Shown piece after piece: positions 1-64,000 of a stretch of 64,000 bases of DNA. A model generated the notes under the pieces. The model did no database searches. It saw nothing but the letters and a program-made list of their open reading frames with translations, and had not been told where the DNA came from. Origin of the DNA: Mobula birostris (Eukaryota); the NCBI RefSeq assembly GCF_030028105.1, contig NC_092384.1, forward strand, positions 67,831,548 to 67,895,547. Reading direction: 5' to 3'. How positions within the stretch are numbered: position 1 is the first letter of the stretch; every line of letters begins with the position of its first letter. The translations under genes were made by a program, and so were the position numbers.

Positions 1-489
1 CCATATGGTTCACAAAGCACATTCCAGCTAGTAACCTCAAAGCAGCCCTTGAAGGCTTCGATGGCCTCTAGGGAGCATTTTCAGACTGTCAACATTTCTG
101 GCCGAGACTTGAAGGGTCTCAGTATTAGAAGTATTAAAATTAGTAGAATTAGAACATAGAATACTGCAGCACCGTATAGGCCCATCAGTCTGCAAGTCTG
201 TGCCATGATCAATCTAACACTTCCCTCCTGCATAGCCTTCAATTTTTTCTTATATCTATGCTCCTGCCTAAGAGTCTGTTAAATGCCTCTGATATATCTG
301 CTTCTATCACCACCCTTGGCAGTGTGTTCCACACATTTCCCCATTCTTTCCTCCAGTCACCTTAGAGTGATGTCCTCTCAGGTTAGCCATTTCCACCCTG
401 AGAAAAGGATGTTGGTTGTCCACTCTATCAAATCATCTCTCTTTCTCCTTTACTCTAAAGATGATGGAGGATGAGGGTGAATATGTACT

Positions 490-1135
490 TTATGAAAGAC
501 AAATTATATTTGACAAATCTGTTGCATTTTACTAGCTGAGTATATAAGGGCAAAACATTTGGACATTCAGAAGGTCTTTAATAAAGTACCATGCCAAAGG
601 TTATGAAACAACATTAAAGCACATGGCACGGGGGATTATCAACTATTTTGGGCTGAGAATTTCTAATGATGGATCATTTTCAGTTTGGGAGCCCAGTGGG
701 GTGTCAAAGGTTATAGGGCTGAGATTGTTCTGTATCAGTAATTAGGATGAAGAAATCAAGTAGAATATAAACAAGTTTAGTAATGATGTAGTGTTAGTGT
801 GCCCAGTGAAAAGGAGGCAGAGTGGCTTCAAGAGGATATGGTCAGGCTAAGTGAAAGTGCCAAGACATGTCAAGTGCATTATATTATGGAGAAGTATAGA
901 GTCATACTTTGATAGGAAAAAATAGGAATACAGTGTGTTTTAAAATGGTGAGAGATTGAAATGTGTTGACATTCACAGGGATCTAAGTGTCCATGTTCAG
1001 AAATGACTGAAGCTTAATGTGGTTCAACAAGTAATTAGGAAGACAAATGATAGGTGGGCCTTTATCGTAAGGGTACTTGAATGCAAGAGTAGAGTTAACT
1101 TGTTCTAGTCATATAGTTGTTGGTGAGACTGCATC
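490..1135 (+). mobile_element. Old, degenerate CR1 RT fragment
   Basis: Decayed equivalents of CLTNLL, DIQKVFNKVPCQRL, NKFSND and LVRLHL, in CR1 order. Confidence 0.7.
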
Positions 1136-1176
1136 TGTTCAACATTCCAAACTAAATTTATTATCGAAGTACATAT

Positions 1177-1550
1177 AGAGTCTTAGAAAAGTACAGCACA
1201 GAAATGGAGCCTTCATCCCATTTGGTCTGTGCCCAGCCTACTCCCATCGTTCTGCATCAGGACCATAGCCCCCATAGCCCTCCATACCTCTTATCATCAT
1301 GTACCTGTCCAGACTTCTCTTAAATGTTGAAATTGAGTTTGCATGCCCCACTTATAGCGGCAGCTCATTCCATGTTCTCACGACCCTGTGAAGACGTTTC
1401 CCCTCATTTTCCCCTTAAATTTTTCACCTTTCACCCTTAACCCATGATCTCTAGATGTAGTCTTATCCAACCTTAGTGGGAAAAGCCTGCTTGTATTTAC
1501 CCTATGTACACTACTGATAATTTTGTATACCTCTATCAAATCTCCTCTCC
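1177..1550 (-). mobile_element. CR1 3' fragment inserted in a Rex-like 3'UTR remnant (~1143-1830)
   Basis: GGCAGCTCATTCC...TTTTCACCTTTCACCCTTAACCCATGA...ATAATTTTGTATACCTCTATCAAATCTCC. Confidence 0.75.
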
Positions 1551-2117
1551 TATACTATCCTGAGAGTCATTTTCTTATGAGCATTCTTTGTAAATACAAA
1601 GAAACATGATGGAATCAATGAAATACCACACACATACAAAGATGGACAAACAAGCATTGTGCTAAAGGCAAGGGTTGTACAAATACAAAAGGAAAAAGTA
1701 AATAATAATAATAATATATAAATAAAATCATAAAAATTTACTGAGAACATGAGTCCTTGAAAGTGAGTCTGTTATGTTATGGAATCAATTCAGTGGAGTA
1801 TGGTGTCTAGGTCTGTTTATAGATTTTGGCAATCAAGAGGATAGTGGAAACACATTCGGGAGTGTTCAAATGAGAATTGGATAAGTGCTTGTGAGTGCAG
1901 GTAGAGAACAAAGGAAATAGATGCAAGTAAATGGCTAATACAAGTTCTGACTAAGACTGAGTGGGTCAAATAATCCAGTCTCTGCTGTACTATGATTCTA
2001 ATTTTTTTCTGCAATTCATAAACATAAGACATTGTGCAGATGTTGGAAATCCAAGCAACAAATACAAAATGCTGGAGGAACTCAGCAGGTCCTTATGCAA
2101 TTATTTGAAGGTCTTTT

Positions 2118-2515
2118 TTCAAAGTTTGAAGTATACTTATTATCAAAGAATGTGTACAATATATAATCTTGAGATGTGGCTCCTTACAGGCAGCCACAAA
2201 ACAAAGAAACCCAGAAGAGCTCATTATAAAAAAGACCGTCAAGCACCCAATGTGCAGTGAGAAAAAAAGCAGATCGTGGAAACACTAAAAGTAAGCAAAG
2301 AGCATTCAGGACTGAAGTTCTACGAAAGACTCGAAGCCAGGCGTCACTGCAGCCAGAGCAGGCCACAGAACCAAGTAAACATCACTGAGCAGTGAGCAGA
2401 ACCAGGCAGAACTGGTCTGTTTCTCACCTCCAGTCCTGACATCCTCTCCTTTTCACCCTAATCCGATGCTTAAATTGTCCAAACATCGGGTTGTTCTTCA
2501 CTCTCGGACCACTTT
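2118..2515 (-). mobile_element. Non-coding retroelement with Rex-like tail (family shared with 50990-51470)
   Basis: Both copies share TTAAATTGTCCAAACATCGGGT, GAGCAGTGAGCAGA and CTTGAGAT...CTTACA..CA.CCACAAA blocks. Confidence 0.6.
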
Positions 2516-3622
2516 GGGGCCTGTTCCTCATCACCATTATTCAGCCTGTACCTGACCTCTTTCGTTTTGTGTTAATGCTGTATGTGTTGTACACTTTGAA
2601 CGAGCTTTCGCTTGGGTTCTTACTATCCGAATCCTTTGTTGCCTCATTGCCTGAGGTTTTGCCTTCATTGGTACTCAGGCCCCTGAAATCTACCACCTGC
2701 AATAATACAAATGCAGCGGCGTTCTCTAACTTGTTGGTGAACTTTCCAATCTGCCTAATATTTGACATATAGTGCAGTTCTGATCATTTTACAGATGAGT
2801 ATGTTTATTTTTACTGCTATTTTCCTTCATGGAATACATCCAACAGTGCCCCTTCAGATCAGATGAATCCTTCGGAATATTGTTTTAATAACTGCAATTT
2901 ACTTATTAAAATAACATTTCTTGCATGACCCCTGTCAGTATAACTGTTTAACAGGTTCGCCCCATATGGAAGTCTAGTTTATACAGAGCTTTCTGTCTGT
3001 AAACCACTGTTAAATCCCACTATGCTGGCCCGTGTGTATCTTGGCTCAGTTTTGCAGTCTCTCCTTTGTATTCCTCAATATCAGCTAATCAGAACATAGC
3101 TGTAGGTCTTTTCAGAGAAAGTAGAAGAACGTTCTTAGATTATACCCCTTGACACTAAATTTACTGGGGCGTGCTAAACGTGCTCTTGTAGGTTTCTGGA
3201 CTTGATTTTGTGTTGGCACCAGCACCAACGGCGGTTAGTAGTGTGTTCATAATGTTTTTGTGTTATATTGCTGGTATATTTCTGTAGCTAGTTAATGTAT
3301 TTCATGTGCAATGTTTGGAGAGGCTGATGTCTCTGGAAGTCGGAAAAAGCCTCAGTGATGAACTCTCGTCCAGCATTAGGAAAGAAAATAATTAATAAAG
3401 CTTCTTGCCATTCTGTCAGAAATATCTGAATGCACTTAGCACATAATAAATTGCACTTCTTTTCCTGATAGTGCAACCTGTTGCTGTAGAGGCAAATATA
3501 GCAAGAATTCTGCATGTCAACAGTGAAAGACAAATTAGTTTGTTTCTGATGTGCTGTTGCGATGGTCAGGACAGAAGATGTCCTCTGCACGCCTCCATGT
3601 CATCCAGTGCAGTCTTTTCTGT

Positions 3623-3995
3623 CAGAATCAGAATCAGGTTTAATGTCACCAGCATATATCATGAAATGTGTTGTCTTTGCGGCAGCAGTACATAATAATA
3701 GAAATAAAAAAAATAGTGAGGTACTGTTCATGGGTTCAATGTCCATTCAGAAGACAGGTGGCAGAGGGGAAGAAATTGTTTCTGAATCGTTGAGTGTGTG
3801 TGCCTTCAGGTTTCTGTAACCCTCTTCTTGATGGTATCAGTGAGACTAAGGCATGTCCTGGGTGATGGGGGTCCTTAATGATGGACGTTGCCTTTTTAAG
3901 GCATTGCTTCTTGAAGTTGTCTTGGATACTACGGAGACTAGAGCCCATGATGGAGCTGACTAATTTTACAACTGTCTGGAGCTTTGTTCTGTCCA
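3623..3995 (-). mobile_element. Rex1/Babar-type LINE 3' fragment
   Basis: Minus frame ...KKATSIIKDPHHPGHALVSLIPSRR...RFRNNFFPSATCLLN; (TTCTGA)n tail. Confidence 0.8.
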
Positions 3996-6326
3996 TCGGG
4001 ATGTTAGGGTGAATTCCATTTATGGAGAATGGCTTGTGTGTGACTTTGTTTAAAGCAGGCAAGTTGACACAGTCCTTAACAGATCAGGGTCAGGGCCCTG
4101 TCGCATGAAATGCAAGATGACTGGGGACGCTTCACTGCTGCAGCCTTCAAAGCTCTTATGTAGAGTCATCTTCTTCTGCCTGCTCCATCGCTGAGGTCTT
4201 GGTTAGATCACTCTTTGCCCGGAACATCCCCCTTATCTTTACTGTCAACGAGGTGCAAACACTAGGAGCACTGGTACAGATTGATTGAAGTTGTATGGAG
4301 ATATGAGAGGGTACGGCTGTTGGAATCTGGACGTCGTGGCTTCGTAGCCTCCTGCTGGCATCTGAGGAAGCCAAGTGAATAGCTTCAGGTCTTCAACTGC
4401 ATCCAGTTTAGGGCAAGAGTTTGCAAAAACTGCTTGCACTTTGCCACATTTGGACAGGGATATTGACTGGGAAGGCTCAGAAGGATTTGGGCCAAACCGG
4501 GGCAAAAGGCATTGGATGAGATGGACATCATGTCGAGCACAGATGAATTGAGCCAAAGGGTCTGTTTCTGCTTTGTATTGCTGTATGACTCTTTGACACT
4601 TTTGTGCAAGTGTGTGTCCGATTTGTTTAATAAAAAGATTCTCATAATCACAATACTGGTGGAAGCTGAGAAGTTAAGTGTCAGCCCTTTGACCAAACTT
4701 TGATTGGTCACTGTTGTCTCAGAGCAGGATTTGCACCTACATCTGTGAAACTAATTATGAAAGTTGGAATACTCATGACCAGAAAAGTTCTCAGGACATG
4801 AGACTGTATCTAACACTGAATCTGATGCACAAAAAAACAGACTGGTTCAGGAACTATATAAGACAGCTACACGACCTTCTTCGCTACTTCTTGTGATACC
4901 TCTGACAATAACAAGTTTCCTACTTGTACCAACCTAAATTGATGCTGGTAACATGATTCCTAAACCTTTTGACCAACTGAGTCAAATTGTGGAACCGTGC
5001 AATTCTAGCAGGAAAGCAAAAGACATTTTATAGAACAGTTTTCTCTATAACCAGAAATAACTGTGATAATTTTATCTAAAACTGTTCAGAATAACAACAC
5101 ACAACATAGGGCCATCATTAAGGAGAGTTTTATTGACGGCTAATGTATCATATTTTTAAAGTTCTACAGGCGATACCTGCGTATTGTAAAGAAGTATTTT
5201 ATTTTTATCCTCGTTTTCTCCAGAGTAGTGCAACCACAGACTTTCATTTGTGTCACTAATGGGAGAGTTAAGTTGCAGTGTTCAATGCAGCTAGCATTGT
5301 GGACAATAATATTAAAGCATGAAAAGAGAGAAGGTCAGCTGGCTCATTTCCTCCCCGAAGTTGTTTGGGCTTTTTTTGGAACAAGCTGCTTGAATAGCTT
5401 TGACATCCTGATAATACTCATGTTCTCTCTTCACAATTCATGTTATCAATGTTCTGTTTATTTATTTGCACAATTTGTCTTCTTTTGCACAAGGTTATTT
5501 GTCAGTCTTCGGAAATTTGTATTTCTTTATCTTCATGGAAATGCTTGCAATAAAGTGAATCTCAAGGTAGTGGCAACATATATGTACGTACGTTGATAAT
5601 AAATTGTACTTTGACTGTGACTTTTATATCAAATCATCAGCCTCTGGGGTATATATGAGTGAATCAGTTAATAGAGCATTGATCCTTTGCCCATTTAAAT
5701 AATTTCTCTTGTAGTGAAAGTGTGAAATGAGTCGTTTTGCATCTGGTGAATTAGACTCACTCAAGCTAACTTAAGCATTTGGATGTAATATTAACTATCA
5801 AAATGCATTGTTCTTCAATAGTAACTTCCGCTTAATGTGTGATATTCAATCTACACCATTCACAAATCCATCTGTAACCATCACCAGCACCCTATCAACC
5901 ACGCGTATATTTGATCTACAAAGTTCTATATTTTTAAATCTTAATATTTTCACACCAATACATCTTCATAAAGGAAAGATTAAGGACAGTTGCATGGTCT
6001 AGTTTTGCAAGCAGCATATGGTGCAATATTGTCATAGAAATCAGGTAGATTTTACGCAAAGCTTATATCAAAGGGATGGATAATCTTTGATCAGTACTCT
6101 GCCAAAATAACCCAGTTATATTTTCCTACTAATGCATTTTCACAAATCTTAGCATAGTATTATTTTCCTTTGTTCCTCTTTCTTTGTCTCTTGTCCTTTA
6201 GTCAGACTAAGAAGGTGGTTTTCTCTTGACTGCTATCCCAAATCACACCTACAACCAGAAAGCATGCCGGAGTGGGGACTACAAAGCCAAAATCTGTGGC
6301 CAGGTTCAGTTGTATTTTTGGACATA

Positions 6327-6857
6327 TGTTCAGTGGCCACTTTGTGAGGTACACCTGTACACCTTTTTGTTAATGCAAATATTTAATCAGCCAATCATGT
6401 AGTAGCAGCTCAATGCATGAAAACATGCAGACATGGTCAAGGGGTTCAGTTATTGTTCAGACCAAACTTCAGAATGGGGAAGAAATGTGATCGAAGTGAC
6501 TTTGACTGTGGAATGATTGTTGGTGCTAGACGGGGTGGTTTGAGAATCTCAGAAACTGCTGATCTCCCTGGGTTTTCATGCACAACAGTCTATACAGTTT
6601 GCAGAGAATGTTTTGGGAAAAACAAAAACATGCAGTGGGCGAAAGTGCTTTGTCAGTGAGGGGTCAGAGGAAAATGGCCAAATTAATTTAAGTTGATAGG
6701 AAGCTGAGAGTAACTTGAATAACCACATGTTACAACAGTGGTGTGCAGAAGAGCACCTCTGAATACACAGCAGTTTGAACCTTGAAGTGGATGGGCTACA
6801 GCAGCAGAAGACTGCACCAAGTTCCACTCCTGTACCTAACAAAATGGCCACTGAGTG
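6327..6857 (+). mobile_element. Non-autonomous Tc1-like DNA transposon (internal-deletion derivative)
   Basis: TIRs CAGTGGCCACTTT...GGTACA / TGTACC...AAATGGCCACTGAGTG; TA on both flanks; remnant N-terminal HTH of a Tc1 transposase (MGKKCDRSDFDCGMIVGARRGGLRISETAD). Confidence 0.9.
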
Positions 6858-6999
6858 TATGCTCATTTAAGAAAAAGTACCAAGTGCCTTACAACACTGA
6901 GGAGTGATGTTTTGGAGATCAACCTTATTTGTGTTATCTGATTGAAACAAGGTGCACTTCTTTCCTCTTCTGATAAATTATTTTGTCTATTTTCCCCAT

Positions 7000-7400
7000 A
7001 GTCCAACTGAGGTCAGCTTGGAAATTAAGGACAGGAAGGGGTCAGTGTTGCTTGACCTTATTGACCAGGCAGCACAGCAGCAGGAGCCCTTATGTGGGGA
7101 GAGGCCGCGTCTGTTGCAACAAGCCTGGTACACTTGGCTTGCGTTTCATCCCCTGCAGTAGCTCATCTTCGGCTTTCTTCCTGAGTCCTGTTCCTCCTGC
7201 TGATAAGAGCTCAGCAGAGGCTTAGAGCGGCAGCTGGGCTCAGCAGCTGCCTGGCTCCGGAAAGCTCGATTAGAGGGTGTGCTAACCTTGCAACAACCTG
7301 GTGACATCATCATTTTTCACCTCTTTTCTCTCTCCCTCGCTCTTCCTTCATTTGCCCTGCACTGCTTAGTGGGCACACCTCCACTGTCACTCTGTGAGGC
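7000..7400. promoter_or_regulatory. Candidate enhancer or alternative promoter
   Basis: Non-repeat, GC-elevated block. Nuclear-receptor half-sites at 7010, 7039, 7053 and 7062; GATA at 7201; paired CAGCTG E-boxes at 7231 and 7244; ATF/CRE-like TGACATCA at 7302. Confidence 0.35.
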
Positions 7401-7954
7401 TTGGAAAGGTGCACAGTAGGTAGACCGGACTGGATGATGAATGCCGAACACAGTCACATATTTTTAACCTATCATAACAATGCCTTTTCAGTCACTTTTT
7501 CAAGTTGGAACAAAATGACAAATGCAGTATCAGTATCCTGTACATTTTTTAAGAACGGTAATGCTGGATTACACTAACTGCCTGTCATGGAAACACCATT
7601 ATCCTAAATACGAATGTTCCTACTCTTCTACGACTGTATACTGAAATATGTTAACATCAGCAACCATTTTTAATGTGTGTGTGTGTGCATTATCTAGATA
7701 TATTTGTCAATGAAGGGAACCTAATTTGTGTTACCACTGCCAAAATACTAATTGGCCATGATGCTTTGTAATGCATTATAGTGCAAGGTGTTTCTCATTC
7801 ATTATGAAGTATGTGAATACAGCTCAAATACACTAAGAAACAATTGCGCACCGCACTCACTGCTGTTTTCTTTCTTTTCCCCCTAGCTTCTCCATCTCTT
7901 GTTTCCGTCTATGTTAAATTTAGAAGGTTACTTATTTTTCATGTTATTATCTTT

Positions 7955-8218
7955 TTACTATTGAGATACAGTGTGCAATAGAGCTTCCGGAACTTCGAGC
8001 TGCACCGCCCAGCAATCCCACGATTTAACCCTAGCCTAATCACAGGACAATTTACAATGACCAATTAACCTACTAACCAGCAGGTCTTTGGAGTGCTCGG
8101 AGGAAACCCACAGGAGCACGGGGAGAACGTACAAACTCCTTACAGACAGTGGTGGGGGTTGAGCCTGGGTCGCCTGTAATGTGAAGCATTGCACTGCCCA
8201 CTATGCCCTCATGCTATC
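7955..8218 (-). mobile_element. V-SINE (HE1-like)
   Basis: GGAGAACGTACAAACTCCTTACAGACAG and ACAATTTACAATGACCAATTAACCTAC signature; CR1-like tail. Confidence 0.8.
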
Positions 8219-8667
8219 CTGTCTGGAGATGCTTGAATCCAGCTGGCTTTGCCTGCAAAGGGAGGAATGATTTCAAGTATATTAACACATAATTGAATAA
8301 AGCAAAAGCCTATTAGAATAATCTTCCCATCAGCATCTAGAAATCACAGCAGAATCTTAAAATACAAAGTGATTTCACTAAAATCAAAATATTTCAATTG
8401 GAGTTAAATTATTCACATTGTGATTTCAATTTTTTTGAAGATTGCACACCTTTAATTGCTTGGGAGTAGGAATGGTCACGTTGTTCAATTTATTGATTCT
8501 AATTATTTCTCACTTGGAGAGATACTAATTACATGGAGGGGTGCAGCTTAAAGGGCTTTGGGCCGAATGCAGGAGACGGTGACTCGCTGAGTGAACACCA
8601 TTGTTAGCATGGACTGATTGGGCTGAAGGGCCTGTATCTGAGCTGCATTGCCCTCTCCAAGATTATT

Positions 8668-9235
8668 TACACCTGCAACAAACTGCATCGCTGTGCAATA
8701 CAGCAACTGCACTGCGGCAGACAGTAAGGCTCTACAACAAGTAGTCAAAACTGCCCAGTAAATCATCGGCACCAGCCTAACCCCCCCCCCCCGCCCCCAC
8801 CATCAAGGATATATATACAGAAAGGTTCTGGAGAAAGGCCTGTAACGCCATGAAGGATCCCACTCACCCTTGCTCATGGGCTGTTTCTCTCACTCCTGGC
8901 TATGCAGCATCCATGCCAGGACCACCAGACTCAAAAACAGTCACTTTCCACAAGCAGTAAGGCTGATCAACTCCACCACCCACTAACCCACCCTCCTTAC
9001 CCAACACCACCACTGCTTTATCATTTCCTGTCAGCCACCTTAGGTACTGTACAGTACATGCAATCAATCGATGTAATCAGCTATCTTACATATTTATATT
9101 TGTGGTTTTTTAGTATTATTGTTTTCTTTATCTTACTGTGCTTTTTCGTGCTGCATCGGATCTGGAGTAACAATTATTTTGTCGTACTTTGCACTTGTGT
9201 ACTGGAAATGACATTAAACAATCTTGAATCTTGAA
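8668..9235 (+). mobile_element. Rex1/Babar-type LINE 3' fragment
   Basis: NCTAADSKALQQVVKTAQ, MKDPTHP and TTRLKN-like remnants; (ATCTTGA)n tail. Confidence 0.78.
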
Positions 9236-10292
9236 AGTGCCTTGTTTTGAATGTATAAAGCCTTGTCATGGTAGAGATTCTTGACAGTGGCTGCCTCAGG
9301 AACGTGAGTACAGTGATCATGAACATATGAACAGATGTGGGTCAATCTGCCTCTTGAGTCTGTTTTTCAATTCATTTCGACCATTAATGACAAGTGTGGC
9401 GACATCCTCCACTTGCTCCGTACTCTTTGATGCTTCAGTCCTGTCAACATTTATTAACGTTAGACCTAAAATGATTAATTTACCCAGACTGTTTGAGATG
9501 GAAGACAGTCCCATTTTTCTATCAACTTTTGCATGTTGAAATGTTTTTCAAGTGAATGACTTGGCTTTAATTTGAGATTACATGCCCTTGTCCTAGACAC
9601 TGTCTCTCATCAATTGCTTTTGTCTACATCATTTCATTTTAAAAACCTCAACAACTTCAGTTTGCATTAATGGTAATCTATTGTCTGAGATGAAGGTATT
9701 TTTGTCACACTTTGACTGTAATTTGCTACAATTAATCCATTGGGTTAGGTAAGTGTCTCCTCCAGTTACTTGGGTATTTTCTTGATGTTACAGAGCTGAT
9801 CAGATTTTAACTTTATCATACATTACATTGTGATCAAGGCTGTCACTGGTACATTTGTATGCCAAAAATGAGTTTGGTGATTGCTAATGGAATTTGGATC
9901 TGCATTACTTTTTGAATAAAAGGGTTCATATTTAATTTTCCAGTATGCACAATCAGAATACATTATTTATATTTTTATCATGAAACTTGTATGTGATAGC
10001 TGTGATATTATTACAAGAACCATCTGACAAAACCAGTGTATTTTCAGCAGATACTTTAATAAGCATCTGTTCACGCTGTCTGTGCCGGAGGTGTAGTGGC
10101 ATCCACACCCAGACTTTGGGGCATGGAGTCCCGGATTTGAATCCAGCCAGCTCCTTGTACGAGTTTCACCCGTGCTAGGTTGAGCGTTGAGCTAGCAACT
10201 CGGTCTTGTGAAACAGACAAACGTTAAAGAAAATGCGAAGTGTGGCAAATGAGTCGCGGGAGGAACTTTCCTGTTCACAGTCAAAGTCTCAA

Positions 10293-10548
10293 CAACTTAG
10301 TGTAGTAGTTAGCGTAACACTATTACTGTGCCAGCAACCCAGATTTAGTTCTGCTACTACCTGTGAAGAGTTTGTACATTTTCCGCCTGACCATTTCAGG
10401 GTGCTTCGATGTTCTCCCACATCCCAAAGGTGTACAGGTTGGTAAGTTAATTGATCACGTGTGTATAATTGAGCTGCATGGGTTGATTGGGCCAGAAGGG
10501 CCTGTTATCATGTTGTATTAATAAATAAATAAATAAATACATACATAA
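10293..10548 (+). mobile_element. V-SINE (HE1-like) with (TAAA)n tail
   Basis: TAGTGTAGTAGTTAGCG head, CTGTGAAGAGTTTGTACATT, CR1-like tail GGGCCAGAAGGGCCTGTT, (TAAA)n. Confidence 0.75.
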
Positions 10549-11414
10549 ATTCTAGCCACATTTCTAGAAATTTCTGTTTTTACATCAGATTTCCAGCATC
10601 TGCAGTAGTTTTTTTTAAATATTCAAGATATCTCAGTGTTAATCTTGATGGAGAAGAATATATTTCTCCAAATATTCTTTCCAAAGTATTATTGATAAAT
10701 TTAAGATATTAATGACAGTCATTTGCTTATTGTTCTATTTGCCAGTTTATTTCACTGTATGGTTTCAACTCTAAATTAAAATCTAGCCTGATCTGCCATT
10801 AGAGAATTTAAATCAGTTTTTTCGCCATTAGACAGCAGGTGAGAGTACATGCAGAAACTCTACTTGCATGGGACACTTTCACAAGGCTAGTTTTATCAGA
10901 ATTTTTTCTCCTTAAAACAAAAAAATTAAATAGTTGAAGATATTAAGAAGCAGAGTTTAGCCAAGAAATTTTAGGCACTACTGTACTATCATTGCTTTAG
11001 TGTTAGAAGGTCTTGAGTATATTTTCCATTGACACAAAATGGAATGGGTAGAAAGCTGGCCAATCAAATTGGTAATATCGAGTCATTGCACAGCTCTACT
11101 ATGAAAAAAGCTTTGCACAGAAATGTAAGAGCAACCTACCCCAACTTCACCTCTCCCCTCCATTCCACCCCTCTGACCTCTCTACAATATGGTTTGTTGC
11201 TTTATTAACTGATTGCTTAATGAACTGTGATTGTTCATCTTCAATAGAAATTCAAGCCTTCCAGTTGTCTCAGTAAATAATATTTCATTCAGAATGGAAG
11301 AAAGAAATTTAAACCTATTCCAAGTGGCAGAGAAAGGTGAGAAGGCAGAGAAAACAAAGGAGAGGTCTGTATTAGCATGGATGACTGGAGAGACAGAATG
11401 ATACTAGTTGTCAC

Positions 11415-11637
11415 AAACACAAGAAAATCTGCAGATGCTGGAAACCCAACCAATGGACACAAAGTGCTGGAGGAGCTCAGTAGGGCATGCAGCATCTATG
11501 GAAAAGAGTAAACAGTTGATATTTTGGGTCGGGGTGCTTCGTCAGGATCCCGATGAAGGGTCTCGGCCCGAAACGTCAGCTCTTTACTCTTTTCCATTGA
11601 TGCTGCCTAGCCTGCCGAGTTCTTCCAGCATTGAGTG
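11415..11637. mobile_element. Fold-back PLE terminal-repeat derivative
   Basis: Two inverted copies of TGCTGGAGGAACTCAG...GCAGCATCTATGGAAAAGAGTAAA...; symmetry centre GGATCC 11545-11550; hammerhead-like CCGATGAAGGGTCTCGGCCCGAAACGTC on the + strand. Confidence 0.8.
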
Positions 11638-11784
11638 CCTGATACTAATCATGATGGAGTTAGTGGTCAGCAAATAACAGAAGTGGGGAAACAGGAAATT
11701 TGTAAAATTGGAATTTACCAGAAGAAAAAATTATGAATGCTGTGGGTATAAGTCGCAAACTGAGAGTGCCTGATTAAGTGGATA

Positions 11785-11975
11785 CAATAGGGTCTTTTAA
11801 GAGGTTCCTGGATAGGTACATGGAGCTTAGAAAAATAGAAGGCTATGGGTAACCCTAGGTAATTTCTAAACTAAGCACATGTGGTAATTTCTAAAATAAG
11901 CACATGTTCGGCACAGTATTGTGGACCAAAGGGCCTGTATTGTGCTGTAGGTTTTCTACGTTTCCATGTTTCTAC
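11785..11975 (+). mobile_element. CR1 3' end with a 25-bp tandem duplication
   Basis: TTTAAGAGG...GATAGGTACATGG...GGGCCTGTATTGTGCTGTA; unit GGTAATTTCTAAA(C/A)TAAGCACATGT twice (11858-11907). Confidence 0.75.
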
Positions 11976-12429
11976 GTAACTAAAATTATTGAATTTATTG
12001 TTGAGTCTACGCAATTGTACTGTGCTGTTGGATTTGGAGATGATATTGTCCAGAAGCTCCTTCAGAAGTCAAGAATGAGGTGTAATTCTTGTGGGTACAG
12101 CCGTTTTATTAGATGTTTGTATTGTAGGAAATAGCAGTAACTAACTCACTCAACTGTAAGTATGGAGGAAAGAGAGAGCAAAGAAAGACCGGAAGACAGA
12201 ATAAAAACCTTGACTCATGATTGATCTTCATACTGAAAACTAGCTCAAACGAGTCAGATAAGAAAATTCTTTTGATAAGTACAGCCGATGAGACAGTTTG
12301 ATTCATGCTGGCACAAGCTTAGAGACAAAGAAACTACAAAAAAAGGATAAAAGAGATGAAGATTAGCTTTATTTGTCACATGTACATCAAAACATACATT
12401 AAAATATGTCATTTTGCATCAAATTAATC

Positions 12430-12970
12430 AGTGAGTATTATACTGGTAAGCCCACAAATGTTACTATGCTTCTGTAACTGACGTAGCATGCTCAAACTCA
12501 CTAACCCCAACCATACATCTTTGGAATATCGGAGGAAACCAGAGCACCCAGAGGAAACCCATGTGGTCACAGGGCGAATGTACAAATTTCTTAAAGACAA
12601 CAGTGGTAATTGAAACCTGATCTTAAAGCAGGCCCTGTAAAGCATTGCACTATATAGGCATCCGTTAGTCTCATGAGACCATGGATTTGCCCCTTGGAAG
12701 GTTTCCAGGTTGCAGGCCTAGGCAAGGTTGTATGGAAGACCAGCAGTTGCCCATGCTGCAAGTCTCCCCTCTCTACGCCACCGATGTTGTCCGAGGGAAG
12801 GACATTAAGCCCCATACAGCTTGGCACCGGTGTCCTTGCTAAGTGCCTTGCTCAAGGACACACATGCTGCCTCAGCCAAGGTTCGAACTAACGACCTTCA
12901 AATCACTAGACGAACGCCTTAACCACTTGGTCACGCTCATTGCACTAACTGCTACGTAATCATGCTGCCC
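12430..12970 (-). mobile_element. V-SINE (HE1-like), interrupted by the SINE above
   Basis: V-domain reverse complement GGAGGAAACCAGAGCACCCAGAGGAAACCCATGTGGTCACAGGG; tRNA-like head at 12940-12970. Confidence 0.78.
12653..12937 (-). mobile_element. Second copy of the same tRNA-derived SINE, nested in a V-SINE
   Basis: Highly similar to 50654-50965; 10-bp TSD CATTGCACTA (12643-12652 and 12938-12947). Confidence 0.88.
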
Positions 12971-12971
12971 T

Positions 12972-13515
12972 TTCAAAGTTCAAAGCTCAAAGTGATTTAT
13001 TATCAAAGTGCATATATGTCACGATATATGACTCTGAACTTCATTTCTTGCAGAAATTCACAGTAAATACAAAACACAATAGGATCATTGAAGGAGTGCA
13101 TCCAATGAGAGACAAAAATCAACGTGTAAGTCATAAAAACTCTGCAAATACAAAGAGAGAAAAAATTGTAAATATTTAAGCAATAAATATTGAGAACATA
13201 AGATAAAGAGTCCTTGCAAGTGAGTCCATAGGTTGTGAGAACAGTCCAGTGATGAGGTAGTGGTGTGAATCCTGAGGCTCTTGTATCTCCTTCCTGTTGG
13301 CAGCAATGAGAAGAGAGCATGGCCATTGCTCTTCCCGAAGTCAATAATTAGCTGCTTGGTCTTGCTAACATTGAATGAGAGGTTGTTGTTCTGGCATCAC
13401 TCAGCTACATTTTCAATCTCCCTTATATGTGCTGATTTGTCACACTCTTTGATTCGGCCACCAACAGTGGTGTCATCAGCAAACTTAAATATGGCATTGG
13501 AGCTGTGCTTAGACT
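12972..13515 (-). mobile_element. Internally deleted Rex1/Babar-type fragments
   Basis: Minus strand AIFKFADDTTVGGRI at 13450-13500; LPTGRRYKSLRIHT; 3'UTR with (TTTGAAC) tail. Confidence 0.72.
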
Positions 13516-13805
13516 TCCTATATTACTGTTTTTCCTGTGCAAAAAATACAAAACCAGCTATAACACAAATGTTTAAAAATACACCAAACATTTACAGCCA
13601 AACAGTTGATTATACAAACATATAAGCAATTGTAAAGAAAGTTAAAGTACAAGAAAAGTGACAGTTTGAACACTGGTCAAACAGTGCTAAATCAGGCTGT
13701 TCTTGGTGCTTGCACTGAATTTTATTGGATGGTGTAGGAAGCCAGAGGTAGCAGTAAAGGAGTGAAATGGAGTATTTAGCCTGGAAGTCCAGGATAACAG
13801 TGGTG

Positions 13806-13842
13806 GAGGGGAGGGGAGGGAGGGAGGGAGGGAGGGAGAGAG

Positions 13843-13880
<38 letters not shown>
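13806..13880 (+). repeat. (GGGA)n-(GA)n polypurine microsatellite
   Basis: Read directly from the sequence; at least six G3+ runs with 1-nt spacers, then (GA)n. Confidence 0.95.
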
Positions 13881-13883
<3 letters not shown>

Positions 13884-15289
13884 GTTACATAATCTGCATC
13901 TGGTTTCCCAAAATGGCTTTTCACAGATGCTGCCTAACCTATTGAGTACTTCCTGCCTTTTCTCCCTATTCCAAATTAACAATACAAGTTGTATTTTGTT
14001 TTAAAAGTATTTCTTTTAAATGATTGTGCAATATCAGTTCTATAAATTCACGTGGCAGGTAATTCTTCTTAAAAGAAATGGCATAATTAAGCCTTCGTTG
14101 GAACTAGTGATGATTCATGGATTTGCAAACGCACAAGAAATGTTCAGTTTCACTGATGTTTGGAGAAGCCCACTGAGACATCAATATCCCGCTGCTGAGC
14201 AACCGAGGTGTTAATGTTCCTTAAGGTAAAAGTAAGTCTTTGATGAGTTTCTAAAGGGAATTGTGTCCTTTGGTGCTTGTGATTGACCTTTGGCCTCAGG
14301 ATGTGCCTTTCGTGTATCAACCCCAGGCTTCCTCAACAATTGTAGTTTGTTACCATGCAAATTAGATGTAGATGAGGCAGGAAGGAATTGCACTTGGAGA
14401 AATGTCCCAAATTGAATTTCTCTGGAGGAACTGCTTAAATGCAGTTCTTATTGTATTTTGAAAAGGAAAGGCAATGTAAATGTAGATTGACTGAATACAA
14501 CTCCCAGGGAGACACAGTGGAGTATCCTGTTTATTTCTTGCAAGCTATGAAGATGATGGGAAGAAAAAGTACTGTTGATTTTTCACCATTTTATATCTAT
14601 CTTTAAAATGCAGTTGATGATATATTGATCTAAGATTATGACCAGAGATACAGCCATTTTCAGGGCATACAATGAAACATTTAATTCAGTAACATACAAA
14701 GAGAAAAATTCGCAATATTGATAATGGACTGCAGAATAGACATTTTACAGGAATGACTGTGGTCTTCCCGCAGTGTATGTCTTTAAATCGGTGCTTTCAA
14801 TGACTGAAGTGGAAACAGAAAATTCCAGAAGTACTTGGCCAGTCTGGCAGCATCTGTACGGTGAGAATCGGGGGTAACAGAATCAAAACCAGATTTAATA
14901 TCACTGACATATGTCATGAAATTTATTGTTTTGTGGCAGCAGTACAGTGCAAGATATAAAAAATATAATTACATTTCTGGGCGGTGTGATTTGAAGGGCT
15001 GGAAGGGCCGATTTTGCACTGTATCTCAATAATTAAAATAAAATAAGGTATTCCAGTTAGCAAGAGGGTGGTTGATTAGAACAGGAATTTGTTGTAATGT
15101 AACTGAAGTGTGAAGGCGCCTAACTGTAGAAAAATACTGCAAGAGTTACCCACTATAGCTATCAAATACATTGATAGTGAAACTTCTAAAGTGTTTAAAA
15201 TATTGAATTACTTTTAATCAGAAGACTTCATATTCAAACCTTACTACACTACAAACTGAAATTAAATCTGTACTTGCTGGAGGTGACAG

Positions 15290-16055
15290 AATGAAGAGGG
15301 TTCTCATTGCAGCATATTGAATATTGAAAGGGCTAGATAGAGTGGATGTGGAGAGGAATTTTTCCAATAGTGGGTGAGTCTAGGACCAGAGGGCACAGCC
15401 TTGGATTAGATAGTATCCTTTTAATACTTACTTTATACTTTATTGTCGCCAAACAAATTGATACTAGAATGTACAATCATCACAGCGATATTTGATTCTG
15501 CGCTTTCTGCTCCCTGGATTACAAATATTAAATATTAAAAATAGTAAAAATTAGTAAAACTTAGTAAATATAAAAAATTAAATTATAAATCATAAATAGA
15601 AAATAGAAAAATGGAAAGTAAGGTAGTGCAAAAAAACCGAGAGGCAGGTCCGGATATTTGGAGGGTACGGCCCAGATCCGGGTCAGGATCCGTTCAGCAG
15701 TCTGATCACAGTTGGAAAGAAGCTGTTCCCAAATCTGGTCGTACGAGTCTTCAAGCTCCTGAGCCTTCTCCCGGAGGGAACAGGGACGAAAAGTGTGTTG
15801 GCTGGGTGGATGAAGAGGAATTTCTCTAGCCAGAGGGTGGTGAATCTGTAGAATTCATTGTTGCAGATGGCTGTGGAAGCATTGGATATATTGAAAGTAG
15901 GGGTTGATAGTTTTTTGATTTGTCAGAATTTCAAAAGTTATGAGGAGAAAGCAGGAGAATGGGTTTGAGAGAGATAGTAAATTAGCCATGATTGATGGCA
16001 GAGCAGGCAAGATGGGCCAAATGGCCTAATTTTACTCCTATGTCTTATCGTCTTG
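15290..16055 (+). mobile_element. CR1 3' fragment, host of the Rex insertion
   Basis: GAGTCTAGGACCAGAGGGCACAGCC...AGCCAGAGGGTGGTGAATCTG...GGGCCAAATGGCCTAATT. Confidence 0.8.
15423..15809 (-). mobile_element. 3' end of the same Rex1/Babar family, nested in a CR1 3' fragment
   Basis: Reverse complement closely matches ~43910-44269 (GGATCCTGACCCGGATCTGGGCCGTACCCTCCAAATATC). The host CR1 sequence is interrupted at ...TATCCTTTT and resumes at GATGAAGAGGAATTTC. Confidence 0.88.
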
Positions 16056-17809
16056 CCTCCTTTTCTGTCTAAATACTATTTAACTTGTGTTTCTGTTAGA
16101 AGGCTCATGTGGCCAAGCATTAACTTCACTCACCATTTACATTTTACATGTATTAGGACTTTTGCTGTGTTGTGTTGGTCAGGGTGCAGCATGCAACAGA
16201 ACGCAACAAAATTCAACAATTATTAAGAATTACATAAAAATAAAGTTGGAGCTTAAAGTATATTTATGGAATAAATATAGTTAAATACATAAATGCCAGC
16301 ATGTATTTACATTGTAAACAGCATTATATTGAAGTGTTTACAGTGCAGTGGCAGGGGTGATAGATAGGCGAGATTATGGGGTGTGACTATAGTGATTGAT
16401 CAGATTAACTGCCTGAGAAAGGAATTTTTCAGATGGCATGAAGTTTTTTTTAATTTTAGTTGCCCTATAAGTGCTTTCCAGAAGGGAGCTTTTGTGAAAG
16501 GCAGTGTGCAGGATGGGAAGTGTATGGGTAGAGTGGATGGAGGTAGATGTGTTATAGGGGAAAGGCAAAAATCTTTTTGCAGTGATATTTCGGTTCTGAA
16601 AGGCTCAGTAGCAGGAAGATAATAACGTGACAACACCAACAGTGGAGCATGTACAGGCTCTGGTTTGTACTCTGTGAGGTAAGATCCGCCTGGCATTGCA
16701 GTTCCAATACTGACTAGAACCAGATACTCTTCAAATTACCCATAGTTCCTCCTGAACAGCAAGGTGCTTTTCTTCCTTATTTAAAACAGATGCAGATCCT
16801 TCTGGTTCGTGAATAAAATGCCGTCTCTGTATCAATTCAAAAGACACTCAAAACCATACCAAAATTAAGCCACTTTAAACCTTTAACCTGCAAATCCCCT
16901 TCAGTTGTTGTGGCAATGAGACATGAACTGTCTCCCTGTTCATTCACTTCACTCGTTAAGTCAGTAAGTCATTAAAAGAAAAACATATTCTGTGCTTTGA
17001 TTTCAAACTGCTTATATAGAATACTCAATTTGAAATTCTTTTTGACCCTGAACCAGATGTACTGAAATAGCTTACTCTTATTAAAATTTAAAATAAAACA
17101 AAAATAGATGGAAATACTCAGCAGGAAAGCCAGCATTTATGGATAGGGGAACAGTTCAAGTCTAATTAAAGATCAATGATTTGCCAGGTTCATTCTTTTA
17201 TTCTTTCCAATGATGCAGCTTTCTTTAGGAATTTTCTGTTATTTTTAGATTATCAGCATCTGCGATGTCTTTCTTTTGAGATATTAAATTTAATGTATAT
17301 TCTTTCTTCCATCTGACCATTCATTATTTTTAATTTTAAGCCCTCTTATTTGGTTCCCCCTAACACACATTACCTGGACAGCTGAGGTGCAATGAGACTA
17401 TGGGATGTTCACTCATTTGGAGGAATTCAGATGTTTGGGCCATCATTTCAGAATAAACAGTTATCCATTTATTTGAACTGACGAGGGTGATGAATCTGAA
17501 TCTTTGGAATTTCTAGCACGGAGAGACATGAAGACTGGCCTACTGGAATGTTCAGGGCTGGGACAGCCAGACTTGTAGATTATAGAGAAGTCATCACTGC
17601 ATTGACCCACTTAGCTACTTTTTCCATTGCCAACTATTTTCGCCCTTAAAGTATTTCCAATTTGTTGTTAAATTGTGACCCTCCTCAAAGATGGTATATT
17701 TCAAATTATAGCAGATTTTTTCTCATCTCCCATTTGTTTTAGCAATTATTTTAAATCTGCATCCTCTCTCTTGCAGTTCTTACACTACTGAAAAAGAGGC
17801 TGCTTTTTA

Positions 17810-17938
17810 TTTCCTGAAGAAGTATCTCGGCCTGAAACATCGACTATCTATTCATTTCCGTAGATGCTGCCTGACCTGCTGAGTTTCTCCAGCATTTTGT
17901 GTGTGTTGCTTTGGATTTCCAGCACGTTCTTGTGTTTT
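17810..17938 (+). mobile_element. Solo PLE terminal repeat with decayed hammerhead
   Basis: CTGAAGAAGTATCTCGGCCTGAAACATCGACTA...GATGCTGCCTGACCTGCTGAGTTTCTCCAGCATTTTGTGTG. Confidence 0.75.
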
Positions 17939-19091
17939 TGTTTTCTTTTTCGAAATCCTTCATGATATATTGATTGTATCTTTGTTACCCTTCTCTGTTT
18001 AATAAAACTAATACCAGCTGCTAAATGAGATTGCTTTTATGCCGTAGCTTTACAATAAATCCTCTCCTTATTCATGTCATTTCTTCACCCCAGTCACTAG
18101 TTAGGGTCCTGTGTTCAATGTTACTAATGTAATTAAATACAAGTTTATCACTTTTTGTTGTCTATGATAATCTCTGTAGCCTTTTTAATTCATCACCTCA
18201 TTGTTCCCATTATTGCAAACATGTGCAGTCTTTAACTACTTCGCTCTAGCTCAAATTAGCATTCTCAGGTCATGGCCCAATTTTGCCAAAATGCAATTTG
18301 TATCTACCGCTGGGAATTTCTCCACTTTTCACGGGGTGATGTCCAAAATTTCCTCAAACCCACCAGTGCCCTTCACTGAAATCCCAGTGATAATGCAGAG
18401 AACATTCTCACACAAGGACAAGGAGGTCGTAACCCCATCATGCGTGCAGACTGCACTTACTGTAAAGCCTTCCCCAGCCCACTGAGACCAAACAAACACA
18501 AGGTTGTGTCGGAAGTTCATTTTCACCGGTTGTCGAATTGCTATGATAGCTTTAATTGAGCCAATTTTTTTCTTCTTTGTAGTTCTGTACAAGGAAGATT
18601 CTGATCAAATATCACCAAATAGCAGTTGAGATTCAGATGCTGGTTATTCCTGTACAGATGTTCAGTGGCCATGATCTGCAGAAAACAAAAGCAGTGAAAA
18701 TCTAACTCATCTTTAACTGCAGCCTCAGCACCAAGCTGTGTTCAATTCCACAGTGACTAAAGGGCCATGAGGAAATTTTAACTCTGTGACTGCATTTTAT
18801 AAATATAATCTTGTACTGACATTTACCATCGGCTGTTCAATACCATCATTTCTATGTTTCAGTTACATATATAAATGGTCTTCAGTGTTTTGAGAGCATA
18901 CTGTTATTCTTATTACTTGGTAAGACACAATTTATATCTTGTGCACACGTAATGTTTTTCTTGCTATTCGTTATTGGAAGTGCGAATGAAAATAATCATA
19001 AAGGATTGATTATTGGTTCCAAGTTAATATTTTAGAAATCTGTTTAACCAAAGGTTATAATTAATATGGGCATCCTTTTGTTTTGAATTTA

Positions 19092-19633
19092 CATTCAGTG
19101 TCCTCTTTACCAGGTACGCCAATATACGTGTTCGTTAATGCAAATATCTAATTAGCCAATCATGTGGCAACAACTCAATAAATGAAAGCATGCAGAGATT
19201 ATCAAAAGGTTAATTTGTTGTTCAGGCGAAACACCACATTGGGGAAGAAATGTGATGGAAGTGACTTTGCCTGTGGAATGATTGTTGGTGCCAGACAGGA
19301 TGGTTTGAGTATCTCAGAAACTGCTAACCTCCTGGGATTTTCACGCACATCAATCTCTAAAGTTTACAGAGAATGCTGTGTAAAACAGAAAAAAAACATC
19401 CAGTGAGTGGCAGTTTTGTAGGTGAAATTACCTCTTTAATGAGAGAAGTCAGAGGAGAATGGCCAGATAGGTTCAAGCTGACAGGAAAGTGACAGTAACT
19501 CAAATAAACATGCAGTGTGCAGAAGAGCATCTCTGAAAGTACAACATGTGAAATTTAGAACTGGATGGGCTACAGCAGCAGAAGACCATGGACATGAGGT
19601 ACAGGAGGTACCCAATAAAGTGACCTCTAAGTG
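19092..19633 (+). mobile_element. Tc1-like deletion derivative, copy 2
   Basis: Same internal sequence (GKKCDGSDFACGMIVGARQDGLSISETANLLGFSRTSISKVYRE); decayed TIRs. Confidence 0.88.
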
Positions 19634-21707
19634 TTCATTCCTATTTTAATATACAATTGAACATTCAAATGGTGTAAGTTATTTAGGTAGAATCCTTTGG
19701 GACAGATGTTATGTGAAAGGTGAATTTACAAACTCTGCAAACGACAATTACTGAAGGGTCTTAGTTTATCTCTGCGGATTCTAATTTAGCTGGTAATGCT
19801 GCTTGGGTCAATAACTCTTCCCTTTGTAGTCAGACACTCAGAGTTTGAAGAGAAAGGGTAGATTGGAAGTTGATATTTGTCCTGACCCGGACTGTTTCAT
19901 TATAAGAATGTATTTCTTCCGTTCTGATTGGACATTCAGGGCGCATTGTGTAAAAGGGATCTGAACGCAATATCAAGATGTGATCATTCAACCTTTTAAG
20001 GTGACAAGTAAATTGTGAAGCTACACTGATAAGGTTTTTTCTAATGAAAACAGGTAGCTGGAAATGTTAAGAATGCAATAAATTTTTTTTCATCTTAAAG
20101 ATAATTGTGGACTTTTTAAGATGTTCTAAGATTCTGTTGGGAAAATTATTCTGTGTTTATCTTTGTGCTCACTCAATAATGTCAGTAAAAAGCGTGTAAT
20201 CATTTTCCTATTTATTTCGTTCCCCTTCCCATCCACTTTGTTTCCCTTTAATTGCAGTTATTTTTAAATTTTGTTACATGCTCTAATCATAAACTGAATG
20301 TATTTGTGTTGTATATTTATAGCAGCAGAGTTATTGAATGTGCTTTTTATGGCATTACTGGTAATCCAGAGAATAGCTAATATGTTCCATATATATAAAA
20401 AATAAAAACCTTGGTAGTCAGATTACAGTATTGATTGTTGAAAAACGACCCGGCGTAATTCTTCAGAGGCAAAATAGCCCATGTGGTTTATCACATTAAT
20501 CTTTTCAAAAGAAAAATTGCCTTTGGTTCTGCTGTTTTTCTTTTCCATACATACAACCTCAAACTAATTAAATTTGCATAAAATATTTGGGGATATTTAT
20601 TAACCACATTTATTTATCTTCAGTATGAAATACTAAATTTCAGAAAGGAAAAACAAAGCCTGCAGAAGAAAGTGTCTTCATTTATTCTAAACACCAGTGC
20701 AATATTATATTTATTTGTGTTCAAAGGCTGCATTTTAGTGGGCTTTGAATGTTGATATATTGTGTATTTTGCACATTTAAAGGTGTACTTAAATATTATT
20801 GGTGGTGCTTAGAAATAATATATTACATTAGTTCTTGTTAAACCTAAAATAATTGAGAGCAGTCTGTACTTCTGAGGAAGGTGTCTTTATTCTGAATAGT
20901 TTGATTATTTCCTGATCTTTATCGCATGTTTCGGTAAAGCGTGACAGAGTTTTTACTGAAATTATAGTTCTTGAATGCAAATTCATAGAAATTTGTTCTC
21001 AATTGTCTGGTCATTTCTAGGAATAAAATCTGTGGAAGCATCTCCCCCTCCCACATGATCTCCTTATAGGCAGGACTTATCTCTGGAAGTGATGAACCAT
21101 TGCATTTGATACACTTGCACATCAGTAATTCGACAAGAGATCAGCCCTACTCATAACATTGACAAAAGCAGTTGACTAAAGACAGGCAGAGCTGCTTCTT
21201 TTAATTCTTTCAGGACTGAAGGACTTTATTTTCACCATACAAAAAAATCCCTTTGTCATGCATTTCAGCCTGGCCCTTCATGAATTTTACCTGTACCCTT
21301 GCCTTACTGGAAAGTTGCTTACATAGTAGTGTGCATATACAGGCAGATATATATATCTCTGGTTTCTTCCATCCTCCCATGCAGTTATAGGTTACAATTG
21401 AAGATTTGGTTTCATGGCGACTGGCAGCTTTCTGGAAAGTTGCTTTCTATCTTTGTGTAATCTTTCTTAGTCAACAAGTATTGTTGCTGAGGAAATGAAT
21501 GAGGGAATGGAGTGAGTATACATGAGAGATGGAGGGAGGCACCATTACCAGGAAAGATCTTGCCCTCCCCCAACCTTCCTACACTTCTCAAATCACATTA
21601 ATTAAAAGAAATGAAAAATACAGATGCCAGGAAACTAAAATGAATACAGAAAATGTAATTTCTGATTTACTTTAGAATGAAAATAAAAAGCTGTAAGTAC
21701 CTGAATT

Positions 21708-21977
21708 TATTTATTTGGAAATACAGCATGGAACGGGCCTTTCTACCTAATGAGACGTGCCACCCAGCAGGCCACCTTTTTAACCCTAGCCTAATTACAG
21801 GACAATTTACAGTGACCAATTAACCTGTGATCCAGTACGTCTTTGGACTGTGGGAGGAAACTGGAGCACTGAAGGAAACCCATGTGGTCACGGGGAGAAC
21901 ATAAAAACTCCTTAAAGAGAATGCCGGAATTGAACCCCAAATTCCAATGCCCTGAGTGTTATGCTACCGTGGCATCC
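21708..21977 (-). mobile_element. V-SINE (HE1-like)
   Basis: CGTCTTTGGACTGTGGGAGGAAACTGGAGCAC...GGTCACGGGGAGAAC. Confidence 0.8.
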
Positions 21978-22761
21978 AGTAAACACACATACTGACCTGC
22001 TAAGTGTCTCCAGCATTTTCTGTCTCACTTTTCCACAGACAGGGATCTTCTGGCCCGATTTGCCTGCTGCCCGGGATTATATTACTAATTTTAATGTGGT
22101 TTAAACATTAATGTGTAGACCTGTGGAGGTCAGCCTGCTCTTGAGAAGAGCTTCAGGTGGAATCTTGGTCCTCAGTGCTACCCATAAACCTGACCAGTGT
22201 GGACTTGAGCAGGAATCTCATAGGAATGCTTGACAACCAGTAAGGCCACACGCTCAGCCTGAGAGTGAATGTTATTGAAAAGTTAAAGACTGAACATTAT
22301 TGAAAAGTATTTTAAAGGAACATAGACACTTAAAAACACTGGAAACTTTGTAAGATTAATATATTTAAATTAGACCAACTAAACAACAAAATGTAAGTGA
22401 CCAGAAATGTACTGTTTCCTTGTAATTGGAATAAATGGAGTCCTGTTTCAGGGTTAACTTGGGACACGTGTTCTGCAGGTAATTTTCACAGACTACTGAG
22501 AAATGATAGTAAGTCTGTACTCTGTTGCCCTGCTCCACCAGCAGTCCAGTGTCAGAGGCAGTGGGAATGTGTAGAATTCCTGAACCTCCTCACACTTGCA
22601 GAAGTAAATGCCAGCAAAAGCACCGGCATTGCTTTTCTGCGGAAGATTTGCCCCTTAGGTTTGGATATATCAGGCGGCAGGAGGTGACCCAGTGTGGTAG
22701 CTCAGATCAAAAGTCTAGCCCTAAGGATCTGTGGGATAATGAGAAGATCATATGTTTTCTC

Positions 22762-23290
22762 AGGCATTGCTTGGGAGTATTGTGAGCAGTTTTGGGCCTC
22801 TTATCTAGGACAAGATGTGCTGGCATTGGACGGAGTCCAGAGGAGGCTCCTGGTAACGATTCCAACAATGAAAGCATAAATGCTTGAGGAGCATTAATGA
22901 CTCTAGGCCTGTACTCACTGGACTTCAGAAGAATGGGTGGGGAGATCACATTGAAACCTATCGAATGTTAACAGGTCAAGACAGAGTGGATGTGAGAGGA
23001 TGTATCCCATGCTGGGGGAGTCTAGGACCAGAGGGCATTGCCTCAGTATAGAGGAACATTCATATAGAACAGAGATGATGAGAAATTTCTTTAGCCAGAG
23101 GGTAGTGAATCTGTGAAATTCATTGTCATAGACAGCTATGTTGGCCAAGTCTTTAGGTATACTTAAAGCAGAAGTTGATAGCTTCTTGATTAGCAGGGGT
23201 GTTAAAAGTTACAGGGAGAAGGCAGGAGAATGGGGTTGAAAGGGATAAGAAATCAGCCATGACCATAATTCTCCTCCTATGTCTTATGGT
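22762..23290 (+). mobile_element. CR1 3' fragment
   Basis: EYCEQFWASYLGQDVLALDGVQRR...; same family as 15290-16055. Confidence 0.82.
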
Positions 23291-23694
23291 AATTTTGAAT
23301 GGTGCAAATTAAGATTTTTTTTTTCAGAATTTGAATCTGAGTGCAGAAGTTCAGCTTATATAATGTGTTGAAATGAATTAATATTAATTCAATAATACTT
23401 TCTATTAGTCAGAGCGAGAAAATGTAAATAACTTTATTGGAAGCATGGGCTGAGTGTGACTTTACCAACAGAAAACTTTTACCAATGAAAATACTCATTA
23501 GTTAATTAATTATTAGCATTCTATCCATCTATCCATTTCAGTGATAGGATTTCATTTACCCTGCTGACAGTCAATGGTCATCTCAGATTGCTTGTTTGAA
23601 TAGAAGTAGGGCATAAAATTTCTTGACTCGGTGAACTCTCATTCTCTGAATCAGAGGTTGCAAAGAAGGTTGATTTTTTAAAATTTTTACTTTC

Positions 23695-23932
23695 TTTAAA
23701 GGTACAGCATAGTAACAAGCCCCTTCGGCCCAACGAGTCTGTGCTGTCAAATTGTAGCCATGTGACCAATTAATGTCTAACATACGTTTTGGAATGTGGA
23801 GGAAGCTGGAACACCTGGAGGAAACACAGTCGGTCACAGAGAGAACATACAAACTCCTTACAGACAGCAATGGGAATTTAACCCACGTCTGCTGGTGCTG
23901 TAAAGCGTCATGCTAACCACTATGCTACCGGG
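23695..23932 (-). mobile_element. V-SINE (HE1-like)
   Basis: GCTAACCACTATGCTACC (A box, reverse complement), V-domain and CR1-like tail. Confidence 0.8.
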
Positions 23933-24939
23933 CCAAATCTCCAAAGTTAACCTCTTTAAGTGCCACTTTCTACTTCCTTGGTGCTTTTATTCACTGCCTG
24001 TCCTGCACCTCTCCCTTTCCCACTTATGCTTCATTTGGATCCTGCAAATACATCATTTTTTTCTGGTAAAGAAATAGTTAAGGTGCTGACTCCGGAGCCT
24101 ACATTGCCCCGGTTTCATGTAAGGTTACAACAAAAGTATGCAGCTTGGAAGTGTTAACAATTTGGGGAGGTATTCTTGTAAAAGGTTTAAAAAGCTGTGG
24201 CTGTTAATGCGCTTGGAAGAAACGTCTCACGTACACTGCACCCCTGCTCCTGAGAAAGATACTGGCATCTTGCTTCTATAAAGCCACAATGAGCCAAGCT
24301 ACAGAAACCTGCCTGGAAAGTCATGCCGGGTTAATAAATTCCATCTTCCTGATGTCTGTTTAATATCCAGCGACGACTTAGTGTTGCCATAAATAAATGA
24401 TGTTGATACAGATGCATATTCATTTATTACTGCTTGTTGTCACGACAACTGAGATTGTGATATATATCTTCCCGGATTCTCACCATTGGTATTTCTTTAA
24501 TTAATCTGCTCAAAGGTGTTTCTTTCTTATTTATTTCTCCCAGAGTTTTTATGCACTTACTGTATTTCCAAGTGTTGTTTTCTGCTTTTCTTTCCATCTA
24601 CCGGCCATATTTCATTGCTCAGCATGGTCAGTTTGGGGTGAGCCTGTGGTTATTAATTGTGTGACTATTCGATACCGTGAAGTTGAGTCTGATCTTAACT
24701 TAGCATCATCTAAATCTGGAGCACCAGTATGTTCAGCAGCCAGCCTTCTAGACATTAGCTCAGTGTTTTAAAAAGTTAGGTGCTACTGTTACAAACAATT
24801 ACGACATAGTTTATGATTTTTCAAATTGCATTGCCTAAGCAGTACTAGCCACACTTAACTATATAACTATATATAACAATTACAGCAGGGAAACAGGCCA
24901 TCTCGGCCCTTCTAGTCCATGCCGAACGCTTACTCTCAC

Positions 24940-27790
24940 CTAGTCCCACCGACCTGCACTCAGCCCATAACCCTCCATTCCTTTCCTGTCCATATAGCTG
25001 TTCAATTTTAACTTTAAATGACAACATCGAACCTGCCTCAACCACGTCTGCTGGAAGCTCATTCCACACAGCTACCACTCTCTGAGTAAAGAAGTTCCCC
25101 CTCATGTTACCCGTAAACTTCTGCCCTTTAACTCTCAACTCATGTTCTCTTGTTTGAATCTCCCCCACTCTCAATGGGCAAAGCCTATCCACATCAATAT
25201 CTATCCCCCTCATAATTTTAATACCTCTATCTAGTCCCCCCTCAACCTCCTACACTCCAAAGAATAAAGACCCAACTTGTTCAACCTTTCTCTGTAACTT
25301 AGGTGATGAAACCTAGGTAGCATTCTAGTAAATCTTCTCTGCACTCTCTCTGTTTTGTTGACATCTTTCCTATAATTCGGTGACCAGAACGGTACACAAT
25401 ACTCCAAATTTGACCTCACCAATGCCTTGTACAATTTCAACATTACATCCCAACTCCTATACTCAATGCTCTGATTTATAAAGGCTAGCATACCAAAATC
25501 TTTCTTCACCACCCTATCCACATGAGATCTTCAGGGAACTATGCACCATTATTCCTAGATCCCTCTGTTCTACTACATTCTTCAATGCCCTGCCATTTAC
25601 CATGTATGTCCTATTTTGATTAGTCCTACCAAAATGTAGCACCTCACATTTATCAGCATTAAACTCCATCTGCCATCTTTCAGCCCACTCTTCTAATTGG
25701 CCTAAATATCTCTGCAAGCTTTGAAAACCTACTTCATTATCCACAACTCCACCTATCTTAGTATCATCTGCATACTTACGAATCCAATTTACCACCCCAT
25801 CATCCAGATCATAAATGTATATGACAAACAACATTGGACCCAGTACAGATCCCTGAGGCACACCACTAGTCATCGGCCTCCAATCTGACAAACAGTTATG
25901 CACCACTACTCTCTGGCGTCTCGCATCCAGCCACTGCTGAGTCCATTTTACTACTTCAATATTAATACCTAACGATTGAACCTTCCTAACTAACCTTCCG
26001 TGTGGAACCTTGTCAAAGGCCATATGGACAACATCCACCGCTTTACCCTCATCAACTTTCCTAGTAACATCTTTAAAAAATTCAATAAGATTTGTCAAAC
26101 ATGACCTTCCACGCACAAATCCATGTTGACTGTTCCTAATCAGACCCTGTCTGTCCAGATAATTATATATACCATTTCTAAGAATACTTTCCATCAATTT
26201 ACCCACCACTGACATCAAACTCACAGGCCGATAATTGCTAGGTTTACTCTTAGAATCCTTTTTAAACAATGGAACAACATGAGCAATACACCAATCCTCT
26301 GGCGCCATCCCCGTTTCTAATGACATTTGAAATATTTCTGTCAGAGCCCCTGCTATTTCCACACTAACTTCCCTCAAGGTCCTAAGGAATATCCTGTCGG
26401 GACCCGGAGGCTTATCCACTATTATATTCCTTAAAAGCGCCAGTACTTCCTCTTCTTTAGTCATCATAGTTTCCATAACTTCCCTACCTGTTTTCCTTAC
26501 CTTACACAATTCAATATCCTTCTGTTTAGTGAATACTGAAGAAAAGAAATTGTTCAGAATCTCCCCCATCTCTTTTGGCTCCACACATAGCTGTCCGCTC
26601 TGATTCTCTAAGGGACCAATTTTATCCCTCACTATCCTTTTGCTATCAATATAACGGTAGAAACCCTTGGGATTTATTTTCACCTTACTTACCAAAGCAA
26701 CCTCATATTTTCTTTTAGCTTTTCTAATTTCTTTCTTACGATTCTTTTTACATTCTTTATATTCCTTGAGCATATCGTTTACTCCATGCTGTCTATATTT
26801 ATTGTAGATATCTGTTTTTCCAAACCAAGTTTCCAATATCCCTTGAAAACCATGGCTCTCTCAAACTTTTAACCTTTCCTTTCAACCTAACAGGAACATA
26901 AAGATTCTGTACCCTCAAAATTTCACCTTTAAATGACCTCCATTTCTCTATTACATCCTTCCCATAAAACAAATTGTCTCAATCCACTCCTTCTAAATCC
27001 TTCCGCATCTCCCTAAAGTTAGCCTTTCTCCAATCAAAAATCTCAACCCTGGGTCATAATTATATTGAAACTAATGGCATTGTGGTCACTGGACCTGAAG
27101 TGCTCCCCAATGCAAACCTTCGTCACGTAACCTATCTCATTCCCTAACAGGAGATCCAACACTGCCCCTTCTCTAGTTGGTACCTCTATGTATTGCTGTA
27201 AAAGACTATCCTGCACACATTTTACAAACTCCAAACCATCCAGCCCTTTTACAGTATGGGCTTCCCAGTCTAAGTGTGGAAAATTAAAATCTCCCACAAT
27301 CACAACCTTGTGCTTACTACAAATATCTGCTATCTCCTTACAAATTTGCTCCTCCAGTTCTCACTCCCCATTTGGTGGTCTACAATACACCCCTATAAGT
27401 GTTACTACACCTTTCCCATTCCTCAATTCCACCCAAATACCCTCTAATCCATCCTGCCAGAACACCGCTGTAATATTTTCTCTGACAAGCAATGCAACAC
27501 CTCTCCCTCTTGTCCCTCCGATTCTATCACACCTGAAGGAATTAAATCCAGGAATATTTAATTGATAATCACACCCCTCCTGTAACCATATTTCACTAAT
27601 AGCTACCACATCATACTTCCAGGTATCAGTCCATGCTTTAAGCTCATTCACCTTCCTTATAGTGCTCCTAGCATTAAAATAATTGCATTTATGAAATTTT
27701 CCACCTCTTACTCTCTGTTTATCACTAATGGTGCGAACAACTTTACTATATTCTTTTTCTTCCTTCCTCCCTACATCTGTTCCTACACTC
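24940..27790 (-). pseudogene. CR1 ORF2 (AP endonuclease + reverse transcriptase), broken by frameshifts, stops and deletions
   Basis: APE motifs YFNARS, DVVAISEIWL, IGVYCRPP, VGDFNFP, LDLLL, SSDHNAI. RT motifs NYRPVSL, QHGF..GRSCLTNL, SGVPQGSVLGP, KYADDTK. C-terminus YKALVRSNLEYC...FFTQRVV. Split over five track ORFs; start approximate. Confidence 0.93.
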
Positions 27791-27812
27791 TGGTTCACCT
27801 CCCCCCTTGCAT

Positions 27813-28754
27813 TTAGTTTAAATCCACTGGAGCCTCTCCAGCAAACCGACCTGCAAGAATATTTGTCCCCCTCCAGTTCAGATGTGAACCGTCCCACCGG
27901 AACAGGTCCCACCTTCCCTGGAAAACTGCCCAATTATCTATAAATCTGAAGCCCTCCCTCCTTCACCATGTCTTCAGCCATGTGTTGATCTGCGCTATCT
28001 TACTATTTCTAAACCCGCCTGCATGTGGCACTGGTAGCAATCCTGAGATTGCTATTCTGGAGGTCCTATCCTTTAACTTGGCGCCTAACTCCCTAAGCTC
28101 ACCTTTCAGGACCTCCTCACTCTCTCTACCCACATCATTGGGCCCTACATGGACCACGACATCCGGCTGCTCACCCTCCCTCTTGAGAATACCGAGAACT
28201 CGATCCGAGATATTGCGGACCTTGGCACCAAGGAGACAACAGACTATCCGAGATTCTCGATCCCTTCCACAGAACCTCTTATCTGTCCCCTTAACTATTG
28301 AATCCCCTATCACTACTGCTCTCCTCTTTTCCCTCCTTCCCTTCTGAACTGAGGGTCCAGTCTCGGTGCCAGAGATGCAACCTCTGCAACTTGTCCCCGA
28401 TGGGTCGTCCCCATCAACAGTATCCAAAATGATGTACTTCTTATTGGTGGGAACGGCCACAGAGGTGCTCTGCTCATTCTGTCTGTTCCCCTTCCCTCTC
28501 CTGACAGTCACCCAGCTACCTGTCTCCTGACTCTTAGGGGTGACTATCTCCCTGTAACTCCTATTTATTTCTGCCTCTGCCTCCCGAATGATCCGAAGTT
28601 CATCCAGCTCCAGCTTCAGTTCCCTAACTTGGTTTGTCAGGAGCTGCAGCTGGATGCACCCTTTACAGGTGTAGTCATCAGGGACGATTGTGCTCGCCCT
28701 GACTTCCCACATACTGCAAACGAAGCACTCAACTGCCCTAACTGCTGCCTCCAT
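27813..28754 (-). pseudogene. CR1 ORF1: N-terminal CxxC zinc finger/leucine zipper plus SGNH/GDSL esterase domain, with one premature stop
   Basis: CFVC...CKGC and heptad leucines; esterase blocks VIGDSIV and VVVHVGPNDVG. In-frame TGA at 27963-27965; the same frame continues with ...WDGSHLNWRGTNILAGRF... (DxxH-type block) to TAA at 27813. Confidence 0.9.
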
Positions 28755-29219
28755 TACCTACTCTTAAGGTAATTAGATTTATTAAAGGAATTTACCCGGC
28801 CTTACCTCACTTGGAGTGAAGCACGTCCTCAGCCTCTGCTCGCCAAAGCCTCAGGAGCCAAAGCCTTCCTACTCTGTCTCCCTCTACTCCGTCGCCCGCT
28901 CCGTTAATCTTCTTGCTTTTAAACACTCCTGCTGCCTCACAGTCCGACTTACACGTGCGTACGCAGTCATGCCCCGTTCAAGTGCCGAAGAAATGACCAA
29001 CCTGCACAATCTTCTCGCTTTTAAACACTCCCACTGCCTCATGGTCCGACTTACTCGCACTTGCGCAGTCATGCCCCGTTCAACTGTGGAAGAAATGCTT
29101 GTGAAAATAAATTAATGTACTTACCTTACTGGGGCGTCACAGTCGCGTAGCACTTCGTGCAATGCTTTCCAGCACCAGCTGTAAGATCAGGGTTCAATTC
29201 CCACTGCTGTTTACAAGGA

Positions 29220-30170
29220 TGAGAAAATCTGCAGATGCTGGAAATCCGAGCAACACAGACAAAATGCTGGAGGAACTCAGCAGGTCAGGCAGCATCTATG
29301 GAAAAGAGTACAGTTGACATTTCAGGCTGAGACCCTTCATCAGGACTGCAAAAAAAGATGAAAAGTTAGAGCAATAAGGTGGGGGGAAGAGGAGGAAAAA
29401 GTACAAGGTGGTAGGTGATAGGTGGAACGAGGAGAGGTTGAAGGGTAAGTAACCAGCTGGGAAGCTAGTAAAAGTAAAAAAGATAAAGGGCTAGAGAAGG
29501 GGGAATCTTGATAGGAGAACGTAGAAGCCCATGGAAGAATGGGAAGGGAGAGGAGCACCAGAGGGAGATGACAGAGAAGTGGAACAAGTGCCATACCTGT
29601 CCCTACACCTCCTCCCTTAATAACATTCAGGGGCCCAACCAGTCCCTCCAGGTGAGGTGAACCTTCACCTGTGAGTGTGTTGGGATCATCTACTGTATCC
29701 AGTGCTCCCAGTGCAGCCTCCTGTATATTGGTGAGACCCGACATAGATTGGGAGACCACTTCGCCGAACAGCTGTCTGCTGGAAAAAGCCGTATCTCCCG
29801 GTGGCCACCCATTTCAATTCTACTTCCCATTCCCATTCCGGCATGTCAATCCATGCCCACCTTTTCTGCTGTGATGAGGTCACACTCAGATTGGAGGAGC
29901 GACACCTTATATTCTGTCTTGGTAGCCTCCAACCTGATGGCACGAACATCAATTTCTGAAACTTTCAGTAATTGCTTCCCTCACACCTTCTTCACCATTC
30001 CCATTCCCATTCCCATTCCCATTTCCCTCTCTCACCTTATCTCTTTACCTGCCCATCACCTCCCTCTGGTGCTCCTTCCTCTTCTCTTTCTTCCATGGTC
30101 TTCTACCCAGTCCTATCAGCCTTTTCCATAGATGCTGGCCAGCCTGCTGAGTTCTTCCAGCATTTTGTGG
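29220..30170 (+). mobile_element. Penelope-like element remnant with GIY-YIG endonuclease fragment and inverted 5' terminal repeat, inserted in a V-SINE
   Basis: ~29577-29970 reads ...FTCECVGIIYCIQCSQCSLLYIGETRHRLGDHFAE (IIY...YIG motif). Inverted terminal repeat 29220-29570; partially deleted direct repeat 30120-30168. Confidence 0.88.
29311..29348 (-). ncRNA. Hammerhead motif, core intact with a stem I mismatch
   Basis: Minus strand reads CAGUC-CUGAUGA-A-GGGUCUCAGCCU-GAAA-UGUC-AACUG. Confidence 0.55.
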
Positions 30171-32856
30171 GTATCTGTAAGGAATTTGTACATTCTCCCT
30201 GTGACAGTGTGAGTTTCCTTTGGGTTGGAATTAGTGAGATGCTTGTATGCTCTATTGGTGCCGAAAGCATGCAGACACTTGTGGGCTGCTCCCAGCACAT
30301 CTTCACTCAAAAGGTGTATTTTATTTATTTATTTATTTATTTATGGTATCTTTCTATTTAATATCTCGCTCGGGTGCCAAAGACTTTTGCAGAGTACTGT
30401 AATAATTTTATGAGTTGTACTATACTGCTGCCACAAAAAAACCCTCAAATTTCGTGGGAATAGTGAGTTGGGGGGGAGGTTGAATGTTTTTCTCTGAATG
30501 GGTTCCATGGTTTTCTTTGTCACATGGCTGTTTGTGGGAAGATGAATCGCAGAGATATATACTGCAAACAGACCTTTATGATAAATATACTTTGAATCTT
30601 TGAATCTAGAATCTTTGCTGATAAACCTAATTCTAATATGAGACTCTTCTGTAGACTGAGAGTGGGAAGGGGGTAGGGAGAGTGGAATCGTGCTTGGGAA
30701 AGGTGGAAGGGAGAGGGGAGGGAGCAGGAAGCACTAGAGAGGCATTCTGCCATGAACGATAAGCTAATTATTTGGAATCAAATGACCTTGCCTGGTGTTT
30801 CAGGTCTTGGTGTGGCTGAACCCATGTAAATGCCTGCATTGGCACTCCTTTTCTGCCACCTGTCCCACACCCGTCCCACGGCGCTCCACCCTTGCCATTC
30901 CCAATATCTTCTGCTTCCGCCAGGTTTTCAAACCCGCTCTCTGCTCCAAGTTGATAAATACAGTACTATGCAAAAGCCTTTGGCACCCTTGCTGTTTATA
31001 TGTGCCCAGACATTTGCACGGTACTGTACATGTGACAAATAAACCTGATCTTTATTTAAACATGGACGCATTTAATTGGTAGAAATTATTAATTGGTAAG
31101 TGTATATTGGATGCTTTAACAGCAGGTTGTTTATGATGACTGAGCCCTTCCTCATCCCTTATTTGGTCAAATGTTCCGGATTGACATGCAGAGAATAGCC
31201 GGCTGATAATTCTGTGTTATTCCTTGTTTATCTCCAATTTTTCTTCTTGACCTGGCCAGTTTTACCACCTTGCCAACTTCATCTTGAACGTGATTTATTC
31301 CCGGTTAAAAAAAAAACCTCTTCACAACTCCCATGCATGCCACTATGTTTTTCCTCTCTGAGAAGCAATGCATTAGTCCCTTTGTATTGCGTGGGTAAAG
31401 CTAGTATTACTGAGAATAAGTCAGTGCCTTAAATAATGATGATGCATGAAAGATGACTTTAGGGCTGGGGTGCAGTTCAGTCTGCAATATACCGAGTCTC
31501 CCGCAGATTTTGCAAAGTTAGCAAAAAGTCTTCAAATTGAAAGCAAGCGTTCTTGAATTCAGCTGATTTGTTACTTTAGAATATATAACCTACCATTTCA
31601 GAGGATAGGTTTTGAGAAATAATATTACCAAATATATCTAATGCTTGAAGGTAGTTTCAGATGAAGCAATAACAATCTCAGTCCTGTAAAATCAGTACTA
31701 TTTATATTGTCCTTCACCAGATGTTGTTTCCATCAAGGTTACTATCTTCTTCTTCTTCTTCTTAAGCCCATCATCTCTCCTGGGGCATAGGCCGCTTACA
31801 GCGGTTTGCCTGATTCCCCCGTCCTGGGCCCGTCCCTCAAGCTGTCCCCAGGTGTAACACATCTTGGTGAAGATCCTTCCTCTCCCAGGTGACGTCTTTG
31901 GAGCCTTTGTTGATGTTCCTATAGCTCTGGGCTTTTTACAGGTTGGGGTTGGTTGCCTCATGCCCAGCCATCATCCTTTCGCAGCCGGGCTGGAGATCAT
32001 CCGTGGCAGAGTTAAGGTTACTTTAACATTTGATATATTGTTGAGAATATTCAAAACGGATTCTTGAGTGGGATAGTTGTGGATCACAGATGAGTAGGTG
32101 ACAACTGATGTATTTTCAGGTCCTGTAACTAACCCATTGTTATTCATTTTATAATGTTGTGCATTCTTGGCACTTGGCCATTGTCCTGAGATATGTACTA
32201 GAGTCTGTAGCAGATATTTTTAATCATTTTACAAAGTGCAAATATTGAAAAATAAGGGTAAACTAAAAGACTATATCCATAAGCATTCACAGTTGAAGGT
32301 TCTGGTGTTTTGAACTTGAATTTAATATTTAATGGGGGCTGCAGTTCAAGACATTTAACTATGCATGGATTAGAATTAGTCAGAATCAATTTTTTAAAAA
32401 TCTCAACTTGGAGCCCAGCGCAATTATAAACAGACCATTCAAGGTTTTTTTTGGGGCATGGAATGACCAGCTAATGTTCTTCTGGATGTTAGATTGGCAT
32501 TATAAATATTATCATGAGGCTGACAGCCTCTAAGTTAACCTCTTGTGTTTAATTGGCTTTCTGGCCTACAGTTTGGAGGTTTTGGATTTTGCCTTTTTTG
32601 CTGGTCTTAATGCACCATGCCAGCTGTCTTCTGCAGCTGACTTAAGGGATATTTCTTTGTCGTTAGCTATTTTTTTTTGTTTCTCCCTGTGGTGCAGCAT
32701 TTTTTTATTGTTATCAAACACTTCAACAGCCAATTGATTTTGTTTAGTGCCTTTTTAATAGAGGAAAAGGTCTCAAAATGTTTCATTAGACAAAATATAA
32801 ATGAGAGCAGGTGGGAATAATCTTAATAATCCTGCAAAGAGTTAATCATAAAATAG

Positions 32857-33465
32857 AGTCTTAGAACACAACAGCACAGAAGCAGGCCCTTCGGTCTATT
32901 TAGTCTGTGCTGAACTGTCTGTTTATTGAGATACAGTGCCGAATAGGCCCTTCGAACCACACTATCCAGCAATCCCCCTATTTAATCCTAACCTAATCAC
33001 AGGACAATTTACAATGACCAATTAACCTACTAACTGGTATGTCTTTGGAAGCCCACACAGTCACAGGGAGAACAGACAAACTCCTTACAGGCAGCGGCAG
33101 GAATTGAACCCAAGTCATTGGTACTGCAAAGCGTTGTGCTAACCTCTACGCTACTGTGCCGCCACGTTATTAATCTGACTAGTCCCATTGACCTGCACCC
33201 GGACCACAGCCTTCCATACCCTTCCCACCCATGTACCTATCCAAATTTCTCTTAAATGTTGAAACTGAACACACATCTATCACTTCTACTGGCAGCTCAT
33301 CCCACACTCTCACCACCCTCTGATGGAAGAAGTTCTTCTTCATGTTCCCCATAAACATTTCCCCTTTCACACTTACCATGACCTCTAGTTCTAGTCTCAC
33401 CCAACCTCAGTGGAAAAACCCTACTTACATTTACCCGATTTGTACCCCTCATAATTTTGTATACC
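32857..33465 (-). mobile_element. CR1 3' fragment
   Basis: VKGEMFMGNMKKNFFHQRVVRVWDELPVEVI...FKRNLDRYM...GQWD*. Confidence 0.82.
32921..33165 (-). mobile_element. V-SINE nested in a CR1 3' fragment
   Basis: Same signature as 7955-8218; the flanking CR1 3' end (32857-33465) is interrupted. Confidence 0.8.
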
Positions 33466-33520
33466 TACAAAATGGCATACTTGATGTACTGTGTTTTATT
33501 GGGTGTTGTATATTGATAAA

Positions 33521-33680
33521 AACACAAGAAATGATGCAGATGCTGAAAATCCAAAGCAACACACACAAAATGCTGGACGAACCCAGCAGGACATGCAGCA
33601 TCCATGGAAAAGAATAAACAGTGAACATTCTGGACTGGCAAGGAAGGGGGAAGATGCCAGAATAAAAAAGTGGGTGGGTG
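33521..33680 (-). mobile_element. PLE terminal-repeat fragment with the hammerhead core deleted
   Basis: ACACACAAAATGCTGGACGAACCCAGCAGG...GCAGCATCCATGGAAAAG family signature. Confidence 0.7.
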
Positions 33681-33864
33681 GGAAAACATTAATAATTGAA
33701 TTATGATATATTTATTGATTATTCTGGCAGTCTGGTCTCTGATCTCTAAATTGGGAAAGCAAGGGTCCAGCTACTAACCCATCAGTAAATCTTCTCATTC
33801 ATATTTTTATGATTTCATCACTTTATGAGTTCCTTGCATTAATATTTTTAAGGTTTGTATTTAA

Positions 33865-34092
33865 GGGGAGGCGAAGGGGGATCTTCTTCACTCAGAGGGT
33901 GGTGCGGGAGCGAAATGAGCTACCAATGGAAGCAGCAGATGCAGGTTCCACTTCAACTTTTAAGAGAAGAACATGGAACGGGAGGGGTATAGAGAGCTGT
34001 GGTCCAGGTGTGGGTTGCTGGGGCTATGCAGAAAAACAGCTTGGCATGCACTAGATGGGCTGAAGGGCCTGTATCTGTGCTGCAGTACTCTC
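33865..34092 (+). mobile_element. CR1 3' end
   Basis: RGIFFTQRVVRERNELPMEAADAGSTSTFKR; GGGCTGAAGGGCCTGTATCTGTGCTG. Confidence 0.78.
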
Positions 34093-34275
34093 TGGCTGGT
34101 ATTCCTCTGTCCAGCACTTTTTTTTGGCTATGGAAGGTTAAAAGGGCGAATGCCATTTGTCTACTTGACTCTCTGTTCCTGTTGTGAGTATCTTGTTGCT
34201 CCATGTACAGCTTTTACCGATAGTTTTGGAAATTATTTTATTTGGGCAGTGTTCTATGACTCTATGAATCAAAAC

Positions 34276-34356
34276 CAGGGGTTCCCAAACTGGGGTCCAT
34301 GGATCCCCTGCTTAATGGTATTGGTCCATGGCATAAAAAAAACTTGGGAACCCCTG
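34276..34356. mobile_element. 81-bp hAT/Charlie-type MITE
   Basis: Perfect 13-bp TIR CAGGGGTTCCCAA / TTGGGAACCCCTG; imperfect 8-bp TSD ATCAAAAC / TTCTAAAC. Confidence 0.8.
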
Positions 34357-35277
34357 TTCTAAACAGTTTAATTATAATACCAATGCATTGTCAAGCAAAA
34401 CCAATCTTAATCATAGAAAAGCATCTCTCACTTCTCACCTTGCTGATTTAGTGAAGGATTTTCAAAAATATTGATAATTGAAAGAGCTTTACTGCTTTGG
34501 AGCAATCTTCGACTGAGAAATTAAATATATTATTCCATCAAATCAGTTAGGTTTATATCATTGCTAACCAGATGCTCCAAAATATCACTAGCAATAGAAT
34601 CAGAATCAGGTTTAATATCAGCGGCATATTTCGTGAAATTTGTTCACTTTGCAACAGCAGTACAACGCAATACACAGTAATAGAGAGAGAAGAAAACCGT
34701 GAAATACAGTTAATATGTATAATAGTTAAATTAAATAAGTAGTGCAAGAAAATTTTAAAAGTAGCAGGGTAGTGTTCATGGATTCAATGTCCATTCAGAA
34801 ATTAATGGCTGAGGGGAAAAATCTGTTTCAGAATCATCGAGTGGTAGAATAATAAGAGCTCGATTGTTTATTGTCATTCTTCAGTACACCAGTGTAAAAG
34901 AGAACAAAATGAGTGAAAGGAGATGTACACTCTCAAAAGTGAAACCGTTCGCCGTTTCCACTGCTGTGCCGCCGATGTGAAGAGGAGTGTGAGCTGCATT
35001 CACATCGAAAAGAATGGGAAGTAGATGTTGGAATGGATGAAGTTTTCTGATTTCTAGTCCTGGAAATCAGGCTCTTGCTCTTCCCCACTCTTTTCTTTTG
35101 ATTGCTGTAATTGTTGATGTTAACAAAATATTTTCCAGAATTCAATACATTATTGTGTAATTTATAATCTTCAATTAGTGAAAATTAATGAGAAAATCAA
35201 ATTTGCACTTTAGAAAGTGCATGAACTAAACAGTGGACAAGATCAGTTTTGAAATGCTAACACTTACAATTTATTAG

Positions 35278-35560
35278 TTAATTGCCCGCTACGCTGCTGG
35301 TGTTTAGGGCAGCAATGAAGGTCCTCCATCTCTGTCTGATATCTTAACCTTAATTATTTTTTGACCAGTCAGGGTTTTTAGCCCTGAGCTGATCCTTTGA
35401 ACCTGGAGGACCGGTGGACCACCCTTAGTCTGACCTCTACCCTTTAACCTGTTTAGCATGGGTGACCCTACGAAGAACTGAAGTACAAGGCCCTGACTCC
35501 AGCCAACATAGCTCTCTGGGTCATTGAGGCATGTAAGCCTTCAATCCCTCCAAGGTGGTG
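35278..35560 (-). repeat. Copy of the same interspersed repeat
   Basis: Direct similarity to 48555-48935. Confidence 0.7.
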
Positions 35561-35574
35561 GTCTTCTTGGAGGA

Positions 35575-35760
35575 ACATATACAAAATGATGGAGGAACTC
35601 AAGCAGGTCAGACAGCATCTATGGAAAGGGTTAAGCAGGTCCAAAATGTCCACTGTTTATTCCTCTCTATAGATGCTGCCTGACCTGTTGTTCCTCCAGC
35701 ACTGTGTGTGTGTGTGTGTGTGACTCTGGATTTCCAGCATTTGAAGAATCTTTGGTGTTT
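35575..35760. mobile_element. Fold-back PLE terminal-repeat derivative
   Basis: GGAGGAACTCAAGCAGGTCAGACAGCATCTAT and ATAGATGCTGCCTGACCTGTTGTTCCTCC form inverted arms; (TG)n expansion at 35703-35722. Confidence 0.75.
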
Positions 35761-36592
35761 CTGAAATGCTGAAGCCTTTTCATTATCGTTGCTCAGCTAG
35801 GCAGCCATTTGAGGAGTTTACAAGAGGTTAGTAGGATCCTTAAAGAAATGCTTCTCAGAAGATCAAATACAGTAGGCAGAGATGAATTGAATGTGTATTA
35901 CCTGTGGAAGAATTACGTTTGATAGGCTAACAAACTTCTCATTTTCCATGCATGTTAACACAGCACTGTCTCTTGTTTGAAGAGTATGAAGAATGGAAGA
36001 AATGATAACAGTGAGCTCTTCTGAGCTTAAGGCTGTCCACTTGATCAGAATTGCACTTGAAATAATTGGAATTATTCACTAAACTATACCGCTCACATTT
36101 ATTAGATCTACAGTTCTTGATTGCAAGCTATTGATTAACCTGAAAATGCTACTTAATTTCACACTCTGTGTACATGAAATCAGAAATCATAGCAGATCAT
36201 TTTTGCCTATTAAGTCAGTAATTACACTGTCAGTCCCCCGAGGACAGAAATGACATTAGCATATGGTTTTGTGTGCATCCAGGTGTTTCATGTGTCTCTT
36301 TCATAGGTCACTATCCTTTATGGAATTCTGTGACAGCCATAAACAATGGATTTGACTTTGCTTGCAATCGGCTCTTCAAATTGCGTTTTGTTATCAACAT
36401 CTGGTACCACAGGCTATCAGATCAGGAGCTTGTGCTTTTGTTTGTTAATGTAGGGTACATTACTAGGATGAAGCAAGGACTCCTGCAAGAACACACGGTA
36501 ACCCATTTCCACTACTACCATTGCACAGCTCTTGTGTACCGTTCACTATTGAAGTCCCAAATGGTATCGATTTTGCAGTATAAGGGGGAAAA

Positions 36593-36852
36593 GGGGTGAC
36601 ATGGTAGCATAGTGGTTAGCACAGTCGTTTACAGTACAGATGACCTGGATTCAATTCCAGCCACTGCCTGTAAGAAGTTTGTACGTTCTCCCCGTGACCA
36701 AGTGGGTTTCCTCCCACAGTCCAAAGACTAACTGGTTGGTAGGTTAATTGGTCATTGTAAATTGGTTGAGATTAAGTCAGAGGATTGCTGGTGGCATGGC
36801 TCCAAGATCCGGACTGGCCTACTCTGCACTGCATCTCAATAACAATAATAAT
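36593..36852 (+). mobile_element. V-SINE (HE1-like)
   Basis: A box TGGTAGCATAGTGGTTAGC, B box GATTCAATTCC, V-domain GTACGTTCTCCCCGTGACC...TTCCTCCCACAGTCCAAAGAC. Confidence 0.82.
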
Positions 36853-36862
36853 AGTAACAAGA

Positions 36863-37522
36863 GGAGAAGATGGCGGCGCAAGGGCAGCGCACGTGACCTT
36901 TCCGGTGATGAATATCTGTTATCTGTCAAGTAGGGGATCGTGCACAATCCTGATTTGATGGAGACAGATGTGAGAGTACGGAGGAACATCTGGAAAACTT
37001 CTGAAATACCCGCTTCGCTGTTGCTGCTACTGTGTGGTAACCGGAATCTCTGGAGCAGAAGGCCCCAAAATCCTCAGCTTTGTTTGTTTCAGCGGCCAGG
37101 GCGAGTTCGAAGGCGCTCGGCAGAGGATGGCGCTTGGGAGGCTGTATCAGAGGGGCTGGTTGGAGGCTCGAAGTTTTCAGACGGATGGACTCGGTGTCGG
37201 CTGCTTCCAAGGCATCGGCAGGTTGAAGGTGCCTGGAGGTTTATGGCAGGGAGTTTCTCCGTTTTGCCACTGCTATCGGGGACTTGGGGACTTTTGAGAC
37301 TTTTTTTTATCGTGCCCATGGTTTGTTCTTCATCAGATTATGGTATTGCTTTGCACTGCTGTAAATATATGTTATATTTATGTGGTTCTGTCAGTGTTAG
37401 TCTTTGGTTTGTACTGTTTTCTGTGATATCACTCCAGAGAAACAAACATTGTATCATTTCTTAATGCATGTATGCATTTCTAAATGACAATAAAAGAGGA
37501 CTGAATGTTCTCATAATCTAAA
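36863..37522 (+). mobile_element. Non-coding LINE-derived non-autonomous retroelement with CpG-rich 5' end
   Basis: Starts with AAGATGGCGGC; CpG-rich body; T-rich 3' region; AATAAA followed by the LINE-like tail GAGGACTGAATGTTCTCATAATCTAA; no TE protein similarity recognised. Confidence 0.6.
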
Positions 37523-37991
37523 AAATTACAGAAGAACACTTCTTTACTCAGTCCAAGCCAAGTTTTCAGAGAATACAAACAAACAAGAGAGTGAGATTTT
37601 TAGTGATACAAGGGACTACAGATGGAATCTGGAGCTGCACACAGATGGAATCTGAGTGAACCTAGCAGGTCGGGCAGCTATTGTGGAGGGAAACAGACAG
37701 TCGATGTTCCTGTTGTCCTCTTTTGTTTGTCTTTTAGGAGAAAGAAGATCAGAATGAATAATTGTCTTTTGTAGCGTAACCCTGGAAATCATGTTGCTCA
37801 CTTTTGCCATCTCCTAAAGGTTCTCAATGCTACTTGAACAATCTGATGTCGGTGGACCACATGTGCACATAGCTTACACAATGCAATTTTTACTCGACTT
37901 ATTTGATTGAATGTCACATCATTACATGAATAGACATTGGACACTTACACATTGCATACACCTCTCCAATTTAAACTAGAGATCACTAATA

Positions 37992-38458
37992 TGAACCCCA
38001 CCATCAAGGACATATATATAGAAAGGTGCTGGAAAAGGGCCAGTAACATCATGAAGGATCCCACCCACCCTGCTCCTGGTCTGTTTGTCCACCTCCCATT
38101 AGGGAGGAGGCTACATCGCATCCATGCCAGGACCACCAGACTCAAAAACAGTCACTTTCCCCAAGCAGAAAGGCTGACCAACAGCTCCAACCACTAACCC
38201 ACCACTCCGCATCCCCCACCACCTCTACTTTATCTCTTCCTGTCAATCATATTATGCACAGACACTCCTGTGTCTAGCATCACTTTGTGGACATACATAA
38301 GCTATCTAATGTATTTATAGCTATTATGTTTTTTTTAAATTATTGCATTCTTTTATCTCATTATGTTTTTTCTTTGTGATGCATCAGATCTGGAGTAACA
38401 ATTACTTTGCAGTCCATTACACCTGTGAACTGGAAATGACATTGCTAATCTTGAATCT
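37992..38458 (+). mobile_element. Rex1/Babar-type LINE 3' fragment, same family as 8668-9235
   Basis: IKDIYIERCWKRASNIMKDPTHPAPGLFVHLPLGRRLHRIHARTTRLKNSHFPQAERLTN. Confidence 0.82.
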
Positions 38459-38842
38459 TCCTCTTAACATTTTTGAAGGATTTTTCATAATCCTCTATCT
38501 TCACTCCAAAGATCTCTACCTGCACTTCACCATATTAGATACCTGTTCTGTTCCTGACTTTGGCCATTCTCCCACTGAGGTACTTTCTCAAGTGTTGGAA
38601 AGCATCATTGAGCCACAGGGTTGTGGTGGTGGGCTCAAGCCTTGCCTACTAATTGTCCCAGTACAATGCTGTTAGAGATACCGTGGTGTTAAGGAGTCTC
38701 TTTGAATGAAATGTTCAGTCCAAGTAAATGCAAATGATGTTTTGGCACTATTTCAAATGATAACAGAGGATTTCTCCCAGGTGTTCACACTAACATTTAT
38801 CCCTCAATGAAAAATCCTAAAAAAGATTATCAGATTATTAGA

Positions 38843-38962
38843 CACAAGAGATTCTGCAGATGCTGGAAATCTTGATTTACCCCTTGGCCTGAAAATGTTG
38901 ACTGTTTATTTCCCTCCACAGATGTTGCTTGATTTGTTGAGTTTCTGCAGCATTCTATGTGT
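38843..38962. mobile_element. Rearranged PLE terminal-repeat derivative
   Basis: ACACAAGAGATTCTGCAGATGCTGGAAATC is followed by the opposite-strand repeat (GGCCTGAAAATGTTGACTG...CAGCATTCTATGTGT). Confidence 0.7.
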
Positions 38963-41431
38963 ATCCATCACATTTATTTTAGGTGGGAGCTTGTATAATG
39001 CATGCCTTGTATTTCAACAGTGACCACATTTTATATTAATAGTACCTAATAATTGATTTGAATCCTAAAATCCCAGCTACTCATGGCAAGTAAAGCCTTC
39101 AGCCTGCCGTATTGATGCCATCTAAAAAGGAGCCATACTTACTAGTTCTCAGCTGCTATATAAATCCAATTGTTTCCTTTTTTCCATTCCCTCTGTAGAC
39201 GAACAGCCAGTTGACAATTAAAGTTGGCATTAGTGACACACAATATGCTAGCAGGAGCTCAGAAGGCACTCAAACCTGCACCACTACAACTCAAATAAAT
39301 TTTAAATGATTCTGAAAATTATTTTCAAAGTTGGGCACACCAGGCATGTTAGTTAACTTCTTCACCCTTATTTGTAAGAAGTATCCTTTTCATGCAAACC
39401 TTTAACAAAGTACATATATTCTGACTTTAATATTAATGTTCAGTGTAGAGTGTTAATAATAGATGGCTGCTTTCATAAAAACGGCTTTGACCCTTAAAAA
39501 CTACCAGTATTTTAATGATTAAAAACTGAAGTACTAAATATTACATTATAGGAATTTATAACAATCATCTTCTAGAAATTTGCTCAGTGATTTTTTCCCT
39601 TATCTTAAATCTGTGTGTGTGTCTGGTGCAGAGTTAGCTGACTAAAATAATATATAGCAGGGGTAGATCAGAACAAGTGTTCTGTTCAGAGATAAGCCTC
39701 TATTCATTTCTCCATTGTTAAACCATTTGTACTTTGGCATGAGTGGAGTTCACTTGCTTGATGCAGTAAACTATACAATATCTATTAGATTACAGTCACA
39801 GTGCAGGATTTAGAAATGAGATTTTGAAGGCTTTGTAATTTTGTAAATGTGTCGTTATTCCTTTAGCCAGTGATGTGATAAAATTGAAAAATAACTACTG
39901 CAAACACAATGGCATGCTGAGTTCCTTTCCTTTACTCAGAGAATGATTGCAGAGTAAATCAGTCGGTAATAGATGGAGGTTTGAATCCCATGCTGTGGTA
40001 ACATGTATAAAATATGTTGCATATTGAAATTAATTTAATCAGTAATGGGCTATTTTCATTTACTTTAGAAACTTTGCTGTGGCCAACAGTTACTAAATAA
40101 AATTTTGGTTACATGACATCCCAGATTGTATTTGACAAAGGGGACAGGTGCATTAGAATAAAATTCTGTGGTGATCCTTCACTCTGTCAGCCATGAATAT
40201 TTTATTGCCTAATGAATCATCTTTTTAAAATGAAGTTTCTTGTTATAGTGTCACTGATGTTTAAAACAAAAAAAAATCTGCTCTCTGAAATCAGAACTCT
40301 GGAACATGCTGACTCATACAAAATTACTTAAAAGGTGGTAACACTGGATTGATATACCATCAGGTATGCTTTACTGGTGTGAGTCACTGGAATTTAATCA
40401 ATACCAATATGATTATACCCATGCGGCAATTATAAATTATTTAAAGCAGTATCCATAGGTTACTGACTTGTTGCCTTTAAATTAAATTCTCTGTCAATAA
40501 TTGATGCAAAGAATTAATCTGAGAACACCTTCCAATGCTGGAACTTTTTGTTTGTGGCATGGTGTATTGAATTACTGTCCGTCACAAGTCAGTGCCCTCA
40601 TCTTCTTGTCTCTTCCCCACACACTTCAGCTTTTGCCAAAGTAGTCTCGATGTCTTCATAAAGGGAACAAATGCATTGTTTTTTTTTCTCTGGAGAAGTC
40701 AGAAGCAGCAGAAGGATTTTATATCCCTTCTTGTGCCTAGGGTTTCCTTATATTCTGTCTCATTTCACTAGATGCCTGATAAATCATGATTGATAAATTT
40801 GAGTGAAGTCTGCAAAGGAGGCTAGAAAGCATATTTTTCAGAAAGGCAAGTTTCTTTTGGATTTTTACATAAGATATACAGGATAAATACAGGCCCTTTG
40901 CCAGCGCATATTCTCTAAATGAGCTTCCCCTCACCTTTACTCGTTGAGGTGTATTTACATAACTCATAATTTCATCTCCCTCATACAAGTGCCTGACTAT
41001 CCATTAAAAGTGCCCATTCTGTTCACTTTAGCCAATTGCTGTATTTGGTGGAAGACTTTTTTTGTTTTCTCATTTCCTGCTGGGTTACTTAGGGCTATCT
41101 TAAATTGTCTACAGTGGAAGCGACATATACTTTTACCATTGCCTCGATCAAAATATTTTGTCACTTTAAACACCTCTCTTAGGTCAGTCTTGGTCTTCAG
41201 AAAAATAAGACTTACGCTATAAATACAATTGTGATATGTACTCTTGTGTTTGTATTTTCATTCTTGAAAAGCTTCTCTGTGCACTTTTAATTGTCTTTTT
41301 GTCCTTTTAATAAAAGGGTGGCCAGAGTGCACTATGAATTCTGAAGGAAGTGTAACCAAGGTTCAGTATAGTTATAGTTATATCCCTACTTTTAATTTTT
41401 GTCCATCTGGAAGTGAACACTAGTGACTACT

Positions 41432-42015
41432 TTCTTTCTTTTTTCTGAGGGCTCTGTTGGTCAGGGTTGACCATGGGTGTTCAGTTCGAGCTGTTTAGAT
41501 ATGCAAAGCAAGGGCAGTACAATATGAAGAGCAAACTGTTGCCCAAGTAGCAAGCTCCCCCTCCCCCATGCATCTGATAAACCCAAAGGAGCAACAGCGA
41601 CCAATACAGTTTGGCACCAGCAACGTCACGGGAGTTGCCTGTCGGTGTTGGACTCACCGTAGGACTGCCTTAGGGACTCCAGCTCCAGAGATTTTCATCA
41701 GGATTTACTCCTGAAGCCTTTCCCATGAGTGGGTATAACCACAAGGCAGCGAGGTTTGAGATCAGAGTTTTCCTTCTCCTAGATGAGCTGCCAACCATGG
41801 CTGATGAGCCCCATCTGCCCAGAGCAACTGGTTTTAAGGTGCCGTTAACCTGCCTTTGCCCCTTCTCTTGTCAGTAGAAACAGTTCCATGGAGCTTAGTA
41901 GCTAAGCCACATGTGAAGGCTAGAAGCTGGACTTGCTTGTCAGGAGCTATTTGAGTGCACACCATTGGGAGCATTTAGTAGGTAGTGGGAGATTATCCCC
42001 ATTACCATCCCCGGC
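41432..42015 (-). mobile_element. Probable RTE-related non-autonomous retroelement
   Basis: Minus strand GAAGGAAAACTCTGATCTCAAACC; shares TTGCCCA..TAGCAAG.CTCCCC and TTGGCACCAG blocks with the SINE at 50654-50965; (AAAG)n-like tail. Confidence 0.5.
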
Positions 42016-42504
42016 TAAAACAATCTTAAGGAATCTTCCTTTGTAGCCTTGACTACTGGTGCCACAATTTTTAGTGATTGTTATACGTCTGCTGCGAGAT
42101 CCTCTTGTTCTGTAGTACAACTGGATTTGCACCATTATATCAAAATGGACCTCTGTTACTTGTAAGTAAAGGACTGTTAACATTTAAAAGATTACCATAA
42201 TCTCTGTGGCAAAAATGATTGATGGTAATATATAAATGTTTTTTTGAGGCACAGTGGCTCAAGTATTGAAACACATCACACGTATTAAGAAGGCTTTTGT
42301 TATTGGGCTGTATTCCCAGTTCGTTGCACAAGGTGTTCCATATTTACCATTGCAGTCTTAATGAAGGGTATGAAGGTGAAGTGTGGGAATTTCCTCATGC
42401 AGACAAAAACCCAAAAAAAATGACAGACAGGGTCTCTCTTGTATGTCTCCAATTAGCAAGCTGAACAGCTCAATGATACACTGCCTGCTAAAGTGATACT
42501 GCCC

Positions 42505-44465
42505 CGCCTCCTTCCCTTTCTCCCATGGTCTACACTCCTCTCCTATCAGATCCCTTCTTCTTCAGCCTTTTTTCACCTATCACCTCCCAGCTTCTTACTT
42601 CATCCCACCTCCCTCCTCATCTGGCCTCACCTATCTCCCGGCAGCTTGCACTCCACCTTCTTATTCTGGATTCTTCCCCAACAAGAGAAAATCTGCAGAT
42701 GCCGGAAATCTAACAAAATGCTGGAGGAACTCAGCAGGCCGGGTGGCATCTATGGAAAACAGTACAGTTGACTTTTTGGGCCGAGGCCCTTCATCAGGAC
42801 TGGAGAAAAAAAAGAAGAGGAGTCAGAGTTAGAAGGTGGGGGGAGGGGAGGAAGAAACACAAGGTTATAGGTGAAATGGAGGGATGAAGCAAAGAGCTGG
42901 GAAGTCGATGGATGAAAGAGATCAAGGGCTGGAGAAAGGGGAATTGGATAGGAGAGGACAGAAGGCCATGGAAGAAAGAAAAGGGGAAGGAGCACCAGAG
43001 GGAGGTGATGGGCAGCTGAGGAGATAGGGTGACAGAAGGAAAGGGGAATGGGGTATGGTGAAGGAGAGTGGGGGACATTAGCGGAAGTTCGAGAAATTGA
43101 TGTTCATGCGATCAGGTTGGAGACTACCCAGATGGAATATAAGTGGTTGCTCCTCCAACCTGAGTGTGGCCTCATCGTGACAGTAGATGAGGCCGTGGAC
43201 AATCCTGATGAAGGGTCTCGGCCCGAAAGGGGACAAGCTCTCCTCTACAATCACTCTGAGCACCGGTGCCCCACAAGGCTGTGTACTCAGCCCCCTGCTG
43301 TACTCACTGTACACCCATGATTGTGTAGTCAAGTTTCCATCAAACTCAATACATAAGTTTGCTGATGACACAACAATTGTAGGCCATATCTCGGGTTATG
43401 ATGAGTTTGAGTACAGAGAGGAAATTAAGAACCTGGTGGCATGGTGCAAAGACAATAACCTATCCCTCAACGTCAGCAAGACGAAGGAATTGGTAGTTGA
43501 CTTCACAAGGAGTAGCAGACCGCATGACCCAATTTATATCGGTGGTGCACAAGTGGAACAGGTCAAAAGCTTTAAGTTCCTTGGGGTCAATATCACAAGT
43601 GACCTGACTTGGTCCAACCAAGCAGAGTTCACTGCCAAGAAGGCTCACCAGCGCCTTTACTTCCTGAGAAAACTAAAGAAATTTAGCCTGTCCCCTAAAA
43701 CCCTCACTAATTTTTATAGATGCACTATAGAAAGCATTCTTCTAGGGTGTATCACAACCTGGTATGGAAGTTGTCCTGTCCAAGACCAGAAGAAGCTGCA
43801 GAAGATCGTGAACATGGCGCAGCACATTACACAAACCAACCTTCAGTCCTTGGACTCACTTTACACCGCACACTGTTGGATCAGTGCTGCCAGGATAATC
43901 AAGGACACGACCCACCCAGCCAACACACTCTTCGTCCCTCTTCCCTCCAGGAGAAGGTTCAGGAGCTTGAAGACTTGTATGGCCAGATTTGGGAACAGCT
44001 TCTTTCCAATTGTGATAAGACTGCTCAACGGATCCTGACCCGGATCTGGGCCGTACCCTCCAAATATCTGGACCTGCATCTTGTTTTATTTGTACTACCT
44101 TACTTTCCATTTTTCTAATTTTTCTATTTATGATTTATAATTTAAATTTTTAATATTTACTATCGATTTGTAATCCAGGGAGCGGGAAGCGCAGAATCAA
44201 ATATTGCTATGATGATTGTACGTTCTAGTATCAATTGTTTGGTGACAATAAAGTATAAAGTAAAGTAAATGTTGACTATATACTTTTCTATAGATGTTGC
44301 CTGTCTTGCTGCGTTCCTCCAGCATTTTGTGTGTTTTGCCTGAATTTTCCCCCTTCCCTTCCTGTCCTGATGAAGTGTCTCAGCCCGAAATGTTGGCTGT
44401 TTATTCCCCTCTGTAGATGCTGACTGACCGGCTGAACTCTTACAGTATTTTGTGTGTGTGTTGCT
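42505..44465. mobile_element. Nested cluster: outer PLE terminal repeat (+), inner PLE remnant (-, 42681-44345), Rex1/Babar LINE (+)
   Basis: The outer repeat breaks at TTCCCC (42674-42679) and resumes at TTCCCC (44347-44352), followed by CTGATGAAG...GAAA. The inner copy has the GIY-YIG ORF end on the minus strand (EATLRLEEQPLIFHLGSLQPDRMNINFSNFR) and an inverted repeat split by the LINE. Confidence 0.8.
43229..44269 (+). mobile_element. 5'-truncated Rex1/Babar-clade LINE (RT C-terminal half + 3'UTR + TAAAG tail), young copy
   Basis: Uninterrupted frame STGAPQGCVLSPLLYSLYTHDC...KFADDTTIVG...LNVSKTKELVVDF...KKAHQRLYFLRKL to the stop at 44038; AATAAA at 44247; (TAAAG)n tail to 44269. Confidence 0.92.
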
Positions 44466-45424
44466 CTGTTCCCATCAGCTTAGCCATGGAATGGACCCAA
44501 ACAGAATGCAGCTAAGATGAAAACTGGTTATGCAGCAATTTTCTGATTATTGTACATTGTGCATGAGATTACATCCTCTGGATGATCCAAAGGTTCTTCA
44601 GAACAATGAACTTCGACACATTGTCTAGTTTTTGTCTCATTCCCATTTGAGGGAGCAGATTTTATGCGAATTGGCCCTGAATTTCTGACATGGCAGTAAC
44701 TTGGTTGCAGAATACTTTATTTAGAGATCCTATTCATGAAAGGCTTTGAGTAAAAGCAGAGCAGCATGTTATTTTGTTCTTTTTATTCTTTATTCTGCCT
44801 TTGTTCCATCTTCTTTCTTGTTTACTTTTCTATCCCCTTTATGCATTCTTTTCTTCCCTCTTACTGCTTTCTCTCTTCCTCTCTATGCTCTTCTCTATTC
44901 CTTGATTTCTGATAATGTTAACTTTCAGCCTGTGGAGAAATGCAGGGAGGAAGGATATCATAGTCTCAGTGGGATTACTTTTTAACTTAATAAGCTTCTG
45001 CTTTAAATCACGAACTGCATGTTTGTAGCCCAAATTACACCCAAAGGGAATTGCTCCCTCCATTGGGTAGTGAAATCCCTTCTCTCAAATGCAGTGTAAA
45101 TCTGTTGATATACAATATATTTTGTGAGATTAATGTGCACGTTTAGACATATTTCAATAAAATATATTAAGTATTGCTTATTTTAATGAAAAGTACCAAA
45201 TTTTAACCCTTTTGACAACCGTGCAGTGATGCAGTGGCAAAGTGGTGAAGTTTATTAGACCAGTATCCAGAGAGCTAGAATTCCACCTCAGCATCTGTAG
45301 CATTTAAATTTCTAAATTGAATTAACTAAATTGAAAATATATCAATATAACCTAGTATTGGTGAACTCAGATCTGTTGAATTGTTGTTGTTGAAGCAGCA
45401 CAAGAAAGTGGCATTCATCAGCAA

Positions 45425-45830
45425 GGGCACCCCACCATCCAGGACCTGATCCCTTATCACTACTACCATCAGTCAGGAGGTACCGGAGTATTAGGTCCCA
45501 CACCACCAGGTTCAGGCTGTGGAACCAGTGTGGATAACATCACTCACCTCAGCACTGAACTGCTTCCACAACATATGGGCTCACTTTTAAGGACTTTGCA
45601 GCTCATGATCTCAGTATTATTTATTTAGTTGTTCTGTTTTCACAGTTTATCTTACTTTGCACACTACGCTGTTGGTTTGTCAGTCTGCATGTATGGTCTT
45701 TCACTGATTCCATTGTATTTTTATGTTCTGCTGTGAATGTCTGCAAGAAAATGAATCTCAAGGTGGTATATGGTGGCATATACCGGTATGTACTTTGATA
45801 ATAAATTTACTTTGAATTTTGAACTTTGAC
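45425..45830 (+). mobile_element. Rex1/Babar-type LINE 3' fragment
   Basis: CCCCACCATCCAGG...AGGAGGTACCGGAG...CACACCACCAGGTTCAGG; AATAAA followed by TTTACTTTGAA tail. Confidence 0.75.
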
Positions 45831-46732
45831 ATTGGAACAGTTTACCAGTTCACTCATGGAACTCTGTTGACACAGACTTGCTTGACTGGTCTGTTAATTT
45901 ATCTGTTAAGTGCTATTAAGAGCTATAGAAATTGAAAATGTTGGAGAAACTTACATTAGGCAGCATCAGTGAAAAGAGAAAGAGTTAATGTTTCAGATTG
46001 AAGATATTTTGTTAGAAATGGGAATGGTTTAGTTGGAGGAGTTGAGTTTCGTGTTGGACATGCATTTAAGGAAAATGATTCACATGGTTATGGGTTTAGA
46101 GAAGTAGAATTTGGGAGGGTTTGATTGCAATACCAGGCCAATAGCTATAGATGATTAATTACTTTTAGGCCTTTTCTGATACTGTTTGGTGCAGTACATT
46201 ACTCTCCATCTTAGAAACTAACCTGTTTAAAAACATTGACCCCTGCTCCTTCTGAGATGTCCGTAGGATGATGCCAGATTGATTGTTGGTGTACTTTTGT
46301 CTTATATGTTATTTTCCTCTATATCTAGTGGATAATTTGAGCTTCTTAACAGAAATAGGTTTAATATCACTGACCTGTTAAAAGTGAGCAAAATTGTGAG
46401 GTCGTGTTAGTGGGTTCATGGACCACTCAGAAATCTGATGGAGGAGAAAAAGCTGAACCTTAAATGTTGACTGTGTGTCTTCAGGCTCCTCTAACTCCTC
46501 ACCAATGGTAGTAATGAGAAGAAGACATATCACTGATTGTGATACAACTTGAGTAACATTCTATCACAGGGAATATTTGCTTTTGGAGTCATGGACAAGG
46601 GGATATAGTTACAAGATAAGGAGCCAGTCATTTAGAACTGAGGTGCATTGATTTTCCTCCCAGAGTGTGTTGTGAATCTCTGGGATTCTGTCCTAGAGGA
46701 GTGTGGAGGCCAGATCATTAGATATCCTTAAG

Positions 46733-47194
46733 GCAGACATGGTCAAGAGGTTCAGTTGTTGTTCAGATTAAACATCAGAATGGGGAAGAAATGTGATCTG
46801 AGTGACTTTGACCATGGAATGACTGTTGGTGCCACACGGGGTGGTTTAAGTATATCAGGAACCGCTGATCTCCTGGGATTTTCATGTACAACGGTCTTTA
46901 GAGTTTACAGAGAATGGTGCGAAAAAGTCCAGGGACTGACAGATCTGTGGGTGCAAGTGCCTAGCTAATGAGAGAGGTCAGAGGAGAATGGCCAGACTGG
47001 CTCAAGTCAACAGGAAGATGATCAGTAACTCAAATAACCATATGTTACAACAGTGGTGTGCAGAAGAAAATCTATGAACACACAACACGTCAAACCTTGA
47101 AGCAGATGGGCTACAGCAGCAGAAGGTCACAAACATACACTCAGTGGCCACTTTATTCGGTACAGGAAGTAGCTAATTAAGTGGTCATTGAGTG
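46733..47194 (+). mobile_element. Tc1-like deletion derivative, copy 3 (left end missing), inside a CR1 3' fragment
   Basis: MGKKCDLSDFDHGMTVGATRGGLSISGTADLLGFSCTTVFRVYREWCEK; right TIR ends GAGTG followed by TA. Confidence 0.85.
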
Positions 47195-48554
47195 TAGATT
47201 TTAAGATGGACATAGATAAATACTTGTCAGATTGAGGAGCTAAGGGTTATAGGGAACTGGTACAGAAGAGGAATTGAGACCAGGATAGATCAACCATGAA
47301 GATATATGGATAAGTTTTGAGGTCCTGCTCCATTTTTCTTCGGATGTTATGTTGTATATCACCCTGTCTAGGAAATTGTGCAGACACCTGGGCAATAGAG
47401 CTTCTAGCAGCCTGTGAAAATGTTTGCTCCAGTTTGATGCATCCGGTTCTTAACAGTGTGAATCTTTTAATGTGTTTTGTTTTGCCCTGATCATAAGTGA
47501 ATAGCATTCTGTGCCAAATAGGAATATTCACTTAAAAGGATCCTATCATAGTTGAAATAAAATATGATACTATAAAAGAAAAACAATTTCCTTAAGATCA
47601 GTCAGTATAAGATGTAATATTGCTCCATAATTTTAGAGTCTAGCTTCTCAAACTTCCTGAAAAATCAATTGCTGTTACTGGTAATTATTCATTTTACTGT
47701 CCTTGCTCAGTTGGGCTTGGGATGTTTTCACTTGGTTGCCAGTAGAAAGATCGTATGCCATAAAAAAAAGACCTTTAAACGATGAGGCATTGTAAACTTG
47801 ACTGCTTTCATATGGATTGAGCTATCCCAAATAAAGATCTTGAGCAGGTAAACTGCCCTGTGACTCTGCAAAGGTTAGAAACAAGTATGTGTGTGTTAGA
47901 ACAAAGGGTGCAAGGGTGTGTGCCTGCTGACATGATGAAGGAAGCCCTGAACACTGCCAGAGATGTAGGACCTTCACTGCTGTCCTAAATGCCAGTGGCA
48001 TAATGGGCAGTAGGTACTTGTTTAGCCCTAATTGAGTTTGGATGAAATCACCATAAACCAACCTTATCCCTTTGGTACAGTGCAGGTGATGTCCATTCTT
48101 CGCAGACGGTCTTGAGCTTAGCAGCTGTTTGAGTCACTGTTTTGTTCCCTGTGACCTTTTCAAGTTGGTTAAAGTCACAGTGAGACTCCAGTAGTATAGC
48201 ACGAACACTTTTGTGGTCTGTAATAAAAAGAAGCTCTAGTACGGTTCAAGGAAAGGTTTAATGCAAGTAATGTCAGAAATGAGAGGCTACAGCTCTCAGA
48301 TCAAGTTGAACAGACTGAGGCTCTTTAGAAACAAAAAGGCTAAGTGCTAATCTGATGGGAATCATTGAGATTTTGATAGGATTGAAATGCCGACTTGGAT
48401 CAACTTGGATCATTTTTGGGGACATAAATTTAAGTTATAGAATTCAGGCGGAAATTCTCACCAAGTGAGGTGTTGCAGGGCATAACTTCCTTTCATAAGA
48501 AGAAGTGAACAGAAAATGTATATTGAAGGAAGGCTAAATAAGGAGAAATAAGTT

Positions 48555-48935
48555 ACTTACTGCCCATTATGCTGCTGTCCTCCATCTCTGTACAGGGCTT
48601 CCTTCATCACGTCAGTAGCTTCCTCTTGGGTTTCACTACTGTCTATCACGCAAGTCCCAGATGGGGACTCAGGAATACCGTTGCACTCAGATGTAGGATT
48701 CTTCATTGCTGTTTCCAAAACAACTTTGTTTTACTGGTCAGGATTGTTAGCCCTGAGGTGAGCCCCCGAACCCAGGAGGACAGGTGGACCACTCTTAGTC
48801 TGGCCTCTACCTTTTGACCAGTTTGGCGTGGGTGACCCTACCAAGAGCCAAAGCATAAAGCCCTGACTCCAGCCTACATAGTTCTTCAGGACGTTGAGGC
48901 ATACAGCCCAGCAAACCCAATGACAATGTTGTGGT
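48555..48935 (-). repeat. Interspersed repeat family, probably a non-autonomous retroelement; also at 35278-35560 and 47960-48015
   Basis: Shared GGAGGAC.GGTGGACCAC.CTTAGTCTG.CCTCTACC.TTT.ACC.GTTT.GC.TGGGTGACCCTAC and CCCTGACTCCAGCC blocks. Confidence 0.7.
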
Positions 48936-49475
48936 CCTCTTGTAGAAGAGGGAACAATAAATAAAGGTGTTTTCACTGAGATGAGAGTCTTGTGCACCAA
49001 CATAGACAACTTTTTGAATTGTAATTACTTTGTAAATCAAAGCCCAGTATGTTCAAATAAGTACAAATGGGGCAATGTCAATACTACTCATGCCTAACCT
49101 TTTCCTTTGAGTTCCTCAGAAGCAGGGCCTAAAGTCTAAGACTGTATTTGTGAATTTCCTCTCCTGAAAGTTCCATTAAATTTAGATCTATGGGGGCTGG
49201 ATTCCTTCCAATTCCTGACTGTTTTTATATGTGGGTCCAGGTGTTCTGTCTGAGCAGGCTTTTCATATTGGAGAGAAACCAAAGCTAGATCAAGCCACGT
49301 GCTTACTGCACAACTCTGTCTATCTGCACGTACATTCAGATGCAAGTGGCTTAATTTTTAATGTGGATGTGGCTGGCAAGATCAATGTCTATTATCCATA
49401 ATACCTCTGAATTGAAAGCTTAAGCCTAATGATATCAAAGTTCAGAAGACAGGTCATTATAAAAGATTTTTTTTT

Positions 49476-49592
49476 CAACACAAAATGCTGGAGGAACTCA
49501 GCAGGTCAAGCAGCATCTATGGAAATGAATAATCAGTCGACCTTTCAGGCTGAGACCCGTCCTGAAGAAGAGTCTCGGCCCGAAAGGTCGAC
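49476..49592. mobile_element. PLE terminal repeat with a local fold-back of the hammerhead segment
   Basis: GTCGACCTTTCAGGCTGAGAC (49536-49556) and GTCTCGGCCCGAAAGGTCGAC (49572-49592) are near-perfect inverted repeats. Confidence 0.75.
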
Positions 49593-49604
49593 GAGGAATG
49601 CTTG

Positions 49605-49722
49605 AGAAAACTAGAAGAAGCCCATGTGGTCATGGGGAGAATGTACAAACTCCTTACAGACAGTGGCGGGAATAGAACCTGAGTCACTGGTGTTGTAATA
49701 GCATTAATTTTTATGCTAACCA
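49605..49722 (-). mobile_element. V-SINE 5' half
   Basis: GGGGAGAATGTACAAACTCCTTACAGACAG signature. Confidence 0.7.
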
Positions 49723-50653
49723 ATGTGCTACCTTTGACACCCTAAAAGCCAATACTTTCTAAAAATCCAAATACAAATAACGTTATGAGTTGTCAAGGTA
49801 TAGCACACATGTCCATCTTATTGTTTTAATCTGTGGTCAAGTATGGTTTGCCCCCAGACTGCATGTTATAAAAACATACCAATGCAAAATATTCTTAATT
49901 ACTGCTTGATAGCATGTCAGTGATGGTATTAGAGGGAGTTCTTCACCATGCTTACACATTTTGTTATTGAATTGCAATCAGTAAGAATCAATTATAGGAT
50001 AATTACTGGCTGAGAATAGTTACCTCACCTCGCAAGAAGCCTGCCAGTCAATATGTAGTTTCTTGTGAGAGTGTGTTTTTATCATATATTTCCTTCCTCT
50101 TTCTGATTAAATTGTAAAATTCAGAACTTTATGGAAATAATCAACCATATGAGGCCTGAATGAAGTGGTAAGCCGTGTGTATCTCAAGTTTAGTGCAGTT
50201 TAACAGAGAACATCATTCAGAATATTAACTTGATGAACACGGTGAATCTGAGATACCTTGACAATGTGGGTGCATTGAAGTGCACAGATTCAAAGTTCAA
50301 CATGTGTTCCTTTTCCTTGTTTCAAATAGTTTAAGATGAGCAAAGTTAAAGACTTTAAACTATTCAATTAATCTCTCCAACATTTAATCATGTAACTATT
50401 ACTTGCCACTCTCAGCCTCCGACACTCCAGAGAAAACAGTAGAGCTTGTTCAACTTTTCCTGATAGCTAGCGCTCTCTAGTCCCGGTGAACCTCCTGGGC
50501 ACCTTTTCCAAATGGTCTGCACCTTTCTTAAGATGGCCAAATGCAGGCATGTGAGCATAGAGGGGCAACTTGGTCATCATGGGTGATTTGGAACAAGGGT
50601 CTGTTGGTACGCTGTCTAAATCAACATATCTAATTGGTGCTGGTGGTGGTACT

Positions 50654-50965
50654 TAAGGCATCCGTTAGTCTTGCGAGACCATGGATCTGCGCATGGAAAG
50701 TCTTCGCTCTCCAGGGCGCAGGCCTGGGCAAGGTTGTATGGAAGACCAGCAGTTGCCCATGCTGCAAGTCTCCCCTCTCCACGACACCAATGTTGTCCAA
50801 GGGAAGGGCATTAGGACCCATACAGCTTGGCACCAGTGTCGTCGCAGAGCAATGTGTGATCAAGTGCCTTGCTCAAGGACACAACACGTTGCCTCGGCTG
50901 GGGCTCGAACTCACGACCTTCAGGTCGCTAGTCCAATGCCTTAACCACTTGGCCACGTGCCCACA
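50654..50965 (-). mobile_element. Full-length tRNA-derived SINE with CORE-like central block
   Basis: Minus strand: A box TGGCCAAGTGG, B box GTTCGAGCC, CORE-like GTGTCCTTGAGCAAGGCACTT; 11-bp TSD GTGGTGGTACT (50643-50653 and 50966-50976). Confidence 0.88.
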
Positions 50966-50989
50966 GTGGTGGTACTGCTACCTGTCAAC

Positions 50990-51470
50990 GTTCAAAGTAC
51001 ATTTATGATCAAGGTATGTATAAATTATACAACCTTGAGATTCATTTGCTTACAAGCAACCACAAAGCAAGAAATCCGAAAGAATGCAGTAAAAAAAGAC
51101 TAACAAACACCCATTGTGCAGAGAGAAAAAGAAAACATATATCATGCAAACGATGAAAGCAAGCTCCAGCATTCAGAACAAAAGTGAGTCCATAGACATG
51201 AAGCCCGGAGCAGCCAAAGCAGGCTTGCAGCCTCAGTTCATCACACAGTAGAGCAAATCATCGTGGAGCTCGCAGACACGAAGCCCAGAGCAGCTGGAGT
51301 GGTTACAGCCTCAGGCGCAGCGCTGCCGAGAGCGGAGTAAGCGTCACAGAGCAGTGAGCAGAAGTGGCCCAACCTTGCCTCCGACCCAAATACCCTGCTT
51401 TTTCTATCCATCCACCCTGGTGTTTAAATTGTCCAAACATCGGGTATTCCTTGCATTAGGGCATAGGCCC
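50990..51470 (-). mobile_element. Non-coding retroelement with Rex-like tail
   Basis: Similar to 2118-2515; internal direct repeat AGACA.GAAGCCC.GAGCAGC. Confidence 0.6.
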
Positions 51471-52084
51471 TGGCACTTCAAAATACTCTGGACAACGGGT
51501 TTGCTGCCATGTTGTTTCAATTAATGACTTGAGTGGTGCTGGTAGTGGTACTGCTCCTGACTGAAGATAATTGGTAAATTGGTTTATTATTGCCAAGGTA
51601 CAGTGAAAACCTTTGCCATCCGTATTTTTCGTTTCACTACAACAGTACATTAAGGTGGCACAAGGGAAATAACTTACAGAGTGCAGGATTAAATGTTACA
51701 GTTACAGAGAAAGTGCAGTGCAGACAGACAATATGGTACCAGGTAATGACAAGGTAGATTGTGAGGTCAAGAATCCATCTTATCATACTCGACTGTCTTG
51801 TTGTACCAGTGGACCAATCAGTGGTTTTATAACAGCAGGATAGAAGCTTACCTTGAGCCTTGTAATTATTTTCAGGCTTATGTATCTACTGCCCAATGGG
51901 AGGGGATGGAGCGAAGAGTGAAGTTTGTGAGTCATGACTGATTAGTCTTGGAGAGATGTAGATGAAAGGAGGGGAATGATTACAGAGAAGAGAGGAAAAA
52001 TCCTGGAATTGGAAAAGCTCTGCAGCTGCTGGAAATCCACAAGAATTTGTTTAGAGAGAGAAGGACAAAGTTTTACTGGTTGAT

Positions 52085-52268
52085 GACACAAGAGGTTCTG
52101 CAGATGCTGAAAAACCAAAGCAACACACACAAACTGCTGGAGGAACTCAACAGATCAGGCAGGATGTATGGAAAGGGGGAAAAAGGAGTCAATGTGTCGG
52201 GCCAAGACCCTTCATCAGCTCAGCCCAACATGCTGCCGCTTTCTCTCTCCGTGGTTGCAGCCTGACCT
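52085..52268. mobile_element. Fold-back PLE terminal-repeat derivative, flanked by older PLE-like sequence
   Basis: Family signature TTCTGCAGATGCTG...CTGGAGGAACTCAAC...TCGGGCCAAGACCCTTCATCAG, followed by an inverted partial arm. Confidence 0.7.
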
Positions 52269-52719
52269 TTTACTGGGCAGGTCTGGTGCAGATTGGAAAA
52301 GAAAATATCTAAAATTGTTGAATCTAATATTGAACACCAAGATCTGTAACATGTTCAATCAGAAGACAAGATGCTGTTCCTCGATCTCACATCAGGGTGT
52401 TTTTCTTTAATCGGAAACCATTGGAGTCTGGACTGGATTGGAATGGCAAATTAAAGTGAGAGGCAACTCTACCTCAATGCTGAGTTTTCAGCTTCTGTGT
52501 TCAGTACTGTCAATCACTACTTGTTAAGTTTTTCAAAGGGCTTCTTAAAACATTTTTTTCTGGATCTTGCATTGGTTGGTTGTTTTGACCTGTGAGCCTT
52601 GATTGTATAGCTAGCGACCACTGTGTCAGAGATGTTCATAGTTTCAGAATATTTGCTAATTCTTTAATGGTTAGAAACTACTACATGGTGTATATATGAT
52701 TATATGTTTGTATGATGCA

Positions 52720-52995
52720 CGATAATAGTGCAAGGGTTAACATGGTGCTATTGCAGCTCAGGCGTCGGAGTTTGGAGTTCAGTTCAAATGTCTGTCAGGA
52801 GTTTTTATGTTCCTCCTCGTGAATGAGTGAGTTTCCTCTAGATGTTCCGTTTTCTTCCCTCATCCCAAAGGTGTACTGGTTAATAGGTTGATTGGACATT
52901 GTAAAATGTCCTGATAGTAGGAAAGGGTTGCAGTGTGGAGCAGTTTGTTTGGGTGGAAGAGCCTGTTCCACACTGTACCTCTAAATAAATAAATA
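52720..52995 (+). mobile_element. Diverged V-SINE
   Basis: GGAGTTTTTATGTTCCTCCTCGTG...CATCCCAAAG...GGACATTGTAAAATGTCC; (TAAA)n tail. Confidence 0.7.
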
Positions 52996-54382
52996 TTTAT
53001 GTATTTATGAGTATATTACATGTACATGTGACTGATATACATGTACATTTATGTCACACAACAATATCAAGGGTTGTAGGAAAATTTGTATATAAATAAG
53101 TCACAGATCATAATTTTGTTATATGGTAGAGTAGACTTATTATACATATAGGAAGGTATCTCAAAGTGCTTCACAAGAGTGTTATGAAATAAAAATCTGC
53201 ATCAAGCCAACATTATAAGAGATAGCATTTAAAGAGTATGCTGAGGCAGGAAAGAAAGGTAAAAAGGTAGGGAGGGAATTCCAGAGCTGAGGTATCTTGA
53301 CAGCTAAAAAAGTGTTGAATGACATGATCGTACGTATGGCATGAACAAAAGGCCAAGAAAGAAAAGAGTACTTATCATAATGAATAATGGCCTGGGGAGA
53401 TTATAGTGAAAAGGGGAGGAGATACAATGAGGGGATCTATAACAAAGGAAAACTATTACTTAATTTGCATCCACCATCTTTGAAGAAAAGGTATCCAGAT
53501 CTCAAAAACTCGTTGTGTACTTAATGTTTCTTTGTATTTCAATTGATTCCCTTCGTCATCAGCTCATAGCAGTATCTTCTTGTGACCAACCTCCCACCAC
53601 TGGAAACACTTTTTCCTTATTTAGTCAATCGAAATCCTTCATGAATGTGAACACATCTGTCAAATCTTTTCTTAACCTTGTCTCCACATAACTGAAGCCC
53701 TTCATCCCTGGTGCTGACCTAATTAACCTCCACCGTGCTCTTACAAGGTCTTACCATACTTCCTGGAGAGTGAAGACTTGTCAGTATGATAGAGCACAAG
53801 TTCCTGGTTTTGGTCTGTCTGTAAGTCAGTGTGCGAATAGCTTGCTTTGGGCACTATTATGATTAAAACTTGTTTCTGTGAATTAGTTGCAGAACAAGTT
53901 CAGGAGCAGAAAGCTATTTGACTAAGATGTTAAGCAGGCATAAGCACAATCTATTTTATTGATGCCTGCATTCCAACAATATGCAAGAGTTGACAAAATA
54001 AAGAAGAAATATTTGTACTTTTAATATCTTTTGCATAGGTTTTCTTTTCACTACATAAAGATGCCCTTTGTTTCAAAGCAATAATTTATAAGCTATGATT
54101 TGTATTTCGAGTGCACGTTCCTTCCATTGCCTCACATTTATTCTGCAAGTGCTGCAGTAACTTATTACAATGTTTTCTCTTTCACATTTTGTTGTCACGC
54201 AGCATGTTCCAGGACTGTGCATAACAATGTAATGAATGCTTAACTACAACGTGAAGGAAAGAAATTATGAGCATTCACACTCATTTCAGTCACTTAAAGG
54301 GCATCCCTTTAGTTGCCACATTCCAGAAGCGTAAGTGGATACAATGCAATTAATAACATCATCATGTCTTTTAATAGCTCGT

Positions 54383-54650
54383 AAACACAAGAGATTCTGC
54401 AGCTGCGGGAAATCCAGGGTAACACACACAGAATGCTGGAGGAATTTAGCAGGTCAGGCAGTATCTATGGAAAGGAATAAAGAGTCAACATTTCAGGCTA
54501 ATGAAGGGTCAAGCAGTATCTATGGAAAGAAATAAAGAGTCAAGGTTTCAGGACCATTGGATGAAGGGTCTTGGCCCAAAATTTCTACTCTTCATTCCTT
54601 TCCATAGTTCCGCCTGACCAGCTGAGCTCCTCCAGCATTTAGTGTGTGTA
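54383..54650. mobile_element. Fold-back PLE terminal-repeat derivative with an internal ~40-bp direct duplication
   Basis: GCAGTATCTATGGAAAG(G/A)AATAAAGAGTCAA..TTTCAGG occurs twice (~54458 and ~54513), then an inverted arm GATGAAGGGTCTTGGCCCAAAA...CTCCAGCATTT. Confidence 0.75.
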
Positions 54651-55664
54651 TGCTTTTTATAGACCTTCAGTTCTGAGGCAAGTGCAATAGCTCACCTTGT
54701 ATCTTCTAGAAAACAAAGCAATATTCTTGCTTTTTACGGAAAAATGCAAAACCAGAAGTTTAAAAAATAAGGTAAATGGTATGAATCATGTAAGCTGAAA
54801 CATTTTATTGCATTAGAAGCATTAGGCTATTGAGTCTTTATAATGGTCCACTTTGGAGTGCAGGAATGAGTCCAGACAAAGAGACATTTAATCTTCCAAA
54901 ATTTGATGCTATTATTTTCAACACAAGCTTGTGAAAGAGGGATTAACCCTGCATTATTGTCTGTATTAAGACCATATCATGTAAGAGTAAGATGCTTTTT
55001 CTGGAAGAGATGCTGAGATAATTTTCCATCCTTCCTACTGTGCAGTTGTGCATTCTTTTCATCCAGGAATGTAGGGAATTATATTTGTAGATGAAGCCAT
55101 TCTAAGCTAGTTCAGAATAAGTAATGTGTGATCAGACTCTGAACGAGGCTTCCTGAGATCTGGTTCTGACAGTGCAAGCTGAAGTAGATGAGAGATTGCT
55201 TTTGAGTGTTAATAACAGCAAAAATATAAATCTGCCATTTTCACGTCAAAACAATGTATTTCATATTGTATAATAGCTGACACTGATGTGCTTATCTATG
55301 CTAGAAGCTGAATGTTGTTTATACAGAAGACTTGCACCATTTATATGGTTACTAAACCCCTAAGTGAGATGATGGACAGACAAATACCAGCAACTCTGTC
55401 CTCAAAATAGGTTGTTATGCTCTCAAACGTTGACGCTTCTACTAAGCCAGGACATTATCGCAATTACAGTGTGCAAATGTCCAGAGACAGATACCTAGAA
55501 GTGCCCATTCTCTGTGGCAATTAATATTTATAGCTCTTTAACCTATTTACTTATCATTTCCTATATATTTAAATACTCCAAAAATATCTCTTCCTCTCTC
55601 AACTAAACCCCTCCTGAAATTTTGTCCTTTTGCTTTTCTTACTGCCAATGCTCCCAAGAAGTTA

Positions 55665-56055
55665 GACCATAAGTCCATAAGGTATAGGAGCAGAGTTAGG
55701 CCATCTGATCCATTGAGTCTGCACCACCATTTCATCATGGCTGATCAATTTCCCTCTCAACCCCAATCTCCTGTCTTCTCCCAGTATCCTTTCATGCCCT
55801 CAAGACTTTATCACCCTCTGCATTAAATATACCCAATGACTTGGCCTCCACAGTAGTCTGTGGCAACAAGTTCCACAGATTCATCACTCTCTGGCTAAAG
55901 AAATTCCTCCTAATCTCTGTTCCAAATGGATGTCACTCTTTTCTGAGGATATGTCCTCTGGTCTTAGACTCCCCCAACAAAGGACACATCCTCTCCACAT
56001 CCACTCTATTTTGGCCTTTTAATATTCAATAGGTTTCAATGAGATCCCCCCTCAG
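55665..56055 (-). mobile_element. CR1 3' fragment
   Basis: Reverse complement resembles the 22762-23290 family; (ACCATAAG) tail repeats. Confidence 0.8.
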
Positions 56056-56288
56056 GAAATTTTAATAATGTTCTTTAAATCCAAGTGTTTGTAATGGTCA
56101 CTGCTTGGAATGTAACTGACAACATTCCTTTATTATTAGTTATATTCTGATTTCCTGGATCCTCCCCAGATTTTGTTTAAAATCTGATGTATTCAATCAT
56201 TCAAATAATATCGAGAAAAATCTCAAGCAACACACATAAAAATTGCTGGTGAACGCAGCAGGCCAGGCAGCATCTCTAGGAAGAGGTA

Positions 56289-56326
56289 CAGTCGACATTT
56301 CGGGCCAAGACCCCTCGTCAGGACTA
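56289..56326 (-). ncRNA. Minimal type-I hammerhead ribozyme motif, intact core
   Basis: Minus strand reads UAGUC-CUGACGA-G-GGGUCUUGGCCC-GAAA-UGUC-GACUG; helix III AUGU is self-complementary with G-U pairs. Confidence 0.72.
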
Positions 56327-56957
56327 ACTGAAAGAAGAGGTAGTAAGAGATTTGAAAGTGGGAGGGGGAGGGGGAGATCTGAAATGATAGGAGAAAACAG
56401 GAGGGGGAGGGATGGAGCTAAGAGCTGGAAAGTTGATTGGCAAAAGGGATAGGAAAGGATCATGGGACAGGAGGCCACACATTTTAATTCTACATCCCAT
56501 TCCCATTCTGATATGTCTATCCACAGCCTCCTCTACTGTCAAGATGAAGCCACACTTCAGGTTGGAGGAACACCTTGTATCCCTTCTGGGTCGCCTCCAA
56601 CCTGATGGCATGAACAGTGACTTCTCTAACTTCTGTTAATGCCCCACCTCCCCTTCGTACCCCATCTGTTATTTATTTATTATTATTATTAGTAATTTAT
56701 TTTTTTCTCTCTCTCCTTTTTCTCCCTCTGCCCCTCTCAGTATACTCCTTGCCCATCCTCTGGGCTTCCCTCCTCCCTCTTTCTTTCTCTCTAGGCCTCC
56801 CGTCCCATGATCCTCTCCCTTCTCCAGCCTTGTACCCCTTTTGCCAATCAACTTTCCAGCTCTTAGCTCCATCCCTCCCCCTCCTGTCTTATCCTGTCAT
56901 TTCTGATCTCCCCCTCCCCCTCCCACTTTCAAATCTCTTACTATCTCTTCTTTCAGT

Positions 56958-56995
56958 TAGTCCTGACGAAGGGTCATGGCCCGAAACGTCGACTG
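56958..56995 (+). ncRNA. Minimal type-I hammerhead ribozyme motif, intact core
   Basis: UAGUC-CUGACGA-A-GGGU(CAUG)GCCC-GAAA-CGUC-GACUG. Stem I is UAGUC/GACUG, the CUGANGA and GAAA boxes are conserved, helix III is the palindrome ACGU, and the GUC triplet predicts cleavage after 56990. Confidence 0.8.
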
Positions 56996-57607
56996 TACCT
57001 CTTCCTATAGATGCTGCCTGGCCTGCTGCGTTCACCAGCATTTTTTGTGTGTGCTGCTTGAAATTCCAGCCTCTGCAGATTTCCTCATGTTATCGAGATA
57101 AATCTATTGCCTTCTGTGCTCTAGTGTTTCAAATGCCCTTCTACTGTAAATACGACTTAAATGTTCCGAGACCATCTGTCTTCTCCACCCTCTTGAGCAG
57201 TGCATTCCAGATTTCAACCATCCCCTGGTTGCAAAAAGGTCATATCCACATCCCCTCTTTATGTTCTACCTTTTAGCTTAAATCTATGCCACCTGCTTAT
57301 AGACCTCTGCCCACTGGTAAGGCTCTTGTCTGTCTGGTCTATCTATGTCCTTGGTCATTTTTAATATCTCAATGAAGTCATCAAATTTTATGCCATGGAT
57401 AAAGACCCTTCGTCCCAACTCGTTCATACCATCCAAGATATATGTCGAAGCTTTTTATTGTTTTTGGTCCATTTCCCTCTGAACCTCTCCTATAATGTAC
57501 TTATCCAAATGTACATATTTTAAATACTTTTATAGCTGCATCAACTACTTTCCCTGGCAGCGCATTCCCAACACCCACCACCTTCTGCATGAAGAAGCTG
57601 CCTGTTA

Positions 57608-58335
57608 AAGACACCCACCATCCAGGCCATGCCTTCTTTCACTACTACCACTGGGCAAGAAGAACCAAAGCCTTGGGTCCCACACCAGCAGGTTCAGGAA
57701 TAGTTATTACCCTACAACCATCAGGATCCTGAACCAGCGTGATAACTTCCATTACCACTACTCTAAAGTGATTCTATGACCTACAGACTCAATTTCAAGG
57801 ACTTTTGACAACTCAAGTTCTCAATATAATTTTTTGTTTACACATTTTGCCTTCTGTTGCACAATAGTTATTTGTCATCTTTGCCTGTTTATGTATAGTT
57901 TTTTTTTCATAAATTTTATGATATTTCTTATTTTCACTGTAAGTGTCTGTAAGAAAATGAATCTCAGGTAGTATAAGGTAAAATATACGTACTTCTGATA
58001 ATAATCTGAGGGTGAGGCTATGGGACTGCTCCGCCTGCTGCGGGCTCTGCGACGTTTACTGCGCTGTGTACGAGCTGAGGCTGAGGCCATGGACTACTCC
58101 AAACTTCGTGTCTGAGGACTCACTTTCATTCAAAATGCTATTTGCATTGTTTTATTGTTTGCACAATTTGTTTTTTTTTCTTATCTGCACATTGGGTGTT
58201 AGTTGTTTTTTTAAAATGGTTTCTTTTGGGTTTCTTGTTTTGTGGCTGCCTTTAAAGAGGTGAATCTCAAAGTTGTTTAATATATACATACTTTGAGAAT
58301 AAATATACTTTGAGCTTTGATTTATTTTGAACTTT
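57608..58335 (+). mobile_element. Two tandem Rex1/Babar-type 3' ends
   Basis: KDTHHPGHAF...HTSRFRNSYYPTTIRILN, then two GAATCTCA(A/G)...TACTT(C/T)GA...AATAA tails. Confidence 0.72.
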
Positions 58336-59863
58336 TAATTTTCAGCTTTGAATTGAATCTTTTAAATCTTTCACCTTAAACACACGTCTTTTAATTATTT
58401 ATTTATTATTTAAAGATACAGCACCCCCTTTGAGCGCAAATGCTTGTCCCCTAATGTTAGACATTTTGTTTCTGTAAGATTCCCTCCCTCCCCATCCTAT
58501 CTCATTCAACTTCCCAAACCTTCTCTGAGGAAATAGCTTCTCAGTTAAGTTACTGAGATATGTAATTGATTAATAACATTCCCTGGCATTATGAAGTTCG
58601 AAATTATTCATTGTGTTTGGAGCCAGAATAAGAAATCGTACAAAAATTTAACCATGTAATTAATTTCGCTTCCAGAAACTCTTTAATTTTTGTGAATTTA
58701 TTTGAAAAAAATCATAGTTCATCATGGCATTTTATTGCCTTGCACTTTTAAGTGCAGGATATATTAATCTCATCCTTTACCAATCTTTTTTCATTTTGCA
58801 TCAGGCTGGGTGCCCTTCATTTCAGTTTGGTTGACAGGGAGACATGGTGCATCTTTCTTAATAGGTGGAGCCGTAAAACTGGTCATGTGGATCTTTGGTA
58901 TTGTGAGAACAAGGTACTCCTGAGGAGAAAGGTCACATTTCTGACTCATTACTTATCAGTGTAATCCAACCGTTCTCAGTGCAAGTTACAAAAAAAGTAT
59001 GCAATTTTTTTTGTATTGTAGTATCACAGTAACCTAATTAAACTGACCTGTTAGGTTTGAAGTGACTGAAGGTCACTAGCTTCCTGTGTCATAACTTAAG
59101 CAGACAGATGGTGACAAAAGATGACTAAATTAGTGCAAGAACTGGTCTTAATGTTCTAAGAAACTAATGTTATATTAATCTGATCAACCAAAGATTTCCA
59201 TCATATTAACTGATGAGTCTTTTTTTTTTTGCTATCTTTAATGTCAAATTGCCACAATGTCACTCGCATTTTCAGTCCCACGCTGTTCTGGTGGGTCCTT
59301 ATCAACATCTCTGTCATAACATTATATTCACATTTCTCCCACATCTGTAATGCATGTTGGGAAGGTTATTTTGGAACAATTTGATTGCATGAGGTATTGT
59401 GTTTCTTGGTTTTAAAAACATTCCAGTAAAAAATTTGGGCATTACAATCCAACACTAATTTCAAATCACAATGTCCAGGAATTCAGTTCCTTGCTTTTTT
59501 TTTAATCGTGGTGTTGCCATGAGGTTATTGTATTGCTTCTGAATATAATTATCTTTTATCATTAAACAGAATCTGGTTTGTAATGAAGGAAGTTTCCATT
59601 TGTGATCTGTGGTTTTGTTTATTTTCTGCTGAGCTTGAATCTATTAATAGGTGGTTATGTGACAACATCCCATAAATAATGACAGGAGTGTTGAAATCAT
59701 TTTCCTGAAGGTTGTAGTTTCTGGGCAGGAACTTTTCTACTTAAACACTTCCTGCTGAATGCAGGAAATTGGAACTAGCTAAGTGGGCAACATGGTCAAC
59801 CTGGACTAGATGGGCCAAAGTGCCCGTATCCCTGCTGTAATGCTCTATGACACCATACAGTAT

Positions 59864-60222
59864 TCTTCATTATCATTATGTGGCATGACGTATGACGTGG
59901 GCGATCATGGTCTTTTTGACCATGGTTGTCCTTGGTAAATTTTTCTACAGAAGTTGTCTGCCATTGACTTCTAGGCAGTGTCTTTACAAGACAGGTGACC
60001 CCAGCCATGATCAGTACTCTTCAGAGATTATCTGCCTGCTGTCAGTGGTCGCATAACCAGGACTTGTGATCTGCTCATACAGCCAATCACCACCTGCTCC
60101 CATAGCTTTGAGTGATCTGACTGGGGGGCTAAGCAGGTGCTACACCTTGTCCAAGGGTGACCTACAGGTTAGCGGAAGGAAGGAGTGCCTTACAGTTCCT
60201 TTGGTAGAGATGTATCTCCACT
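59864..60222 (-). mobile_element. Probable RTE-tailed SINE-like element
   Basis: Minus-strand 3' end GACCATGATCGCCCACGTCATACG... followed by an (ATG/ATA)n tail. Confidence 0.5.
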
Positions 60223-60734
60223 CCTCATTGGCTAAATATTTATTAGCTTTTCAGCAAGATGCAGAGGCCCATACATTTATGATCACATCTTACTGAGGCT
60301 AACCATTTACAAACTTTTTTTTTACTGATTACCATTTTAAAGATGCAAAATAATTTCTCTGTCCATTGTTAGCAACACAGCAAAGATAATAGTGTACCAT
60401 TCAGAGTTTGCTCTTTGTACTGCATTCTAAAAACAAATACATCTGGAGTGTCACTATTAGTTAAGAAAGGATATGATCCAGCTATTTTTATAATAATAGA
60501 TATCTGCAAACAACAAAACTCTCTTGTCAGTATTGGCTCAGTGGGTAGTACTCCCACCTCTGAATCAAAAAGTCGTTGTTTCAGTTCTCACCAGAGACTT
60601 CAGCAGGAGCTTTGGGCTGATGCTTCAGGGTGCACTATTGAAATTGTCTTTCACTGTATGAAATGTTACACTGAAACCCTTGCCTACTTGGCTAGCGACA
60701 GAATACTGTACCTACTTTGACAAACACTTCCCAG

Positions 60735-61127
60735 AGTTCGAAGTATGTGTATGTCACCATATACTATCTTGAGATTCGTTTTCTTGCAGGCATTCACAGT
60801 AAAGCAAAGAAACAGAATAAAATCAATGAAAAACTACACAAAAACAATGACTGACGAACAACCAATGTACAAAAGGAGACAAACTGCAAATTAAAAAATA
60901 AGTAATTAAATAATAGTGAGAACATGAGTTGTCAAATCCTTGAACGTGAATTCATAAGTTGTAGAAACAATTCAGAGTTGAGGTGAGTGAAATTATCCAT
61001 GCTGGGTTCAGGAGCCTGATGGTTGAAGAGTAATAACTGCTCCTGAACCTGGTGCTGCGGGATCTCGGGCTCCTGTACCTCCTTCCTGAGGCCAGCATGA
61101 AGAAGAGGGCATGGCCTGGATAGTGGG
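60735..61127 (-). mobile_element. Rex1/Babar-type LINE 3' fragment
   Basis: DSHYPGHALFFMLASGRRYRSPRSRSTRFRSSYYSSTIRLLN. Confidence 0.8.
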
Positions 61128-62746
61128 AGTCAACCAACCAACTGACATCACTGTAGAATATAATCACATACCATCTACCCACTATATGTGGGATCTTGTT
61201 GTGCCCCAGTTAGGAAGCATATCCCTGGCATTAGCATCAGTGGCTACACCTTGAGGGCATCTCATTGCCTGCAATGCAACTCGCTGTGAAAGACGCCATG
61301 TGAATGGAATTTGTTTCCCTCTCTTCCTTCTTCATTAAGAACTTCCTGAGATTCAGCCTCTTGTGCTCATTGCTCCCGAGTGGACCACGGCACATGGCTA
61401 GATGGTGGGAGTGAAGGCAGTGTCCAACCAGCTTATGACACAGATAAATGAAACTGGTACGATACCGCTGTGTTCTGCAGTCCCCTTTTTCAGAAGCTGG
61501 CATTAATATAAATACATCGTATTAACACTTGTTCTCCTCTGTCAGGATATAAATTAAGTCTGCAGGTGTTCAGAAAAGCTTACCCTTGGTACTAATTAAG
61601 CCATGATAATTAGGTTTGTTAATTTTATCCCTGTAAGCTTGTATCCCAGAAACACATTGCCCGCATGGAAGGGCTTTTAAAGAATGCTCAAAGATTACTC
61701 AGTCGTTTATGCCCCATGCAGAGTTTTAGTCAAAAAATCTGTAATGGGATCTACTAAAGGGAAATAATGAGCATCTTAAAATATAAGTTGGTAAGCAGTG
61801 TATAGGGGGACTTAAAAAGAGGGTTCAAGTCCAGTTGCAACAAGGCACAGTAACAATGCGGAGCGAGGTGACAAAGAGGAAAGGCTGATTAATTACTTCA
61901 AGGTTCGGGAGCTGGTGCGTCTCAGTCATAATGAAGCCCTTCTGTGTTGCCCATCACCACAGGAGGCTACAGTGTGAGTGAAGAATGGATTAAAGAGGGG
62001 GGAAAGTGTACAAAAGAGAGGGGTTATTGCATACTGCAGTGTCAGTTAGCCCGTTGTAGAGTTGTTCATCATTCCATCCCTGGTGGCCATTGGCAAGGTC
62101 CAGGCTCAAGCTGTAAAGGGAGCAGGAAACCTGACACAGGCCTCCAAATTTCTCCAGAGCTTGCTGAGGCTGCAACCCATATGCCACCATTAACCATCAA
62201 ACTTGGGCCTATGGGGGCCCTGACGACAATAAGGCTCAGAGTTGTTTTCTTGACTGAAAATGCCCAACCTTCTGCTTCAGATATACATGCTGTTAACAGT
62301 GGGTGTTCTGTGGTAAGTATAAGCTCCGGTTTACCATTAAATGCAATAAATAAATAACAAGTGTATTTATAGACAAAACTATTAATTAGATTGCATATAT
62401 AAAGTAGAATATATTGCACCTTTTTTCCATAACCTACTGGATAAAACCTGTATAAAAATTAAAGTTCACAATTGATCATTACTAATTTTATTCTGCCAGA
62501 TATTCTTAATTTGGACACAGATCTCAATGTAGCATTACTTCTTAATTAATTTTATTGAAATCAATTTTCAAATACCTTACGATAAAGAATATTTCATGTG
62601 CAAATTATCATTTTTGTTCTGCACTGGGGCGAAATAATCACTTCGTAGCAGGCAAAGTCATTGATCACAGCCAGGGAATAGATCTTATTAATTATAAAGC
62701 AGGAAATTGAAATAGCACTTTAAAAATGTGAGCTTCTGTATATATA

Positions 62747-63299
62747 CACTCAGTGGCCACTCTATAAGATGCGCCTGTACATCTGCTCATTAATGCAAAT
62801 ATCTAATCAACCAATCATGTGGCAGCAACTCAATGCATAAAAGCATGCAGGTATGGTCAAGAGGTTCAGTTGTTATTCAGACCAACCAACAGAATGGGGA
62901 AGACTTTAACCATAGAACGATTGTTGGTGCCAGACAGGGTGGTATGAGTATCTCAGAAACTGTTGATTTCCAGGGATTTTCATGCACAACAATCTCCAGG
63001 GTTTAGAGTTTGCTGCAAAAAACAAAAGAAAGATCCATTGTGCTGACATTCTGTGGGTGAAAATGCCTTGTTAATGAGAGAAGTCAGATGAGACTGGCTA
63101 GACTGGTTCAAGAGGACAGGAAGGTGACAGTAACTCAGATGACCAAGCATTACAATAATAGTGTGCAGAAGAGCGTCTCTGAATGCACAACACATCAAAA
63201 CTTGAAGTGGATGGGCTACAGCAGCAGAAGACCATGAACATGCACTCATTGGCCACTTTATTAGGTACAGGAAGTATCTAATAAAATAGCTACTGCAAG
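62747..63299 (+). mobile_element. Tc1-like deletion derivative, copy 4
   Basis: Begins CACTCAGTGGCCAC directly after a (TA)n run; same internal sequence and right-end structure as copy 3. Confidence 0.88.
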
Positions 63300-63759
63300 T
63301 ATGTCTGCATGTTTCTGTCCTTTTTTTTTACTCTTTTGTCCTATTTTCCTTGCTTATTTTTATAGACATATCCTACACCCCTTCCCCTCCCTAACATACA
63401 CACAGACACATTTTTTCCCTTTCTCTCCTGAAAGTCAGTTCCCCACACATACCTGTTGTCCAAGCACCCTTTCTTCATATGATGTTCTCTACAAAAGAGT
63501 ACCCAAGGAAGGGAAGAACCAACTCTCAACTCTCAATCAGAATTGCAGGAAGAAGAGAAAGGCTTTGTGAAATACTGGAAGAAAGTCAAGCATGAGAAAT
63601 TTTTCCACTACATCCTTTGTTGCCTGCTGACAGCAAGGCCATTTACAGACCCACTATAGAACCATCAGTTCCTGAGCTCTGATGGGTAAGTTGAACCAAA
63701 CACCTTCTTTGCATGTGAGTTATTGTCTCACTAATTAAGTTGCTAAGCCCAGCTTCCTA

Positions 63760-63980
63760 TGTTCTCTTTCTATCAGTTTTCCTTTTCTGCTTCCCTTTCG
63801 CTTTCACATTCTCTTCAGCTTTTTTCTCTTTCCTGTGCTTTCTTTTTAATCTCTTCTTCCCCCTTCACTCTCCCAATTTCTTCTCCCTTCCAAACCTTCA
63901 CAAGAGAACATATCCTTCTTTTTGGTCTCTTTTCCTCCCTTTCGTCATTCCTTTCTCCATTCCAGCTCTCTTCTTCCTTC
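63760..63980 (+). repeat. CT-rich low-complexity tract
   Basis: Read directly from the sequence. Confidence 0.8.
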
Positions 63981-64000
63981 TAGACTGCCTGATTACATTT

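Follow-up and report, generated by a model that had tools for sequence, protein, structure and literature searches.

A probable head-to-head Penelope-like insertion with non-identical arms in the genome of Mobula birostris

Structure of the insertion and its surroundings

The window analysed here is a 64,000-nucleotide stretch of the Mobula birostris contig NC_092384.1, and all positions are counted from its first base. The insert at 56224-57090 is, in all likelihood, a single, non-coding, 5'-truncated head-to-head copy of a very abundant Penelope-like retroelement (PLE). Its limits are fixed by a 15-bp target-site duplication, whose left (56209-56223) and right (57091-57105) copies are identical at 14 of 15 positions. 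An initial annotation had placed the element at 56218-57087, which is right as an approximate location, with the edges now corrected by the duplication.

The insert opens with a short inverted arm on the minus strand (56224-56476), which corresponds to the 3' end of the element without its tail, in a variant without a 14-bp insert, and which contains a minimal type-I hammerhead motif at 56289-56326. The head-to-head joint consists of four bases, GGCC at 56473-56476, that are compatible with both arms, and its position recurs at two other loci. The plus strand then carries the last ~54 codons of a PLE GIY-YIG endonuclease, recognized by identity to P0001 and frameshifted, up to a stop codon at 56637-56639 (56473-56639), followed by an AT- and pyrimidine-rich part of the 3' UTR (56640-56793) that is common to sister copies and stays unpaired as the hairpin loop. 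The right arm (56794-57060) comprises 3' UTR and the end of the pseudo-LTR (pLTR) in the variant that has the 14-bp insert (56818-56831, identified as a family variant from copy counts), and includes a second minimal type-I hammerhead at 56958-56995. A 30-nt tail at 57061-57090 closes the insert on this side only, the left arm having no counterpart of it, and the family sequence fades at 57092-57095.

The inverted arms of about 250 bp described in the initial annotation were recovered, with an alignment of 272 columns at 89% identity when the 14-bp gap is counted and 94% when it is not. They are separated by 317 nt of unpaired sequence, and the joint is not a hairpin palindrome. The classification as a PLE insertion that has one inverted arm and a pair of minimal hammerheads was likewise borne out. 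At the end of the left target duplication (56219-56223), four of five bases equal the element sequence past the short arm, a possible primer-template match.

A Pfam search of 252 of the 370 non-repeat stop-to-stop ORFs of at least 38 aa detected no host exon, with one sub-threshold match and a length limit at which short exons would be missed. Comparison of four contig sets with positions 44500-61000 was dominated by other repeat copies and revealed neither a splice joint nor a strand nor an RNA end, and, among the pieces listed, none spans the element. No A-to-I scar was seen at the locus, where the right unit shows one A>G and one T>C among six changes and the left arm two A>G among four.

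Five more head-to-head pairs, formed by older related PLE 3' ends with 72-85% identity to the main insert, occur in the window at 11422-11632, 29220-30172, 35575-35714, 49478-49592 and 54422-54649, the last with an additional 46-nt internal direct repeat. An older PLE end lies on the minus strand at 42715-43228, with hammerhead-like motifs on opposite strands at 42774-42797 and 43205-43228. Other abundant repeat fragments flank the element at 55670-56035 and 57600-58000, and one of these fragments has an inverted counterpart at 60740-61131 (71%).

Hammerhead motifs

Both hammerheads lie where the initial annotation had placed them and have complete cores (CUGACGA, stem II, GAAA, GUC and a 5-bp stem I), with one extra base after CUGACGA and one U-G pair in stem I. 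Position C17 falls at 56990 in the plus-strand motif and at 56294 in the minus-strand motif. Each arm thereby shows the defining features of the minimal PLE type-I hammerhead, namely CUGANGA, GAAA and NUH, stems I and II, the extra base at 9/10.1 and the G10.1-C11.1 pair. A helix III reduced to self-complementary bases had been described for both motifs, which is accurate for the palindromic ACGU of the right arm, whereas for the AUGU of the left arm self-pairing requires two G-U wobbles. The left-arm sequence is the CpG-decay form, ATGT being present in 29 of 266 copies and ACGT in 178.

A scan for the hammerhead motif yielded 28 matches in 920 kb of the genome versus none in each of three shuffles. 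The model search suggested by the initial annotation came out negative, as Rfam models scored neither motif at E values up to 10. Dimers were predicted at -16.7 and -12.8 kcal/mol, compared with twice -8.9 kcal/mol for the monomers, which amounts to no predicted gain. Stem I was identical in 105 of 122 motifs and only single compensated variants were found, in a sample that is dominated by one family and has low power. In 102 of 266 copies a T stands at position C11.1, which corresponds to 56982 in the window. This share is much higher than at other CpG cytosines and is read here as a putative G10.1-U11.1 subfamily variant.

Both hammerheads of this insert are likely to be inert relics. In the available text of PMC4209133 (Cervera and De la Peña 2014), minimal metazoan PLE hammerheads cleave poorly, even as dimers. 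The available text of PMC11167929 (Frangieh et al. 2024), on the Poseidon element of Anolis carolinensis (PAc), describes a hammerhead that cuts only with protein and is dispensable for insertion in vitro, and reports no read ending at the hammerhead cut site.

Endonuclease remnant and clade assignment

The end of a GIY-YIG ORF was also part of the initial annotation. What remains is a C-terminal remnant of about 54 codons in two frames, with 26 of 30 and 17 of 23 residues identical to P0001, and the GIY and YIG motifs, which would map upstream of the joint, are missing from the window copy. A Pfam search of the window's coding remnant returned no match, and the remnant is identified as a GIY-YIG endonuclease because sister copies carry the fuller domain. 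In these copies the sequence runs on into a GIY-YIG domain that contains cysteines, with a linker of the form Cx4CxxC; one of them, L010 (VIYCVQCSRCGLLYIGET), has its GIY-YIG endonuclease at the C-terminus, where two cysteines lie between GIY and YIG, and P0001/L010 matches PF01541 weakly, at an E value of 0.019 that falls short of the curated cut-off.

In P0001, the linker CKRNKCYTC precedes the GIY-YIG domain and is of the CX2-5CxxC type of Neptune/Nematis. As far as the available text of PMC8557442 goes, this linker marks Neptune/Nematis and is absent in Poseidon. By the linker criterion the parent element would belong to the Neptune/Nematis clade, an assignment based on the linker and not on the reverse transcriptase, as the L010 sequence extends upstream only to the region just before the linker. 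The Penelope/Poseidon clade was ruled out by the presence of the linker zinc finger. Among 158 tailed copies, no sequence of an ORF start was found beyond the tail.

Abundance, layout and joints of the family

For sampling, 92 segments of 10 kb each (920 kb in total) were drawn from large contigs at round coordinates. This sample contained 75 3' ends of the family at 80% identity or more, 53 of them solo and 22 arranged in 11 head-to-head pairs, with no tail-to-tail pair and no adjacent tandem pair. Extrapolation to 4.0 Gb gives a genome total of roughly 48,000 fold-backs (about 24,000-86,000). A larger set of 283 loci, most of which came from similarity searches and are therefore biased to young copies, included 54 fold-back pairs; nine duplicate loci were removed from the locus set. 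Exactly one arm was tailed in 49 of the 54 pairs, and a target duplication of at least 11 bp surrounded 44 of them, versus 1 of 150 mismatched flank pairs.

The exact joint of the window, with at most one mismatch, was found at three loci in 4.0 Gb. At the other two, both arms belong to different haplotypes, the duplications are their own and the outer ends differ, and the joint has therefore recurred independently. This hints that GGCC may favour joining. A coarse test gave no general excess of microhomology at joints, with two or more shared bases in 8 of 43 fold-backs versus 10 of 60 simulated blunt joints, and the joints of the 43 fold-backs examined were scattered in position. At the joints of L040, L184, L202, L291 and L074, 20-40 nt lie between the arms and fit neither arm's continuation, and some of these extra segments resemble other element pieces. 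A very young fold-back, L295 (G000:C8:44045614-44048644), has arms identical at 204 of 206 positions and a joint positioned as in the window, and its short arm stops some 50 nt ahead of where short arms usually end.

The two arms are different family variants

The arms of the window insert differ at the 14-bp indel and at 56801, 57008 and 57041, all of them linked family variants, and their mismatches are spread over the whole arm (56801-57047). Of about 108 sampled copies, 39 have the 14-bp insert and 69-70 lack it. With the window itself counted, all 40 scored genome matches to the right-arm form carry the insert stretch at 96-100%, and all 40 scored matches to the left-arm form are at 95-100%. 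The haplotype of each arm was found again in other copies, and 78 and 49 of 232 copies are as near to one or the other window arm as its own partner is.

Mismatch between arms is not confined to the window. Over the 54 pairs, arms agree at 488 of 558 variant sites (87.5%) versus 60.6% for random partners, a count that includes site 56779, which adjoins a homopolymer and was left out of later counts, and also L179, which consists of two unrelated insertions with a different deletion. After exclusion of the ten pairs without a detected duplication, the remaining 44 pairs, including the window and L179, showed 52 mismatches at 412 variant sites versus 9.7 expected from the background, and 38 versus 8.6 when site 57008 was left out. 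When L179 was dropped as well, the 43 duplication-flanked pairs differed at 55 of 472 variant sites; the background for changes of any kind is 343 of 7093. On these counts, the arms appear to disagree at family variants several times more often than mutation predicts. The sites were selected as variable ones, and mutation hot spots may be among them. For the ten youngest pairs the count was 8 mismatches at 110 sites with a background of 1.6%, and mismatch rises with age, from 7% to 12% and 14% (Spearman 0.31, p 0.08).

Of 26 pairs, two have arms that differ in the 14-bp indel itself: the window insert and L187, the latter inside its own target duplication. By site count, L287, L052 and L184, all duplication-flanked and with seven, four and four arm mismatches, are stronger cases than the window. 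At site 57008 (T/G/C) the two arms disagree in 15 of 50 pairs; this would be either a hot spot or a position at which co-active sources segregate. Of the rare variants, 12 were shared between arms and 265 private, versus 97 shared and 8836 private in random pairs, with none shared in the window and no difference between concordant and discordant pairs. Among the open-access papers searched, we found no report of mismatched arms within one duplication.

Origin of the two arms

The 3' segment is common to both arms and was therefore available twice. We consider it probable that such an insertion uses two non-identical templates, be they two RNAs or one mixed tandem RNA, a reading drawn from sequence comparison. 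The first of these forms, to which we give slightly less than an even chance, is that a dimeric enzyme takes up two RNA molecules and starts copying one of them at each end of the same staggered cut. The endonuclease would nick the two strands at points about 15 bp from each other, and the two ends of that one cut would likely both prime copying. One copy would start at the tail site and the second some 30 nt inward; these two start sites match those mapped in vitro for the anole element in the available text of PMC11167929. The two cDNAs would then meet and be joined, here at GGCC. Under this two-RNA reading, the arms would be two draws from the RNA pool and not a snap-back. One template, or one dominant source, would still be the common case, because the indel mismatch is confined to 2 of 26 pairs and L295, a very young copy, has almost identical arms.

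It is somewhat unlikely that one template was copied twice, or primed itself, to give identical arms, one of which was later overwritten by gene conversion from another copy. Self-priming has been proposed in PMC3846280, as its available text states, the family holds many mosaic haplotypes, and the 87.5% arm agreement, the near-identity of the L295 arms and the upward trend of mismatch with age, as gene conversion predicts (p 0.08), all suit this account. However, the mismatches extend over the entire arm, each arm is a haplotype known elsewhere, the excess is already visible in the youngest pairs, and the joint shows no hairpin palindrome, with 317 nt left unpaired between the arms.

The other form of the two-template reading, in which both arms come from one tandem RNA with two different pseudo-LTRs, seems to us rather unlikely. 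PLEs are transcribed as partial tandems (PMC11167929, available text), the 14-bp insert sits on the tailed arm in both indel-mismatched cases, and site 56951 is polarized 4 to 0 in one direction, but most sites show both polarities (57008: 7, 4, 2, 1; 56865: 3, 3; 56851: 3, 2) and the 75 sampled 3' ends include no adjacent tandem.

Two separate insertions, the second beside or into the first, would fit arms of different variants, and unrelated neighbours do occur (L179), but a single duplication surrounds both arms and none surrounds a single arm, while the pairing of a tailed with a short arm is the rule, which makes this origin very improbable.

Does the hairpin have a function of its own?

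The initial annotation proposed that read-through RNA buries the ribozyme under the antisense arm, and that this masking explains why host transcripts tolerate such insertions. The physical part agrees with the predicted folds. The hairpin of the read-through RNA is predicted at about -534 kcal/mol with stem I lost (pair probability 0.0, against 0.92 for pairing to the other arm), and the antisense duplex at -65.7 kcal/mol versus -8.9 kcal/mol for the monomer fold. Masking would, on these predictions, be expected physically if the locus is transcribed.

As a selected design, in which the antisense arm silences a harmful ribozyme so that fold-backs are tolerated in host transcripts, self-masking strikes us as hardly credible. 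It is in keeping with the predicted loss of stem I and with the intact cores on both arms of the window insert, but the genomic copies speak against it. Core and stems are intact in 107 of 266 motif-covering copies, and such copies are no commoner among fold-backs (30 of 79) than among solo copies (77 of 187; Fisher p 0.68), which form the majority. Pairs with two intact arms number 5 of 36, close to the chance level for a 40% rate. There would also be little to mask, because those animal PLE hammerheads that have been described hardly cleave unless a dimer partner or the element's protein is present, according to the available texts of PMC4209133 and PMC11167929.

The initial annotation had made conservation and covariation of the motif its refutation test, and the outcome is divided. 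The catalytic CpG bases G8 and G12 are A in 36 and 46 of 266 copies, and non-catalytic CpG guanines are mutated alike, in 46 (56978) and 50 (57030) of 266; G8 and G12 decay at ordinary CpG rates. Non-CpG core bases depart from the majority at 47 of 2362 positions (2.0%) versus 821 of 28034 in the flanks (2.9%; base-matched P 0.001). There is, then, a modest excess of core conservation and no sign of protection after insertion. The conservation is best read as selection in source elements, which these counts do not separate from selection on copies. In the mechanism favoured above, the hammerhead would be kept by selection in source elements only, and the hairpin and its masking would be by-products of insertion geometry.

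Least likely of all is that the hairpin is a non-autonomous unit amplified whole, in the manner of a MITE or a retrozyme, as the joint common to three loci might suggest, but with only three matches in 4.0 Gb at up to one mismatch, different haplotypes and outer ends, and scattered joints in the 43 fold-backs.

Implications and comparison with known systems

The element, the layout and the ribozyme are already published, and the insert is an ordinary member of its family that holds a mechanistic clue. Arm mismatch inside one target duplication separates self-priming from two-template models by counting alone, and the 14-bp indel of the window is one of the clearest markers, given that point mutation cannot produce it. 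Should two RNAs be used, this would give a function to the predicted PAc dimer. If the two-RNA reading is true, the fold-backs, in their tens of thousands, would preserve a record of which sources were co-expressed, and two-RNA complexes would provide a route to mosaic family haplotypes and to hammerhead dimerization.

In LINE-1 twin priming, both nicks of one cut prime copying, and the product is an inversion flanked by a single duplication. The parts copied in that process do not overlap and belong to one RNA, whereas here a common 3' segment is present in both arms.

Animal non-LTR retrozymes are likewise derived from PLEs and carry a type-I hammerhead, according to the available text of 10.64898/2026.07.22.740005. 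They form head-to-tail arrays, unlike the present insert, which is head-to-head with a coding remnant and a target duplication. Identity with a non-LTR retrozyme was ruled out by this layout and by the count of zero adjacent tandems among the 75 3' ends.

Pairs of PLE hammerheads on opposite strands, 100-700 bp apart, are described in the available text of PMC4209133. The motifs found here resemble the hammerheads of that work in being type I, with an extra base at 9/10.1, a G10.1-C11.1 pair, positions 15.2-16.2 that are palindromic in the right arm, and a short stem I. They differ in stem II, which has 4-5 bp here, in motifs known by sequence, versus 7-8 bp in the Schistosoma families.

For PAc, the available text of PMC11167929 reports that both strands are cut and extended and that a dimer is predicted. 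The insert would resemble PAc in having two reverse-transcription start sites that define the tail, and differs from this Poseidon element in that its parent has a Cx4CxxC linker before the GIY-YIG domain. Products made from two templates do not appear in the available text on PAc.

The insert has the arrangement of EN+ PLE insertions, with an adjacent inverted 5'-truncated copy, a one-sided tail of 30-40 nt and a target duplication. In its available text, PMC8557442 draws inverted-pLTR insertion units of EN+ elements and leaves the origin of the inverted structures undefined, and PMC3846280, likewise in its available text, describes the same layout with a duplication for Pen2/Pen2a of Adineta vaga, ascribing the inverted repeats to self-priming. 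The insert shares with these units a 5'-truncated copy joined to an inverted 5'-truncated copy, a 30-nt tail on one side and a single duplication. It differs from the Adineta elements in that the duplication is 15 bp, versus 8-10 bp, and the joint is no palindrome. Furthermore, self-priming as put forward in PMC3846280 predicts identical arms, whereas the arms of this insert are different family variants.
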